NCBI GenBank assembly: GCA_965204375.1
Contig: OZ241986.1
Coordinates: 6,144,001-6,208,000, forward strand
DNA length: 64,000 nucleotides
Direction: 5' to 3'
Source of the DNA: Candidatus Latescibacterota bacterium
GTDB lineage: Bacteria; Latescibacterota; UBA2968
This document shows, in pieces, positions 1 to 64,000 of this stretch. The notes under the pieces are model-generated. The model worked only from the letters and a program-made list of their open reading frames with translations. It was not told where the DNA came from and did not search any database. Both the position numbers and the translations under genes were made by a program. The number at the start of each line of letters is the position of its first letter. Position 1 is the first letter of the stretch.

Positions 1-2
1 AG

Positions 3-161
3 AGTGTGGTCGATTTTTCCGACGCGATGATTTTTGCAATGGCGTTTCCGAATATTATCGGCTGTATTATCATGAGTCCACAGATCAAAGACAGGCTCAA
101 AGAATACTGGGGGCGTTACAAGGCGGGTGAGATAGAGGCGTATCAGAGGGACGTATATTGA
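3..161 (+). CDS. C-terminal end of an alanine/glycine:cation symporter (AlsT/AGCS family), partial
   Basis: Manual translation SVVDFSDAMIFAMAFPNIIGCIIMSPQIKDRLKEYW...VY* matches the AGCS C-terminal D-x-M...MA-x-PN pattern; runs off the window start. Confidence 0.8.
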   Translation, partial: SVVDFSDAMIFAMAFPNIIGCIIMSPQIKDRLKEYWGRYKAGEIEAYQRDVY

Positions 162-174
162 TAATTTATACCGG

Positions 175-218
175 CACACAAAACGGATTGACCATCACAG
201 GTGAACCCGTTTTGTGTG
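175..218 (+). terminator. Stem-loop after the symporter gene
   Basis: CACACAAAACGG (175-186) / CCGTTTTGTGTG (207-218) inverted repeat 13 bp after the stop. Confidence 0.6.
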
Positions 219-297
219 TACTAACAAGGCAAAAGACGAGCTAATATGTTACTTTACAACTTGTCGTGTACTATGAAATAAGAGTCAAAAAAAAGAT

Positions 298-326
298 TTG
301 ACTTTCGCATAGACAAGTAATATTTT
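298..326 (+). promoter_or_regulatory. Putative sigma70 promoter for the STAS gene
   Basis: TTGACT-17 bp-TATTTT in an AT-rich intergenic region. Confidence 0.4.
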
Positions 327-456
327 AGCTAAACTTCTCAATTCCCTGTAAGAATACATCTCGCTATGGGGCGCAATGGCTCTTGGTCGAATTTTCTGCA
401 CGCGATGGTACGGCAAGAGCTTTCGTAGATACTTTCACACATCAGGATAAAGGTCC

Positions 457-795
457 ATGGAGATTAAAACCCAAAGAGAAAATGGAATTTTAATCGCGAA
501 CGTGAATGGCCGGGTTGATAGTGCCAATGCCCGCGAGTTCGAAAATGTATTAAGCTCTGCAATCAGTGACGACGATACATGCGTGGTCGTAGATTTTGGG
601 GGGCTTTCTTACATTAGTAGCTCGGGCCTGCGGGTCATTTTGCTGGTTGCCAAGTCACTCCGGAATCGCAATGCGGAATTCGCGCTTTGCTCGCTTTCTG
701 GTCCCATCGGAGAGGTCTTCAAAATCAGCGGATTTGACAAGATCATTTCGATCTACGACTCACAGGCAGAGGCTTGTGCCGCACTGAGCGGATAA
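457..795 (+). CDS. STAS-domain anti-sigma factor antagonist (RsbV/SpoIIAA-like)
   Basis: GRVDSANA and YISSSGLRVIL with phosphoacceptor Ser; 112 aa. Confidence 0.92.
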   Translation: MEIKTQRENGILIANVNGRVDSANAREFENVLSSAISDDDTCVVVDFGGLSYISSSGLRVILLVAKSLRNRNAEFALCSLSGPIGEVFKISGFDKIISIYDSQAEACAALSG

Positions 796-1238
796 CCTGA
801 CCTTTAGCTTTATCGCACAAGCCGTAGAGAGGGCCTGGCGTATCTCAACCTGTTGCACAGACCGGGTTAGACTCGCCAGACTTATTGTGTGCTTTCCTCA
901 ATCGGGTTGCAGGCGTTCTCGAATTCATGTGCCGATCCGTTTTTCCTGTGTATCTGGTCCATAGATCACTTTCCAGGGTATTTCTCATGCCCTGTATATC
1001 CGCTTTCAAAACCTCCCGAATAACAGCCAACCTTCTACAATTCAGTAACCGGTGTCGCGCAGTTTGTCATTACACAATGACCGACCGGGCATTTGTCCCT
1101 GTATTGTATTCTCCCCGTAGTCCTCTCCCTTACAACGCAGAGAGGTGAGCTTCCTGAACTATCGCAATGATTGTACATCGGTCAAAGAATGCACAACTTC
1201 AGTATAAGTAAGACACCATTAATATAAGAGGCGCGTAT

Positions 1239-2408
1239 ATGAAAAAGGCGCAATACAAAATACTCGTGGTTGATGATGAACCCGATCTCGAACATCTCGT
1301 GAGGCAGCGCATGCGGCGCGATGTTCGCGCCGGACACTACGAATTCGTCTTTGCCTACAACGGCGTTGAGGCTCTCGAGGTGCTGAACGCGGATCCGGAT
1401 ATCGATATGGTGCTCTCGGACATCAATATGCCGCGGATGGATGGTCTCACGTTGCTCGAACAGATGCCCCAGGTCGATCCAGACCTCCGGGCTGTCATTG
1501 TCTCGGCTTATGGCGACATGAAAAACATCCGCACGGCGATGAATCGAGGGGCGTTCGACTTTGTTACCAAGCCCATTGATTTTCAGGATTTGAGGGTCAC
1601 GATTGAGCGCACTCTGGAACACCTGCAGATGTGGCGCGAGGCTGTGGCTTCGCGGGATAAGTTGGTGGCACTGCAAAACGAGCTTCGCGTTGCCTATGAG
1701 ATGCAGCAGTCGATCCTGCCGAAGGTCTTTCCCGACAAACCGGGCTATCAGGTGTTTGGAAACATGGAGCCTGCACGTGAAGTGGGCGGTGACTTTTTCG
1801 ATATTATCAATCTGGAAAATGACTGTGTCGGTCTGGCAATTGCCGATGTTTCCGATAAGGGTGTACCGGCTGCTCTTTTCATGATGTCCAGTCGCACGTT
1901 GATGAAAGGAGCTGCAATTGGCAGATCGAATCCGGCCGAGGTGTTGAGCGAGGTCAATAGTCTCCTGCAGGAAGACAACGACGCAGCGATGTTTGTCACT
2001 GTATTTTACGCCGAATACAATCCGGCGAATGGGGTGCTGTCGTACGCCAACGGAGGGCACAATCCCCCGATCCTCGTCCACGCGGATGGCAGCTCGACTG
2101 TGCTCCCCCAGACCAACGGAATTGCTCTGGGTATCATGCCAGATGTTGAATACGAACAAAACTCAGTCACTCTGTCGCCCGGCGATGTCCTCGTGCTCTA
2201 CACAGATGGTGTCACCGAAGCCATGAATGCCCAGAATGAGGAGTTTGAAATGGAGCGCTTGTGTGCAGTATTGTCCGAGTATTGTTCGTGTGGTGTCCGC
2301 GAAATTAATCAGGCGGTTTTTCAAGCTGTACAGGCATTCGCGGGCGATATGCCCCAGTTCGACGATATGACCTGTATGACACTTTTTTGCAGAGAGATAG
2401 GAATATGA
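1239..2408 (+). CDS. Response-regulator receiver fused to SpoIIE/PP2C phosphatase (RsbU/RsbY-like)
   Basis: Receiver VVDDE, SDINMP, TKP; PP2C motifs VGGDFFD, IADVSDKG, YTDGVTE, DDMT. Confidence 0.93.
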   Translation: MKKAQYKILVVDDEPDLEHLVRQRMRRDVRAGHYEFVFAYNGVEALEVLNADPDIDMVLSDINMPRMDGLTLLEQMPQVDPDLRAVIVSAYGDMKNIRTAMNRGAFDFVTKPIDFQDLRVTIERTLEHLQMWREAVASRDKLVALQNELRVAYEMQQSILPKVFPDKPGYQVFGNMEPAREVGGDFFDIINLENDCVGLAIADVSDKGVPAALFMMSSRTLMKGAAIGRSNPAEVLSEVNSLLQEDNDAAMFVTVFYAEYNPANGVLSYANGGHNPPILVHADGSSTVLPQTNGIALGIMPDVEYEQNSVTLSPGDVLVLYTDGVTEAMNAQNEEFEMERLCAVLSEYCSCGVREINQAVFQAVQAFAGDMPQFDDMTCMTLFCREIGI

Positions 2409-2827
2409 AGGTGAAACGTTCTCTATGTATTGCGTCGGATCTCAACGAGTTGGAGCGGCTCCACGATGCCGTGGCAGAACTCGGCGAGGCGGGGGATTGG
2501 CCCCCCGATCTCGTGTATCAGGTCGATCTCGTCCTTGAAGAATTGATCGTCAACACTGTGAACTACGGATACGACGATGATGCACGCCACGAGATTGAGG
2601 TCACGCTGACCTCGGATGAGGATGTTTTCACCGTTGAGATTATAGACGATGGACAGGCCTTTAATCCTCTGGCTGACGCCCCCGAACCAGATTTGGACGC
2701 GGGGATAGAAGATCGGCCGATAGGGGGGCTTGGGATCCATCTGATGCGCGTTATGATGGATGATGTCCACTATCGCCGCGAGGAAAATAAGAATCATCTT
2801 ACTCTGATTAAGCGGAGGAATGGATGA
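2405..2827 (+). CDS. Anti-sigma factor / serine kinase (RsbW-like HATPase_c_2)
   Basis: EELIVN N-box, DDG, IGGLGIHL; ATG at 2405 overlaps the upstream stop (ATGA). Confidence 0.92.
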   Translation: MKVKRSLCIASDLNELERLHDAVAELGEAGDWPPDLVYQVDLVLEELIVNTVNYGYDDDARHEIEVTLTSDEDVFTVEIIDDGQAFNPLADAPEPDLDAGIEDRPIGGLGIHLMRVMMDDVHYRREENKNHLTLIKRRNG

Positions 2828-3996
2828 GGAGAACGCGCTACAGTTGTGCGATTTTATTACTCGTCTTGCTGATTGTAGATATCCGTGCGGAAGAATCGGA
2901 GGTCTCCGACCTGTATATCCTTTTCGGGCAGTCCGCCGCCTTTAGTGGTCCCGCTCAAGAACTGGGCAAGGACATGCAGATCGGAATTGAGGCAGCTTTT
3001 CAGGAGGCTAACGCGCGGGGCGGCATACATGGTCGGAAGCTGATGTTGTTGTCTCTCGATGACGCATACGAACCCGAAGCCGCCATCGCCAACACCCAGC
3101 GATTGATTGAACAGGAACGGGTTTTTGCACTGATTGGTTCTGTTGGCACACCCACTTCACGCTCTGCTGCTCCTATCGCTGAAAGTGCGGGCGTCCCCTA
3201 CATCGCTCCCTTTACCGGTGCGGCCTTCCTGCGTGAAGACAGGTGGCAAAACGTGATTAACCTGCGGGCGTCTTATAACCAGGAGACCGAGGCTATGGTC
3301 GCTCGTTTGACTACAGACCTGGGTATTAAACGCATTGCCGTGATGTACCAGGATGACTCTTTTGGTCGGGCGGGTTATCGCGGCGTGCGGCAGGCACTTG
3401 AGCGGCGTGGCATGGAACCTGTGGCAATAGGGGTGTACCCGCGCAATACCACGGCGGTGAAGACGGGTCTGCTCAACCTGCATAGTGCAAACCCCGATGC
3501 AGTCATCCTGATAGGGGCCTACCAGCCGGTAGCAACGCTGATTGCCTGGGCGCGACACATAGGGCTGGATCCCGTGTTCATGACCATCTCCTTTGTGGGC
3601 AGCAATGCGTTGGCCAAGGAACTCGGTCGCAGTGGTGCTGGGGTCTTCGTCACGCAGGTCGTACCTTTTCCAACAGATAACACTCTCCCCGTTGGTATTG
3701 CCTATCGCCGTGCCCTATCTGTCCACGCGCCCGAAGCGACACCTGGCTTTGTCTCCTACGAAGGCTATCTGGCGGGACGATTGGCTATCGCCTCTCTCGA
3801 ACGCTGTGGCAAAGAGGTTGACCGCGTTGGGTTTCTCAAGAATTTGCGCGGTACAGACACCATTGATCTCGACGGCTTCGAACTTCGCTATGGCGCAAAT
3901 GACAATCAGGGTTCAGACGCTGTTTTTCTCACCGTGATTGGTAGCGATGGCAGTTATCGCTCGATCCAAACTCTGCGGGACGCAATAAAGCCATGA
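2824..3996 (+). CDS. Periplasmic ligand-binding protein (type 1, LivJ-like)
   Basis: Signal peptide; GQSAAFSGP, DDAYEP, GSVGTPTS, NLRASY motifs; ATGA overlap. Confidence 0.88.
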   Translation: MRRTRYSCAILLLVLLIVDIRAEESEVSDLYILFGQSAAFSGPAQELGKDMQIGIEAAFQEANARGGIHGRKLMLLSLDDAYEPEAAIANTQRLIEQERVFALIGSVGTPTSRSAAPIAESAGVPYIAPFTGAAFLREDRWQNVINLRASYNQETEAMVARLTTDLGIKRIAVMYQDDSFGRAGYRGVRQALERRGMEPVAIGVYPRNTTAVKTGLLNLHSANPDAVILIGAYQPVATLIAWARHIGLDPVFMTISFVGSNALAKELGRSGAGVFVTQVVPFPTDNTLPVGIAYRRALSVHAPEATPGFVSYEGYLAGRLAIASLERCGKEVDRVGFLKNLRGTDTIDLDGFELRYGANDNQGSDAVFLTVIGSDGSYRSIQTLRDAIKP

Positions 3997-6155
3997 TTAA
4001 CATAATAAAACACCTGCTTGAAGGCCGATACCGAATCTCGACGCAACTCTATCTGGGTATTGGCGGTGCTGTTGTCCTCACGATGGGGGCGAGTCTGGTT
4101 GGCTGGTTTTCCTTCAACAGCGTGGGTGACGCGCAAAGTCGCGTGAATGAAGGCAGTGTGCCCGGAATGGCGGCTGCTTTTGGGGTTGCGCAACAAAGCG
4201 GTGCCATTGTAGCCGCAGCACCGCGTCTCATCGCTGCTGCAACGCCAGAGACATTTGATCAGGTTATTGACGAGATCGCCAAAGAGCGAAGTGCTTTTGA
4301 AGTGCAGTTGGCGGCTTTGACGCAGCAAGGTGGAGAAGAAGAACGCTTCGGTCGCATTCGCGTCCAGGGTGGTACGCTGATCTCAAATATCGAAGAAATT
4401 GAATGCTCCATAGCCGAACTTTTTGCGCTGCAAGAACGGAGTGAAGCCCTGCGTGCAGAACTGGGTAAAGTGCGCAACGAACTGGTTGGTGTCATGGTTC
4501 CGCTTATTGACGACCAGTTGTTCTACGCTATGACGGGGTATCGCAATCTCGGCGAAGCACCCGCGTCGCGTGCACGGCACTTGTCGAGACAAGAGTTCGA
4601 CCACTATCGCCATCTGGCTGCATTGCAAGCAGACGCCACCACAGCAATCCAGCTTCTGTCGAGTGCTTTCAATCTTTCAGATGCGCCCTTGATTGAGCCA
4701 TTGCGGGAGCGATTTGAGGCTGCTAAAGACAGGATTGAATGGAGTTTGTCGGCACTCGGAACGGCCCGTGCGCGCAGTCAGATCGCTCCGATATGTGCCC
4801 GCCTGTACCAGTTGGGGCTGGGGGAAGAAGGGGGCTTCGACCTGCGTACACGAGAACTCGAACACGTCGCGCACCAGCGGGATCTGCTCGCGCGCAATCA
4901 GTCTCTTGCCCTTAATCTGGTCGCCGAAGCAGAAGGGCTGGTAAATGCTGCCCGCATAAGTGCAAAGGAAGCTACCCACGCTTCTACACTGGCCATCGGC
5001 ACCGGGCGCAGTCTTCTGTTGGTCTTGAATGTGATAAGCATTACTGGCGCGTTGTTGATCGCCTATTTATTCGTGGGACGAATGCTATTGCCCCGTCTCG
5101 AGCGACTATCCGAACGGATGCGCCGCATGGCTGATGGCGATCTGGAGGGCAAGGTTGAGATCGGTGGGAACGACGAGGTAGCAGACATGGCAGCAGCCCT
5201 TGAAGTCTTTCGTCGCCACGCTCTGGAGGTGCAGCGCCTGAATCTGGTGGAAAAACTGGCCGAAGAGTTGCAATCTAAGAATGCAGAGCTCGAAAAAGTG
5301 CTGGAGGATTTGCAGGTGGCGCAGGACCAGATTGTTATGCGCGAGAAATTGGCCGCGCTCGGCGAACTCACCGCAGGTGTGGCGCACGAGATCAAGAATC
5401 CGCTGAATTTTGTGAAAAACTTCTCGGAGGCTTCGGAAGAACTCATGGAGGAGTTGGTGGAGGTACTGGACGAAATTCCCGAAGCACTGAGCGAGGAGCA
5501 GCGCGAATTGGTTGACGAGATATGCCAGGACCTCACCGACAACATGGGGCGCATCCTCCAACACGGCACCCGCGCCGACCGCATTGTTCACGATATGCTC
5601 ATGATGGGGCGCGGCTCTGGTGAACGACAGTCCATTGAAATTAACAATCTGCTAGATGAACACGCCCGCCTTGCCTACCACAGTGCACGAGCGACTGATG
5701 CGGATTTCAACTTGACCATTGAGACGGATTTCGATCCAGATGCGGGGCAAATCGAGGCAGTGCCGCAGGACCTGGGGCGCGTCTTTCTCAATATGGTGGG
5801 CAATGCCTGTTATGCTACCGACGAGAAACGGCGTGCTATTGAATCAGATGATGGTGTGACCTATTTTCCGACGCTGTCGCTGAGCACCAGGCGACTGGAT
5901 GATCGGATAGAGGTGAGCATACGGGATAATGGGAATGGGATTCCGCCCGAGGTTGTCGATAAAATTTTCAATCCTTTCTTTACCACCAAACCAACAGACA
6001 AAGGCACGGGTCTTGGCCTTGCCCTTTCCAACGATATTGTGCGCGAACACGGGGGAAATATCCGGGTTGTATCCGAACCCGGTGAATTTACCGAGATGAT
6101 AGTAGAATTGCCTTTGGTGCCGCCTGCGGTGACGACTGAAGAGGTAGCGAATTGA
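3993..6155 (+). CDS. Membrane sensor histidine kinase (helical TorS-like periplasmic domain, HAMP, HisKA, HATPase)
   Basis: Two TM helices, HAMP GNDEVADMA, H-box AHEIKNPL, DNGNG, FNPFFTTK, GTGLGL. Confidence 0.9.
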   Translation: MINIIKHLLEGRYRISTQLYLGIGGAVVLTMGASLVGWFSFNSVGDAQSRVNEGSVPGMAAAFGVAQQSGAIVAAAPRLIAAATPETFDQVIDEIAKERSAFEVQLAALTQQGGEEERFGRIRVQGGTLISNIEEIECSIAELFALQERSEALRAELGKVRNELVGVMVPLIDDQLFYAMTGYRNLGEAPASRARHLSRQEFDHYRHLAALQADATTAIQLLSSAFNLSDAPLIEPLRERFEAAKDRIEWSLSALGTARARSQIAPICARLYQLGLGEEGGFDLRTRELEHVAHQRDLLARNQSLALNLVAEAEGLVNAARISAKEATHASTLAIGTGRSLLLVLNVISITGALLIAYLFVGRMLLPRLERLSERMRRMADGDLEGKVEIGGNDEVADMAAALEVFRRHALEVQRLNLVEKLAEELQSKNAELEKVLEDLQVAQDQIVMREKLAALGELTAGVAHEIKNPLNFVKNFSEASEELMEELVEVLDEIPEALSEEQRELVDEICQDLTDNMGRILQHGTRADRIVHDMLMMGRGSGERQSIEINNLLDEHARLAYHSARATDADFNLTIETDFDPDAGQIEAVPQDLGRVFLNMVGNACYATDEKRRAIESDDGVTYFPTLSLSTRRLDDRIEVSIRDNGNGIPPEVVDKIFNPFFTTKPTDKGTGLGLALSNDIVREHGGNIRVVSEPGEFTEMIVELPLVPPAVTTEEVAN

Positions 6156-6183
6156 AAGGAAGTGGAGGCACTGTCTCATCATT

Positions 6184-7581
6184 ATGGGAGGATTAGTTAT
6201 GCGAACGTTTTCGAAAGCCCTTATTCCTCACCGGTTCACTACCCTGGTGGGAAAACCACTTGCGGTACTCGGGTTCCTTGCGTGTGCCACAACCGCTGTG
6301 CATGCGGCGGTTGACGAGGAAGCCCTGTTCGTCTTCAATACGTTCTCATTCCTCATTTGGGGCGTGCTGGTGATGTGGATGTGCGCGGGTTTTACCATGC
6401 TCGAGTCCGGCTCTGTGCGCACCAAGAATGCCTCCATGATTTGCCTGAAGAACATCGGCCTCTATTCCATTGCCGGGCTTGCCTACTATTTCATCGGCTA
6501 TAATCTCATGTACGTCGATGTGGAGAGTGTAATCGGTTCATTTAAATTCTTATACGGACCGTCTGGCGATGAGCTTGCTCTGATAGCGGGAAATGAGGCC
6601 TCGAAGGCGGCGGTAGTTAAGAACGGCTATTCCACCATGTCCAACTGGTTTTTCCAGATGGTCTTTGTCGCGACCACTGCTTCTATTGTCTCTGGGGCTC
6701 TGGCCGAACGGGTCAGGATGTGGTCCTTTTTCCTTTTTATTCTGGTGCTGACGGCGATTATCTATCCCGTCGTCGGTGCGTGGACATGGGGCGAGGGATG
6801 GCTAAGTGCGATGGGTTTCAAGGATTTTGCTGGTTCGACTATCGTGCATAGTACCGGTGGCTGGGCGGCTCTTGCTGGCGCGATGGTCGTTGGGCCGAGG
6901 TTCGGCAAATTCCGCAGCGATGGTACGGTTAAATCCACGCCACCATCCAATATTCTCGTGGTGACGCTGGGTGTCTTTATCCTGTGGCTCGGATGGTTTG
7001 GCTTTAACGGCGGATCGCAACTGGCATTGGGAAGCGCGCTTGACGCGATCGCGATGAGTCATGTACTGGTCAATACCAATCTGGCGGCTGCAGCCGGTGT
7101 TATGGCGGCTCTTTTAGTTTCTCGACCCATTCTGGGACGCATAGATCTGTTTGCAGGGTTGAATGGCGCAATCGCCGGGCTGGTGTCGATTACTGCGGGA
7201 CCTGATATTGTCGATCACTACTGGTCGGTTATTATTGGTGCCATTGGCGCGGTTTTGTGTACTGCCGGGATCAAGTTCCTGGAAAAGGTCAAGCTCGATG
7301 ATGTGGTCGGGGCGATACCGGCTCACTTGTTCGCCGGTATCTGGGGCACCATAGCAGTCTGCATCGCTGGTGGGGGCAACTTAGGCGTACAATTGATCGG
7401 CATCGTGGCGATTGGCGCATTCGTGTTTGTGACTTCGTGGGTGTTGTGGCGCGTGATTGCTATGACGTTGAGTGTGCGCGTGTCGCGGCAGGTCGAACAA
7501 TTGGGTCAGGATGTTGGGGAATTGGGAATCGACGCCTATCCCGAATTTGTGCTTATGCCAGAAGAAGATGATGAGGAATAA
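6184..7581 (+). CDS. amt: Ammonium transporter
   Basis: FQMVF, SGALAER, DFAGSTIVH, GWFGFNGGS, DDVVGAIPAH; twin-His intact. Confidence 0.95.
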   Translation: MGGLVMRTFSKALIPHRFTTLVGKPLAVLGFLACATTAVHAAVDEEALFVFNTFSFLIWGVLVMWMCAGFTMLESGSVRTKNASMICLKNIGLYSIAGLAYYFIGYNLMYVDVESVIGSFKFLYGPSGDELALIAGNEASKAAVVKNGYSTMSNWFFQMVFVATTASIVSGALAERVRMWSFFLFILVLTAIIYPVVGAWTWGEGWLSAMGFKDFAGSTIVHSTGGWAALAGAMVVGPRFGKFRSDGTVKSTPPSNILVVTLGVFILWLGWFGFNGGSQLALGSALDAIAMSHVLVNTNLAAAAGVMAALLVSRPILGRIDLFAGLNGAIAGLVSITAGPDIVDHYWSVIIGAIGAVLCTAGIKFLEKVKLDDVVGAIPAHLFAGIWGTIAVCIAGGGNLGVQLIGIVAIGAFVFVTSWVLWRVIAMTLSVRVSRQVEQLGQDVGELGIDAYPEFVLMPEEDDEE

Positions 7582-8516
7582 GCAAGAATCTTCTGCATAT
7601 CCTCCGGAGGGCGTGCTTCAAACATCATTTCTTTTTTTGTTACGGGATGCACAAATGTCAATTGAGTCGCGTGGAGCATCTGTCGATTAGTTTGTGCGAG
7701 CAGGTGGGTTGCTCTCCTGCGAAACAGGGGGGCAATCCCAGACAGCCGCTCCTCGCGTCCACCGTATAGCGGATCGCCAAATACAGGACGATTGAGGTGC
7801 GTTAGATGCACTCTGATCTGGTGTGTACGACCCGTCTCCAGCGCGAGAGATAGCAAAGAGAGAAAATCGTAACGCGCCCTTATTTTCCAGCGCGTTGCTG
7901 CATATCTTCCATTCTGAGAAACGGCCATTCGCTTTCGATCTTTTGGATGTCTTCCAATGGGCGCTTCTATGCGCCCTTCATCTTCTTCAAAGCCCCCCCA
8001 TATCAACGCGAGATAACGCCGCTCCATTGCACGGGCTTCCAACTGGGCAGCCAATCCGCGATGCCCTTCATCACTTTTGGCTACGACCATTAGCCCCGAT
8101 GTGTCTTTGTCTAACCGATGTACAATACCCGGTCGTAAAACCCCGTTGATACCCGACAAATGCGTGCAATGTGACAGGAGGGCATTGACGAGTGTTCCCG
8201 ATGTTACGCCGCCCGCTGGATGTACAATCATACCCGCAGGTTTGTCGAGCACCAGCACATGATCATCTTCAAAAAAAATATCCAGAGGAATATCCTCTGG
8301 ATTAATTGTACTATCTATTGGAGGGGGTATATCTATTGTGATGCTATCGCCAGCCACCAGCCGATAGCTCGACCGCGTCGTCTTTCCATTGATGCATATA
8401 GAACCCTCGACAATCAGTTTTTGAAGGCGTGAACGCGAAAATTCGGGGCGTTGATCGGCCAAATAGCGGTCCAGGCGCTGGCCTTCATGTTGGGGCAGAA
8501 TTTTTAGATGAATCAC
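7536..8516 (-). CDS. rluD: RluA-family 23S rRNA pseudouridine synthase with S4 domain
   Basis: RLDRYL S4 start, VHRLDKDTSG, TGRTHQIRVH; likely GTG start at 8516. Confidence 0.92.
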   Translation of the reverse strand: MIHLKILPQHEGQRLDRYLADQRPEFSRSRLQKLIVEGSICINGKTTRSSYRLVAGDSITIDIPPPIDSTINPEDIPLDIFFEDDHVLVLDKPAGMIVHPAGGVTSGTLVNALLSHCTHLSGINGVLRPGIVHRLDKDTSGLMVVAKSDEGHRGLAAQLEARAMERRYLALIWGGFEEDEGRIEAPIGRHPKDRKRMAVSQNGRYAATRWKIRARYDFLSLLSLALETGRTHQIRVHLTHLNRPVFGDPLYGGREERLSGIAPLFRRRATHLLAQTNRQMLHATQLTFVHPVTKKEMMFEARPPEDMQKILAYSSSSSSGISTNSG

Positions 8517-8982
8517 GATTATACACCGTCTCACGGCGTTTCGATGTGATGCCAAAAGCAAAAATTAAGAGGGCGGTTCCCACACTGACACAGGTATCTG
8601 CGAGGTTAAAAACCCACCACCGCGCAGTTCCAATGCCAAAATCGAGAAAATCGATTACGACGCCAAACCGCACGCGGTCGATGATATTGCCAATTGCACC
8701 TCCCAGTACCAGAGTCAAACCAATGGCTGCGAGACGGTCTTCTGGAGAGATCCGCCACAGTAACCCACCAACCACGAGAAGTGCCACACAAGCCAGTAAC
8801 AGATGCAGGTATGGGTTGCCCAATCGGATGCCGAATACTGCACCCGGATTGTGAATGTAGGTCAGTTTAAAAAAAGATCCCAATACCGGTACAGATTCCC
8901 CCAGGGTCATGGTTTGTAACACCCACCATTTGGTGAATTGATCCAGCACCAGTGCCACACCTGTAATCCATAAAAATCTCAC
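8485..8982 (-). CDS. lspA: Lipoprotein signal peptidase II
   Basis: LDQFTK, NPGAVFG, GNIIDR, VIDF, FNLAD. Confidence 0.95.
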   Translation of the reverse strand: MRFLWITGVALVLDQFTKWWVLQTMTLGESVPVLGSFFKLTYIHNPGAVFGIRLGNPYLHLLLACVALLVVGGLLWRISPEDRLAAIGLTLVLGGAIGNIIDRVRFGVVIDFLDFGIGTARWWVFNLADTCVSVGTALLIFAFGITSKRRETVYNRDSSKNSAPT

Positions 8983-8991
8983 AAGTATACC

Positions 8992-9363
8992 TCATGCCGA
9001 TTTGTTTTGTTTTTCTTTACAAGGGACGCAAACTTCTGTGGTCGGTACCGCTTCCAGTCTTTCTCTTGGGATGGGAGCTTTACACACTCGACACCAGCCG
9101 AATTCGCGTTTTTGGATGCGCGTTAAAGCGGCTTCAATTTGGTCCAGATAAGCACCGTCGCGTGCGGCAAATAGAAAAGCCTTTTCGCGTTCCATGGTCG
9201 AATTGCCCAAATCTGGCATGTGATCTGAATACGTCAGGTCGCCCGACGATTCTGCCGAGGTGATCTGCATGGAATGGCTCTGCAACGTGCCCAGGTCTTT
9301 AACGATAGAGGTGCGTTTGGTCTCTAAGAGATTTTTGAAATACTCCAGCTCTTGATCTTCCAT
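8992..9363 (-). CDS. TraR/DksA-family C4 zinc-finger regulator
   Basis: Coiled coil with HMPD, then CRVC...ERLEAVP...CVPC. Confidence 0.88.
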   Translation of the reverse strand: MEDQELEYFKNLLETKRTSIVKDLGTLQSHSMQITSAESSGDLTYSDHMPDLGNSTMEREKAFLFAARDGAYLDQIEAALTRIQKREFGWCRVCKAPIPRERLEAVPTTEVCVPCKEKQNKSA

Positions 9364-9364
9364 T

Positions 9365-9829
9365 TTATTCCTTTCTATTCACAGCTTCCCAAATTTGACG
9401 CGCGTTTTCTTCGATTAGCGCGCGTTGCTCCGGCCAAAAAAACACGGGGAGTGGATCGAGTGGTACCCAGGACATGCTTTCGTGATGCGTCGTATCGGTT
9501 GGCACGGCATCAATCTGCTTGGTCGAATACAAAAAATAATGTGTTATTTTCCACTCTTTCTTGTGGAAATCAAGTCGTTCTTTTGTACCGAGTTTTTCCA
9601 CGAGTTGCAGTTTTGATACCCCAACTTCTTCTTCGATCTCCCGTCGGGCAGCACATTCGATTTTCTCGCCCGCTTCAATGTGCCCTTTGGGCAACACATA
9701 GTCGGTGTGCCCTCTTTCGCAGGCCAGAGCCAGCAATATCTGATTGCCATCCCAACGCACGACTACACCGCCCGCAGCCTGACGTTCTCGCAATCCTTTG
9801 GGACGTATGTACCAGCTATCGTCGATCAT
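9365..9829 (-). CDS. NUDIX hydrolase
   Basis: Nudix box GHIEAGEKIECAARREIEEEVG; likely start MIDDSW at 9829. Confidence 0.88.
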   Translation of the reverse strand: MIDDSWYIRPKGLRERQAAGGVVVRWDGNQILLALACERGHTDYVLPKGHIEAGEKIECAARREIEEEVGVSKLQLVEKLGTKERLDFHKKEWKITHYFLYSTKQIDAVPTDTTHHESMSWVPLDPLPVFFWPEQRALIEENARQIWEAVNRKE

Positions 9830-9839
9830 AAAAGTTATT

Positions 9840-9868
9840 GTAGATGTGGGTTTGAAACCCACATCTAC
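9840..9868. repeat. Perfect 29-bp GTAG-terminated palindrome (REP-like)
   Basis: GTAGATGTGGGTTTGAAACCCACATCTAC. Confidence 0.75.
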
Positions 9869-9869
9869 G

Positions 9870-10745
9870 TCAGGTCCAGTACTTATCGTATAAAAGACTG
9901 AGACGTTCTTTTGCCGCGCTGGAAATAGCATCTGGCGATGTGATAATCGCAAATTGTGCGGCATTGAGACAATCGCAATCCGATGTTCTGGGCAACTGTG
10001 CAGCCAATGTGCATACAATTTGATTTGCGTGCTCGGCATTGGCTTTTAACACAGCGACCACAGCTTCGACCGACACATCTTCTTCGGCTTCATGCCAGCA
10101 ATCGTAATCGGTGCCCATAGCCAGCATCGCATAACACATTTCAGCCTCGCGCGCGAGCTTGGCTTCGGGCAAGGCCGTCATCCCGATCACGGTCGCATTG
10201 ACTTCTCGGCGGTAAAAATGGGACTCTGCTCGCGTGGAGAACTGCGGTCCCTCCATACAGATATACGTTCCGCCATCGTGGGTGGTCACTCCGGAATTTT
10301 TTGCAGCGGCCAGCAGTAAGTCGCGCAATTCACCGCAAAAAGGATCGGCAAAAGCCACATGTCCGGCAATGCCTTCACCGAAAAATGTGCTCGCGCGAAT
10401 GCCGCGGGTGCGATCAAAAAGCTGATCGGGTACCACCATATCACCCGGTTTTATGGATTCCTGCATAATTCCCACAGCACTTATCGCCAACAGATGCGTC
10501 ACGCCCATCTGTTTCATGGCATATATATTGGCGCGATAGGGTACTTCAGAAGGCAGTAGCACATGCCCGCGTCCATGACGGGGCAAAAAATATACCGATT
10601 GATCGCTTATACGCGTTTCGACAACTGCATCTGAGGGCGCGCCAAAAGGTGTGGCAAGGCGATGTTCGGCTACGATTTCCACATCTTCCATGTGATAAAT
10701 ACCCGATCCGCCCATAACACCCAGTCGGACAATCTGTTCAGGCAT
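9870..10745 (-). CDS. mtnP: S-methyl-5'-thioadenosine phosphorylase
   Basis: GGSG, RHGRGH, NIYAM, EGPQFSTRAES, GMT, TDYDCW. Confidence 0.92.
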   Translation of the reverse strand: MPEQIVRLGVMGGSGIYHMEDVEIVAEHRLATPFGAPSDAVVETRISDQSVYFLPRHGRGHVLLPSEVPYRANIYAMKQMGVTHLLAISAVGIMQESIKPGDMVVPDQLFDRTRGIRASTFFGEGIAGHVAFADPFCGELRDLLLAAAKNSGVTTHDGGTYICMEGPQFSTRAESHFYRREVNATVIGMTALPEAKLAREAEMCYAMLAMGTDYDCWHEAEEDVSVEAVVAVLKANAEHANQIVCTLAAQLPRTSDCDCLNAAQFAIITSPDAISSAAKERLSLLYDKYWT

Positions 10746-11259
10746 CTTCCCCTTCCTGATCTGTGGCGTTATCTTCTACTTTCGGGATATCCTCTTGCAC
10801 CACATCGAAGGTTGTCACTTGCAATTGGTCTAAAAAATCAGTCTGAATCTGTACCAGAGCCTTAAAATTGGACAAGAACATATCGCGTTGATTTTGTAAC
10901 TCCACTATCTCTGTGCGGATATCATGCACCTGTGTACGCGCTTTTTCAATGGCCCGATTGCTGCGGATCTCCGCTTCTTTCACAATCAGCCGCGCTTCTT
11001 TGTGCCCATTTTCCTTGACGTCATCAGCCGTTTGTTGGGCAGTCCTGAGCATCTCCTGGAGGGCTTGCTCTATTGACCGATAGTGATGCACTTCTGATTG
11101 CAACGCATTGAGAAGTTCTTTTAGTTCGATATTTTCGGCACCGAGATTTTCGACTTCTGTAGCCAGCATATCGAGAAATGCCTGCACTTCCTCTTGATCA
11201 TAACCGCGAAAAGACTTCTTAAAAATCTGCTTGCGAATATCCAGTGGTGTGATGTTCAC
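10738..11259 (-). CDS. divIVA: DivIVA-domain protein
   Basis: ITPLDIRKQIFKKSFRGYDQEEV N-terminus plus coiled coil. Confidence 0.88.
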   Translation of the reverse strand: MNITPLDIRKQIFKKSFRGYDQEEVQAFLDMLATEVENLGAENIELKELLNALQSEVHHYRSIEQALQEMLRTAQQTADDVKENGHKEARLIVKEAEIRSNRAIEKARTQVHDIRTEIVELQNQRDMFLSNFKALVQIQTDFLDQLQVTTFDVVQEDIPKVEDNATDQEGEDA

Positions 11260-11285
11260 ATTTCCCCTCCCCTAAGGGCTATCGG

Positions 11286-11873
11286 TTATAACTCAAATAC
11301 ACTTTGAATGGCACTCTGAACAACCTGCAGAAGCAAAATTAACAAAATGGGCGACAAATCGAACATGCCCAGTGGAGGAACGATCTGTCGGAAAGGTCCC
11401 ATAATAGGCTCAGTCAAGCTATATAGGGTCCACATAAATCTGCCCCCGCGCACAAAGGGCAACCACGAAAATACGATACGCGCGATAATTAAAACCAGCA
11501 AAACCGCAACGGCGCCATAGAGCAACCATCCGATGATATGCAGAATTTCGCCAGAAGAAATACCGTGTAACAATCCTATAAGTGAACGCAGCACATCGTT
11601 GGTCAACCACTTAAAAAAAAATGCCCCGATCAATGTCGCAATCACCAGAATCAACGGTGCCGCAGCGGTATTTCCAGGCATGTGTTGCGCAATGGGCCAC
11701 ACGAGCGGGTCGGTTATGCGCCGAACATAATATTGAGACCAGCCAAAAGAACTCATACGCACCAAAATAGCGCGTAATAGCAACAACGCCACCATGCCGA
11801 TAACCAATGCAACAAGTATCCAGTCAATGGCTTGTTGGATTAAAATAATCGCCTGAGCAACCACATCAACCAT
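11286..11873 (-). CDS. yggT: YggT-family membrane protein (two repeats)
   Basis: ITDPLVWP and LTEPIMGPFRQIVPPLGMFDLSP. Confidence 0.85.
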   Translation of the reverse strand: MVDVVAQAIILIQQAIDWILVALVIGMVALLLLRAILVRMSSFGWSQYYVRRITDPLVWPIAQHMPGNTAAAPLILVIATLIGAFFFKWLTNDVLRSLIGLLHGISSGEILHIIGWLLYGAVAVLLVLIIARIVFSWLPFVRGGRFMWTLYSLTEPIMGPFRQIVPPLGMFDLSPILLILLLQVVQSAIQSVFEL

Positions 11874-11876
11874 AGT

Positions 11877-12560
11877 TTATACCGCCCGCTGACCGAAAAT
11901 CGCCGTGCCTATGCGAATCATTGTCGCGCCTTCTTCAATTGCGACTTCAAAGTCGCTGGTCATCCCCATAGATAGTGCAGATATATGGGGCTTGTGAATT
12001 GCGATGCGGTCCCTGATTTGTCGCAACAAGACAAAATTTGGTCGCGCTGTTTCGGAATCTGGATCAAATGCGCCAATCGTCATCAGCCCTGCCACGGAAA
12101 CGCCTTGCAGGTCATCGACCTGCCCGATCAGGTCCAATGCCGCGTCGGGCGATACACCGAACTTGGATGCTTCGCCCGATGTATTTACCTGTACTAATAC
12201 GCGAGCCGGGGTGTCTCTCCGCACGGCCCACCGGCTGATTTCTTTCGCCAGGCGCAATGTGTCAACCGAGTGAATCAGGTCGAATAAAGGCAACGCCTGT
12301 TTGACTTTGTTGCGCTGTAAGTGTCCAACCAAATGCCAGGATACCTTGCCGGCCACCTCTGGGACCTTGTGCTGGGCTTCTTGCACGCGACTTTCACCTA
12401 AAATTCGTGTCCCCGCATCTACGACCTGTTGTACGATATCGGCAGGCCAGGTCTTTGTTACAACAATCAATTTAACCGCATCTGCTGATCGCCCGGACCG
12501 CCGGGCAGCCCTGTCAATGCGGTCTTGAATGCGCTTTGTGTTCTCAGCAATTGCCGACAT
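11877..12560 (-). CDS. yggS: PLP homeostasis protein YggS
   Basis: [39 protein letters not shown]. Confidence 0.93.
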
Positions 12561-12740
12561 AGGTTTCGGTCTCAAAATTAAAATATAGATTTCCTAATTT
12601 ATGTAAAAAACAGTATAATGGCAACAAAAACGGTCTGGAATATATGAGGAGAACCGCGCGAGTTTTTTAGCTATATAGACCAAAAAACCGTTGACCCCAT
12701 ACGAGGGATATATGTATTGTGTAGGAGGTAAAAAAAACTC

Positions 12741-12815
12741 ACACAAAGACACAAAGACACAAAGGGGGCTGGGACAGGGCGGACTGACAACTGGCTACTG
12801 ACAACTGACTACTGG
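12741..12815. repeat. Short tandem repeats (ACACAAAG)x3 and ACTG(A/G)C(A/T) x4.5
   Basis: 8-mer at 12741-12764; 7-mer at 12783-12815, ending 10 bp before the ATG at 12826. Confidence 0.85.
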
Positions 12816-12825
12816 AGCTATTCTT

Positions 12826-14748
12826 ATGCCGCGAAATGGTTATGGACACATGGTGCTGGATGACTATGTCGCGCGCGTGCGGGCTGTAAATGCCGACCGC
12901 GCAAAACGACTGTCGTCTATCCGAACAAAAAAAGAAGCTTTCGCATACCGCGATGAGGTGCGCGAGGCAATTGACAAAGCCTATCGCCCCTGGCCGAGTA
13001 AAACACCGCTTAATGCGCGCGTTGTCAGTACAATTGAACGCCGCCATTACCGCATTGAAAAAATCCTTTTTGAAAGCCGCCCGGGGTGTTTGGTCACGGC
13101 CCATCTTTATGTGCCCCACAAACTCGATGGGCCAGCACCTGGTATTATTGGCTCTTGCGGTCATACTGCCGATGGCAAAAATGCACCGCTTTATCAGGCT
13201 TTTTGTCAGCGTCTGGCGCGCAATGGCTTTGTCGTCTTGATCTACGATCCCTTCAATCAGGGTGAGCGCGATCAATATTATGCCCTGCACAGTCGCGAGA
13301 GTGTGCGATCGTCAACACATGCCCACAATATGATGGGCAAACAACTCGAACTCGTGGGCGAATGGTTTGGCGCGTGGCGCGCCTGGGATGGTATCCGCGC
13401 ACTCGACTATTTGCTTACCCGTCCCGAAGTCGATCCCGCGCATATCGGGCTTACGGGCAATTCGGGCGGCGGTACTATGACCAGTTGGATCTGGCCGGTG
13501 GAAGCGCGTTTTACTATGGCTGCCCCCAGTTGTTTTGTCACCACGTTTGCCGCCAATCTCGAAAATGAATTGCCCGCCGATTCGGAACAGTATCCGCCGG
13601 GTGTGATTGGCGCGGGCCTGGATATGGCCGATTTTTTTATTGCTCGAGCACCGGCTCCCGTCATCTTGCTCGGGCAAGCCTATTGCTTTTTTGACCGACG
13701 CGGTCTCAAACAAGCCTATTCTGAAATCCGTCGTTTCTACGATATTATTGGCGCGCCAGCCAATGCGACTGATATTTTTATCGGGTCGGAAGGCCACGGA
13801 TTTTTTATCGACAACCAGGAAGCTATGGTGCAATTTTTTGCAACACAGGCTGGCATTCAGCAGGTTACCCGTTTGGAAGAGACCGAAGACTTGAGCGATG
13901 TTTTAAATGTCACCCCAAAAGGCGAGGTTGTGCCCGAAAGGGCTACGCCCATTTACGATTTGATTGCCCAAAAAGCAGATGTTCTTGCATCAAAACGCAA
14001 AGAGTTGGGTAAAGACGAACTCACCCATTGTGTGCAAAATACGCTCAATTTGTCTGACGACCGCGACCTGCCCCATCACCGCTGGTTGCGCAGTACGACA
14101 GAAGATGGCGTTCGCCTGGCGCGGTATGCGATTGAAACCGAGGGCAATATTCGCGCTATTATGCGGAAACGCCTGTCCAATCCGTCTTATTCGCATACGC
14201 TCGATGTCGAGCGCGAAGTTCATCTCTATCTGCCACATGTTTCTGCAGAAGTGGATCTGATCGAAGACTCTTTGGCGAAAGAACTCAAAGAACAACACTC
14301 GCTCTATGCACTTGATGTGCGCGGTCTGGGGGAATCGCTTGCCGATGATGAACGCGACTTTTTTCATCCTTATGGCAATGACTATATGTGCAATGGATAT
14401 GGTCTGATGCTCGGTCAGAGCTTTCTGGGACGGCGGGTACACGATGTGTTATCCACACTCGACCTGCTGGCTCATGAAGGTGCGCAAAAAATTCATCTCT
14501 ACGGTCGCGGACAAGGTGCAATTCACGCGCTATTTGCCGGATTTCTCCATTCAGCAGTGACGACTGTTACCCTGAAAAACTATCCACAGTCCTATCACGC
14601 ATGGACACAAACGCCCCTGGTCAGTTGGCCTGCTGCCAATATCCCTCGGGGCGTTCTCGCATCTTATGATCTGCCCGATTTGATGCACGCTTTGGACAAA
14701 AAACTCGCGCTCATACAGCCCTGGGGAGCGGATATGTTAGAAGTGTGA
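12826..14748 (+). CDS. Two-domain alpha/beta hydrolase (acetylxylan esterase-like)
   Basis: FESRPG, GNSGGG nucleophile elbow, second degenerate domain (DVRGLGE, GRGQGA). Confidence 0.8.
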   Translation: MPRNGYGHMVLDDYVARVRAVNADRAKRLSSIRTKKEAFAYRDEVREAIDKAYRPWPSKTPLNARVVSTIERRHYRIEKILFESRPGCLVTAHLYVPHKLDGPAPGIIGSCGHTADGKNAPLYQAFCQRLARNGFVVLIYDPFNQGERDQYYALHSRESVRSSTHAHNMMGKQLELVGEWFGAWRAWDGIRALDYLLTRPEVDPAHIGLTGNSGGGTMTSWIWPVEARFTMAAPSCFVTTFAANLENELPADSEQYPPGVIGAGLDMADFFIARAPAPVILLGQAYCFFDRRGLKQAYSEIRRFYDIIGAPANATDIFIGSEGHGFFIDNQEAMVQFFATQAGIQQVTRLEETEDLSDVLNVTPKGEVVPERATPIYDLIAQKADVLASKRKELGKDELTHCVQNTLNLSDDRDLPHHRWLRSTTEDGVRLARYAIETEGNIRAIMRKRLSNPSYSHTLDVEREVHLYLPHVSAEVDLIEDSLAKELKEQHSLYALDVRGLGESLADDERDFFHPYGNDYMCNGYGLMLGQSFLGRRVHDVLSTLDLLAHEGAQKIHLYGRGQGAIHALFAGFLHSAVTTVTLKNYPQSYHAWTQTPLVSWPAANIPRGVLASYDLPDLMHALDKKLALIQPWGADMLEV

Positions 14749-14876
14749 AGTGGGAAGGATGAAGGGTGAAGGATGAAGTGTGAAGTGTGAAGTGTGAAGT
14801 GTGAAGGATGATGAGACACCAGATTTTGGGTGGTAGGGTGGGGCTTTCTTACTTCTCACTTCTTACTTCTTACTTC
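14740..14876. repeat. Heptamer arrays: GAAGNNN x10 (14740-14809) and inverted TYACTTC x4 (14849-14876)
   Basis: Direct reading; lies between two convergent stop codons. Confidence 0.9.
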
Positions 14877-14878
14877 CT

Positions 14879-15637
14879 TTATCCTTCCAGCCGTTCGCGC
14901 AAATGGGATTCCATTGCCACAAATTGGGGATCGGCGCGCAAGGTGTTTTCTCGAGGATGGGGAAAATTAACGCTCAGGTCTTCCGCGATTTTGCCGGGTC
15001 TGGCAGACATGACCACAACGCGGTCGGAGAGGAGCAGTGCTTCGGAGATGCTGTGGGTTATAAATAAGACAGCAGCACCGGTCGCTTGCCATATTCTCAA
15101 CAGTTCAATTTGCATCTTTTCTCGCGTCATTTCGTCCAATGCCCCAAAAGGCTCGTCCATAAGCAAAACGGATGGTCGGAAGGTCAAGACTCTGGCGATG
15201 GCGACCCGCGATTGCATGCCACCGGATAGTTCGCGCGGATATGCCTGCTCAAATCCAGCCAGTCCGACGATGTCGATCATCTCAGAGACCCGGCTTAAAA
15301 TTTCTGCGTCTCCAAAGACCTCTGCGGGCAGGCGCACATTTTCTTCTACTGTGCGCCAGGCGAGAAGCGAGGGATGTTGAAATACAAAGCCTACCAACCG
15401 TTCGCGCCGCGCGGCTTCGGGTATTTTCCCCAGTACGCGAACCGTGCCCTTTGTCGGTGTTTCCAGGTCGCCGACAATCCGCATTAAGCTCGTTTTGCCG
15501 CATCCCGAGGGTCCGATCATACTGACAAATTCGCTCTGCGCTATTTGCAGAGAAATTTGTGCGAGTGCCTCTACCCGGTTGCTGTCGGTCACAAAAACCT
15601 TGTGAACATCTCGCAGTTCAATGGCTAATTCACTCAC
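14879..15637 (-). CDS. ABC transporter ATP-binding protein (TauB/SsuB-like)
   Basis: GPSGCGKT, LSGGMQ, LLMDEPFGALD, ITH. Confidence 0.92.
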   Translation of the reverse strand: MSELAIELRDVHKVFVTDSNRVEALAQISLQIAQSEFVSMIGPSGCGKTSLMRIVGDLETPTKGTVRVLGKIPEAARRERLVGFVFQHPSLLAWRTVEENVRLPAEVFGDAEILSRVSEMIDIVGLAGFEQAYPRELSGGMQSRVAIARVLTFRPSVLLMDEPFGALDEMTREKMQIELLRIWQATGAAVLFITHSISEALLLSDRVVVMSARPGKIAEDLSVNFPHPRENTLRADPQFVAMESHLRERLEG

Positions 15638-15651
15638 TTTACGTCTCGCCT

Positions 15652-17133
15652 TCAGTGCTTAATCAAGCGCTTTTCCAGGGTTTTGACCACGGTTTTCAGC
15701 GTTTTAATGCGTGCATGTAGCTTGCAATTGGACTCTACAATGGTCCATGGTGCGTAATCTGTGTTCGTGCGATACAACATCTCATCCACAGCGTCGCGGT
15801 ACTGATTCCATTTTTTTCGATTGCGCCAATCTTCATCTGTAATTTTCCACTGTTTGAACGGTACCTTTTCGCGGTCTCGAAAGCGCTTCAATTGTTCGTC
15901 TTTGTCGATATCGATCCAGAATTTAAATAATAAGGTGCCGTAATTTGCCATCTGTTCTTCCATTTCGTTGATTTCGCGGTACGCGCGCTGCCATTCCTGT
16001 ATTGTCGCAAATCCCTCTACGCGCTCGACCAGAACGCGCCCGTACCACGACCGATCAAATATGGCAAAATGACCGGCTTTGGGCATTTTGATCCAGAATC
16101 GCCACAAATAGTGATGTGCCAGTTCAATATCATTTGGCGCGGCGATGGGGAACACGTCGTATCCTCGCGGGTCCATGCGGCGCACCAGGCGTTTGATGTT
16201 GCCCCCCTTTCCCGCGGCATCCCAGCCTTCGTACACAATGACCACCGATTGTCTTTGCAAATATACTTCGTGTTCGAGTTCCCATATCTTTTTTTGGTAA
16301 ACGCGGCGCAGGCGGTCGTATTCTTTGCGCGTGAGTTCTCTGGACAAATCAGAAGTTTCGAGCATAGAGTGTGGGATTGGGGGTAGAGAAACGGATTTGC
16401 CCCGCGTCTTTTTGTTCAGAGATGCCAGTTTTTTTTCGAGGACTTTAATCACTTTTTCAAATACTGAAATTGTTGCAAAACGCCAGTTTTCAGCCGGCAC
16501 AATATGCCAGGGCGCGTATTTGCTATCCGTGCGTGAGATCATGTCTTCGATGCTTTTCCCATACGGTTTGTATTGCTTATTTTTTTTCCAATCGTAATCT
16601 GTCACGCGCCAGGAGGTCAGGGAATTTTTTTCGAGTTGCTTAAAACGCTTTTTTTGTTCTTTGCGCGAGATGTGCAGGAAGAATTTGATGATTACATGGC
16701 CGTCATCTACGAGTTGTCGCTCGAAATTATTCACTTCTTGGTACGCTTTATCAACCGGTAGCTTGTCCATCGTTGGATCCATGTCCTCTACAATGAACCG
16801 GCTGTACCAACTCCTGCTGTAAATTACCAGGCGCCCGCGTTCGGGTATTTTGGTCCAGAAGCGCCACATAAATGGTCGGTAAGCCTCTTCTTGATTGGGG
16901 ACCTGGGTTGAATATACTTTGACGCCTCGGGGATCGAGTACTTGCAATAGTTCGTTGATCAACCGCCCTTTGCCAGAAGCACCCCAGCCTTCGAATACGA
17001 TTGTGATGGGCACTTTGTTTTCCAGTGCTTTTCGCTCGAGTTGACCCATTTTTATTTCCAGCTTTTCCATGCGGGCGTTGTATTCAGATTTTTTTATTTT
17101 TTGTTTTAGATCAATAGCATTTAGTATTCCCAT
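15652..17133 (-). CDS. pap: Two-domain polyphosphate kinase 2 (polyphosphate:AMP phosphotransferase, class II)
   Basis: Two PPK2 domains: EGWGASGKG/SRSWY and EGWDAAGKG/DRSWY. Confidence 0.9.
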   Translation of the reverse strand: MGILNAIDLKQKIKKSEYNARMEKLEIKMGQLERKALENKVPITIVFEGWGASGKGRLINELLQVLDPRGVKVYSTQVPNQEEAYRPFMWRFWTKIPERGRLVIYSRSWYSRFIVEDMDPTMDKLPVDKAYQEVNNFERQLVDDGHVIIKFFLHISRKEQKKRFKQLEKNSLTSWRVTDYDWKKNKQYKPYGKSIEDMISRTDSKYAPWHIVPAENWRFATISVFEKVIKVLEKKLASLNKKTRGKSVSLPPIPHSMLETSDLSRELTRKEYDRLRRVYQKKIWELEHEVYLQRQSVVIVYEGWDAAGKGGNIKRLVRRMDPRGYDVFPIAAPNDIELAHHYLWRFWIKMPKAGHFAIFDRSWYGRVLVERVEGFATIQEWQRAYREINEMEEQMANYGTLLFKFWIDIDKDEQLKRFRDREKVPFKQWKITDEDWRNRKKWNQYRDAVDEMLYRTNTDYAPWTIVESNCKLHARIKTLKTVVKTLEKRLIKH

Positions 17134-17136
17134 ATT

Positions 17137-18261
17137 TTACTCCTCTAACCATGTGCGCGAGTCTGGTACGTCTAACCACGCTCCGTCTTGTACAATTGAC
17201 TGCTGACTGATTAATCCCGGCAAGGTCATGTCCATGGCCTCGTGAATGCCAATTGGACAGGCGATTTCGCCGTTAATGCTTTGAATAAAATCCATGATTT
17301 CGAAATAGTCGCCTCCACCGTGTCCGGCTTTTAATGCCGCTTCAGTGGGGTTGCGCCACATGTCGGGCAAATAATTTTCTTCCAGATCTGCCAGATCCAT
17401 CCATTCATTTTTTTCGCCGCAGATATCTGCAAGCCATACGCGATTGATACCACCGCGCTCTCGCGCAGATTCATAACACCCTTTTGTCCCTTGCAGTTGA
17501 AAATTGCCGGTTGCATGGGGGCGTTCCGATAGCATATCTACCCGGATTTTTACCAGCCCGCCGCTCGCCATCTGGCACAACATGACGCACGAATCTTGAT
17601 TTTCATACTGGTCTCCCCGAGGGTCTGTGTAATGGTGTCCGCTGCCCGCACAACACACGCGCACCACGCGGTCGCCCGGCATCCACTGCAAAAGAGGTCC
17701 CAGACTGTGGGTGCAATAGGTGACACCATCAATGCCCGTTTGCCACTTGCGCCGCCATTTTGTGATTTCATTCAGGGCTTTCAATTCGTGCAAATATTCT
17801 CCTTCCCCGTAATATACATCGCCGAACAAACCCCGACGCACGAGTTCTTTTACCAGGACATTGGGGCGGGTATAGGTGTAATTTTCAGCCATCATATAGA
17901 TTGCTTTTGACGATGTAGCAGCGTGTACCAGGTAGCGGCATTCCGCCACAGAGACCCCGGCTGTGACTTCGCTTAAGACGTGGATGTTCCGGTTCAATGC
18001 CTCAATTGCCTGGGGGGCGTGAAAATGCATGGGCGTGCCGATGACGACCGCATCGAGTTCTGAATGCGCGAGCATGGTTTCGTAATCCGCGTATTTTTCA
18101 GATGCTCCCAATCGTTCAGCAGCAGCGTCGAGTTCCTCTTCGCGCACATCGCATACCGCGTGAATACGGGCCGTTTTATGTGCTTCAAAAGCGACCCGAA
18201 AACTTCCTCCACGTCCAGCAGCCCCCACAATTCCCACATTTAACTTTTCAGCAATGCCCAT
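17137..18261 (-). CDS. Gfo/Idh/MocA-family oxidoreductase
   Basis: VGIVGAAGRG, GTPMHFH, AENY, GHGGGD. Confidence 0.88.
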   Translation of the reverse strand: MGIAEKLNVGIVGAAGRGGSFRVAFEAHKTARIHAVCDVREEELDAAAERLGASEKYADYETMLAHSELDAVVIGTPMHFHAPQAIEALNRNIHVLSEVTAGVSVAECRYLVHAATSSKAIYMMAENYTYTRPNVLVKELVRRGLFGDVYYGEGEYLHELKALNEITKWRRKWQTGIDGVTYCTHSLGPLLQWMPGDRVVRVCCAGSGHHYTDPRGDQYENQDSCVMLCQMASGGLVKIRVDMLSERPHATGNFQLQGTKGCYESARERGGINRVWLADICGEKNEWMDLADLEENYLPDMWRNPTEAALKAGHGGGDYFEIMDFIQSINGEIACPIGIHEAMDMTLPGLISQQSIVQDGAWLDVPDSRTWLEE

Positions 18262-18309
18262 GGTTTACTCCCAGGTGTTGTTTTTAAAGTCTCATTGAAT
18301 TTTTGTGTG

Positions 18310-18386
18310 CCGCTTATCGCGTTGATCGTGTCTATGAATAGCGCAACTTCAATGAGTTTCTTGGGTATTTTGACATTCTGATTCAT
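18310..18386 (-). pseudogene. N-terminal remnant of a DUF1156 adenine DNA methyltransferase
   Basis: MNQNVKIPKKLIEVALFIDTINAIS resembles the DUF1156 N-terminus (KKLIEVALPLxAIN), then similarity stops. Confidence 0.6.
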
Positions 18387-18454
18387 ACATGCTCGTTTCA
18401 TTTTGTGTGGGTGGATCCTATTCGATTTGCAATCTCTCAAGGAATTTTATAGTC

Positions 18455-18841
18455 CTACTGGTAAAGATTGATCAAAGCGTCACGCACAAAACGGTCTGGA
18501 AGTGTATTGGTGGTGGAATACTGGGCACGTCTATGATTACCGTTCATGTTGACCATACATAGCGCGCCGCCTTCAGAATCGCATAGTAACAAAACTGATC
18601 GTCCGTATCCACCCGGAGCATCAATGGCAATCTCGCCATCCGGTGTGGGATATACCTCAAAACGACGGGGTAAAATCAAGTACATTTCTCTCAACAAATG
18701 CTTCGCATTTTCCAAAGCCATTTCGGATGGTATCGGGAACCCCTCTTCACGTGCCTCGTCCATTGCTGCGTGAAGATCGTGCAGAGCATCGGTCAGTGTA
18801 TCTACCGTTTTCTTCTCATCCAGGATTTTTCCACATGTCAT
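18455..18841 (-). CDS. Hypothetical protein
   Basis: 128-aa ORF; an in-frame upstream ATG at 18883 is cut off by a TAA, so it may be truncated. Confidence 0.6.
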   Translation of the reverse strand: MTCGKILDEKKTVDTLTDALHDLHAAMDEAREEGFPIPSEMALENAKHLLREMYLILPRRFEVYPTPDGEIAIDAPGGYGRSVLLLCDSEGGALCMVNMNGNHRRAQYSTTNTLPDRFVRDALINLYQ

Positions 18842-18892
18842 GACTGACTTTTTCTCTTTGTAGAATTATTCGGCAAGGTCCATATATTTCAG

Positions 18893-19378
18893 TTATCCCG
18901 TGTCTCTCAGCACTTGTGTCAGAGAATCTCCACACCTGATTCTCCGAATGATTGCCGATCTCCCGCGAAAGCGAACATTGTTGGACCTGTTTCTTAGTTG
19001 TCGCTGCTCATGTTTCGAAAAATTACCAGATGCAACAACCGGGATAAAACTCATACTTGCATCATGTGAAATAATCTGATCGGCGACATTAGCACCACCT
19101 TGAAGTTGTTTTGCAACCTCACTTATATCTACATTCCCCTTTTTTAACTCCATCGGCACGACCCAGTCCTTGTCTGTGTCTCGTTCTTTTGCACCCAAAA
19201 AGATATAATCACATAGTGTCTGATCAGACGGTAAATTTAAATCTTCGCAGTCCAGGTCAATAATAACGCGCTGACCTCTTATTCCAGCCATGGAAACCGT
19301 ACATCCTTCCTTTCTACATCTTTTAACCTGACATTTCTCGGGGATTTCTACTTGTACAGCTTGTACGAATTTACTCAT
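18893..19378 (-). CDS. Putative PD-(D/E)xK nuclease-fold protein
   Basis: LCDYIF...VVPMELK...KQL pattern; 8-bp overlap with the ATPase. Confidence 0.55.
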   Translation of the reverse strand: MSKFVQAVQVEIPEKCQVKRCRKEGCTVSMAGIRGQRVIIDLDCEDLNLPSDQTLCDYIFLGAKERDTDKDWVVPMELKKGNVDISEVAKQLQGGANVADQIISHDASMSFIPVVASGNFSKHEQRQLRNRSNNVRFRGRSAIIRRIRCGDSLTQVLRDTG

Positions 19379-20891
19379 GTTCCCTTTCTATTATGCGGTT
19401 CCCTATCGTAGCCCAGTCGTTGTGGGTACCAATCGCAATATCGTCGTAATCGGACCGGAATCCACCATAATCCACATCAAGGGGTATCTCCTTTACAATT
19501 GATCCCCTGGGGCGTTTTTTAGGCTCGAACAGCCATGTGCCTACCTGGTCGAGACTGAGCGCGTAGTCCGCCCCACCGATCCCTTTTCTGTCAGATTCCG
19601 AAAGTTCCGAGAGGCGCACCAGATTGGCGAGTTCTTCCAGCACCCATTCGCTATGTGTGGTAATTATAATCCGTATGCCAGAACGCACCGCCGCAGCGAG
19701 ATGCCGGATGAATTCGACTTGCATTCCGGGGTGCAGGTGGGATTCGGGTTCTTCGATGATCAGAACTTCTCCAGGTGAGACGACATGGCGAAGGTACAAT
19801 ACGACGGGTGCGAGTTCCGATACCATGGATGAGGTGTTCATTAGAGGCAAGTCTTCTTTCCACCCTGTTGGTTGGTAAGAAAATACGGGATACCCCGTTT
19901 CTGATTTTTCGTTGCGAATTGAACCACTCAGAATTTCTTTTTCAAGGCGTTGGGTGAGATTTTCATTCAGTCTTTTCCTTCTGCTTGACAAATCGCCTAA
20001 TTCAAGGAGTTGTTCGATGAAGTCTGCGACAACGCCAGAGAGCGCCGGTAATGCCCGTGTGGGATGGATACCTCGCGATGCACCCCGGATCAAAGAACCT
20101 ACAACAACCTTGTGCGCGTGCATAACGCCCGTGCGATCTGCAGGGAGATAATGGGCGGGCTGACTTATTGGATTATCGAAGTAAGAAGCGATGTTCGCAG
20201 AAAGGCCACTCATCAATGTAGCCACAAAAGACTTTCTTTCATCACTATCTGTCCATTTTTGTCCGAACCTTATTTTGCCTTCGGATGCGTCTTGGATATA
20301 CTCCTCAAGAGCGTCTTTTCCGATCTGCAAATTGGTATCGGGAATTGAAGTGGTAAAAGCCTCTTTTGCAATGGTGAATTTATACAATGAACTGTGGTTG
20401 TATTCGGCTTCTGGGGGGACCGGTGAGAGAGTGATCTTAGCACTTTCCTTACTTCCGTAGCGAATAAGTCTTCTGGTCTCGTCAATACCAAAGCACCGCA
20501 TTATTTCGTCGGCAAGATCATTGGCGGGAAGAAGATGACTGAACATAGCACGGATCAGCGACGCAATTTCATCTGGTGGAATAGTAGAAGAATTCCCGTT
20601 CACTTGTGAAACGATTTCGTCTATTCTGCCAATCAAACGCGTGATGTCTTGCCCGTGTATCACGGCCTCATCTGGGAAACTCGGACTGCTAATATAGAAA
20701 AAAGGAGGCTCTTTTCCTTCGTGACTATTAAAAAACTTATGCAGTGCGTAGATCAAAACCGCCAAATAAGACTTTCCCGTATTGCTCGGTCCGACAAATA
20801 CAGTAAGCGGGCGCAGTTCGATTTCTGCATTATAAATCGGTCCAAAGTCTTTGACCGACAGCGTAAGATTTTTATCTTGTGATGTCGCCAT
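19371..20891 (-). CDS. ABC-like ATPase (AAA_15/AAA_21 type)
   Basis: Walker A GPSNTGKS, signature TSSMVSE, Walker B IIEEPESHLHP, TTHS. Confidence 0.88.
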   Translation of the reverse strand: MATSQDKNLTLSVKDFGPIYNAEIELRPLTVFVGPSNTGKSYLAVLIYALHKFFNSHEGKEPPFFYISSPSFPDEAVIHGQDITRLIGRIDEIVSQVNGNSSTIPPDEIASLIRAMFSHLLPANDLADEIMRCFGIDETRRLIRYGSKESAKITLSPVPPEAEYNHSSLYKFTIAKEAFTTSIPDTNLQIGKDALEEYIQDASEGKIRFGQKWTDSDERKSFVATLMSGLSANIASYFDNPISQPAHYLPADRTGVMHAHKVVVGSLIRGASRGIHPTRALPALSGVVADFIEQLLELGDLSSRRKRLNENLTQRLEKEILSGSIRNEKSETGYPVFSYQPTGWKEDLPLMNTSSMVSELAPVVLYLRHVVSPGEVLIIEEPESHLHPGMQVEFIRHLAAAVRSGIRIIITTHSEWVLEELANLVRLSELSESDRKGIGGADYALSLDQVGTWLFEPKKRPRGSIVKEIPLDVDYGGFRSDYDDIAIGTHNDWATIGNRIIEREHE

Positions 20892-20920
20892 TGCTGCCTC
20901 CTCTGTATATCCTGGATGGC

Positions 20921-22618
20921 TTATTGGGCAAGTGTATCTTTACCAGAACTCGACAAGCGCATGTCCTCTATGAGCATTTGCACGCTGGTTCTGCCCTGCC
21001 AGGTATTGGCCTGTAGTGCAAAGGCGAGATCGACGCGGTCGCCCACTGATAATTCGTAAACTCGCTCGCCCTGGCGAAACCAGATTGCATCGCACAGGTC
21101 AGCACCTGTATCTACGGTGAGTTTTAAATGCGCCCCGCGGCTTATGGCGCGTGCATCTGCAATTCGGCAATCGCGAGCTATAAAACGCGGCAACTCGTTT
21201 TTTGCACCAAAAGGTGCCAATTTGTCCAGGGTTTCAACGGTTGTCAGCGAAATATCGGATGGTTTGAGTGCGGCATCGACTTCCAGTTGGGGCGTCAGTG
21301 CTTCCTCTGATAGCCGCGCTTGAGCGTCTGCGATCAACCGGTCTTGAAATTCGAAATAATTTTCAGCGGGGACTGAAAATCCGGCGGCATCGGCGTGTCC
21401 GCCAAATTCGGTGAGCAGATCTGAGACGCGGAAGATCGCCTCGACGATATTGTATCCACCTGCTGTGCGCGCAGAACCCGTATAGATGCCATTTTTTCGA
21501 AAGTTGGTACACACCAGCGCTGGGCGCGAAAATTTTTCGACCAATCGCCCGGCGATCAGTCCGACCACACCCAGATGCCAGTCTTCGCCGCGTACCACCA
21601 GAATGCGATATTGATCCAACCAGTTATCTTCTACCATGCGTTCTGCTTCGGCTATGCCGTCGTTTTGCAGGGTCTGCCTTTCGCCATTTAGACTGTTTAA
21701 TTCTTCGGCGAGTTTTGCCGCCTGTTCCCGGTTTTGACAGCGCAACAAATCGAGTGCCAAATCTGCCGATGATAGGCGCCCGGCGCTGTTGATGCGCGGT
21801 CCCAGGAAGAATCCAATAGAGATCGTGTCAACGGGACGGTTGGTCGTGCCCGCGACGGCTTTGAGTGCCTGCAAGCCCGGGCGTCCGGTGGTATCGAGTA
21901 CCTGCATCCCCTTTCGCGTTAGCAGGCGATTTTCTGCAACCATGGGGGCCATGTCAGCCACAGTGCCCAAAGCGACCAGATCTAAAAGCGAGTTCAAATA
22001 TCGGCGGCGTTCTGAATCGGACAGGAACTCCGATGCCAGAGCCTGTACTACCTTAAATGCCACCCCCACGGCAGCGAGTCCCTTGAAGGGGTATTCGCAA
22101 TCTGCGCGATTGGGGTTCACCAGTGCCAGAGCGTCTGGCAATTTGTCCTGTGGATGGTGATGGTCAATGACTACCACATCAATTCCGGCGTCATTGGCAG
22201 TGTCAACAGCCTCAAAAGCTGAAATGCCATTGTCCGCAGTTACAATGAGTTGTGCTCCTTGTGCGTATGCCGTCTCTACACCCGACGGTTTCATGCCATA
22301 CCCATCTCGGAACCGGTCAGGTAACAAAAATGTGGCATTGGCACCTACCAGATCAAAAAAATCCAACAAGACAGCGGTGCTCGTGACGCCATCTACATCA
22401 TAATCGCCAAAAACGACAATGCGCTCTTTATTGCGAATAGCTTCTGATATGCGTTCTACAATGCGGCGCATGTCTTTCATTAAATAGGGGTCATTCAGAA
22501 TATCGGGAGAATCGGCCAAATCTTCTATTTTTAATGAACGGTTTGTGAGAATAACATCGGCAATAGAATGATAGTCGCCCTTATGGCGTATGTTCCATAT
22601 CGGGTACCTGGGTTCCAT
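20921..22618 (-). CDS. recJ: Single-stranded DNA exonuclease RecJ
   Basis: GDYDVDG, TADNG, IDHH, LGTVAD, PRINSAGR, GSAR, GGH. Confidence 0.95.
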   Translation of the reverse strand: MEPRYPIWNIRHKGDYHSIADVILTNRSLKIEDLADSPDILNDPYLMKDMRRIVERISEAIRNKERIVVFGDYDVDGVTSTAVLLDFFDLVGANATFLLPDRFRDGYGMKPSGVETAYAQGAQLIVTADNGISAFEAVDTANDAGIDVVVIDHHHPQDKLPDALALVNPNRADCEYPFKGLAAVGVAFKVVQALASEFLSDSERRRYLNSLLDLVALGTVADMAPMVAENRLLTRKGMQVLDTTGRPGLQALKAVAGTTNRPVDTISIGFFLGPRINSAGRLSSADLALDLLRCQNREQAAKLAEELNSLNGERQTLQNDGIAEAERMVEDNWLDQYRILVVRGEDWHLGVVGLIAGRLVEKFSRPALVCTNFRKNGIYTGSARTAGGYNIVEAIFRVSDLLTEFGGHADAAGFSVPAENYFEFQDRLIADAQARLSEEALTPQLEVDAALKPSDISLTTVETLDKLAPFGAKNELPRFIARDCRIADARAISRGAHLKLTVDTGADLCDAIWFRQGERVYELSVGDRVDLAFALQANTWQGRTSVQMLIEDMRLSSSGKDTLAQ

Positions 22619-22780
22619 AAAATCTCCAGAGTGGTTGATCAGAGTGAGTATATGCGATCTCTACTTGACTTGAAGTCAATTTGAACGTTAATTTTTGAAA
22701 CCAATATTTCGCTTGAGTATCTCATAGGCAGGACGAAGGGTCACGTTACACCTTCCGCTAACCGCTTTCAGGAGTTTAAA

Positions 22781-23176
22781 ATGTCAGAATATTTCAATAC
22801 AGTCAAATCTTATCTTCAAGACCTCAATCTCGCGGTTGACGAGGAAGATACCGCTGAAGAACTCGTTGTGGTGAGCGACGAAGATCGCGGTGTCAATCAC
22901 CTCATTGTCGATTGCGAAGATCCCATCCTCATTATCGAGCAGGCTATTATGCCCATTCCCAATGTCCCTGGGGATCTGTACAAAAGGTTGCTCGAAATGA
23001 ATCGCACACTCGTCCACGGGGCGTTTGCCCTGGACGATGAAACCGGCACGGTTCTTTTTCGCGATACCCTGCGCCTGGATACGCTTGACCGATCTGAGCT
23101 TGAAGGCTCTATCACCGCGCTCGAACTCGCCTTAGCCGATAATGCCGCAGAATTACTCGAATATAGCCATCAGTAG
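22781..23176 (+). CDS. YbjN/CesT-like chaperone-fold protein
   Basis: LLEMNRTLVHGAFALD...VLFRDTL; acidic 131 aa; precedes PspA. Confidence 0.75.
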   Translation: MSEYFNTVKSYLQDLNLAVDEEDTAEELVVVSDEDRGVNHLIVDCEDPILIIEQAIMPIPNVPGDLYKRLLEMNRTLVHGAFALDDETGTVLFRDTLRLDTLDRSELEGSITALELALADNAAELLEYSHQ

Positions 23177-23228
23177 GGAGCGGGTTGAACTGCTACGCAG
23201 TTGTACATCGCTCAAAACCCGCCCGTAC
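23173..23228. repeat. GTAG REP-like imperfect palindrome
   Basis: GTAGGGAGCGGGTT...AACCCGCCCGTAC with inner AACTGC/GCAGTT hairpin. Confidence 0.55.
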
Positions 23229-23261
23229 AAAAACTGACCATTTTTAAAAAAGGAGTATCTC

Positions 23262-23972
23262 ATGAGCATCTTTCAACGTCTCTTCAGTGTGGGCAAGGCC
23301 GAAGTCCATTCGGCTATTGACAAATTTGAAGATCCGATAAAAATGACCGAACAGGGTATCCGCGACCTGAAAAATGATCTCAATAGCGCGATGACCAGCC
23401 TGGCTGAGGTCAAAGGGCAGGCCATTCGGTTGCGAAAGCAGGCCGAAGACAATAAGAAGGCGTCTGCTGACTGGGAGCGGAAGGCCATGGTTTTGCTCCA
23501 AAAAGCCCAGAGCGGTGATCTGGATGCTGGAGAAGCCGACCGGTTGGCAACGGAAGCCCTCAGTCGCAAATCAGAAGCCGACAGCCGCATCTCTCAGTTT
23601 GAGCAGGATGCCGAGATGCAGGAAGATATGGCAACTAAGCTTCAAAGTCAGGTGGAGAAACTCAAATCTACCATTGCAACACACGAAAATGAACTCATTT
23701 CACTGCGCGCGCGGGCAAAAACAGCCGCTGCGACGAAGAAAATCAACAAGCAGCTCGCCAAAGTCGATTCGTCTGGTACAATTGCCATGCTCGAGCGTAT
23801 GAAAGAACGGGTTGAAGAAGATGAATCGCTCTCGCAGGCTTATGGCGAAATAGCCGGTGAATCCAAGAGCGTTGATGAGGAGATTGACGCGGCACTGAGT
23901 ACTTCATCAAGTGGCACAGATCAACGCCTTGCGGAACTGAAAGCAAAGATGGGGATGACTTCGAAAGACTGA
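23262..23972 (+). CDS. PspA/IM30 family protein
   Basis: MSIFQRL amphipathic helix, EDPIKMTEQGIRDL, long coiled coil, LAELKAKM. Confidence 0.92.
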   Translation: MSIFQRLFSVGKAEVHSAIDKFEDPIKMTEQGIRDLKNDLNSAMTSLAEVKGQAIRLRKQAEDNKKASADWERKAMVLLQKAQSGDLDAGEADRLATEALSRKSEADSRISQFEQDAEMQEDMATKLQSQVEKLKSTIATHENELISLRARAKTAAATKKINKQLAKVDSSGTIAMLERMKERVEEDESLSQAYGEIAGESKSVDEEIDAALSTSSSGTDQRLAELKAKMGMTSKD

Positions 23973-24052
23973 CGCTGGGTGTGCCTGTAGGGGAGACGCT
24001 CGCGCACCCGTTCTATCTGTCGCAGAAGGTTCATGGGTTGCCTGGAGAGAAA

Positions 24053-24610
24053 ATGAATTGGAATCCTTTTAAGAAGAAGAAACAAGAACCCGAAGCTCTC
24101 GATCCCCTCAGTGTTACGCTGTCCGATCTCAAGCTGGGTTATGTCCTCGACTACGATCTCAAAACATGGCAGGTTACAGCGCAGCATTATTACGATTACG
24201 AAGGTGACCGCGTGGATGAATGGGAACTCACCTGCGGCGATGATGTGGCATTTCTCGAGCGGTCAGAAGACGACAGTATTTCCTGGATACTGACGCGCAA
24301 GATCCCCCTTTCCAATGTTGAGGGCGATATTCGTGGGTATATGCGCGATCACGACAATGATGATCCTCCCGATGAAGTTAGATGCCATGGGGTTATGTTC
24401 TATGGCATCTCGTCAGCCGTTGGATCTTTTTACAAAGATGGCGGGGACGAGGGACAGAAGTTTATCATCTGGAATTATCTCGACGAGTCAGAGGAACACA
24501 CCCTATCTATCGAGCAATGGGCTGAAGACGCTTTTGAAGCCGCAGTGGGTGAGTTCGTCGAGGAATATCAATTTAGTAATATTTTGCCGTCAGGAGACAG
24601 TAGTCAGTAG
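24053..24610 (+). CDS. DUF4178-like protein
   Basis: LKLGYVLDY...WQV...DEWEL...LSIEQW; RBS GGAGAG before ATG 24053; Psp context. Confidence 0.7.
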   Translation: MNWNPFKKKKQEPEALDPLSVTLSDLKLGYVLDYDLKTWQVTAQHYYDYEGDRVDEWELTCGDDVAFLERSEDDSISWILTRKIPLSNVEGDIRGYMRDHDNDDPPDEVRCHGVMFYGISSAVGSFYKDGGDEGQKFIIWNYLDESEEHTLSIEQWAEDAFEAAVGEFVEEYQFSNILPSGDSSQ

Positions 24611-24711
24611 TCCGTTGCCGTCCCATCAATCGCCTCAAGCTATTAGCGGTCAGCAATCAGCCAGCCTCTTGTGCTTCTAATCTGCGTCCATCTGCGGATA
24701 TTTTCCCGTCT

Positions 24712-26247
24712 TTACTCAAACCCCCATTCTGATTGCCGATAGTATCGATCTACTGTCGGTTCCATTTCTGTGCTGACCTCAATCGCATGTTTTTCATCAA
24801 ACATGCCCTTCCAGAAGTGCAACATTCCCCGCATTGCTTCTGCATTCAAAAATTGCGTTTCAATATCTTCAAAAGTGAGTTTTTGCATCCGGCGAATGAG
24901 ATCTTCTTTGCTCATTTCTTCGGCTTTCATACCCAATACCCATCCCCAATCTCCCATCGTTGGTATATAAGTGTGATAGGGGATTGTCGAAAAGCCAGCG
25001 TCTGTCATCGTGCGCTCAATGCACAGAAATGCAAGGCGCGCGTTGTGAGGACTCGATGCCTGGGTTACCAGTACGCCATCGGGTGTTAAATGACGCGCAC
25101 ACAGGCGATAAAATTCCCGCGAATACAATCTGGCGAGGTCTGGTCCTTTGGGGTCGGGCAAGTCGATGATGATGATATTGAATAACGCATCTGAACGCGC
25201 CAAGAACGCGCCCGCATCGTCGATTACCACATTTACACGCGGGTCGTCCAGTGCCCGCGCATTCGCTTCCACAAAGACCGGGTGTGTGCGCGCCAGATCG
25301 ATTATCGCTTTGTCTAAATCTACCAGCGTGATTGCTTGTACATCTCCATATTTTACGACTTCGCGCACAGCCAGTCCATCCCCCCCGCCTAAAATGAGTA
25401 TGTTGTTCCGCGATCCCGATAATTGCATGGTCGGATGTACCAGCGATTCGTGATAGCGTTCTTCGTCATAGGTGCTGAATTGTACGTTGCCATTTAAGTG
25501 CAGCCAGTGGTAGCCCTTCCATTCTGTTATGACAATGCGTTGATAAGCGGTCTGGTCTTGATAGACCACGCGGTCGCGATACCGACTTTGTTCACCCCAT
25601 ATTACAATGGGACGGATATAAAGTCCCAGTATCAGAAGGCCCGCGCCCAGGATCCAAAATGCCGTTAGTAGCCATCCGCGACGCGCCAATAAGTGTCGAT
25701 ATTGCCACAGCAATACCGATGCCACGATAAAGTTAATCGCGCCCAATGCCAGCGGTGTGTACGTCAGGCCCAATTCTGGCAACAAAAAAAAGGCGAACAA
25801 TAGTCCGCCGATCAATGCGCCAAAATAGTCTTTTTCCATCACTGAGGCGATGTTGGTGCGCAGATCCTGGTATGCTTCGTTCATGCGCGCTACCAGTGGA
25901 ATTTCCATGCCGATTAGCACGCCGATTGCAAAGGCATAGGTATAGATGAAAACGCCTGCCGATAACGCGAGTACGGATCCAAAATACGCCACAACCGCAC
26001 AGGTGGTGCACAGTGCAGAAAGATAAAATTCGATTGCGATAAAGCGATCCAGCAACCGGTCCGTCAACAATCGGCTCCATCGGCTACCCAGCCCCATGGC
26101 AAATAACATCAGCGACATAAGCACTGCCCACTGCAATGTCGTGTTGCCCAATAGATAGCTCGCCAGCGTTGACAATGTAAATTCGGCTACTATGCCCGCG
26201 CATCCCGTGGCGAATATACAGGCTTTTAAGAGGTAGCTTTGTCGCAT
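24712..26247 (-). CDS. speE: Membrane-anchored polyamine aminopropyltransferase (spermidine synthase)
   Basis: N-terminal TM region; DEERYHE, ILGGGDG, VDLD, IIDLPDP. Confidence 0.88.
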   Translation of the reverse strand: MRQSYLLKACIFATGCAGIVAEFTLSTLASYLLGNTTLQWAVLMSLMLFAMGLGSRWSRLLTDRLLDRFIAIEFYLSALCTTCAVVAYFGSVLALSAGVFIYTYAFAIGVLIGMEIPLVARMNEAYQDLRTNIASVMEKDYFGALIGGLLFAFFLLPELGLTYTPLALGAINFIVASVLLWQYRHLLARRGWLLTAFWILGAGLLILGLYIRPIVIWGEQSRYRDRVVYQDQTAYQRIVITEWKGYHWLHLNGNVQFSTYDEERYHESLVHPTMQLSGSRNNILILGGGDGLAVREVVKYGDVQAITLVDLDKAIIDLARTHPVFVEANARALDDPRVNVVIDDAGAFLARSDALFNIIIIDLPDPKGPDLARLYSREFYRLCARHLTPDGVLVTQASSPHNARLAFLCIERTMTDAGFSTIPYHTYIPTMGDWGWVLGMKAEEMSKEDLIRRMQKLTFEDIETQFLNAEAMRGMLHFWKGMFDEKHAIEVSTEMEPTVDRYYRQSEWGFE

Positions 26248-26287
26248 AAAAAATAACAACTCGGCAGGTGTTCATCCCGCCGAGTTG
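26248..26287 (-). terminator. Intrinsic terminator between the TA toxin and speE
   Basis: Minus strand CAACTCGGC-loop-GCCGAGTTG followed by TTATTTTTT then the speE ATG. Confidence 0.6.
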
Positions 26288-26297
26288 GAGAGAATAA

Positions 26298-26567
26298 TCA
26301 AAGTCGGGAAAGCAAGTTAGTGTATTCTGCATGCGGACCGATCCAGAACCAAACAATCTCTCCATCACTCATGATACCAACTGCTCGATAATTAATATTG
26401 ATACGAGCAGAATAAATCGGTTCCGTGTAGTGAACTTTCTTGAATTGAAGACCGGGATGGTTTGGATTCAGTTTGAAAAACCTGTAGGCTTCCCTCGCCT
26501 GATGTTGAATATCGCTCGGCAATTTTGCAAGCATCTGACGAAAGCGTTTTGTCGTTTTTGAATTCAC
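26298..26567 (-). CDS. RelE/ParE-superfamily toxin
   Basis: HPGLQFKKV, YSARININYRAVG, WFWIGPHAEY; GTG start overlaps antitoxin stop. Confidence 0.8.
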   Translation of the reverse strand: MNSKTTKRFRQMLAKLPSDIQHQAREAYRFFKLNPNHPGLQFKKVHYTEPIYSARININYRAVGIMSDGEIVWFWIGPHAEYTNLLSRL

Positions 26568-26782
26568 ATTTTTTCGGGATCTAATTCTCGCGTCTGACCG
26601 CTACGATGCTCAGCAAGTGCTTCAGCAGCCAGCTTGGATAACACATCCTGAGAGTTGGCAAATAACTCATCCCATCGTCTTTCGGATTCAAGTTCGGCAA
26701 GCAACCAATCTGCCAGTGCATCCTGCTCATTACGTGGCAGTTTGGATGCTTTGACGAATGCGTGTTCAAGTCGTGTTGTCAT
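26564..26782 (-). CDS. Putative antitoxin
   Basis: MTTRLEHAF...EQDALA...ESERRWDELF...LAAEALAE; directly upstream of the toxin. Confidence 0.75.
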   Translation of the reverse strand: MTTRLEHAFVKASKLPRNEQDALADWLLAELESERRWDELFANSQDVLSKLAAEALAEHRSGQTRELDPEKM

Positions 26783-26795
26783 AAACTCCCTCTTT

Positions 26796-27641
26796 TCACA
26801 AACTCCATACAATCAGGAACGAAGCACCCACATAAGATGTGGCTTCGATGAAGCCCGCGGCTAAATTGGGGTGTTCTTGATTGGCGATTTCGTCGGTCAG
26901 TTTTTGTCCGGGCAAGAGGATCACATCGGAGATGAAACGGGCGATGGGTAGCAATATCAATCCCACAACCACCTCAATCGCAAAATCCTGCAGGTTCACA
27001 GCCCAGGAAATAAAATCGCCCGCCGATGCGTGAAACACGATGACGCCAATGCCGATCAGTGCGCCCGCAAACGCGACGCCTGCCGCGACGTTGTCTTTTT
27101 CGATTTCATCGTGAATACTATATGGGGTAATCCATTCGTACACCAGCCCGGCCAGTACCAAGGCAGCCTGACCCAATGCCCAGAAAATTACTGTTGTCAC
27201 AATTCCGCCTATTTCACCCGATACCGCGCCAAAGATTACCAATCCCGTTGCGATATACGACGCGGCGATTACGACACCCGTGCCCGCGTTTTGATCGTCG
27301 ATCAATTCATCCCGAATTTTGAATCCGTGTAAGATCAATCCGTCGTTGACCAGACGAGACAGATTTAGCAAGATGATTGCCAGCAATCCGTATATGCCGA
27401 TGTCGATCAAATCATTTTCCAATCCCTGAGATGGCCCGGACAAGGTGCCGCCAATGGCCATGATCAATCCGAAGTAATATCCCGCCATGGCTACACCCAG
27501 TGCGACGTTGTCTTTTTCGACCAGTTCTTCCCGCACGCTGTAACTCGTTGTCGTCAAGTCTTTGACCAATTTGCCGATCCAGAATAATACAAACGCGCTG
27601 ATGAGATAAATACCCGTTGCGATTAAGTCCTGTACTATCAT
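26796..27641 (-). CDS. DUF350 membrane protein (repeated domain)
   Basis: Four E-x3/4-N-x-A-x-G repeats (ELVEKDNVALG, ELIDDQNAGTG, EIEKDNVAAG, EIANQEHPNLAAG). Confidence 0.82.
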   Translation of the reverse strand: MIVQDLIATGIYLISAFVLFWIGKLVKDLTTTSYSVREELVEKDNVALGVAMAGYYFGLIMAIGGTLSGPSQGLENDLIDIGIYGLLAIILLNLSRLVNDGLILHGFKIRDELIDDQNAGTGVVIAASYIATGLVIFGAVSGEIGGIVTTVIFWALGQAALVLAGLVYEWITPYSIHDEIEKDNVAAGVAFAGALIGIGVIVFHASAGDFISWAVNLQDFAIEVVVGLILLPIARFISDVILLPGQKLTDEIANQEHPNLAAGFIEATSYVGASFLIVWSL

Positions 27642-28369
27642 TTTCCAAACCCTCCAAAACTGCGGCTGCCAAATCCAGATCGGCTGCGACTCGTTGAACG
27701 CGAACTGCCAAATCCACTACGGCTCTGGCTCGCGCGACTTTGCACTTTTTGTGTGAACGATTGTCTCTTTTGCGCTATGTTTGCCTGGCGCCGCTGGAAT
27801 GTCGATGGTTTTTGTTTCTGTGTTACAGATCCCTGCGTGCCATATTCCCGATTGCGCCCGTAATACGGACGTTGATCTCGACGATAAGACCGATAATCGT
27901 CGTAATCGTAGCGACTCATGCCAAATCCACCGCCCCAACCGAGCAAATGACTCATGAGCGCGTATTGGCCGTAGAATTCCCAGAATGATGTGCCTCCGCG
28001 ATCCGTCCAACGCCCGTAGCTCGGATTGCCCACATAGTGGTATCCGGGGGGGTGTGGCGTGTTGTTGACGCCATCTTGCTCCGATTTGGCAACCAGCGCC
28101 ATTCCCAAAAATGGTTCGTATTTTCGATAGATGGATTCCGATACTTCTATCCAGTCTGATTGTACCTTTTTTTCTCCCTGTGTTATTAGATACCGGTGAT
28201 AATACGTGGTGAAGAGAGTGCCTTCTTCGCGTATGTCATCCAGTACAATCATATACGCCGGTGCCGAGGCCAGCGATTTTTGCATTTCAACGACAGGATC
28301 GCGTTCGCCGCCGCACCCAGACAATAACAATAGGCCGATTAGCAAGATCGGCAATCGTTCTCGTGTCAT
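27638..28369 (-). CDS. Lipoprotein with Ser/Arg/Gly-rich tail (YjfM/DUF1190-like role)
   Basis: Lipobox LSGC; tail SRSGFGSSRSTSRSRSGFGSRSFGGFGK; ATGA overlap with DUF350. Confidence 0.7.
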   Translation of the reverse strand: MTRERLPILLIGLLLLSGCGGERDPVVEMQKSLASAPAYMIVLDDIREEGTLFTTYYHRYLITQGEKKVQSDWIEVSESIYRKYEPFLGMALVAKSEQDGVNNTPHPPGYHYVGNPSYGRWTDRGGTSFWEFYGQYALMSHLLGWGGGFGMSRYDYDDYRSYRRDQRPYYGRNREYGTQGSVTQKQKPSTFQRRQANIAQKRQSFTQKVQSRASQSRSGFGSSRSTSRSRSGFGSRSFGGFGK

Positions 28370-28414
28370 AGTCTCCTCCAAAAAAGATATTCACATCGCT
28401 TTTGTGGATCTTAC

Positions 28415-28855
28415 TTATTCGACATCAGAATCTTCTTCATCTATTTTCGACTTGATTTGCTGATCTTCGAAACCCCAAAAATCCGATGGTTTCAGAATTG
28501 GGATATTTTCAAAATATTCGAGATCAAGTAAGTCCTTATCACCTGAAATCAAACAGTCTGCCTGTGCTTGTTGCACACTTAAAAGCACATTATTATCATC
28601 TACATCCCGTGATACGGATGGCAGCGTTCCTTCTAATAGGAAGTGTTCACTAATTTCCAGTATCCAAGATTCGACTTCTCGAATACGATCTGGCGTGTAT
28701 TTAAATCGAGTTGCGAGTTTCTCTGTAACTTCGTCTAAAATCCAGTCAGATATCACCAATTGATGCGTACTTAAACAATAATCAATAAGTTCAGCACAAG
28801 CACCTCGTGTGATTAATCCAGCAATCCAGACATTTGTATCCAGCAAAATTCTCAA
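28415..28855 (-). CDS. PIN-domain toxin (VapC-like)
   Basis: ILLDTNVWI, RDVDDNNVL, ISGDKDLL. Confidence 0.88.
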   Translation of the reverse strand: MRILLDTNVWIAGLITRGACAELIDYCLSTHQLVISDWILDEVTEKLATRFKYTPDRIREVESWILEISEHFLLEGTLPSVSRDVDDNNVLLSVQQAQADCLISGDKDLLDLEYFENIPILKPSDFWGFEDQQIKSKIDEEDSDVE

Positions 28856-29070
28856 GAAATTCTCCTAAATACATCTTCATCTGTATAAACGCCCTGAGCT
28901 TGTGCTTGAGGAATCATCACACGCCTGAGTCGCTGAAATTCCTCTCTTTGAAGATATTGCCGAAGAGCTTCGCTTACCACTTCGTTGTGAGTGATCTGGG
29001 CAGTCTCAACCATTTGGTCCAATCGTGTACGCAACGAACCAGGTAAACTAATCTGAATCGTATCTTTCAT
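28852..29070 (-). CDS. Ribbon-helix-helix antitoxin (CopG-like)
   Basis: TIQISLP...VVSEALRQYL; overlaps the toxin start. Confidence 0.82.
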   Translation of the reverse strand: MKDTIQISLPGSLRTRLDQMVETAQITHNEVVSEALRQYLQREEFQRLRRVMIPQAQAQGVYTDEDVFRRIS

Positions 29071-29190
29071 AACGTCCTCCTAAAAATAAGATACGTCAAT
29101 CTCGACTTTGTGCAACAGCATATTTAACAATCTACTACGTCGTACTTATGCGTGCCAGTCTGTCTATGCTGGGATGCTGTTGTCCTGTAG

Positions 29191-29613
29191 CTACGGCACG
29201 GGGCGGTAAACGTCTTCAAACGCTTCGCGGGTTTTTGCTTCTAACGCGGCGATCATCTCCTCGGGATCCTTGTAATTCTGGATAGCAATATATCTGTGCG
29301 ATTGAAAGCCGGCTGGGTCGTGTTCAAACCCCGTGTCACTCGACACTGTGTACAAAATCGCGCTTCCGTCTGCGAATTGATAGACGTATGTCTTGATACT
29401 ATAACTCTCCGAAATCATATCAGGAAGTCGCGTATTAACGGCACTGATAACGTCGGCCATATTGGGATAGTCAGCGTACTGCTCCATATCGGGAAATCGC
29501 GCAACAACGGCATTGATAACGCTGCTCAACATGTCCTCATTGTTCTGATGATCCTCGCAGATCTGCGAGGCAATCGTGCTACTCGGCTCGCGTGCATCTC
29601 CTTGAATGCTCAT
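29191..29613 (-). CDS. Hypothetical protein with internal duplication
   Basis: RBS AAAGGAG; VINAVVARFPDM / VISAVNTRLPDM repeat. Confidence 0.6.
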   Translation of the reverse strand: MSIQGDAREPSSTIASQICEDHQNNEDMLSSVINAVVARFPDMEQYADYPNMADVISAVNTRLPDMISESYSIKTYVYQFADGSAILYTVSSDTGFEHDPAGFQSHRYIAIQNYKDPEEMIAALEAKTREAFEDVYRPVP

Positions 29614-29717
29614 AGTGCGTCTCCTTTCAGTTGTGTGCATCTTCGGACGCGTTTAGGATATTCATGGTTCTATTCTTTTTGTTATATACAATAGTGCAGA
29701 AGATGGTTTGAATCGCT

Positions 29718-30743
29718 TTATGATTCAGCAACATATCTATGATGCCCGTTCAAAGATAGATACCATTTCGGAGTAATGATAGTAGTAAAAATGCAGACTT
29801 CTGACCAATAGTTCTCAAAATTGAATAACATATCTTTTGTCTGTTTCCTTTTCAATAACTGCGAAAGGAAGGCAGATATATCGTCATAGAGATACAGCCA
29901 TATCTCGTCATATTTATCATTGTTACCCTTGCGTTGTCCTAATTTCTTCATGCACTTTTTCTTTTTTTGGTAGATAGCTGCCTGAATGTGCTTCTTCAGG
30001 AGAGCAAGTTCCTTGTCCACAAGTTCTGCGCCTTCACTAATGTTCCATAAAGGATTTTTGTCAAACAATTTTTCATTAGAAACGGGGACTGTCCCTTGGA
30101 AAGGCAAGCAATATATGCCAAGATCAAATCCTTCATCTATTTCAATACTGTAACCGAAATCTGTCTTTTCGATACTACCCTTGTCAATTCTGATACGACA
30201 ACAATTTCCAGCCCAAAAACGGTTTAATTGCCACAATTCGTAAGTGGTTTCTCCAAGAGTATCCTTTACGATACTAAAATCTAATTTTTCTCCTTGAGAA
30301 AAAAACCTTTCCCTTCGGACTTCTGGCAATTTGAAAATCACCTTAAGTCCTTGTGTAACGATTTTTGGGATGTCGTCTTTTATGGCATTAAATATTTCCC
30401 TGGTGGTATCCATACTGTCTTTAAAATCTTGATATGTTACGTTTATAAAAAACCGTCTTGTTTCACCTTTATTCCGAATATCGCGGGCATATTTTTTTTC
30501 AAACGTTTCTAAACAAGGCTTGATAGTCTTAGCCAAGTTATCTTTAAGCCAAAGATGATCTGTACCATCATCCATTTTTTTTGTAATACGCATGACTTCA
30601 ATGCCGATTTGCTTTCCATTCCACTCAAATTCTAAATCAGGGGGATCATTGCCATTCGTGTTTTGTCTGATGCATACATTCAATAGTTCTTCGAGTTTGT
30701 CCTTCAAAAAAATTTCAGGCTCAAAATTATCATAACTTGACAT
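29718..30743 (-). CDS. AT-rich hypothetical protein, PD-(D/E)xK-like
   Basis: DPPDLEFEWNGKQIGIEV; C-terminal KKKK...YDEIWLYLYD. Confidence 0.55.
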   Translation of the reverse strand: MSSYDNFEPEIFLKDKLEELLNVCIRQNTNGNDPPDLEFEWNGKQIGIEVMRITKKMDDGTDHLWLKDNLAKTIKPCLETFEKKYARDIRNKGETRRFFINVTYQDFKDSMDTTREIFNAIKDDIPKIVTQGLKVIFKLPEVRRERFFSQGEKLDFSIVKDTLGETTYELWQLNRFWAGNCCRIRIDKGSIEKTDFGYSIEIDEGFDLGIYCLPFQGTVPVSNEKLFDKNPLWNISEGAELVDKELALLKKHIQAAIYQKKKKCMKKLGQRKGNNDKYDEIWLYLYDDISAFLSQLLKRKQTKDMLFNFENYWSEVCIFTTIITPKWYLSLNGHHRYVAES

Positions 30744-30809
30744 CGTATTTCCCTGTAAACGGATGAAACATTGTCGGCACTAATTGTATATAATTCTCTT
30801 TGTGCAATA

Positions 30810-32273
30810 CTATGTTGGATCTTCTGGTAATTGTGAGAAGTCAAATTCGTTTACTTCGTCGATGTCTGGTGAAAATGGGGGGATGGCGTGGGGGATATGG
30901 CTGTGTCCACAGCGAGAGATGAGTGCTCGAGCGCGCGCTTGTTGTTCGGCTTGTTTCAACATATCATCGGCAGACCAGCGTGCAAAGATTTTTTCGAGGC
31001 CCGATTGGATCACGTCCTGGTATCGAGGATCATTGGATAGGTCGCGGCGTTCTTCTGGGTCTTCGTCGATGTTGAACAATTGGCAGGAGTCAAATTCGGA
31101 GTAGTAGTTCAATTTCCACGGTCCCGTGCGGAGCATGCACGCGGGCTGGTCGCCGAGTAAGCCGATGTATTCTGCAAAGACTTCATTGGGCCAATCGGAT
31201 GGTGGATCGCCTGTGAGGAATGATGCAAAGCTTTTGCCCGAGACATCGGGCATGGGGTCTGCGCCCGCAATGTCCAGAGCCGTGGGGCCTGCGTCGATGA
31301 GGCTGACGATGGCATCTTCTGTGCGGTTTTCGTGAATATGGCCCGGCCATGAGCAGATCATGGGAATGCCCACAGAGCCTTCGTAAAAACTGCTTTTCCA
31401 CCACATGCCGTGTTCATGGGCCATGTCGCCGTGGTCCGAGGTGTAGATGATGACGGTGTTGTCTGCATTAGAGGAGGATTGTACGGTTTGGATAATCTGA
31501 CCGATGTATCGGTCGAGTTCGGTCGTCAGGCCGTAATAAGCGGCCAATCCGCGACGATTCTGTTCTGGGGTGATGTCTTCAACGCCGCGTCGCTCGCGCC
31601 ATTTTTTCATGGCCGGATGCAGGGCGTTTAAGTATTCGGGCGATTCGGGTTCGAGCGGTGGGATTTGCGCCATGTAATACTCGAAGTCTTCTCTGTCGCA
31701 GATCAGGGGATTGTGCGGGTTCATGTAGCCGACGACGAGGGCATAAGGTCTGTCGCTGTTTTGCCGGTCGGCGATGAATTTGCAGGCTGTTTCGGTGACG
31801 GATTTGTCAAAGTAGCGATAACCTGTTTCGCCATAGCCGGATACTTGGACGCCGTATTTGGTCTGTCCCGTTGTGCGGTTGTATCCAGAGCCGAGAATTT
31901 CTGCGGATAGCCCGCCGCAGTCGGCGTGGATGCGTTTTTCAAAGCCGTGGAATTGGTCGGGGTTTCTAAAGTGCATGCGACCGCATAGTACGGCTTCGTA
32001 TCCCGCCGCGCCATAAGCATGGGCAAATGTGGGGGTGTCAAAAGACAGGCTGCCGCTGTTGTCATAGACGCCCACATCGCTGGGGTACTGCGCGGACATA
32101 AAGCCCGACCGCGAAGGCGCACAGAGGGGATAGGGGCAATACGCATTGCGAAACCGGATTCCACGACGCGCGAGCGTATCTAAATTGGGCGTTTGTACAA
32201 TGGGATTTCCCGCACATCCCATCGCATGGGGATTGTGCTGGTCGGAGATGATGATGATTATGTTGGGAGTCAT
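30810..32273 (-). CDS. Sulfatase (S1, Cys-type)
   Basis: PNIIIIISDQH, CAPSR, GRMH, SDHG; start MTPN at 32273. Confidence 0.92.
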   Translation of the reverse strand: MTPNIIIIISDQHNPHAMGCAGNPIVQTPNLDTLARRGIRFRNAYCPYPLCAPSRSGFMSAQYPSDVGVYDNSGSLSFDTPTFAHAYGAAGYEAVLCGRMHFRNPDQFHGFEKRIHADCGGLSAEILGSGYNRTTGQTKYGVQVSGYGETGYRYFDKSVTETACKFIADRQNSDRPYALVVGYMNPHNPLICDREDFEYYMAQIPPLEPESPEYLNALHPAMKKWRERRGVEDITPEQNRRGLAAYYGLTTELDRYIGQIIQTVQSSSNADNTVIIYTSDHGDMAHEHGMWWKSSFYEGSVGIPMICSWPGHIHENRTEDAIVSLIDAGPTALDIAGADPMPDVSGKSFASFLTGDPPSDWPNEVFAEYIGLLGDQPACMLRTGPWKLNYYSEFDSCQLFNIDEDPEERRDLSNDPRYQDVIQSGLEKIFARWSADDMLKQAEQQARARALISRCGHSHIPHAIPPFSPDIDEVNEFDFSQLPEDPT

Positions 32274-32276
32274 GAT

Positions 32277-32397
32277 GAAGTGTGAGGTGAGAAGTGTGAG
32301 GTGAGAAGTAAAATGCAACCACAGGAATGTAGCCTACAATGATCACAGCTTGCAATCCTTTAATCCTGAAAATCCTTTAATCCTGAAAATCCTGATC
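32277..32397. repeat. GA(A/G)GTNN heptamer x5 (32277-32311) and alternating AATCCTTT/AATCCTGAA units (32354-32395)
   Basis: Direct reading of the intergenic region. Confidence 0.85.
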
Positions 32398-33105
32398 CTA
32401 TTTTCGATCATTCCCGTTATACAGTCCTTCCCCTCGTACGAGCAGGCGTTTGGGGTTGGGAATGTCCATGAGTTCATCGACGCTGTGATAGCCAACCGTC
32501 ATGCTCATGCGCGTGTCGTCGGTGTGGTTTTCGCCTGCGCCGTGGACGACCATGCTGTCGATTGCGAGCATGCCACCTGCGGGCATGGGTACGGGGAGTG
32601 CTTGACCGAGGACATCGCTTGCCCAGTCTGCATCGTGAATAGATGTGGAGACGCCGGGGAAGTGATGCGATCCGGGTACAATGCGGGTGCATCCATTTTC
32701 AAGGGTGGTTTCTTCGAGGTAAAAGATGATGGTGTAGATGTTGCGCGTCCACTGTCTGACATCGCGATGAAGATACGCGCCTTTGTTTTCCTCTGCCGTG
32801 CGTAAGGTGGCGTGGTTGTGGCGGTTGGTGAGGATTTCGATATTGGGTCCCAGAAGCGATTCGAGCGGGTCGAGCGCGTATGGATGTGTGACTGCTTCTC
32901 GAAAGATCGATGCGCGGTCTATAAGATCAGAGATACGCACGGCGCGGCCATTCTTATTGCGTACGATGGGTTCGGCTTCGCGTTCGATGTCTTCCATGAT
33001 CGCGGTCTTCAGGTTTTCAACCATTTCTTCTGGCAAACGGTCTGGAAGACAGAGAAAACCGTTGTTTCGAAAGAGTTGGATTTGTCGCATTGTGAGTGAG
33101 GGCAT
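32398..33105 (-). CDS. PhyH-family Fe(II)/2-oxoglutarate dioxygenase (HxD...H)
   Basis: NGF, LHRD, ENGCTRIVPGSH, VHGAGEN...R. Confidence 0.9.
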   Translation of the reverse strand: MPSLTMRQIQLFRNNGFLCLPDRLPEEMVENLKTAIMEDIEREAEPIVRNKNGRAVRISDLIDRASIFREAVTHPYALDPLESLLGPNIEILTNRHNHATLRTAEENKGAYLHRDVRQWTRNIYTIIFYLEETTLENGCTRIVPGSHHFPGVSTSIHDADWASDVLGQALPVPMPAGGMLAIDSMVVHGAGENHTDDTRMSMTVGYHSVDELMDIPNPKRLLVRGEGLYNGNDRK

Positions 33106-33108
33106 GTC

Positions 33109-33858
33109 CTACTCCTGGGCGGGAAGCGAATAGGGATGTGGATGTCCTGTATAGACTTTTTCGCCGCGTACGAGAACTTTTTCCGGGTCGTCTTTGATCA
33201 CGTCGTGGGCGTCGTGGGCGCGATAGGCAACCGTCATGCTGCGGCGAGAATGATCGGAACAATTTGTGTCAGATCCGTGATAACAGCAGTCGTTAAAGAG
33301 GAGGACACCACCGCGCGGCATGGGGATTGGCACCGCGCGGTAATAGTTGTCGCTGTCGTAAAAATTGTCTCTTTGTTTCTGTGGCCGGCGCGGGTTGAGA
33401 AATGGTCGGTTGTGGCTGCCGGGCACGATGCGTACACAGCCGTTTTCAACGGTTGATTCTTCGAGGTAGATCAAGCCGGTGATGAGCGTGTGGTCATAGG
33501 GTTCTTCACCAGCGTGCCAGGGGACGGGATAAGATCCGGAGGGACGCACCATGACGTGGTTGTGTTTGTTGGTGAGTACTTCGATGTTTGGACCGATGAT
33601 GCCTTCGAGGGCGTTGAGGATGATGGGGTGTGACGCGGCTTCAAAATAGGCGGGGTCTCGTAAGAAAATTTTTGAGAGACGGCGAACATTTTTCGGTTCT
33701 CGATCCCCTTTTTCTTCCCAAACGATGGGTTCGCGCATGTCTGCGATTTGCCGGGAGGTGACCTCGTTTAGACGATCGACAAGGTCGCCGGGCAGGGTTT
33801 CGCGGACTTTGTAAAATCCAGTGGTTTTGAAATACCAGAGGTCTTCTTCTGTGATCAT
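33109..33858 (-). CDS. PhyH-family Fe(II)/2OG enzyme with HxG motif, candidate halogenase
   Basis: WHAG (H115-A-G117), ENGCVRIVPGSH, YHGS (H194), SRR. Confidence 0.85.
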   Translation of the reverse strand: MITEEDLWYFKTTGFYKVRETLPGDLVDRLNEVTSRQIADMREPIVWEEKGDREPKNVRRLSKIFLRDPAYFEAASHPIILNALEGIIGPNIEVLTNKHNHVMVRPSGSYPVPWHAGEEPYDHTLITGLIYLEESTVENGCVRIVPGSHNRPFLNPRRPQKQRDNFYDSDNYYRAVPIPMPRGGVLLFNDCCYHGSDTNCSDHSRRSMTVAYRAHDAHDVIKDDPEKVLVRGEKVYTGHPHPYSLPAQE

Positions 33859-33874
33859 GTTGTGATATCCTTTA

Positions 33875-35203
33875 TTATCTCGGGTCCATTACTCGCCCGA
33901 CAAACAGGGTGGTACTGGTCGCTATGTCTCGAATGAGGAAGATGAATGGCCGATCGACCGCGACCACGATCGACGGTGGGGGCGCAGATTCTATCCCTAT
34001 GACTACGGCGGTAGCTGCTGCGGCTTCTGTGCCCTTTTCATCTACGAGGACAAATGCCTTGTGAAACGCATCAAAAATGTACAGATCTTTTGTTCCATCC
34101 ATGCCCGAGAAGTCCGCTAATTGCGGATCAAAGGCGTCTGACATTCCCATCTTCTTGAGCGTTGCGCCCAGCGGGAATTGGGCTTCAAACTCGAATGAGG
34201 GCATTGTGAGTGCTACGTGCTCAGGTCTCAGGTCTTTCGAAATCTGACTGACGAGTTCGGCGTTTAACGAATTTTCGAATGGATCAAAATTGTCTTTGTC
34301 GGGGAGCAGAATGACCATGGATATTTCACTGCCGTCGTAGGGCAATTCCACGGCTTGATATCCCGTGCCCTTCGCATAGCCGGATAGCTGGGGCTCGGTC
34401 TGTCGCATCATCGGTACTTTGATGCTGTTGCCAGTAAGCAAATGGAAGTCGCCTTCAGCCGTGGCTTTTTCGTCGAAGGGGTAGAGCCACGCCGCGTTGA
34501 AGTAGATGGCATTGGTGAGGACTAATCGGGTCAAGATGTTGATAGCATCGGGTGGGATCAAGTCTTTGATCTTGTCTTCCGTCTGATGGGCGACCCAGTC
34601 GTTGATTGTGAGGCGCGAGTCTTCAGGTGCTTCAATGAAGTTTGCGATCCTCATTCCAGCACCGTAATTTTCCGCCAGTTTGTCCAGAAAGTTCTGCAGG
34701 AAGTCATAGCCCTGTTGGCCCCAGATCGCATTGGTAATGTTCAATCGAAATTCCTTGCCATCCTGGCCACTGCTCCCTTCGCCGCGAGAAGCGAGTTGGA
34801 GATCAAGGGCGTTGAACGCGGGGTGCAACTTGTCCTGGGACAGGGTGAAGTGTAGTGCGTTTGACATCTGGCGTTCGGTTTCGCCTCTGGTACCGGCATA
34901 GGTCATCGCAAGTGCCAACGAGATGCTGTAGGGCGAATAGAACAGGTTCCCACTTTCTGCCTCGCGCAAATTTTGATAGAGGTCGAAGGCGAAGTCGTTG
35001 TTTCCGCGTACCAGGTCTGATAGTTCTGAATCTGTCGCCAGAGGTACGGTTACTCGCGTCTTTGCTGATCGCACTTCTTGTGTCTCAGGGGCCGTGGGGG
35101 GTGATACCTGACCGCATCCGAGTAGTGCGATTAATAGTATTATAGCAGGTAGGTTGGTGAAGCGGGAAAATTCCATTCTATATGGCTTTTGTGTCGTTTT
35201 CAT
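33875..35203 (-). CDS. Serpin, predicted lipoprotein
   Basis: Lipobox LLGC; NLFYSPYSI, NAIYF, VPMM, hinge EKGTEAAAAT, DRPFIFLI. Confidence 0.93.
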   Translation of the reverse strand: MKTTQKPYRMEFSRFTNLPAIILLIALLGCGQVSPPTAPETQEVRSAKTRVTVPLATDSELSDLVRGNNDFAFDLYQNLREAESGNLFYSPYSISLALAMTYAGTRGETERQMSNALHFTLSQDKLHPAFNALDLQLASRGEGSSGQDGKEFRLNITNAIWGQQGYDFLQNFLDKLAENYGAGMRIANFIEAPEDSRLTINDWVAHQTEDKIKDLIPPDAINILTRLVLTNAIYFNAAWLYPFDEKATAEGDFHLLTGNSIKVPMMRQTEPQLSGYAKGTGYQAVELPYDGSEISMVILLPDKDNFDPFENSLNAELVSQISKDLRPEHVALTMPSFEFEAQFPLGATLKKMGMSDAFDPQLADFSGMDGTKDLYIFDAFHKAFVLVDEKGTEAAAATAVVIGIESAPPPSIVVAVDRPFIFLIRDIATSTTLFVGRVMDPR

Positions 35204-35419
35204 TTTAGCCTCCTTGCCCCGGCTATTGTCCCCATGGATGGATACAGAAAAATTATCTTAAATTGCTGTGTAAATCAAGGTTTATTGTTCGCGATGCTCC
35301 AGGGGAACACATTTTGCCCAATCTGGATGCTCTCGTTTTTTCTATGAGTTACGAAAAAAATGTAGTATATTGAAACCATCAGAAGTTCTTTGTTTTTCAT
35401 TTTGTGAAAGGATAGCTGT

Positions 35420-37255
35420 ATGCCCAACGCGTTGCTTGTATATCCAAAGAATCCGGTGACGTTCTGGAGTTTTGATGAGGCTTTGAGGTTGGTTGGAAAG
35501 AAGTCTGCTTTTCCGCCTTTGGGGTTGTTGACGATTGCCGGTATGATGCCCGAGCACTACAGTTTGCGCGTGGTGGATGTGAATGTGCATCCACTGACAG
35601 ATGAAGATCTGGATTGGGCAGATGTTGTGATTACATCGTCGATGATTATTCACTGGCATTCCCTCGAAGAGATTATTGCTCAGTGCAATGTCGCAGGTGT
35701 GCCTGTGCTCAATGGCGGCCCGCTTCCCACGCAGTATTGCGAAGATATTGAGGGAGATGCGGTCTTTTATCTGGGCGAGGCAGAGAATGGCTTTATGGAT
35801 GTGGTCGATCGTTTGGTGGCCGAGCCTTATAAGGGGGGGCGAGAGTACATTGATCGGCGAGGTGAATTTCAAAGTCTCACAACCACACCGCTTCCGAACT
35901 GGGATCTGATCAATTTTGACGATTATACAGTGATGGTGATTCAGATTACAAGGGGTTGTCCCGAAAGTTGCACATTTTGCAATATCCCCGCGCTTTACGG
36001 CAAGATAACGCGTTTGAAAAATAGCAGCCGCGTGGTTCAGGAACTGGACGCGCTTTACGATAGAGGCTGGCGCGGCTCGGTTATGGCGGTTGATGACAAT
36101 TTTGTTGGCAACCGCGAAGAGATTCGAGAAACACTGGAAGAAGAGGTGGTTCCCTGGCAAAGGGAACGCGGGTATCCTTTCCAGCTCTTTACACAGGCCA
36201 GCATTCGCGTGAGTGATGATCCCGCGTTGTTAGAGGCGATGTACCTCGCTGGATTTGATAAAATTTTTGCGGGGATTGAATCGCCAGTGGAAGAAAGCCT
36301 GAAGTTTATGGGCGCGCAAAAGAATTTGCAGGGTGATACGCCTTTGCTGGACAAAGTGAAGATTCTGCAAGACTATGGCATGGAAGTTCAGGCTGGCTTT
36401 ATTATGGGCCTGGATACAGATCCAGATGATATTGCCGATCGCATGATTGCGTTTATCAGAGAAGCGGGTATTCCGGTGGCTATGGTGGGGGTTTTGGGCG
36501 TGCTGCGCGACACGCCCGACTTCAAGCGCTACAAGCGGTTGGGTCGCCTGCGTGAAGACGTAAAATATACGGGTGATTCGGGTATTTTCAGTCGGGAGTT
36601 GAGTTATGTGCCTATCATTGATCCCGACGAACTGCTGGCGCGCCATCGCAAGGTTCTCGAAACGCTGAACAGTCCAGAGATTTTCTTTGAACGCTGCCGC
36701 ACGCATTATGCACATCGCGCGCGCAGGCCGATTCCGTCAATGCCAATTGGTTGGACGGAACTCAGGGCTGGATTGCGCTCTTTTTGGCACCAGGGAGTGG
36801 TCGGGACTTATCGGTGGACGTTCTGGAAGTTTATGGCTCACATGCTCTTGCACCATCCCCGCGATTTTGGCGATGGCATACGCATGTCCATTCATGGCCG
36901 TCATTTGATTCTCACCACGCGCGATGCTCTACAGGTCGATGAGGTGCAGACATTTTTGGATGAGGCGCTGGATCATCTGAAGCGTTTTAGCGAGGGATAT
37001 AAAGAGGTGAGTGTCGGTGATTACGCGAGCAAGTTGATGCACGCCCTGCACGGGCGGTTTGATCATTTCCAAGACGATTATCGCACTTTACAACACAATG
37101 CTGAGGTGATGTTGAAGGCGGCTCAGGAATACTGCGAGTTGATCCGCGAAGAATTTCGCCACCAGGTTGCAGAACCTCTCGAGCGTTTCCAACAAGAGAT
37201 TGAAGCCATTCTCGACTCATATCCCACACAAAGCAGTTTGCAACCTGCTCGGTAG
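35420..37255 (+). CDS. B12-binding radical SAM protein (HpnP/DUF4070-like)
   Basis: PPLGLLTIA, GGP, RGCPESCTFC, VDDNF, GIES. Confidence 0.88.
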   Translation: MPNALLVYPKNPVTFWSFDEALRLVGKKSAFPPLGLLTIAGMMPEHYSLRVVDVNVHPLTDEDLDWADVVITSSMIIHWHSLEEIIAQCNVAGVPVLNGGPLPTQYCEDIEGDAVFYLGEAENGFMDVVDRLVAEPYKGGREYIDRRGEFQSLTTTPLPNWDLINFDDYTVMVIQITRGCPESCTFCNIPALYGKITRLKNSSRVVQELDALYDRGWRGSVMAVDDNFVGNREEIRETLEEEVVPWQRERGYPFQLFTQASIRVSDDPALLEAMYLAGFDKIFAGIESPVEESLKFMGAQKNLQGDTPLLDKVKILQDYGMEVQAGFIMGLDTDPDDIADRMIAFIREAGIPVAMVGVLGVLRDTPDFKRYKRLGRLREDVKYTGDSGIFSRELSYVPIIDPDELLARHRKVLETLNSPEIFFERCRTHYAHRARRPIPSMPIGWTELRAGLRSFWHQGVVGTYRWTFWKFMAHMLLHHPRDFGDGIRMSIHGRHLILTTRDALQVDEVQTFLDEALDHLKRFSEGYKEVSVGDYASKLMHALHGRFDHFQDDYRTLQHNAEVMLKAAQEYCELIREEFRHQVAEPLERFQQEIEAILDSYPTQSSLQPAR

Positions 37256-37275
37256 GACGCGCTGCGATACAAAAC

Positions 37276-37349
37276 AAAAGCCCGGTATCATAAAAGATAT
37301 CGGGCTTTTATTTTTTTAACCACAAAGCCGGAGACACTGTCTTCGGCTT
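37276..37349. terminator. Two hairpins between the convergent radical SAM gene and trxA
   Basis: AAAAGCCCG...CGGGCTTTTATTTTTTT (37276-37317) and AAGCCGGAGACA-C-TGTCTTCGGCTT (37325-37349). Confidence 0.75.
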
Positions 37350-37356
37350 CTCAGTT

Positions 37357-37683
37357 TTAAGCGAGCACAGCTTTGAGTTTGTCTTCTATCGCGCTTTTGG
37401 GAACAGCGCCAATAAGCTGATCTGCCTGTTTGCCGTCTTTAAAGATGAGCAGTGTAGGGATGCTGCGAATGCCAAACCCCTGTGCTGTCTGCTGGGCGTG
37501 ATCCACATCGACTTTGCAGATTTTAACGCGACCGTCGTATTCGCGAGCGAGTTCTTCAATGCTGGGGGCAATCATGCGGCACGGACCGCACCACGTTGCC
37601 CAGAAATCCACGAGCACCGGAAGATCGGAATCGACAACTTCTGTTTGGAAATTTTCATCTGTAACATTCAATGGACTTCCCAC
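37357..37683 (-). CDS. trxA: Thioredoxin
   Basis: DFWATWCGPC, SIPT; GTG start after AAAGGAG. Confidence 0.95.
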   Translation of the reverse strand: MGSPLNVTDENFQTEVVDSDLPVLVDFWATWCGPCRMIAPSIEELAREYDGRVKICKVDVDHAQQTAQGFGIRSIPTLLIFKDGKQADQLIGAVPKSAIEDKLKAVLA

Positions 37684-37754
37684 TTTGAGACTCCTTTCAG
37701 GTTGGGTTTTGTTCTGATGAGAATGTGCTAAACTACCAGATTTGTATGGGGTTG

Positions 37755-38780
37755 TCAAGGGGATGCGCGGCAGATTCGGTAGGCCAGGTGAGCGAGAATT
37801 TCGTGTGGTGTCCCGCCGCTGGACTTGAGGCGATTGTCTGCATCGAGAAGGGCATCATGGGCATTCCAGAGTGCTCGTTCGTCGAATAGACGGGCCTGAT
37901 CGAGGTAGTTATTGAGAAAAAAAGCGGGTACTTTGAGGCGAGAAGCCATTGCATTTCTGGGTAGGCGCTGGCCCGATATCCATCGCGCGCGCCGCAGAAT
38001 TCCAAAGTGACGGACGAGTAGTGCGATCGTGCCGGCAGGGTGTTCTCCCTGTTCGCAGAGCCGTCCAATGAGGACCTGTGCTTTGTCCAACTGACGGTGT
38101 CCGAGTGCGTCGGCGAGTTCAAAAACCGTGACCCCCCGCGTGTTGTCGATCACCTGAGCGACATCTTCGCGCGAGATTGGATTGGATGGGGTAGCGATAA
38201 AGAGTTTTTCGATTTCGCCGTTCAATTCGCGCAGATTTGACCCAATGCTCATGTGGAGCAGGTGAGCCGCGTCGGGCGCGATTTGCCTACCCATAGTTTT
38301 GACATGTGTCTGGATCCAGGCCGGGATTTCATTGTCGTAGGGCGGGCGAAATTCGATTGCAGTCGCGCGTTTTCTGAGTTCGGCAAATAGTTTTTTGCGT
38401 CCATCGGGTTTGGTGGCTGTGATGATTATGGTCGTTGTTTCGGGTGGGGATTCGATGAGGGGCAAGAGTTCGGGGGTGGCTGAATCGAGTAAGCGGTCGG
38501 CGTTTTTGAGGACAATCAGGCGGCGTTGCGCCATCATTGGAAAGGTGAGTGCTTGTGCAATGAGCTGCGAAATATCGAGGTCTTCGGCGCGATAGATGTC
38601 GAGGTTGAAGGGGCGCGCTGCAGGCTCAATGAGGGTTTCAACGAGGGCGTTGAGAAGCTGATCGCGTTGGAAATCTTCCTCCCCGTAGAAATAGTAGAGA
38701 GATGAGATTTCGCCTTTTTGGGCGGCATCGAGAACCTGAGCTGGCGATGGGCCAGTTTTGCGAGGACGTCGGGTAGCCAT
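37755..38780 (-). CDS. holA: DNA polymerase III delta subunit
   Basis: YYFYGEE, FPMMAQRRL, EIEKL, VFELADA. Confidence 0.88.
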   Translation of the reverse strand: MATRRPRKTGPSPAQVLDAAQKGEISSLYYFYGEEDFQRDQLLNALVETLIEPAARPFNLDIYRAEDLDISQLIAQALTFPMMAQRRLIVLKNADRLLDSATPELLPLIESPPETTTIIITATKPDGRKKLFAELRKRATAIEFRPPYDNEIPAWIQTHVKTMGRQIAPDAAHLLHMSIGSNLRELNGEIEKLFIATPSNPISREDVAQVIDNTRGVTVFELADALGHRQLDKAQVLIGRLCEQGEHPAGTIALLVRHFGILRRARWISGQRLPRNAMASRLKVPAFFLNNYLDQARLFDERALWNAHDALLDADNRLKSSGGTPHEILAHLAYRICRASP

Positions 38781-38807
38781 GTTCTGTGTTATCCGGGGAA
38801 TCTGAGT

Positions 38808-38993
38808 CTAAAGATCTTTGAAGTCCGCGTCTTGAATTTGTGAATCGTCAATGTCGCGCCGTGGTTTTTTTTCCGATGATGTGCGTGTGGTCGAGCGCAT
38901 GATCATGGCGCGGAACAGGCCACCGACAAAACGAAAAAATAGGACCAGCGCAAGGGCAATGAAAAATATACGAAGCAACATGGGTGTCTCCAT
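38808..38993 (-). CDS. Small single-TM hypothetical protein
   Basis: Hydrophobic N-terminus, acidic tail IQDADFKDL; co-directional and tightly packed. Confidence 0.65.
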   Translation of the reverse strand: METPMLLRIFFIALALVLFFRFVGGLFRAMIMRSTTRTSSEKKPRRDIDDSQIQDADFKDL

Positions 38994-39005
38994 AGCCTTA
39001 ATGGG

Positions 39006-42000
39006 TCAATCTGCAGCGGTGTGGCGATATGGGGATGTCGATTCAATTTTGGGCGCGCCAAACCATCGCCAGATAAGGCTGATTAGAACGGGTACAACGA
39101 CCAGTGTGAGGGCAGTGGCAAATGCGAGACCAAAGATGACAGCTACGCCCATTGGTCCCCACCATTGACTGCTGCGTCCCCCAATTTCCCATGAAAAGGA
39201 AAGAAAGTCAAAACTGATACCCGTGGCAAGGGGCAACAGGCCCAGGATGGTGGTTATGGCTGTGAGAATGACGGGGCGAAATCTTACGACGCCTGCGCGT
39301 ATGATTGCCTCGCGCGCTGAAAGGCCGCGCTGGCGCAATTGCAGGGTATAGCCGATTAGAACAATGGCGTTGTTGACAACCACGCCCGCAAGGCTGATCA
39401 CACCAATGCCCGTCATGAGAATGCCAAAAGGGGTTCCGGTGACAATCAGGCCGATCAGTACGCCTATCATAGACAAAATGACGGATGTGAGAATGGTAAA
39501 GGGCAGGGCCAGGGAATTGAATTGCGTAATCAGAATGAGTGCGATACCCGCCAACGCTACGAGCAAAGCTCTGGAAAGAAAGGCGGTGGCTTTTTGCTGT
39601 TCTTCATTTTCGCCAGAATAGGCGATCTGATAGCCCGGTGGCAGGGGAAAATTGGATAGGGCTACTTGTACATCGCGCATGGCTGCATCAGATGTGCGGT
39701 CTTGCACTTTGCCTTCGATGGAGATAACGCGCTTGAGATCCTTGCGCCGAATGCTGCCAAATCCCCCGCCCGTTTCTATGCGTGCAACCGCGCTTATGGG
39801 CGTGATTTTGCCATCTTTTTCAATGGTGATGCGTTCGAGGTCGGCGAGGGTGTTGCGCTTGTCGGATTTGAATCTCACGCGAATATCGTATTCGTCTTCG
39901 CCCAATCGATATTCGGATGCTTCTGAGCCGTAAACAGCCGAGCGCACCGTAGCGGCAATCAAGCGCGTATTGAGGCCCGCTATTGCAGCGGCTTCTCGAT
40001 CTACGACGATGCGGACTTCGGGACGCCCCCGGTCGTAATCATCTTTGAGATCGACAACGCCGGGCACTTCGGCCACGATGCGTTTGATACGCGCGGAGAG
40101 CTGACCCAAAATTTCGAAATTTTCGCCGGATATCTCAACGCTGATGGGCGGTCCTACGGGTGGTCCACCGCGTTCCTGAGACAATTCGATTTCAGCGCCG
40201 GTCAGATTTTTGAGTTTGTCGCGAATTTCCTCAATGGTCTTAAAAGAGGATTGCTGTCGAAGGTCTTCATCGATAAAGTCAACGGAGATGCGGCTGGCAT
40301 TTGAAATGCCTTCTCCGGCAGCAAATACATCGCCGCCAGAGACACCCACGTTGGCGACATAGGTTTCAACATCGGGAATATCGGAGAGTATGGATTCGAT
40401 CTGGCGCGCCAGTTGATCCGATGTTTCGAGGTTTGTGCCCGATGGGGCGCGCACATCGATATAGGCTGTATTGGGTTCAATTTCGGGAAAGAATTCGATG
40501 CCCCGGCCTGTGAAATAGTACGCCACAATGACGAGAATGAGTGTACTCGCTGCAAGAAAGAGAGTTATTCCCGGGTAATTGAGTGCGAGTTCGAGGCGAC
40601 GCTGATAGGCGTTGAGGCTGCGCTGGAGGCGGGGTGATGTTTCTTCGACTGTTCCTCGTACTGTCATGAAAGATGCACAAAATGTGGGATTGAGGACGAG
40701 GCCCACAAATAGAGATGAAGATAGGGTTATGATCAGGGTGATGGGCAAATATTTCATGAATTCGCCCATGATACCGGGCCAGACAATCATGGGTGCAAAA
40801 GCACATAATGTCGTCAGTGTTGAGGTGATCACAGGCCATGCAACTTCTCCCGTGCCTTCCAACGCGCCCTGGATGGGAGATTGGCCTTCTTGCCGATGGC
40901 GATAGATGTTTTCGACAATGACGATGGCGTTATCGACGAGCATGCCGAGTGCGAGGATCAAGCTAAACAAAACGATCATATTGAGCGTGATGCCCATAAT
41001 GGAGATAATGACAAAGGCAATGAGCATCGAGAGGGGAATGGCGATACCGACAAAAAAGGCATTGCGGAGGCCCAGGAAGAAGAGGAGCACCAGAATGACG
41101 AGGATGAGGCCGGATACGATATTGTTTTCGAGGTCTTTGACCATCATGCGAATGTCTTCGGACTGGTCGCCCAAAATGGTGATTTGTGTGCCTGCGGGGA
41201 GGGTGGGTTTCAATTCGTCGAGTGCGCTTTTAATCTGATCGGCGATGGCAATTAGATTTTCCCCGCTGCGCTTGACAATTTCGAGGCTCACACTGGGTTT
41301 GTGGTTGAGGCGGGCGTAATTTGTGCGGTCCTTAAACCCATATACGACATCGGCAACATCGCGAATATAGACCGGTCGGCCCTGCGACGCTTTGATGAGG
41401 AGGTCGCCAATTTGGGGAACGGTTTCAAGCTCGCCGGGGACGCGTACGGCGTATTTGTATGCACCCATATCCACGCTACCGCCAGGAAGGGTCAAGTTTT
41501 CGCGTTGAATAGCTTCTATTACTTCCTGGATGGCGAGTTTGTAGGCGACGAGGCGGTCGGGATCTACATCGACTTTGACTTCGTGTTCGAGGCCACCCAC
41601 CACGCGTACTTCGAGAATGCCGGGAATGGTTTCGATATGATCGGCGAAGTCTTCGGCAATTTCTTTGAGCCGAATAAGTCCATAGTCGGCCGACAATGCG
41701 ACGATCATCATGGGGATATTAGAAAAGTTGACTTCGAGAACCACGGGGTCTTCTGCATCATCGGGTAATTCCGATTTGGCGAGATCGACCTTGTCTTTGA
41801 CTCGCTGGAGCGCATTGTCTATGTCGATATTGGGATTAAATTCTACCGTGATTGACGAAGCGCCTTCGACCGAACTCGAGCGGATCACTTTGACGTTTTC
41901 AATGGATTGAAGTTCTTTTTCCAGAGGTCGGGTGATGAGGTTTTCAACATCCTGAGGCGAGGCTCCGATATACGGTGTGCTGACGATGATGAGGGGTATG

Positions 42001-42122
42001 GTAATATCTGGCGCGGCTTCGCGGGGAAGCGACAGATAAGCCGAGATGCCCGAGATGATAAGGATGCCGACAAAGACGTAAACGGTGATGCGATGTTTGA
42101 GCGCGTACGCGGTGATGGTCAT
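39006..42122 (-). CDS. RND efflux permease (AcrB family)
   Basis: LPREAAP, GMLVDNAIVIVEN, RFRPVILTA; 1038 aa. Confidence 0.93.
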   Translation of the reverse strand: MTITAYALKHRITVYVFVGILIISGISAYLSLPREAAPDITIPLIIVSTPYIGASPQDVENLITRPLEKELQSIENVKVIRSSSVEGASSITVEFNPNIDIDNALQRVKDKVDLAKSELPDDAEDPVVLEVNFSNIPMMIVALSADYGLIRLKEIAEDFADHIETIPGILEVRVVGGLEHEVKVDVDPDRLVAYKLAIQEVIEAIQRENLTLPGGSVDMGAYKYAVRVPGELETVPQIGDLLIKASQGRPVYIRDVADVVYGFKDRTNYARLNHKPSVSLEIVKRSGENLIAIADQIKSALDELKPTLPAGTQITILGDQSEDIRMMVKDLENNIVSGLILVILVLLFFLGLRNAFFVGIAIPLSMLIAFVIISIMGITLNMIVLFSLILALGMLVDNAIVIVENIYRHRQEGQSPIQGALEGTGEVAWPVITSTLTTLCAFAPMIVWPGIMGEFMKYLPITLIITLSSSLFVGLVLNPTFCASFMTVRGTVEETSPRLQRSLNAYQRRLELALNYPGITLFLAASTLILVIVAYYFTGRGIEFFPEIEPNTAYIDVRAPSGTNLETSDQLARQIESILSDIPDVETYVANVGVSGGDVFAAGEGISNASRISVDFIDEDLRQQSSFKTIEEIRDKLKNLTGAEIELSQERGGPPVGPPISVEISGENFEILGQLSARIKRIVAEVPGVVDLKDDYDRGRPEVRIVVDREAAAIAGLNTRLIAATVRSAVYGSEASEYRLGEDEYDIRVRFKSDKRNTLADLERITIEKDGKITPISAVARIETGGGFGSIRRKDLKRVISIEGKVQDRTSDAAMRDVQVALSNFPLPPGYQIAYSGENEEQQKATAFLSRALLVALAGIALILITQFNSLALPFTILTSVILSMIGVLIGLIVTGTPFGILMTGIGVISLAGVVVNNAIVLIGYTLQLRQRGLSAREAIIRAGVVRFRPVILTAITTILGLLPLATGISFDFLSFSWEIGGRSSQWWGPMGVAVIFGLAFATALTLVVVPVLISLIWRWFGAPKIESTSPYRHTAAD

Positions 42123-43168
42123 GGGAGGGGTTCCGCATATTTTATTGCCACGCGATCGCCATCAATGAGATCTCGCCCGCCTTTGACGATGATCTGATCG
42201 CCAAAGGCAAGCCCCTTTTGGACGACGACGCGGTCGGCTTCTGATGGCCCCAGGCTGAGCGGACGCAAAAGTGCCCTGTTGTTTTTCACGACAAAGGCCA
42301 CAGGCCCGGTTTCGCGTTCGATAATGGCTTCGCGGGGAATGACAACGACATGTCGGTGAATGCGGCGCCTGGCTTTCAGCGTGCCGATCATGCCGGGACG
42401 GATATGCCCTGTTGGATTGGGCAGGTAGATTTCAATGGGGAAAACCCTCTGGTCTGTATCTGCTGCCGGGCCAACATGGGCGATTGTGCCCTCATAGGTC
42501 TGGTTCGGCAGAGCGTCGAGGACGAGGGTGACGAGGCCGCCTTCGGCAAAGTCGATGATTTCGCTCTCGGCTACCCAGGCCGCAACACGCAAGCTGTCGG
42601 TTTGAACGATGCGAAATGTTGCATCACCTCGCGCGATATGTTGCCCCTGTGAGATGTATCGCTTTGCGATGTGGCCCGAAAAAGGCGCTTGTATCCGCCC
42701 GTAAGAGAGCCGATGTTTTAAGGTCTGTGCCGTTGATTTGGCTTTTTGGAAGTCGTATTCTGTAGAAAAATACGCCTGTTCGGAGATCGATCCTTCCGAG
42801 AAAAGTTGTTTGCTGCGCTCGTAATTGTAGGCTTGAAATTTGAGATTGGCGTCGGCTTCAATCAATGCGGCTTGCAGAAGCTTCATGTTGAGTTGCGCGA
42901 GATTCTCTCCGCGTTTGACGTAATCGCCTACATTTTTGTACGTGCCGATGACCTCTCCTGGTTCGAGTGCACTGATGGTCACATCGCGCCAGGCATTTAC
43001 TGTGGCAGACAGCCTGCTGTATTGGACGAGTGAATCGGGTTTGAGTACAAATGTGGATACATTGGTGGTGCGCTCTAATGGCATTTCTTTTTGTGCCGAA
43101 GATTCGTCTCCACAGCCCAGATGGACCGCGATCAAGAGACAGGGTATTAAAAGCCTGTATAAATTCAT
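42119..43168 (-). CDS. RND membrane fusion (periplasmic adaptor) protein
   Basis: VGDYVKRG, IQAPFSG, RPGM. Confidence 0.9.
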   Translation of the reverse strand: MNLYRLLIPCLLIAVHLGCGDESSAQKEMPLERTTNVSTFVLKPDSLVQYSRLSATVNAWRDVTISALEPGEVIGTYKNVGDYVKRGENLAQLNMKLLQAALIEADANLKFQAYNYERSKQLFSEGSISEQAYFSTEYDFQKAKSTAQTLKHRLSYGRIQAPFSGHIAKRYISQGQHIARGDATFRIVQTDSLRVAAWVAESEIIDFAEGGLVTLVLDALPNQTYEGTIAHVGPAADTDQRVFPIEIYLPNPTGHIRPGMIGTLKARRRIHRHVVVIPREAIIERETGPVAFVVKNNRALLRPLSLGPSEADRVVVQKGLAFGDQIIVKGGRDLIDGDRVAIKYAEPLP

Positions 43169-44520
43169 GGTTTATCCTCTTCACCCAAAATGCCCGCACT
43201 GAGTTCTAAATGTACGAGGGTGACCGCAAGGTCTCGCTTTGCGCGCGCGAGTTCGGCTTCGGCGCGTTGTAAGGTGAGTTGTCCATCGATGACTTCGATC
43301 TGGGTGCCAACGCCATTTTCATAACGCGATTCCGCGATTTCCAAGCCTCTACGGGCGAGATCGACCGCCTGTATTTGCGTGCTTTTTCTGGCGCGAACTT
43401 CGAGAAAAGTGCGCCACGCTTGCAGGACGTTGAAACGCACGTCGCGCTCGGTCTGATTTCGGACTAGTTCGGCTTGCCGCGTGTCCGAGCGGGCCTGCGC
43501 AACCTGTGTACCTGTGCGAAAGCCATCGAAAATGGGAATGTTGATGGCGATGCCTGAAAACCAGCTCTGGCGAAAATCGTCTTTTACAAAATCAAATTCG
43601 TTTTTTTGCGCCTGCCATTGTCCATTGACAATCAAATCTATGGTTGGGCGAGATTCTGCCTGGGCAATGGTCTCTGCATGCTGGAGCATTTCGACCTCGA
43701 GGCGGTACTGGCGCACAATGGGATTCATTTGCATTGAGAGGTCAATCAAACCTGTCTCGGCACTGGTCGATAAAAGGTGAGATTTTTCGCGGAAACTCCC
43801 ACGAGGTGTAATGGATTCGTCGGGATCAAGGCCGATCTGATTTTTGAACGCGAGATCTGCCAATATACGCGCATTTTCTGTACTTATGGAATCTGTCAGC
43901 AATTCGGCGACCTGTACCTGTGCGCGCAGCAAATCGTAGTCCGATACGCGACCTGCCTCGCGCAATTTTTCGACGCGCCTGAAATTTGCACGCGCACGCG
44001 CTACAGAAGATTTGCTGACTCGCGTGAGTTCGCTGGCCAACATCAGGTCGTAAAAAGCCGTTTCGACCTGGGTGTGTAATTGGTGCTTTGCAGCGCGTAC
44101 CTTTTCCATCGAAAATTGCCGGAATAGACGCGCAGCGCGCATAGCCGAAAAAGATTTGCCCCCACCCCAAATGGATTGTCGAATGCCGACCGTGCCGATG
44201 AGGTTGTTGTGCGCCCCTACGGTAAATTGTTGCTGGCCTGCTGGCGTTTCAAAGAAAAAGGTGGGTAGCAACCAGTTGCGCGTGTACTGCATGGTGATAT
44301 CGAGTTGGGGGAGAACGTCGGCTACTGCATGGCGAACCCGTTGGCGCGATTTGTCCAGATCTTCGCGCGCGATTAGCAGGTCTTCATTGTGCGATAGCGC
44401 GTGCTGCAAACTCTCTTCGAGTGTAATAGATCGAGAATGCGCTCTGGGGAGCGCAAAAAAGAGGGACAGAAGGCCGATGATACACAGCCATCGGCAAAGA
44501 GATATATAGTCCATCGACAT
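43165..44520 (-). CDS. TolC-family outer membrane efflux protein
   Basis: ITLEESLQHAL, IPIFDG, RYENGVGT. Confidence 0.9.
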   Translation of the reverse strand: MSMDYISLCRWLCIIGLLSLFFALPRAHSRSITLEESLQHALSHNEDLLIAREDLDKSRQRVRHAVADVLPQLDITMQYTRNWLLPTFFFETPAGQQQFTVGAHNNLIGTVGIRQSIWGGGKSFSAMRAARLFRQFSMEKVRAAKHQLHTQVETAFYDLMLASELTRVSKSSVARARANFRRVEKLREAGRVSDYDLLRAQVQVAELLTDSISTENARILADLAFKNQIGLDPDESITPRGSFREKSHLLSTSAETGLIDLSMQMNPIVRQYRLEVEMLQHAETIAQAESRPTIDLIVNGQWQAQKNEFDFVKDDFRQSWFSGIAINIPIFDGFRTGTQVAQARSDTRQAELVRNQTERDVRFNVLQAWRTFLEVRARKSTQIQAVDLARRGLEIAESRYENGVGTQIEVIDGQLTLQRAEAELARAKRDLAVTLVHLELSAGILGEEDKP

Positions 44521-44598
44521 TTGGAGGGCGTTAAATTTAGGTCGAGATATTAGTTACCCAAAAATCTACAGGGTTTTGCCATGTGATGTCAAGGCGTT

Positions 44599-45471
44599 TC
44601 ACAAATTCATACGGGAAACGCTGTCCGATAGTGCCAATGCCTGGACAGTTTCCGCGACATCGTGAACCCTTATAATATGAACGCCTGCAATTGCGCCCCA
44701 GGTGGCTGCAGAAATGCTGCCCGGCAGGCGCTCCTGAGGGTGGCTTTGGGGCGCGGTAAATTGCTTGCGAGATGCACCTATGAGAAGGGGGTATCCCAGC
44801 GTGTGAAATTCGGATAGTCGGGCGAGTATCTCGATATTGTGCGCGTATTTTTTGCCGAAACCGAGCCCGGGATCAATCACAATTTGAGATTGGGAAATGT
44901 CCATCTCTTCTGCGCTGTTGATTTGTGTGCTTAAAAAGTCGAGAATATCGGACACGACATCGTCGTACGCGGGGTTCTGTTGCATGGTTGAGGGCGTTCC
45001 CTGCATGTGCATGAGGATAACAGCAACTCCGGTTTCTGAAATCAGGTGTATCATGCCGGGATCAAAACGCAGGGCGCTGATGTCGTTGACAATGGTTGCG
45101 CCGTTGTCAATGGCCTGTCGGGCGACCTCGGCTTTGGTCGTGTCTATGGAGATGGGCACGTTGAGTTGCGGAGCAATGGCCTCAATAATGGGAATGGTGC
45201 GGTTCAGTTCTTCTTTTAGCGAGATGACAGGCGCGCCTTTGCCATAAGGTCCGGCTGGACGGGATGATTCACCCCCTATATCGATCATGTCGGCACCGGC
45301 TTCAACCAGTGCCAATGCGCGCTCAACCGCTTTGCGTGGTTCAAAATAAAGGCCGCCGTCTGAGAACGAGTCTGGCGTGACATTGAGAATGCCCATCACG
45401 AGTGTTCGATGACCCAATTGAAGGGGCGTGCCGCAGCATGAAAGCTGGTAAACAGGGCGCGGGTGTTTCAT
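44599..45471 (-). CDS. folP: Dihydropteroate synthase
   Basis: MGILNVTPDSFSDGG, DPGLGF, SRK, RVHDV; likely start MKHP at 45471. Confidence 0.95.
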   Translation of the reverse strand: MKHPRPVYQLSCCGTPLQLGHRTLVMGILNVTPDSFSDGGLYFEPRKAVERALALVEAGADMIDIGGESSRPAGPYGKGAPVISLKEELNRTIPIIEAIAPQLNVPISIDTTKAEVARQAIDNGATIVNDISALRFDPGMIHLISETGVAVILMHMQGTPSTMQQNPAYDDVVSDILDFLSTQINSAEEMDISQSQIVIDPGLGFGKKYAHNIEILARLSEFHTLGYPLLIGASRKQFTAPQSHPQERLPGSISAATWGAIAGVHIIRVHDVAETVQALALSDSVSRMNL

Positions 45472-45484
45472 GGGTGAGGTGTAC

Positions 45485-45519
45485 AAAAAAAAGAGATGGC
45501 AACCGCCATCTCTTTTTTT
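45485..45519. terminator. Symmetric intrinsic terminator at the ftsH stop
   Basis: A-tract-GAGATGGC-AACC-GCCATCTC-T-tract perfect hairpin. Confidence 0.85.
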
Positions 45520-47644
45520 AGTCATCCGATGGCTGTTTTTCTGGTTCAGAGGTGTGTTGTTCCGATGTTTGGTCTTCCTGTTCTTCTTCCGATTTTTCTG
45601 ACTGTTTTTCTGGCTCGACTGGCTTTTCGAGTGTTTTGCCTTCTAATAATTGGTCGAGCTGTACATCGTCGAGGGTTTCAAATTCGAGCAATGCTTTGGC
45701 AAGGATGTGGACTTTGTCGATGTTATCACCGAGCAATTGTTCGGCGCGGGACTCGGCTTTGAGTACGAAGTTTTTGATTTCCTCGTCGATCATTTCGGCC
45801 ACTCTGTCGCTGTGATCTCGACGTTGTGCCATTTCGCGCCCAAGGAATATTTCGTCGTTTTGTTGCCCGTAAGCAATAGGACCGAGTTTTGGACTCATGC
45901 CCCAATCGCAAACCATCTGTCGGGCGAGATTGGTGGCCATGCGGTAGTCTTGCTGCCCGCCTGTTGTGATTTCGCCAAAAACGAGTTTTTCGGCAATTCT
46001 TCCCCCCAATGCGTAAGCGAGAACCGCTTCACAATAACTCTGGGGATAGGTGTGACGCTCGTCGATGGGCAGGGTGTGTGTGACACCGAGGGCACGCCCA
46101 CGAGGAATGATGGTCACTTTGTGGAGGGGATCGCTTTCCGGAATGAGTTTGGCAACCAGCGCGTGACCAATTTCGTGATAGGACGTGAGGCGTTTTTCTT
46201 TGTCGGAAATGACAAGGCTGCGTCGCTCTGCACCCATCATGACTTTGTCTTTGGCATCTTCAAAGTCGTTCATGGTTACGCGGTCTCGATTATTTCTGGA
46301 AGCCAGAAGTGCGGCTTCGTTGACCAGATTGGCGAGGTCTGCGCCTGCCAGTCCGGGAGTTCCGCGTGCCAGCACCTGTAAGTTGACGTCGTCGGAGAGG
46401 GGGGTGTTGCGGGTGTGGACTTTCAAAATGCCTTCGCGCCCCCTGATATCGGGACGATCTACCACGACCTGGCGGTCGAAGCGCCCGGGGCGCAATAGGG
46501 CGGGGTCGAGCACGTCGGGGCGGTTGGTAGCAGCGATGAGGATGAGGCCCTCTTTGGATTCAAAACCATCCATTTCAACGAGGAGTTGATTGAGGGTTTG
46601 CTCGCGTTCGTCGTGACCGCCTCCAATACCTGCACCTCGGTGCCGCCCCACAGCATCTATTTCGTCGATAAAGATGATGCACGGGGCGTGATTTTTCCCC
46701 TGCTCAAAGAGATCGCGCACGCGCGAGGCACCCACGCCGACAAACATTTCGACAAAATCTGAGCCGCTCATTAAAAAGAATGGGACATCCGCTTCGCCTG
46801 CGACAGCGCGTGCCATGTGCGTTTTGCCCGTGCCGGGGGGACCAACCAGGAGTACGCCTTTTGGAATGCGTCCGCCCAGACGTTGAAATTTGCGCGGATC
46901 TTTCAGAAATTCGATGATTTCTTGTAGTTCTTGTTTGGCTTCTTCGGCACCTGCAACGTCTTTGAATGTGATTTGGGTTTTATCTTCAGAGACGAGTTTT
47001 GCCTTGCTTTTGCCAAAGCTGAACGCGCCTTTGGGACCACCTTGCATCTGGCGCAAAATGAAAAGCCAAAGCCCTATGAACAGTATCCAGGGCAAAAAAT
47101 TAAAAAATATGTTGAGCCAGTTGGAGGGCTTTTGAAAGCGAAAGTCAACGCCGTATTTGAGCCATTCTTCGCGGGTCTGGGCATCTACGACGCCCAGGTC
47201 AACGACAAAATCGCGAAAGGTGTGCTGTTGTCTTCGTCCCGGGGGAGTAAGCTCTTCTGCGACGAGGTGGCCGTGAAATTCGTTATCAATAATGATCGCG
47301 CTCTGGATTTTTCCTTCTTCGAGAAGCATTTTGTACTCTTTGTAGCTGAGCACGACATCGCTGGAAGGGTCGCTGCCAAAAAATTTGGAAGCAAAAATGG
47401 CAACCAGGACAAAAAATATCCAGAAAGCCAGTGGTTTTGAGATGTGCCGCCAGGGCCGCTTGCCATTCTCCGAAGCCCCATTGCGATCAGCGTTATCCCG
47501 ATTGAGCACTGACAAGTTGGGGCGCCGTTCTTTTTTTTCTGCAGGCGCGTCATCTTCAGGCTGTGTGGGAGCACGATCAGGCGTCTCGTCGGATGACTGT
47601 GTTTCTTCATCCGGTTTCGAGTCCCTGTCTTTGGGGTCGGTCAT
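45518..47644 (-). CDS. ftsH: ATP-dependent zinc metalloprotease FtsH
   Basis: [26 protein letters not shown]; start at 47644 overlaps tilS stop. Confidence 0.96.
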
Positions 47645-49077
47645 AAATGCCTCTTTTCGCATTGTGTGATCATGCTACTATAGGTTGCTTTGAGCACGCG
47701 CCGGGTATCTGGTGTGATGGGTGCGACCTGTGAACGCCGAAGTCCAACGACCCACAGAATGGTCGCACCGCTCACCAGCAGTGGTATTTCACCGCGCAGT
47801 GGGCGGGGTATTTTGCTGTCGCCGAATAATCTGCTGACTTTTTTTTTCCCCCGCATGCCAAAAGGGTGAAACCAGTCGCCCGGTCTGGGTGAACGGAGAT
47901 ACAACGCCCGGTTGGGAAGTTGATCTAGGTCAAAAAAGACGGTGTGTTCCGCTGTCTTTGAACTGCTGTGGCAGTTGTACACCGTTCTCAGGTGCCCCTG
48001 GTTGACCCGGTTTAATATTTTTGTTGAGAATTTGCCGTTGATATCGAGCGGCACATCGGGTTCAACCAAAAAGCAGTAAGCTCGGGCGGGTTGGGTTATA
48101 ATGAGTGTGTCATGCGTGCGATAAGCTGAGATTTCTGGTGTTATTTGAACGCTGTTTCCAGGAGTGGAAGAAATTTCGAGAATGCGTTCAACAACCTGGA
48201 AACGCGCGGCCTCGGCACTGGCCTGAAGGGCAAAGAGCACCTTTCGAATCAGGCGACGCCGAAGTGATATATGATAACCGAAAAATCGCTTAACATCAAG
48301 GATAAATTTTCGGCTGTCGCGGTACAGGAGGGTTTCTGAAAGTGCCTGTTCCGCAATGTTTTCGAGGTGTGCATCGTCATTCTGTAGCAGGGTCGCCAAG
48401 CGTGAAAGGAGGTCTTCGATTTGGGGATTATACGCCTTTTGCAGGTGGGGTATCAGGTCTGTGCGAATGCGATTGCGCAAAAATTTTGGATCGCTATTTG
48501 TTTCATCGCGCAGCACCTGCAAATTGCGAGTGCGTACATAAGATTCAATTTCCGATCTGGAAATTGAGAGCAAAGGACGAATCCAACACGCTTCTGAGAT
48601 TGGACGGATACCCCCCAATCCGGTGAGTCCTGAACCGCGAACGAGTCGGAACAGAACGGTTTCTGCCTGATCGCTTTTTGTATGGCCAAGCGCGATCCGA
48701 TTTGCGCCGGTTTTCTGTTTTACGGTGTCGAGAAATGTCCGTCGTGCATCGCGCGCTGCTTCTTCGAGAGATTGTTTTTTATTTTTTGCCCGTTGCACAA
48801 CATCTTCCTTTTCGATATAGACGGGATAGTTGCGGGCGATCTGTTTGACAAACGCGGCATCGCTTTCGGCATTGGGGCGAAGTTGATGATTGAGATGCGC
48901 GATATAAAGTGTGAGGTTCCATTTTGCTTTGAGGCGGTGGAGCAGATCGAATAAGGTGACGGAGTCGGGACCACCGGACAGAGCTATGACCACTCTATCA
49001 CCTGGTGTGAGGAGGCGTTCTTGTTGGATATAGGCTTCAACGCGATGTAGAATATCCAGGGACATGCCGAGTTCCAT
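47641..49077 (-). CDS. tilS: tRNA(Ile)-lysidine synthetase
   Basis: [20 protein letters not shown]. Confidence 0.95.
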
Positions 49078-49140
49078 TTTGCAAGTGTTTAGACGCGCAA
49101 ATAGCGTCTGAAGTTTCCCGTATAACTTATGGTAAATATA

Positions 49141-49171
49141 AAAAAATCGGCTGTGAATTTACAGCCGATTT
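49141..49171 (-). terminator. Intrinsic terminator
   Basis: AAATCGGCTGT/ACAGCCGATTT stem with T-tract on the minus strand. Confidence 0.75.
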
Positions 49172-49183
49172 ATACGTTTGTGA

Positions 49184-50719
49184 CTAAAAGTAGGTATTGA
49201 GGCGCATTTCCACGCCTTTGAAGGGGAGTACCAGATAGCAGGTCCCCGATGTGCAAGCGGTGCCTCCCCGCCGTTCGCCCACAAAGAGGACGGCGTCGTA
49301 ATGCGTGCCAAACCGCGCATTGAGGTTGAGAGATACGAAGGTGCGGCTGCCCGTTTCGATGTCGAAAGTTTCTGGGCGGTCAACTTCAAAAGGGTCGGTT
49401 GTGTGATCGACGACAAGAGCTGCGCCAAAACCGCGCGCGTGTTGTGCAGAGAGCGCGCCATAAGCATTGGAGAAGTACGGGTCGTTTTCATAATGGACGG
49501 CGCGTTGATATTGAAGGTCGAAGCCGAGGGTATGACCTCGAACGGTTGTGGTTTCAAAAAGCACGCCACCCGTGCGGTGGCTGTCGATGCTTTCGAGGTC
49601 GTCTTTGCCCCAGTTAAAAAAGAAGGTGGCGGTCAGGTTGTCAAATTTGTACAGATCAAAAGAGAAATGTCTTTCTTTAAAAAAGGTCTGTATAGTCTCG
49701 GATAAGTCATTGCGTGCGTGGCTGATATTGACCGTGAAATTACCCAGGCCCAGTTGCGTATAAGTGCCTTCGATCTGGTAGCCTTTTTCGCCAGTGAGCT
49801 GTAGTTGATGTGTGTTTTTATTCAGCAAAAAGGCAGTGTGTTCTCGGATAAGCGACGGTGGATCATTGAAGGGGAGATGCATGTTGTCGTAATCTTTGTA
49901 TTCAACACTTAATCCCAGATTGTTCCAGCCCACATTGCTCGATAAGTATAGAGCAGTTCCTTTTTCGTCGTCTTCGCGTCGCGCATATTCGCCTTCGCGC
50001 TGCGCGTATTCACCGTAGAAGCTGCCGTATAGACCGGCCTTTTGCAGGATATTAGAGAGGTCGAGATCGGCAAAACCAGACCAGGCCCAATTTTTGTCGA
50101 TGAGGGAATCTCTGGGGGTGATGTGAACGCCCGTACCGCCAATTTTGAGGTTGGAAGAGAGTCTGACGGCGAGTTCGCCACCCGTGGCCCAATCTCCGCG
50201 ACGGGAAACACTGCGTGGCGGGGTGCCGGATTTGGCACCTGGGGGAATATCGCTGAGTGCTGATCGGCCGATGAGCGCTTTGGCTACTACGCGATTGCCA
50301 GTCCACGAGGCTGTCGCGCCTTCGAGATCCTGGGTCTGAGCATATCGCAGACGATAAATGGGGCTTTCGAGTACGACGCCGGGCAGTTCAAATGCGCGAA
50401 GTGTGAGGCCCCGCCCGAGAATTGCGTAGTAATTGCCGATTTCCACATTCGCAGCACCATGGTTCCACCGGGCGTATTTTTGTGTGATTTGATACGTTTC
50501 GCGGTCCGCCCCCCAGGTGTTATAAACTTCTGCTCTTAAACCGACCTGCAATCCCTTTTGCGTAAAATCGAGATTCAACTGGTTGTAGGCCGTAGAGATG
50601 GCTGTGGAGTCAGATCCCGGTATTTCACCGCGTTGCATTTCTGTCAATCCCGTGACGGTAATTTGTGCAGAAATGGGGGCTGTGAAGAGCAGGATAAAGA
50701 GCAGGCTACTTGCTTTCAT
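49184..50719 (-). CDS. Outer-membrane beta-barrel protein (DUF6029-like)
   Basis: Signal peptide, GNYYAILGRGLTLR, SVEYKDY, C-terminal GGTACTSGTCY and final Phe. Confidence 0.65.
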   Translation of the reverse strand: MKASSLLFILLFTAPISAQITVTGLTEMQRGEIPGSDSTAISTAYNQLNLDFTQKGLQVGLRAEVYNTWGADRETYQITQKYARWNHGAANVEIGNYYAILGRGLTLRAFELPGVVLESPIYRLRYAQTQDLEGATASWTGNRVVAKALIGRSALSDIPPGAKSGTPPRSVSRRGDWATGGELAVRLSSNLKIGGTGVHITPRDSLIDKNWAWSGFADLDLSNILQKAGLYGSFYGEYAQREGEYARREDDEKGTALYLSSNVGWNNLGLSVEYKDYDNMHLPFNDPPSLIREHTAFLLNKNTHQLQLTGEKGYQIEGTYTQLGLGNFTVNISHARNDLSETIQTFFKERHFSFDLYKFDNLTATFFFNWGKDDLESIDSHRTGGVLFETTTVRGHTLGFDLQYQRAVHYENDPYFSNAYGALSAQHARGFGAALVVDHTTDPFEVDRPETFDIETGSRTFVSLNLNARFGTHYDAVLFVGERRGGTACTSGTCYLVLPFKGVEMRLNTYF

Positions 50720-51242
50720 CTGGGATTTCCTTTTTTTCTGGCGTTGCCTTTTCCTCTGATGCTTTCTTTTTGGGTAACAGGACCTCTAATGCGTCAATGA
50801 TGGCTTTCCCATCGGATAAACCGGCTTCTCGCAATACAATTTCCCTGTCTGGCGCAATGAGGATTGTGGTGGGCAGGGCGCGAACTTGCATGCGTTTCAT
50901 AACCGATCCATCGGCGTCAATGGCGATTGGAAATGTGATGTTGCGCCCTCGCAGAAATGGGCGAATACGATTTTGACCACGGGGTCCATCTTCGTTTACG
51001 CCGAGAACGGTGAGTCCTCTGTCGGCGTATTTGGCGTGGATTTCTTCGAGCTTGGGCATTGCTTTGATGCAGGGTTTGCACCATGTGGCCCAGAAGTCGA
51101 GTAACACAGGACCTTTTTCGAGGAGCGCGGTTAATTGTACCCGTTCGCCACTGAGGCCCGGCAGGTTGAAATCAGGGGCTTCGGTTGCGCGGACAGATGA
51201 TGCAATGAGAAGGCAGAGCGATAATGCGAGAATTTTTTTCAT
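50706..51242 (-). CDS. TlpA/ResA-family thiol-disulfide oxidoreductase
   Basis: Signal peptide, DFWATWCKPC, ALPTT. Confidence 0.9.
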   Translation of the reverse strand: MKKILALSLCLLIASSVRATEAPDFNLPGLSGERVQLTALLEKGPVLLDFWATWCKPCIKAMPKLEEIHAKYADRGLTVLGVNEDGPRGQNRIRPFLRGRNITFPIAIDADGSVMKRMQVRALPTTILIAPDREIVLREAGLSDGKAIIDALEVLLPKKKASEEKATPEKKEIPDESK

Positions 51243-51257
51243 GAGATAACCTCTTGG

Positions 51258-51306
51258 GAAGTGTGAAGTGAGAAGTGTGAAGTGAGAAGTGTGAAGTGAG
51301 AAGTAG
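51258..51306. repeat. Heptamer array GAAGTGT/GAAGTGA x7 (14-bp period)
   Basis: Direct reading, upstream of the TlpA start. Confidence 0.9.
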
Positions 51307-51480
51307 CCGATCTTTGTATGTTATACGTAAAGGCGGTGCCTATGTTCCCACTTGTTAAAGGACGGGCAGCTAATATAAAATATAACAAAGAGGGTCAAAA
51401 AACAATGGTGTAAAGGTGGGATGTAGGGTTATTTTGTTTGGTCCATCAGACCAGAGAATACTGCAAAATCCCAGGAGAGA

Positions 51481-52719
51481 ATGAACATGCGTTCGCTCCA
51501 TGTGCAAATCCTCAGCGCGTTGATCCTCGGCGCAATAAGTGGCCTGCTGTTAGGTGAATCCGTTCTCCACTTTGCCTTTTTGGGGACCCTTTTCCTCAAG
51601 GGTCTTAAAATGATTATTGTCCCCTTGATCGTCACCTCCATTGTTTCCGGGGTGGTCGGCATAGGTCAGGTCGGTCATTTTGGACGCCTGAGTGCTCAGA
51701 CTTTTACCTATTACCTGAGCTCCAGCTTGTTGTCCATTATTACTGGCCTGGTATTGGTCAATGCCATAAGTCCAGGCAAGGGAGCGCAGTTGCATTTGCA
51801 AGCTCCTCCTGAACAATTGGCCCATTCTATAGCTCAATTCGGCGACGGTCCCAAAGCCGCCCTTGAGCGGATGTTGTTGGATATGGTGCCGGATAATGTA
51901 TTCAAGGCCATGGCTGAAGGTCAGATTTTGCCCGTGATCGTCTTTTGCTTTCTTCTCGGTTTTGCCATCATCCGCTTGCCCGATCCGCACCAGAAGCGTC
52001 TGTGTGGGTTTTTCCAATCGGCTTTCGAGGCCATGATGCAATTGACCCATTTTATTATTCGTCTGGCACCCATCGGCATTTTTGCCCTGGTCGCCAAAGT
52101 CGTTGGTACTACCGGTCTGTCAATTTTTGTCGATTTGGGGTTGTACGCCCTCACTGTCTTTGCTGGTCTGGTCGTCCACGCGGCGATTATCTTGCCGCTC
52201 GTGCTCTATTTTGTGGGTGGCATATCGCCTCTGGCTCTCCTTCGCGCCATGAGTCCGGCTCTTCTCACTGCTTTTTCTACCAGTTCTTCTTCGGCGACCT
52301 TGCCCATTACCATTGAATCGCTGGAACAACGCGCTGGCGTTTCCAATCGCACCACCAGTTTTGTTGCGCCGCTGGGTGCCACCATCAATATGGATGGTAC
52401 AGCCCTGTTCGAATGTGTCGCCGCCCTGTTTATTGCTCAAGCCTATGGGGTTGATCTGGGCTTTACCCAGCAATTTCTGGTTGTTCTTACTGCTTTGTTG
52501 GCCTCTATCGGCGCGGCTGGCATTCCTATGACAGGCCTGGTGATGCTTTCTATTGTTCTGTCCTCTGTGGGGCTGCCTCTGGAGGGGATCGGACTGATTA
52601 TAGCTGTGGATCGCATTCTGGACATGTGTCGCACCACGGTCAATGTCTGGAGCGATTCGTGTGGCACTGCCCTGATAGCCCGCCGCCAGGGCGAAAACGC
52701 GCTTGTAGCAAAACACTGA
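51481..52719 (+). CDS. Dicarboxylate/amino acid:cation symporter (GltP family)
   Basis: AFSTSSSSATLP, GATINMDG, DRILDMCRT. Confidence 0.93.
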   Translation: MNMRSLHVQILSALILGAISGLLLGESVLHFAFLGTLFLKGLKMIIVPLIVTSIVSGVVGIGQVGHFGRLSAQTFTYYLSSSLLSIITGLVLVNAISPGKGAQLHLQAPPEQLAHSIAQFGDGPKAALERMLLDMVPDNVFKAMAEGQILPVIVFCFLLGFAIIRLPDPHQKRLCGFFQSAFEAMMQLTHFIIRLAPIGIFALVAKVVGTTGLSIFVDLGLYALTVFAGLVVHAAIILPLVLYFVGGISPLALLRAMSPALLTAFSTSSSSATLPITIESLEQRAGVSNRTTSFVAPLGATINMDGTALFECVAALFIAQAYGVDLGFTQQFLVVLTALLASIGAAGIPMTGLVMLSIVLSSVGLPLEGIGLIIAVDRILDMCRTTVNVWSDSCGTALIARRQGENALVAKH

Positions 52720-52741
52720 CACTTACTTTTGGAGGTTTGTT

Positions 52742-53791
52742 ATGGTTTCGATAGGTATTATTGGATTGGGATTTATGGGTATGACGCATTACCGGGGGAT
52801 TCGGAGTGTGCGTGGAGGTAAGGTGGCTGCGATATGTACGCGCAATCCCAAAAAGCGGGCGGGAGATTGGCGGGGTTTGGGCGGCAATTTTGGAGAGCCT
52901 GGGAGGGTGGAAGATCTTTCGGGTATTCGCACGTATGAGAAGATTGATGATTTGCTATTAGACGCTTCAATTGATCTGGTCGATATTTGTTTGCCGACGT
53001 CGCAACACTGCGAGGTTGCGATTGCTGCGATGCGCGCGGGCAAGCATGTGCTGGTCGAAAAGCCCATTGCGCTGAGTCTGGAGGATGCCGACCGCATGGT
53101 GCGGGTTTCCGAAGAGACGGGAAGGTTGATGATGGTGGCACAGGTTTTGCCCTTTTTCCCGGAGTTTGCCTATCTCAAGCAGGTGGTCGATGGCGGAGAA
53201 TACGGCAATGTGCTCGGCGCGCATTTTAAGCGCGTTATTTCGCAGCCTAACTGGACATCGGCTTTTGGCAATATGGAAAAGAGCGGGGGACCCGGCGTCG
53301 ATTTGCATATTCACGATACGCATTATATCCTGGTGTTGCTCGGTCGGCCAGATCGGGTGGTGTCTTCGGGCAGGCTGGTGCGAGATCGGTATGTGGAATA
53401 TATTTCGACGAGTTATCAATACGACAGCCAGCCGGATTTGTGCGTGACGTGTGCTTCTGGTGCTATCTCTCAGCAGGGCAGGGCGTTTACGCACGGGTTT
53501 GAGGTTTATATGGAGCACGCTACGGTGCTTTTCGAGTTTGCGACTCTGGGGGGCAAGCCGGTTGTGACGATGCCCGTGACTTTGTTGACGGATGACGGTG
53601 AGGTGCGAGAACCGGATTTGGGCGATGCCGATCCCGTTGTGGCATTTACCAACGAGATTCAAGCTGCGGTAGATGCTGTGGAAAGCGGGGAGGTTGCCAG
53701 AGAGATTTCTGGTGAAAGTGCCGCTGATGCATTGCGTCTGTGCTTCATGGAGGTTGAGTCGGTAAAACGCAGGCAGGCAGTGGTGGTGTGA
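52742..53791 (+). CDS. Gfo/Idh/MocA-family oxidoreductase
   Basis: GIIGLGFMG, VEKP, DLHIHD. Confidence 0.9.
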   Translation: MVSIGIIGLGFMGMTHYRGIRSVRGGKVAAICTRNPKKRAGDWRGLGGNFGEPGRVEDLSGIRTYEKIDDLLLDASIDLVDICLPTSQHCEVAIAAMRAGKHVLVEKPIALSLEDADRMVRVSEETGRLMMVAQVLPFFPEFAYLKQVVDGGEYGNVLGAHFKRVISQPNWTSAFGNMEKSGGPGVDLHIHDTHYILVLLGRPDRVVSSGRLVRDRYVEYISTSYQYDSQPDLCVTCASGAISQQGRAFTHGFEVYMEHATVLFEFATLGGKPVVTMPVTLLTDDGEVREPDLGDADPVVAFTNEIQAAVDAVESGEVAREISGESAADALRLCFMEVESVKRRQAVVV

Positions 53792-53820
53792 AGAGAGGCG
53801 CGTTCGGCTATGCAAAAAAT

Positions 53821-53844
53821 AGGGCGAACCCACAGGTCCGCCCT
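53821..53844. repeat. REP-like hairpin between convergent genes
   Basis: AGGGCG-AACC-CACA-GGTC-CGCCCT. Confidence 0.45.
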
Positions 53845-53868
53845 TGCGATTGACGATCGCTTATACTT

Positions 53869-55407
53869 TTAACGCATTCTCACCTCTGCAACAGGTGTTC
53901 CCGCTGCCCCGTCGAGCATGAGACTGCTCGCTCTGGCAAGGGTGGCGGATATGTTTTCGAGGCTTTGGCCGTCAAAGGATTGACCGCCAATGATTTTGGG
54001 ACTGATGATGAGTGCCTGGGCAGCAGGTTGATCGAATAGGGCGAATGTCACGCCGCTGCCATAGCGTGCCATAGCGCTTATTGTGTCGTGCAATTGCGAG
54101 ATGGTCTGGGTAGAGACATCGCCGGCTTTCATTTCGATGAAGACAATATCGGGGAGTGCGGCATCCATGGCTTTTTGCGCGATCTCGATGATGAATGCGC
54201 TGTCGAGTTTGCGGCTTTCTTCGCTGTCCATCAATACGCCGGATACCAGTCGCCCAAACGCCTCATCTTTGATAATTTTTTTGAGTTTGAGAGCTTCCGG
54301 GGTCAGCTTGGGTTTGACTATGCGGTCGATATACCGCTGCGATTTGCCCTGTTTTATAGCTGTGCCGAGTTGTTCTTCTATGGTGTCTGCGATTTTTTCG
54401 AGGCTGGGTGCGTTGACGGTAGAAGGGCTGTATCTGGTACCATAGCCCTTGGTTTTGCTAACTATGGGAGGGATTTCTTTTTCCCCGGACTGATAGAAAG
54501 CCAGTGTGCGCGTATGGGTTTTGTCCTCGACGGCTTTGTTGTGATATTCAAATAGCGAAGGGATTTTGAGATTTTTGCCTTTGATTGCATTGGGTGAAGC
54601 CGTTTGAACGGTGGTCATCCAATCACGCGATTTTTTGCCGTAGTCGATATTGTTAAATAATGCCCCTCTGTAAGTCAGATAGGCGGGGATATTCGATCCG
54701 GGTCCCGATCCGGTGATTGCAATGATGATCAGCCCTTTGGGCAAGCCCTGGTCTGATAGGACAAAAGATTCGAAAGCGTGTTCGAGCATGGCGTATTGAG
54801 CAGGTGTAAAGTCGGTGATATTCAGACTGGGACCTCCGCGTCCACCACCGCGTGTTCCTTGTTGCCCCTGGCGTCCCTGTCCACCGCCGCGTGCTCCTTG
54901 TCCTCGTCGGCCTCCCTGTCCACCGCCGCGTACTCCTTGTCCCTGACGCTCTTGTCCACCGCCGCGTGCTCCTTGTCCTCGTCGGCCTCCCTGTCTGCCG
55001 CCCTGCAGTGCCTGAAATTCGCGCAAGATATTGCCGAATACTGCGTTAAATTCCTGGCGGTCAGTGTTGAGGATTTTGCGAAAAAAGAGTTCGAGTTGCT
55101 GGTGGCGAACGGGAAATAGATCGTCCCATTTTTTAGCCTGATCGAGTATGTACATCTGTATGGGGGCTGGCATTTGGTTGAGAATCTGCGCGTTGGCTTC
55201 GAGGAGTTTTTGGGCATCCCAGGGGTATTCGGCAAATTGTCTGCGTTGCTGGGGGCTCAAATCTGCGCGTCCACCACCGCCACCGCCGCGTCCACCGCCG
55301 CCGCGTCCACCACCGCCACCACCGCGCTGTGCGTAAATATCTGACAGGTCCATGGCGCATAGTGCTGTGCCAATCAGTAAGATCGATAGCCATCTTGATG
55401 GTCGCAT
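53869..55407 (-). CDS. Secreted RGG-repeat protein with degenerate alkaline-phosphatase/sulfatase-like C-terminal domain
   Basis: RBS CAGGAGG, signal peptide, two Gly/Arg/Gln tracts, PDIVFIEM and SLENISATLA...GTPVAEV. Confidence 0.6.
   Translation of the reverse strand: MRPSRWLSILLIGTALCAMDLSDIYAQRGGGGGGRGGGGRGGGGGGRADLSPQQRRQFAEYPWDAQKLLEANAQILNQMPAPIQMYILDQAKKWDDLFPVRHQQLELFFRKILNTDRQEFNAVFGNILREFQALQGGRQGGRRGQGARGGGQERQGQGVRGGGQGGRRGQGARGGGQGRQGQQGTRGGGRGGPSLNITDFTPAQYAMLEHAFESFVLSDQGLPKGLIIIAITGSGPGSNIPAYLTYRGALFNNIDYGKKSRDWMTTVQTASPNAIKGKNLKIPSLFEYHNKAVEDKTHTRTLAFYQSGEKEIPPIVSKTKGYGTRYSPSTVNAPSLEKIADTIEEQLGTAIKQGKSQRYIDRIVKPKLTPEALKLKKIIKDEAFGRLVSGVLMDSEESRKLDSAFIIEIAQKAMDAALPDIVFIEMKAGDVSTQTISQLHDTISAMARYGSGVTFALFDQPAAQALIISPKIIGGQSFDGQSLENISATLARASSLMLDGAAGTPVAEVRMR
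54835..55003 (-). repeat. Coding tandem repeat, about 36-39 bp x4 (GGRRGQGARGGGQ-like)
   Basis: CCACCGCCGCGTGCTCCTTGTCCTCGTCGGCCTCCCTGT occurs twice, with two variant units. Confidence 0.85.
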
Positions 55408-55451
55408 GATTGCCTCCTGTGTGAAGAGATGACGCGTTTTCATACATCGTT

Positions 55452-56228
55452 TCAAAGATTTTTGTCGAGCCAGTCCAGGACGGTTGTCCACGCGTTGCCC
55501 TGGGCGAGCAAATCGAGTCCATGTCCCGTTCCCTGATAGCCGATTACGGCAGTAACCCCCCGGGTCAATTCAGACATGTTTTGGGATGAGGTGTAGGCAT
55601 ATCCATCGCCAAAAGCTGCGAGATAGAGAATGTTGCGGGGTGCAAAACCGGGCATATTGGTGCCAATGAGAATTTCCTGAGCCTGATTTTCGCGAAAGCT
55701 GGGCGAAACAGATACGGTTGCTTTGATATCGGGATACAGACCCGCGCTTACAAAGGCGATGTTGGCACCGATGTCTGTACCGATGACGCCGATGCGGTTG
55801 GGGTCGGCTTCTGAGCGGGTTTTGAGAAATGCAATTGCAGCGACGACGTCAAGCGGCATCTGGTTGAAGTCATCAAAGGAAAAGTTCTGGATTGTGACGG
55901 GTTGTCCATTGCGAAAGATGCTGTTGCCATGTCCGCGCAGGTCAAAGGCGAGTGCCAGATAGCCCCGCTCGGCAACGAGTTCGGGAACAAAGTCCGCCCA
56001 CTGAACGTGGTTTTCATTAAATGGGTGGAGCAGGATGACCGCGGGGCGAGGTGCGGGATGATTGGGAGAAGAAAAGAGCGTGCCAAATAACAGAAATCCG
56101 TCTGGTGTTTGAAATTGCACGGGTTCCAGACGCGCGTGTTGGGCGGTGAGTTCAGGTTCCGTAGGCGTCGGTGTGGTGTTGCCGCCGCATCCGATTAAAA
56201 ATATTGCGATCCAAAGGTATTGGCGCAT
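55452..56228 (-). CDS. Alpha/beta hydrolase lipoprotein with GxDxG elbow
   Basis: Lipobox LIGC, FDLRGHG, IGTDIG, GTGHG. Confidence 0.8.
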   Translation of the reverse strand: MRQYLWIAIFLIGCGGNTTPTPTEPELTAQHARLEPVQFQTPDGFLLFGTLFSSPNHPAPRPAVILLHPFNENHVQWADFVPELVAERGYLALAFDLRGHGNSIFRNGQPVTIQNFSFDDFNQMPLDVVAAIAFLKTRSEADPNRIGVIGTDIGANIAFVSAGLYPDIKATVSVSPSFRENQAQEILIGTNMPGFAPRNILYLAAFGDGYAYTSSQNMSELTRGVTAVIGYQGTGHGLDLLAQGNAWTTVLDWLDKNL

Positions 56229-56362
56229 GATATTATCCTTTGAGCTGTTTTATTTTTGACTATTGTAGATAAATGTTTGTTCCTCAGAATAAAAGGAACA
56301 TAAGGCAATTGAATTAGAATAGCAAGCGAGCAAGTAAGCATACCTTATTTTAAGGAGGAAAG

Positions 56363-56533
56363 ATGCCAGATTTTACGCGCTACGATTTGATTCTGATGGC
56401 GATTACCGGAGGACTTTTTATCGTGGGATTGTGGTGTACGATTTTTGCCTTTCTCTATGGATTTATGAAGCGATTAGATCAGGTTATTTTGCTGTTGCAG
56501 CAGGCGAATCGAGATGCCGATGCGGATTCTTAA
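56363..56533 (+). CDS. Small membrane protein (56 aa, absent from the ORF track)
   Basis: SD TAAGGAGG; MPDFTRYDLILMAITGGLFIVGLWCTIFAFLYGFMKRLDQVILLLQQANRDADADS. Confidence 0.7.
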   Translation: MPDFTRYDLILMAITGGLFIVGLWCTIFAFLYGFMKRLDQVILLLQQANRDADADS

Positions 56534-56620
56534 GAACGTTGCTAATTTCACTTTGGGCGTTTATATTGGACAAACGATTCCTGTTTTAACCTTATATCGA
56601 GAGAGTGAAGTGAGCGTTCT

Positions 56621-56863
56621 ATGCTAACTACATATATCCAATCAGCTATGAAACACGCAAGATACGAGATTCTCGATGACCAAACGTTTTATGGAGAAAT
56701 TGTGGGCTTTCAAGGCGTGTATGCCAATGCGGATACTTTAGAAATGTGTCGCGAGGAATTGCAGGCCGTGCTCGAAGGTTGGATCATTCTCGGCTTGAGG
56801 ATGGGACATCCTCTTCCGGAAGTGGATGGGGTGCGTTTGGATGCTGTATTGGAGTCCGTGTAA
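56621..56863 (+). CDS. hicB: HicB-family antitoxin (short)
   Basis: YGEIVGFQGVYANADTLEMCREEL...GHPLP. Confidence 0.82.
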   Translation: MLTTYIQSAMKHARYEILDDQTFYGEIVGFQGVYANADTLEMCREELQAVLEGWIILGLRMGHPLPEVDGVRLDAVLESV

Positions 56864-57081
56864 TGCCCAAATTGGGGCCAATTAGTCGCCGCAATCTAAT
56901 TCGCTATTTGAGACAACTGGGATTTGAAGGTCCGTATCCTGGAGGCAAGCATCATTATATGATTCGAGAAACAACACGTCTTGCCATTCCCAATCCGCAT
57001 CGAGGTGATATCGATCGTGGGCTTTTGCTCAGGATTTTGCAGCAAGCGGATATCAGTCGGGCAATTTGGGAAAGCCTGTAG
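56863..57081 (+). CDS. hicA: HicA-family toxin
   Basis: MPKLGPISRR, LGFEG, GGKH, IPNPH, ILQQA; TAATG overlap. Confidence 0.85.
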   Translation: MPKLGPISRRNLIRYLRQLGFEGPYPGGKHHYMIRETTRLAIPNPHRGDIDRGLLLRILQQADISRAIWESL

Positions 57082-57127
57082 CACGTCAATAAAATTTTCA
57101 ATAAAAACAAATTTGAAAGGACACTGA

Positions 57128-58525
57128 ATGAGCAAACCGAATATTTTGATGATTATAACTGATCAACAGCGGTGGGATGCGCTGAGTTGTGTGAGCGATT
57201 GGCTGGAGACGCCCAATATGGACCGCATTGCGGCAGAGGGCGTGCGGTTTTCAAATTGCGTGACCAATTCCCCGGTGTGTATTCCAACGCGGTTGAGTCT
57301 GGCTACCGGGCATTATCCGCACAATACAGGGGTGTGGGATAATCAGAACCACACGTTGTCGCCAGATTGTCCAACGTGGATGCAGGCGGTGCGCGATGCG
57401 GGGTATCGCACGAGTCTGTTTGGCAAGACGCATTTACACCCGCACGGGGGCGATTTGAGGGATCGCGAGCATTTGATGCACAGTTATGGGCTTGATGATG
57501 TGGATGAAATCGGCGGGCCGAGGGCGAGTGCGCGGTGTCTGTCGTATATGACGGCGATGTGGGAAGAGAAGGGGTTGTGGGATGCGTATCAGGCAGATTT
57601 CGAGGAGCGTTTTAGCAATAAGCCCTGGGTGACGCGGCCATCGACATTGCCTTTTGAGGATTATGCGGATGTGTATGTGGGGCAGCAGGCGAAGAAGTAC
57701 CTGGCGGGGTATGACCGCGATCAACCCTGGTTCTGCTGGGTGAGTTTTGGGGGGCCACACGAACCGTGGGATACGCCAGAACCCCATTATAGCCGGTACA
57801 ATCCGGAAGATATGCCCGATCCAGTTGCGGCGCCAGATGATGGCCGCGAGCGCCCACGGGGTTTGTTGGACGCCAAGCAAAAGATACCGTTTGAACTGGG
57901 GGAAGAGAAATTGTTGCGCGCAAATTACGCGGGCAATGTCACGTTGATCGACGATCAGATTGGCGAGATTTTCGATGTGATTGAACAGCGCGGCGAGATG
58001 GATAATACGGTCGTTGTGCTGACGTCGGATCACGGCGAGATGAATGGGGATTATGGTTTTATTTATAAGAGCAATCTCTTAAATGGCGCGGTGCGGGTTC
58101 CCCTGCTGATTCGCACGCCCGGGACGGCGAGTAGCGAGGTTGCTGGTTCTGTGTGTGACAGTCCGATTGAGTGGTTTGATGTGGGACCGACGCTGGTCGA
58201 GCTTGCAGGTGGTGAACTGAATTTCAGACAGTTTGCCAAATCGGCCTGTCCCGTTCTGGAAGATCCGACGCGAGAACACCGCACAGAGGCGATATCTGAA
58301 TACGGTGGGGAGATTATGCTGTTGAATCGCGAATGGAAAATCGTGTTGAATCGCGAAGGGCAGCCCTATTTGCTTTTCAATGTGCAAGAAGATCCCGATG
58401 AGGTGAATAATCTCGCGGGTTTGCCCGAGATGGCCGAGGTTGAAAATCAGTTGCGCCTGCGGATTCTTGACCGCGTGGCTTCGTCACAGGTTTTGTCGGG
58501 GGCGCATTTTGCGTTGGGGACATGA
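57128..58525 (+). CDS. Sulfatase (S1, Cys-type)
   Basis: PNILMIITDQQR, CIPTR, GKTH, SDHGE. Confidence 0.92.
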   Translation: MSKPNILMIITDQQRWDALSCVSDWLETPNMDRIAAEGVRFSNCVTNSPVCIPTRLSLATGHYPHNTGVWDNQNHTLSPDCPTWMQAVRDAGYRTSLFGKTHLHPHGGDLRDREHLMHSYGLDDVDEIGGPRASARCLSYMTAMWEEKGLWDAYQADFEERFSNKPWVTRPSTLPFEDYADVYVGQQAKKYLAGYDRDQPWFCWVSFGGPHEPWDTPEPHYSRYNPEDMPDPVAAPDDGRERPRGLLDAKQKIPFELGEEKLLRANYAGNVTLIDDQIGEIFDVIEQRGEMDNTVVVLTSDHGEMNGDYGFIYKSNLLNGAVRVPLLIRTPGTASSEVAGSVCDSPIEWFDVGPTLVELAGGELNFRQFAKSACPVLEDPTREHRTEAISEYGGEIMLLNREWKIVLNREGQPYLLFNVQEDPDEVNNLAGLPEMAEVENQLRLRILDRVASSQVLSGAHFALGT

Positions 58526-58534
58526 GGAGGCAGG

Positions 58535-60028
58535 ATGTTTGAGGGTAAGCCGCATATTATTTTTGTGATTACCGATCAGCAACGGTTTGATACCATTCAC
58601 GCCTGGGGATATGATTACATGGTGACGCCCACGCTGGATCGGCTCGCGCGTGAGAGTGTGTCGTTTCGGCAGGCGTATTGTCCCGGGGCGACCTGTGTGG
58701 CGTCGCGGGCGGCGATTTTTACGGGTATGTACCCGCATACGACGGGCGTTTATAGTTTTGATCATTGGGCGAATCACCGCAACTGGGTGCAGGATTTGTC
58801 GGATGCGGGCTACTATTGCGTGAATATTGGCAAGATGCACCTGACGCCGCGCGATATTCCCGGTGGTTTTCACGAGCGCGTTATTGTGGAAAATCCCACG
58901 AATAAGGCGCTGGACGGTGGTGGGGCAGATGACGATTGGGGCAGGTACATGACGTTTCACAATGTGAAACGGCCCAATGACCGCAATAAGGCAGATTCCG
59001 AATGGCTCAACAAATGTCAGGGGGTTGTGTGGCATGAAGAGGAGCGGTTTCACAGCGATGTGTTTATCGGCAATTCCGCGTTGAACTGGATTCACAATCA
59101 CCGGGGCGATAATCCGCTGTTTTTACAGATCGGATTTACGGGACCTCACGAGCCATGGGATCCCTTGCCGCGGCATCTGGATCTGTATCGCGATCGAGAA
59201 ATGCCGCCGTGTGTGAAGCGCGATGGAGAGTTGGAGGAGAAGCCGCCGCAACATGCGGCGCATCTGGAGATGCACGCGACGACTGATCACGAATCGCAAA
59301 TCGATTTGCGCGGGCGCACAGATGATGAACTCGCCGAGATGAAGCGGCATTATTACGGAAATATTTCGACGGTTGATGAAAAGCTGGGCGAGATTATGGA
59401 TGCCCTGCAAGCGCGGGGGTGGTTGGAGAATAGTTTGTTGATTTTTTGTTCGGATCACGGCGAGATGCTGGGCGATCACGGGTTGGCGTATAAGTGGTTG
59501 ATGTACGATCCGATTGTGCATATTCCGCTGATGATTCGCACGCCACAGTCTGTTGATCGGCCCAGCGAAACGCGCGATCTGGTTTCGCTTATGGATCTGG
59601 GTCCGACGATTTTAGAGGCTGCGGGGATAGCTGTTCCGACCTATTTAGAGGGCCGCTCTCTGATGCCGTATTTGAATGGGGAGACGCCCGGGCCTCGGAA
59701 ATACGTTTTTTGCGAGGATAACTATCAGATTATGATGCGGTCACAGACCCATAAGATGGTGTATTATATCGGGCAAGCAGGAGGCGAGTTGTATGATTTA
59801 GATCGGGATCCCGGAGAGTTGTGGAATGTTTGGGATAGGTCTGAATACGCCGATGTGAAAGGCGAGATGTTCGCGGATTTGCTCAGTTGGATGGCGTCGA
59901 GCAATTATTACAATGCCGGATACAAACGTCAGCGCAGCAAGCAATACAGCATGCGATGGCCCTCGGAAAACGACGCGTATTTGCACGGGCGCAAAAGCCA
60001 GCCAAAACCCCGGACTGTCGATTTGTAG
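58535..60028 (+). CDS. Sulfatase (S1, CxAxR variant)
   Basis: ITDQQR, CVASR, GKMH, PH, SDHGE. Confidence 0.9.
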   Translation: MFEGKPHIIFVITDQQRFDTIHAWGYDYMVTPTLDRLARESVSFRQAYCPGATCVASRAAIFTGMYPHTTGVYSFDHWANHRNWVQDLSDAGYYCVNIGKMHLTPRDIPGGFHERVIVENPTNKALDGGGADDDWGRYMTFHNVKRPNDRNKADSEWLNKCQGVVWHEEERFHSDVFIGNSALNWIHNHRGDNPLFLQIGFTGPHEPWDPLPRHLDLYRDREMPPCVKRDGELEEKPPQHAAHLEMHATTDHESQIDLRGRTDDELAEMKRHYYGNISTVDEKLGEIMDALQARGWLENSLLIFCSDHGEMLGDHGLAYKWLMYDPIVHIPLMIRTPQSVDRPSETRDLVSLMDLGPTILEAAGIAVPTYLEGRSLMPYLNGETPGPRKYVFCEDNYQIMMRSQTHKMVYYIGQAGGELYDLDRDPGELWNVWDRSEYADVKGEMFADLLSWMASSNYYNAGYKRQRSKQYSMRWPSENDAYLHGRKSQPKPRTVDL

Positions 60029-60067
60029 AGGTAGTTGCTCGTGAAATGGTCGGAAGTTATTGCAAAA

Positions 60068-61690
60068 TCAAAATTCGTCCAACCGCTTCCGGAGTCTTGC
60101 TGTTTCAAGTGTGTTTTCTGATGCGTCGGATGACGGCATCATATCTAAAACTCTACGTGCTTTTTTCCGTTGGTTTCTGTCGAGTAACGCTGCCGCATAC
60201 ACCAGGTATGGCTGGGCAGTTTCGGCCTTCACGGGCTGAGAATCAAACTGCGTAAAAACGCGTTCCGCTGTTGCGAGGTCATCTATCGTTATCAGATAGT
60301 CTATGAGTTGGCCTGCCAATGCGCCCGAACTCGGCTGGGCATCAAAGGCTCTTTTCAAGTGTGAAAGTGCCGCGTCCCGCTCGCCTGTTGACCACAGCAA
60401 CGCGCTTTCTCTCAACGCATGAATAACCTTGTAACGCGGATGAGCAGGTAGGATAACGCGAAAATACGTCCGCCCTTCATCGTAGTCGAATAGAGGTTCT
60501 GGAGACCCATTTTCTGCCATCCGACGACGAATTTTGGGCAGTCCTGTTCCCCGGCCTTCGGCCAGTCTCAATTCTTTCAAAAACTCACCTATTCGTCGAT
60601 TTCGCGCAGGTACAGGAGGTACAATACCATCCCGAACGAGATGATGTGCCTCAATGCCTTGAAGTGGTCCCGGATAACTGATTATCTCCATGCGATCCGG
60701 GTATAAATATATCTTCGTAGGCTCACGCAGGTTGTCATAAGAACGATGATACACTGCGTTGACGACCGCTTCCTCCATCGCCTCGTAGGGATATGTGACC
60801 GCGCGATCTACTTCGGCCTCTCGCGGTCGTTTTTTTAGCATAACGTCTGTGAGTGAATTGAGGTGGTCTAAAGTGAGTTTGATCTGTTCGTTGAGCGGTC
60901 CGGTAATTGTTCTCTCTTCAATTAAATCGCCTCCCGCATCGTCACCGAACTGCACAATCTCGATTCGCGCACCGTCAAAGAAACTGTCCGGGGTCTCGTT
61001 GAAGAACAGGATGGCTGCGTTGCGCGGCGCGTAGTGGTCATTGAGGCGGACGAGGATTCGCATCCGCTGATACAGGTCGCTATCTGCGACATTCGTTCCG
61101 GTCTGTATCAAATCGCTTCGTACATCCGAAAGAAATCGGCGGACCAGCATAGGAGATATGTCCTCGACTTTGGCAATCAGGCTGCGCCGGTCGTCGAATG
61201 GTATCCGTGCCGTTTGCTCTATGAGTTGGGTGCGTATTTCACCCCTCGCTTCAACAGTGCTGGAGCCTTGTCGCACGTAGTATTCCCGTTCGCCACCGCG
61301 TCCGCGTTTCGGAGCTTGATAGGGGCGATTATCGCCGCCGGGTGCCCAAATAATCAGTATTGTCTCACCGCGGTATATTTCGGGGAATACGAGTGGCTGG
61401 TACATGGGATCAATGCGATTGCACTGTCCGTATATCTCTCTTTGGATATGATCGAGATCGAGATGACCGAGACCGCGCGAGGGCAATATAGGACGACCCT
61501 GTTCATCTGTGTCGATACCCAGGATGACGTACCCGCCGTTTAGATTGAGCAAGTCATTCGCAAATGCACACACGCTCCGAACAACCGATTCCTTTACGGC
61601 GTCATTCCAGGTCGCTTTGAACTCCCTGCGGTTGTCTTCAACCGATCTGGCGTGGATCAGGTTATCAATATTGATTGGCACACCTTGCAT
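60068..61690 (-). CDS. Schlafen/AlbA_2 + HATPase_c_4 protein with helical TPR-like C-terminus
   Basis: EDNRREFK, VCAFAN...GGYVILG, EAVVNAVYHRSY, RNRRIGEFL, EGRGTG; SD TAAGGAG before ATG 61690. Confidence 0.82.
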   Translation of the reverse strand: MQGVPINIDNLIHARSVEDNRREFKATWNDAVKESVVRSVCAFANDLLNLNGGYVILGIDTDEQGRPILPSRGLGHLDLDHIQREIYGQCNRIDPMYQPLVFPEIYRGETILIIWAPGGDNRPYQAPKRGRGGEREYYVRQGSSTVEARGEIRTQLIEQTARIPFDDRRSLIAKVEDISPMLVRRFLSDVRSDLIQTGTNVADSDLYQRMRILVRLNDHYAPRNAAILFFNETPDSFFDGARIEIVQFGDDAGGDLIEERTITGPLNEQIKLTLDHLNSLTDVMLKKRPREAEVDRAVTYPYEAMEEAVVNAVYHRSYDNLREPTKIYLYPDRMEIISYPGPLQGIEAHHLVRDGIVPPVPARNRRIGEFLKELRLAEGRGTGLPKIRRRMAENGSPEPLFDYDEGRTYFRVILPAHPRYKVIHALRESALLWSTGERDAALSHLKRAFDAQPSSGALAGQLIDYLITIDDLATAERVFTQFDSQPVKAETAQPYLVYAAALLDRNQRKKARRVLDMMPSSDASENTLETARLRKRLDEF

Positions 61691-61805
61691 GGGCTCCTTA
61701 ACCGATCTGTGATATTGCGAGAGGTTTTGCGAAAGCGAACGCTTCTGTTCATCATGTTCAATGTCGTGAACAAAATATGCGATCACAGCAAAAAGTCAAT
61801 TTTGT

Positions 61806-63002
61806 TTAGACTGAAACGACTTGTCGCGTGTCTTCGATTTCGACGTCGAGGTTGCCCGACAGGTCGTTGTTGTTGAGGTGTATGCGGTCGGCTTTTTCGC
61901 CGATGTGAAGACCTATGCGCTGTGTTGCTGTTTCATCGTTGCCAATGCGATTATTTGTGAAGGTGAGGTCGTGGGTTTCGCCCAGGATGCGTATGCCATA
62001 TCCTTTATTTTTGTCGCCGTTGTCGAGAATCTGATTGTTCTCAAAGGTATTTCGATGCCCACCCATGGGTTCGGATTCGTTGCGGAAGAGTATGCCTTCA
62101 CAGCCGTTGCGCAGTGATCGGTTATTGCAGAACACATTGTCGGTGTCTTTGTGACCAATGGAGATGCCCGTGTCGCCATTGCCGATGAGGTCGTTGTTTT
62201 CAAAGATGCCGTGTTTGACGCGCCAGCACAGGAAGAGGCCAATGCGACCGTTGTTTTCCGAGCGGCAGTTGCGGATGATGGGGTGCTGACTGCCACTGCC
62301 CGGGTGCAGGCCCAGGTGGGTATTGCCCGTGCAGGTGCAGTTTTCGACTGTGACGTGCTGGCTCTGCTGGAAGCTGATGCCATCGCCGTGATAATTTTTG
62401 ATCGCGGAGTTTTGTAGGGTCGTATGGTGCCCGCGATAGAGGAATATGCCGGCGCCGCGACAACCGTTGAGGTGCGGGTTGTTTTCTCGGTTGCCATCTA
62501 CAGTCAGATTTTCGACCCGGGCATTTTCGATGTGGTAGCCGCTGATGACCGGGAAGGTGGTGGCAGCGCGCGCATTGCGAGAGACGAGGTAATCGCCTCC
62601 CATGGGCACATTGACGCCAAAGGTGTTGTCCTTTTGCCAGAGGATGGTGCCGACTGCGGTGTGAAATCCACCGCCCTGATCATCTGTAATGCTGACGCCA
62701 TAGCCCACTTTGAATCCATCGGGATTTTCAAGGGTGATCTGTTCTTCGCCAAAATCCCCGTCGAGGAGAAGCGGGGTCTCAACGCCGTTTGCCTTTCGCA
62801 ATGTGGTATTTTCGCCCTGTCCTTTGACGGTGATGTTGCTGCGAAGATGGAGCGCGTCGCGCATGATGTACGTGCCGGATAGGATTTCAACCGTGCCTCC
62901 GCCGAGTGTGGCAATGTAATCGACAGCAGCTTGCAATGCGCGGTTGTCATTGCCGATGATGTCGGCGTTTTTTTGTCCGACGGTGATGTGTAAGCCTGTC
63001 AT
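61806..63002 (-). CDS. Right-handed beta-helix (pectin lyase-fold) protein
   Basis: LQAAVD...GGGTV...GTY, repeated Asn/Gly beta-helix turns. Confidence 0.82.
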   Translation of the reverse strand: MTGLHITVGQKNADIIGNDNRALQAAVDYIATLGGGTVEILSGTYIMRDALHLRSNITVKGQGENTTLRKANGVETPLLLDGDFGEEQITLENPDGFKVGYGVSITDDQGGGFHTAVGTILWQKDNTFGVNVPMGGDYLVSRNARAATTFPVISGYHIENARVENLTVDGNRENNPHLNGCRGAGIFLYRGHHTTLQNSAIKNYHGDGISFQQSQHVTVENCTCTGNTHLGLHPGSGSQHPIIRNCRSENNGRIGLFLCWRVKHGIFENNDLIGNGDTGISIGHKDTDNVFCNNRSLRNGCEGILFRNESEPMGGHRNTFENNQILDNGDKNKGYGIRILGETHDLTFTNNRIGNDETATQRIGLHIGEKADRIHLNNNDLSGNLDVEIEDTRQVVSV

Positions 63003-63017
63003 GGGGATCTCCATAGG

Positions 63018-64000
63018 TTAATCAATGCGAATTTCCCGTCCTGTTTCGCCACTTTCGAGCACGGCTTCCATCATTTGCTGCACTTGATATCCGTGGCGCA
63101 GGGGTGCTTCGCAGGTTTTGCCGTCGAGGATGCAGTCGATAAAGTGGCCCGCAATGCGGTCCCATGCCTGGATTGCAAGCGGGATATCGACGGCGATGTC
63201 GTGCGGGACGCCGTCCTGTGTTTTGTAGATTTTGAGCGGGCGGAATTGTGCGCCTGCTTCGTCGCCAAAGAGTTCGATCTGGAGTTCGTTGGGCTGGTGC
63301 GATGCCCAGAAGCTTTCGACCTGGAGGCCCGCGCCGTTTTCAAAGCGGATGAATCCGCCGGCATAGTCGTCAGCGGCGTATTGTTCATAGGTGCTGCGCG
63401 GGACTTGTCTGAAGCCCCAATAGCCGCGTCCGCGCGGTCCAAATTTTGCGCCGCACACGCCTGTGACGGTGGCGGGTTTGGGCATGCCGAGCAAGTACCA
63501 CACGGCGTCGAGAACGTGGACGCCCATGTCGCGGAATGCGCCGCCGCCTTTTTGGATGAATCCGAGGTTCCACGCGGGGATGCCGCTTCGGCGCACGCTG
63601 CGGGCGCGGGCGTAGTACAGGTCGCCAAAATAGCCTTTGCGCGCGAGGTTGCCCAGGTATTGGCACTGGTCGGAGAACCGGGTGGAGAGCGACATCATGT
63701 TGACGACGCCAGACGCTTCGGCGGCTTCGACGAGTTTTTGCGCTGCCTGCTCAGAGTCCGATAGTGGTTTGGTGACCATGACGTGTTTGTCGTTTTTGAC
63801 GGCTTCGAGTGCGACGGGCACATGCCACTGGTTTGGGGTGCCTACAAAAACCGCGTCGATGTCGGGGGCTTTACACATTTCTTTGTAATCGGTGTAGAAT
63901 TTTTGTTCGCCGGGCAATTCGCGGGCAAATTCTTCCATTCTTTCGGGTATCAGGTCGCATAGTGCGACGACTTCGCCGCGATCATTTTTTGCAAGGGCGC
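63018..64000 (-). CDS. Gfo/Idh/MocA-family oxidoreductase (N-terminus beyond the window)
   Basis: GTPNQWH, TKP, GGGAFRDMGVH. Confidence 0.88.
   Translation of the reverse strand, partial: ALAKNDRGEVVALCDLIPERMEEFARELPGEQKFYTDYKEMCKAPDIDAVFVGTPNQWHVPVALEAVKNDKHVMVTKPLSDSEQAAQKLVEAAEASGVVNMMSLSTRFSDQCQYLGNLARKGYFGDLYYARARSVRRSGIPAWNLGFIQKGGGAFRDMGVHVLDAVWYLLGMPKPATVTGVCGAKFGPRGRGYWGFRQVPRSTYEQYAADDYAGGFIRFENGAGLQVESFWASHQPNELQIELFGDEAGAQFRPLKIYKTQDGVPHDIAVDIPLAIQAWDRIAGHFIDCILDGKTCEAPLRHGYQVQQMMEAVLESGETGREIRID

Follow-up and report, generated by a model that had tools for sequence, protein, structure and literature searches.

The PhyH family of Fe(II)/2-oxoglutarate (2OG) oxygenases includes PhyH, EctD, PHYHD1, SnoK/SnoN, EvdO1/EvdO2 and GriE, and these members all carry an HxD iron-binding motif. 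Elsewhere among Fe/2OG enzymes the Asp ligand has been lost. Aside from AspH, the natural carboxylate-less lineages named in the literature consulted are halogenases: SyrB2, CytC3, WelO5 and AmbO5, together with the AdaV, BesD and DAH types (PMC11186838). The premise from which an earlier note on this DNA started, that loss of the carboxylate opens a halide site in enzymes of the SyrB2, WelO5 and BesD types, is established, and HxG is an accepted signature in mining for halogenases (PMC12871659; PMC11186838).

AspH is described as a natural two-His hydroxylase with an HXG...H site (PMC10947486). In its iron site a water takes the place of the carboxylate; this water is held by Asp721 in the second sphere, and mutating Asp721 lowers activity (PMC10915816). 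Halogenation was not seen with chloride in the work of PMC6817910. Similarly, an engineered HxG variant of FIH, D201G, is reported to be a viable hydroxylase with two-His coordination (PMC6817910; PMC10947486). Given the precedents of AspH and FIH D201G, HxG is necessary but not sufficient for halogenation.

Here we describe a gene pair in a 64,000-nucleotide stretch of DNA (the window). One of its two predicted proteins, A, belongs to a conserved, widespread and uncharacterised clade of PhyH proteins in which the Asp is replaced by Gly and followed by Glu. A is a possible but unproven halogenase, and we tentatively prefer to read it as a two-His oxygenase. In the portions of the literature consulted on PF05721 halogenases, Latescibacteria, sponge symbionts and DUF4070/radical SAM proteins, we found no account of this W-H-x-G-E clade.

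The A-B gene pair

The two genes and the residues that matter here are as follows.

33109-33858, minus strand: gene A, an ORF of 249 amino acids, predicted PhyH-family Fe(II)/2OG oxygenase of the W-H-x-G-E clade
33505-33516, minus strand: H115-A116-G117-E118 of A (CAC GCT GGT GAA), the putatively remodelled iron-binding motif; H115 CAC at 33514-33516, A116 GCT, G117 GGT at 33508-33510, E118 GAA at 33505-33507
33277-33279, minus strand: H194 of A, predicted distal iron ligand, invariant in alignment A1
33244-33246, minus strand: R205 of A, putative Arg binding the 2OG C5 carboxylate (in R-R-S), invariant in alignment A1
32398-33105, minus strand: gene B, an ORF of 235 amino acids, canonical PhyH-family paralogue with H113-R-D115, H188 and R199
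32761-32769, minus strand: H113-R114-D115 of B; H113 at 32767-32769, D115 GAT at 32761-32763

A and B are separated by a gap of 3 bp (33106-33108). Both score well above the cutoff of 22 bits for Pfam PhyH (PF05721), A with 83.5 bits and B with 88.7 bits, and are thus family members. They share 36% identity over 242 columns by BLASTP, and the E value of 1e-48 shows that this likeness is not due to chance. The earlier note was therefore right in calling two PhyH paralogues 3 bp apart. It was also right that the Tyr of YLEE lies 16 residues past the first His in both proteins, as the translations show. The motif that it considered unusual is present in both genes, as LTNKHNH in A and LTNRHNH in B, but it does not single them out. 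NKHNH occurs in 79 of 80 loci encoding A (the best 80 of 106 matches) and N[RK]HNH in most of the B-like representatives, and by this distribution N(K/R)HNH is a signature of the whole subfamily rather than a peculiarity of the pair.

An AAGGA sits 9 nt ahead of the ATG of A. The apparent ribosome binding site of B, AGGAG, lies within the final codons of A and 6 nt ahead of the ATG of B, so the two genes look translationally coupled.

The HxD/E...H facial triad is found in B (H113-R-D115 and H188) and is missing from A (H115-A-G117 and H194), which by its motif is a variant member of the family. Both assignments agree with what had been noted earlier, and the codons of A are confirmed. Alignment A1 (59 sequences) shows no variation at H115, H194 or R205 of A. 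H113, R114, D115 and R199 of B are invariant in alignment A2 (33 sequences), where H188 is at least 90% conserved. R205 of A falls in the same alignment column as the Arg in the R-x-S motif of PhyH proteins, and the putative 2OG motif R205-R-S207 is invariant or nearly so in A1. The loop following the remodelled motif in A is acidic (G-E-E-P-Y-D).

Conservation and origin of the HxGE motif

We collected 120 homologues of A from a set of 5.8 billion proteins. Position 117 is Gly in 116 of the 120, His115 is present in 118 and Glu118 in 115. The four non-Gly homologues comprise two B-like outgroups (31-36% identity), one aberrant sequence and one fragment. At the level of genomic loci, sampled from GTDB species representatives (the best 80 of 106 matches), W-H-x-G-E is encoded in 79 of 80 and the remaining locus is truncated. 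Over the best segment, the identity of the full-length orthologues to A ranges from 56 to 99% and is at least 59% for all but one. Finding Asp in all close homologues had been proposed as a result that would speak against the halogenase reading, and the opposite was found. Across the 79 loci Gly117 is encoded by GGC (36), GGT (21), GGA (11) and GGG (11). The use of all four Gly codons shows that selection acts on the residue itself and excludes a base error, which disposes of the concern that GGT in A might be a one-base slip from GAT.

The 80 loci (best of 106) include 52 from Latescibacterota, 15 from Gemmatimonadota, three from Poribacteria, two each from Planctomycetota and Acidobacteriota and one from Rhodothermota. 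An exhaustive HMMER search yielded 2112 relatives at E values up to 0.001, and among the best 150 of these the full-length aligned ones mostly read N-R-H-N-H ... H-R-D-[V/I]-x-Q-W, like B. In a tree of 51 rows the HxG proteins form a single clade (SH-aLRT 100) nested in the HRD[V/I] family, and B falls within an HRD clade of 25 rows (support 97). The HxG proteins are thus one well-supported clade, found chiefly in metagenome-assembled genomes (MAGs) of Latescibacterota and Gemmatimonadota.

In the 51-row tree, Asp was replaced by Gly and the residue after it turned into Glu on one and the same stem branch. We counted motifs in an alignment of 124 sequences, made up of A and B of the window and 122 representatives and distant homologues. 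HxGE occurs in 15 and HxGA in two. Of the HxD sequences, 53 have V or I as the following residue and two have E. By these counts the Glu arrived with the Gly, at a site where the canonical relatives carry a hydrophobic residue.

A small W-H-R-G-A subclade (four clusters, 63-86% identical to the query P0111) has both His and the R-R-S motif and lacks the Glu. As these proteins are nested inside the HxGE clade in the 51-row tree, they have lost the Glu secondarily, and we rejected the idea that they represent an ancestral intermediate. Since both His and the Arg are kept, E118 is dispensable in at least some members of the clade.

Predicted structure and family placement of A

The AlphaFold2 (AF2) model of A (pLDDT 89.5, pTM 0.88) has the double-stranded beta-helix fold of the solved PhyH members. 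H115 is predicted to close a strand, and G117-E118 to start the next loop. A Foldseek search of the PDB with this model ranked human PhyH first (2a1x, E 1.3e-15, TM 0.72), followed by EvdO1, SnoN/K, the proline hydroxylase H11, GriE and EctD; SyrB2 was at rank 49 (TM 0.62). Profile A1 gave a similar order against PDB sequences, with 67.8 bits for PhyH, 63 for EctD, 29.1 for SyrB2 and 18.4 for CytC3. Chains of WelO5, BesD and AdaV were absent from the best 60 of its 63 PDB matches (E up to 10). The NCBIfam model for chlorinating enzymes, TIGR01762, gave A 28.6 bits against a cutoff of 226.3, with only residues 124-152 aligned. Judging from these profile scores, Foldseek ranks and the TIGR01762 score, A falls outside the SyrB2 chlorinase family and is nearer to hydroxylases such as PhyH and EctD.

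PhyH was the sole Pfam match of A at E values up to 0.01, which places A outside the Asp/Asn hydroxylase sequence family. The ESM Atlas returned generic PhyH clusters only. Methylphosphonate hydroxylase was considered as an NCBIfam assignment for A and rejected, as the score of 33 bits is too far below the cutoff of 500. A prediction of the A+B complex from alignments A1 and A2 had a median score of 0.09, the mark being 0.32, and returned no verdict.

Genomic context

Three further genes flank the pair in the window.

35420-37255, plus strand: B12-binding radical SAM (rSAM) protein with DUF4070 (Pfam B12-binding, Radical_SAM and DUF4070), divergent to A-B
33875-35203, minus strand: Serpin with a lipoprotein-like N-terminus (...LLIALLGCGQ; Pfam Serpin, 387.8 bits)
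30810-32318, minus strand: Cys-type sulfatase (Pfam Sulfatase and SGSH_C; CAPSR at residue 66), downstream of B

We identified a divergent rSAM gene upstream of A in 36 of the 73 loci with at least 2.3 kb of upstream sequence. B lies directly behind A in 34 of the 74 loci with at least 900 bp downstream, and further on in three. Both flanks are available for 70 loci: B and the rSAM gene are both present in 34 and both missing from 33, two loci have only B and one has only the rSAM gene. On these co-occurrence counts the conserved unit is the rSAM gene together with the divergent A-B pair, and the rSAM protein, not the sulfatase, is the conserved partner of A-B. The gene pair itself, whose conservation had been put forward as a check, recurs in many of these genomes but is dispensed with in the 33 loci that have A without B.

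The sulfatase pointed out earlier is indeed located downstream, but only 19 of the 80 loci (best 80 of 106) have an orthologue with 60% identity or more, and 17 of these loci are among the 34 with an adjacent B. It is a peripheral neighbour of the pair; the divergent rSAM gene had been missed. The sulfatase scores 322 bits with the choline-sulfatase model, under the cutoff of 433. Its true start is probably the ATG at 32273, and the N-terminal extension holds 14-bp repeats and an internal ATG. The serpin was found solely in loci L001-L013 of the 80 (best 80 of 106). It is a lineage-specific insertion between the rSAM gene and A, outside the conserved module.

For the rSAM protein no NCBIfam model reached its cutoff (ApyD 62.7 against 750 bits; the PhpK family 57 against 600), and both were dropped as leads to its function because the scores are far too low. 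The PDB search with this protein gave a single weak match (9ccb, 32.9 bits).

In the tree of A proteins the module-type loci form two groups; the solo A genes fall into further groups, and the synteny is particular to each of these. One solo group has genes for a GH2 glycosidase plus HAD, RGL11-like, SDR and HpcH aldolase proteins; others have an M19 dipeptidase gene with overlapping stop and start, an enolase-superfamily protein or a second PhyH. Genes found next to the module encode, among others, Gfo/Idh/MocA oxidoreductases, xylose-isomerase-like TIM barrels, more sulfatases, an amidohydrolase and an M20 peptidase. Housekeeping genes surround the module in the window, where a Pfam scan of 56 ORFs detected no NRPS or PKS domain, in agreement with the earlier note. 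From the Pfam labels in the 17 loci examined, these contexts look like small-molecule or sugar catabolism and not like natural-product biosynthesis. Between 30500 and 37500 we counted six promoter-like sites (6.8 expected) and five terminator-like sites (8.0 expected), which give no usable operon boundaries.

Function of the remodelled site

The explanation that we place first, at a little short of an even chance, is that A is active as a two-His oxygenase, with E118 either ligating the iron or holding a water on it. A would be a catalytically competent PhyH-family Fe(II)/2OG oxygenase whose iron site was remodelled once, in the ancestor of the clade, by replacement of the facial-triad Asp with Gly and a change to Glu at the following residue. 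The two His ligands and the Arg that binds 2OG would have been kept through this change. In the lineage of the window A looks translationally coupled to its canonical HxD paralogue B, and A, B and the divergent B12-binding rSAM enzyme form a conserved module in what looks like a setting of sulfated or sugar-like small-molecule catabolism. For A we propose ordinary oxygen rebound at an iron held by two His, giving hydroxylation or a related oxidation. A water hydrogen-bonded to the E118 carboxylate, comparable to Asp721 in AspH, may occupy the third facial position, or E118 itself may do so. Of this picture, the structure of the genes, the conserved motif, the monophyletic clade and the synteny are shown by the data, and the part played by E118, the type of reaction and the substrate are inferred.

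We rank this two-His oxygenase first on the basis of the joint gain of the Glu, the hydroxylase-like affinities and the catabolic settings. Gain of Glu together with Gly fits a compensating carboxylate better than a halide pocket. Two observations count against the ranking: carboxylate-less lineages are mostly halogenases, and the W-H-R-G-A subclade lacks the Glu. We also know of no precedent for Glu at His+3 as an iron ligand in this fold, which counts against direct ligation by E118.

The second explanation, an unlikely but serious contender, is that A is a free-standing Fe(II)/2OG halogenase, in which a halide (chloride or bromide) binds where the Asp used to be and is passed to the substrate radical, and B then hydroxylates the same or the next intermediate. 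HXG/A is a recognised halogenase signature (PMC12871659; PMC11186838), here strictly conserved across the clade along with both His and the 2OG Arg, and the W-H-R-G-A subclade indicates that a site without an adjacent carboxylate is stable. Many of the loci are from marine-type MAG lineages, for which halide is presumably abundant. On the other hand, the case of AspH makes clear that the HxG motif by itself is not enough for halogenation (PMC6817910). E118, gained together with G117, is nearly invariant beside the would-be halide site, and a carboxylate in this position should disfavour anion binding. The placement of A points the same way: it is not a TIGR01762 member, SyrB2 and CytC3 score below the hydroxylases, and WelO5, BesD and AdaV chains are missing from the best 60 of 63 PDB matches. 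No biosynthetic context was seen in the window or the 17 loci examined; this argument is softened by the fact that BesD-type amino-acid halogenases also sit outside NRPS/PKS clusters. The halogenase/hydroxylase pair suggested by the earlier note therefore survives in its parts, namely the paralogues, the HxD of B and the conserved HxG of A, but its halogenase half is weakened by the co-gained E118, the AspH precedent, the TIGR01762 score of 28.6 bits and the catabolic contexts.

In its fuller form, which we consider just as doubtful, this second explanation makes the W-H-x-G-E clade a further, independently evolved lineage of free-standing halogenases in uncultivated Latescibacterota, Gemmatimonadota and Poribacteria, acting on a small polar, sugar- or amine-like substrate outside NRPS/PKS systems, with a B12-radical-SAM enzyme and a hydroxylase paralogue as its partners. 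Halogenation by A might then be cryptic, activating a carbon for later chemistry.

It is less probable again that an anionic group of the substrate itself (sulfate, carboxylate or phosphonate) fills the open site, with iron binding and O2 activation gated by the substrate. Sulfatases and enzymes of sugar-acid and amino-acid metabolism recur beside A, and in one crystallographic mode of AspH described in PMC10915816 the substrate carboxylate ligates the iron. The same source, however, reports that this mode was computed to be non-productive, and the acidic G-E-E-P-Y-D loop of A should disfavour an anionic group on the substrate.

We regard as very unlikely the idea that A has no catalytic role and serves as an auxiliary subunit in a dimer with B, on the pattern of TlxI and TlxJ. 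The two genes are adjacent, translationally coupled paralogues, there is precedent within the superfamily (PMC12141560), and the 7vbq chains match both profiles. However, TlxI is reported to have lost the 2OG Arg (PMC12141560), whereas H115, H194 and R205 are invariant in A, and A occurs without B in 33 of the 70 loci with both flanks.

Finally, although GGT and GAT are one base apart, a sequencing or assembly error or a decaying pseudogene can be dismissed given W-H-x-G-E in 79 of 80 loci, Gly encoded by four codons across 79 independent genomes, full-length orthologues and an intact A ORF with a Shine-Dalgarno sequence.

Either outcome for A, halogenase or hydroxylase, would be informative. 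A halogenase would add a new lineage from uncultured marine phyla and a new substrate class, with possible biocatalytic use. A hydroxylase would, to our knowledge, be the first bacterial PhyH-type counterpart of AspH, a two-His oxygenase occurring in nature whose carboxylate has been relocated. It would also be a concrete warning that HxG alone is no sufficient ground for calling a halogenase. In addition, the tight linkage of two O2-dependent oxygenases to an O2-sensitive B12-radical-SAM enzyme constitutes an uncharacterised three-gene module. The rSAM enzyme and A-B might provide an oxygen-independent and an oxygen-dependent way to one product.

Comparison with known systems

The PhyH family provides the best sequence and profile matches of A, which resembles its members in Pfam family, predicted fold, distal His and the R-x-S 2OG motif. 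The difference is in the iron-binding motif, which in A and its clade is HxG followed by Glu. W-H-Q-D-E of EvdO2 aligns to W-H-A-G-E of A, and on this alignment E118 is the counterpart of the residue right after the Asp ligand.

SyrB2 and CytC3, the carrier-protein-dependent halogenases, share the PhyH-like fold and a His-x-Ala/Gly...His motif with A. They differ in that A is far under the TIGR01762 cutoff, has no carrier protein or NRPS nearby and has Gly-Glu rather than Ala. WelO5/AmbO5, the BesD family, the AdaV-type nucleotide halogenases and plant DAH are described as stand-alone HxG enzymes that act on free small molecules (PMC11186838). None of these types was matched among the best 60 of 63 PDB matches, so if A halogenates, it is a lineage independent of them.

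In TlxI/TlxJ, as in A-B, adjacent genes encode paralogues and one has a defective cofactor site; as described there, it is the 2OG Arg that TlxI lacks (PMC12141560). A keeps R205 and is often found without B. FIH D201G is an engineered JmjC-type enzyme and not a natural clade. Asp201 of FIH is followed by Glu202, so the variant would also read H-x-G-E without the Glu being a ligand.

AspH is an analogue in terms of the proposed mechanism. Both AspH and A lack the carboxylate ligand, and E118 could act in A as Asp721 does in AspH. The two differ in that AspH belongs to another 2OG subfamily, is a eukaryotic protein-modifying enzyme with a TPR domain and has Asp721 near the distal His rather than beside the Gly. 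Our claim is accordingly one of likeness and not of family membership: A, with its HxG motif and E118 as the candidate carboxylate, may work like AspH.

Association of the radical SAM gene with the A–B pair

The region around A, a PhyH-family protein in which the iron-ligand Asp is replaced by Gly, and its canonical HxD paralogue B includes the following features.

32398-33858, minus strand: A–B pair
33875-35203, minus strand: bacterial serpin (Pfam, 387.8 bits), between the radical SAM gene and A
35420-37255, plus strand: B12-binding radical SAM enzyme (DUF4070), divergent to A–B

Among the loci drawn from the best 80 of 106 A-homologue matches (L001-L080), the pairing of the radical SAM gene with A–B is nearly all-or-none, as both are present in 34 of 70 loci and neither occurs in 33 of the 70. 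The radical SAM enzyme is O2-sensitive and its divergent partners, A and B, are two O2-dependent oxygenases. One idea is that the two sides of this module represent putative anoxic and oxic routes, respectively, to one shared transformation.

The serpin has a lipoprotein-like N-terminus (LLIALLGCGQ). Within the same set of 80 loci it is restricted to the 13 closest (L001-L013), a distribution that marks it as a recent insertion into the module. Two of the 80 loci have apparently divided genes: the B orthologue of L029 (8747-9586) and a Gfo/Idh/MocA gene of L032 (9461-10492) are each represented by two ORFs. Frameshifting or faulty assembly in the respective MAGs could explain these splits.

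The sulfatase next to B and other elements of the window

32354-32393: perfect short tandem repeat (17 bp x 2.4), B–sulfatase spacer
32277-32309: perfect short tandem repeat (14 bp x 2.4), B–sulfatase spacer
28415-28855, minus strand: PIN-domain protein, downstream of the sulfatase beside B
56746-60028, plus strand: HicA-toxin-domain ORF, then two tandem sulfatases with SGSH_C domains
19371-20891, minus strand: AAA_15/AAA_21 (AbiEii-like) ATPase

The 14 bp repeat produces a repetitive extension at the N-terminus of the sulfatase ORF; the TTG at 32318 is thus probably a spurious start, and the ATG at 32273 probably the true one. As the genome is rich in sulfatases, the presence of one adjoining B may be partly coincidental. 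Downstream of it, two minus-strand ORFs (29191-29640, 149 aa; 29718-30743, 341 aa) had no match in a Pfam scan; with the PIN-domain gene, the region 28415-30743 (minus strand) may be a small accessory island. Two small ORFs adjoining the AbiEii-like ATPase (18455-19378) also had no Pfam match, and this region is a possible defence element or one of the toxin-antitoxin type.

A homologues without B and a motif variant

In one group of loci with A alone, including L037 (7977-9976), L041 (8001-9976) and relatives, A and an M19 membrane-dipeptidase gene overlap by 4 bp at the start of the latter. In L037 the dipeptidase gene is followed by isochorismatase-like and class IV aminotransferase genes. 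This context is a hint that the substrate of this paralogue group may be amine- or peptide-like. A second group (L020, L021 and L023, about 4300-12300) has a conserved array, in the order UPF0047, HAD hydrolase with ClpX zinc finger, RGL11-like protein, A and GH2 glycosidase, with the UPF0047 and RGL11-like members found in L020 and L023. LysO and SDR genes follow the glycosidase in these two loci, with an additional HpcH aldolase in L020. The make-up of the array resembles that of a locus for using glycans or sugar acids.

A nested subclade of A homologues (P0111, P0266, P0267 and P0121) carries a W-H-R-G-A motif, in which the Asp and the Glu next to it have both been lost; the two His residues and the putative 2OG-binding R-R-S motif are retained. 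These proteins are a natural set of comparators for what E118 does in A.
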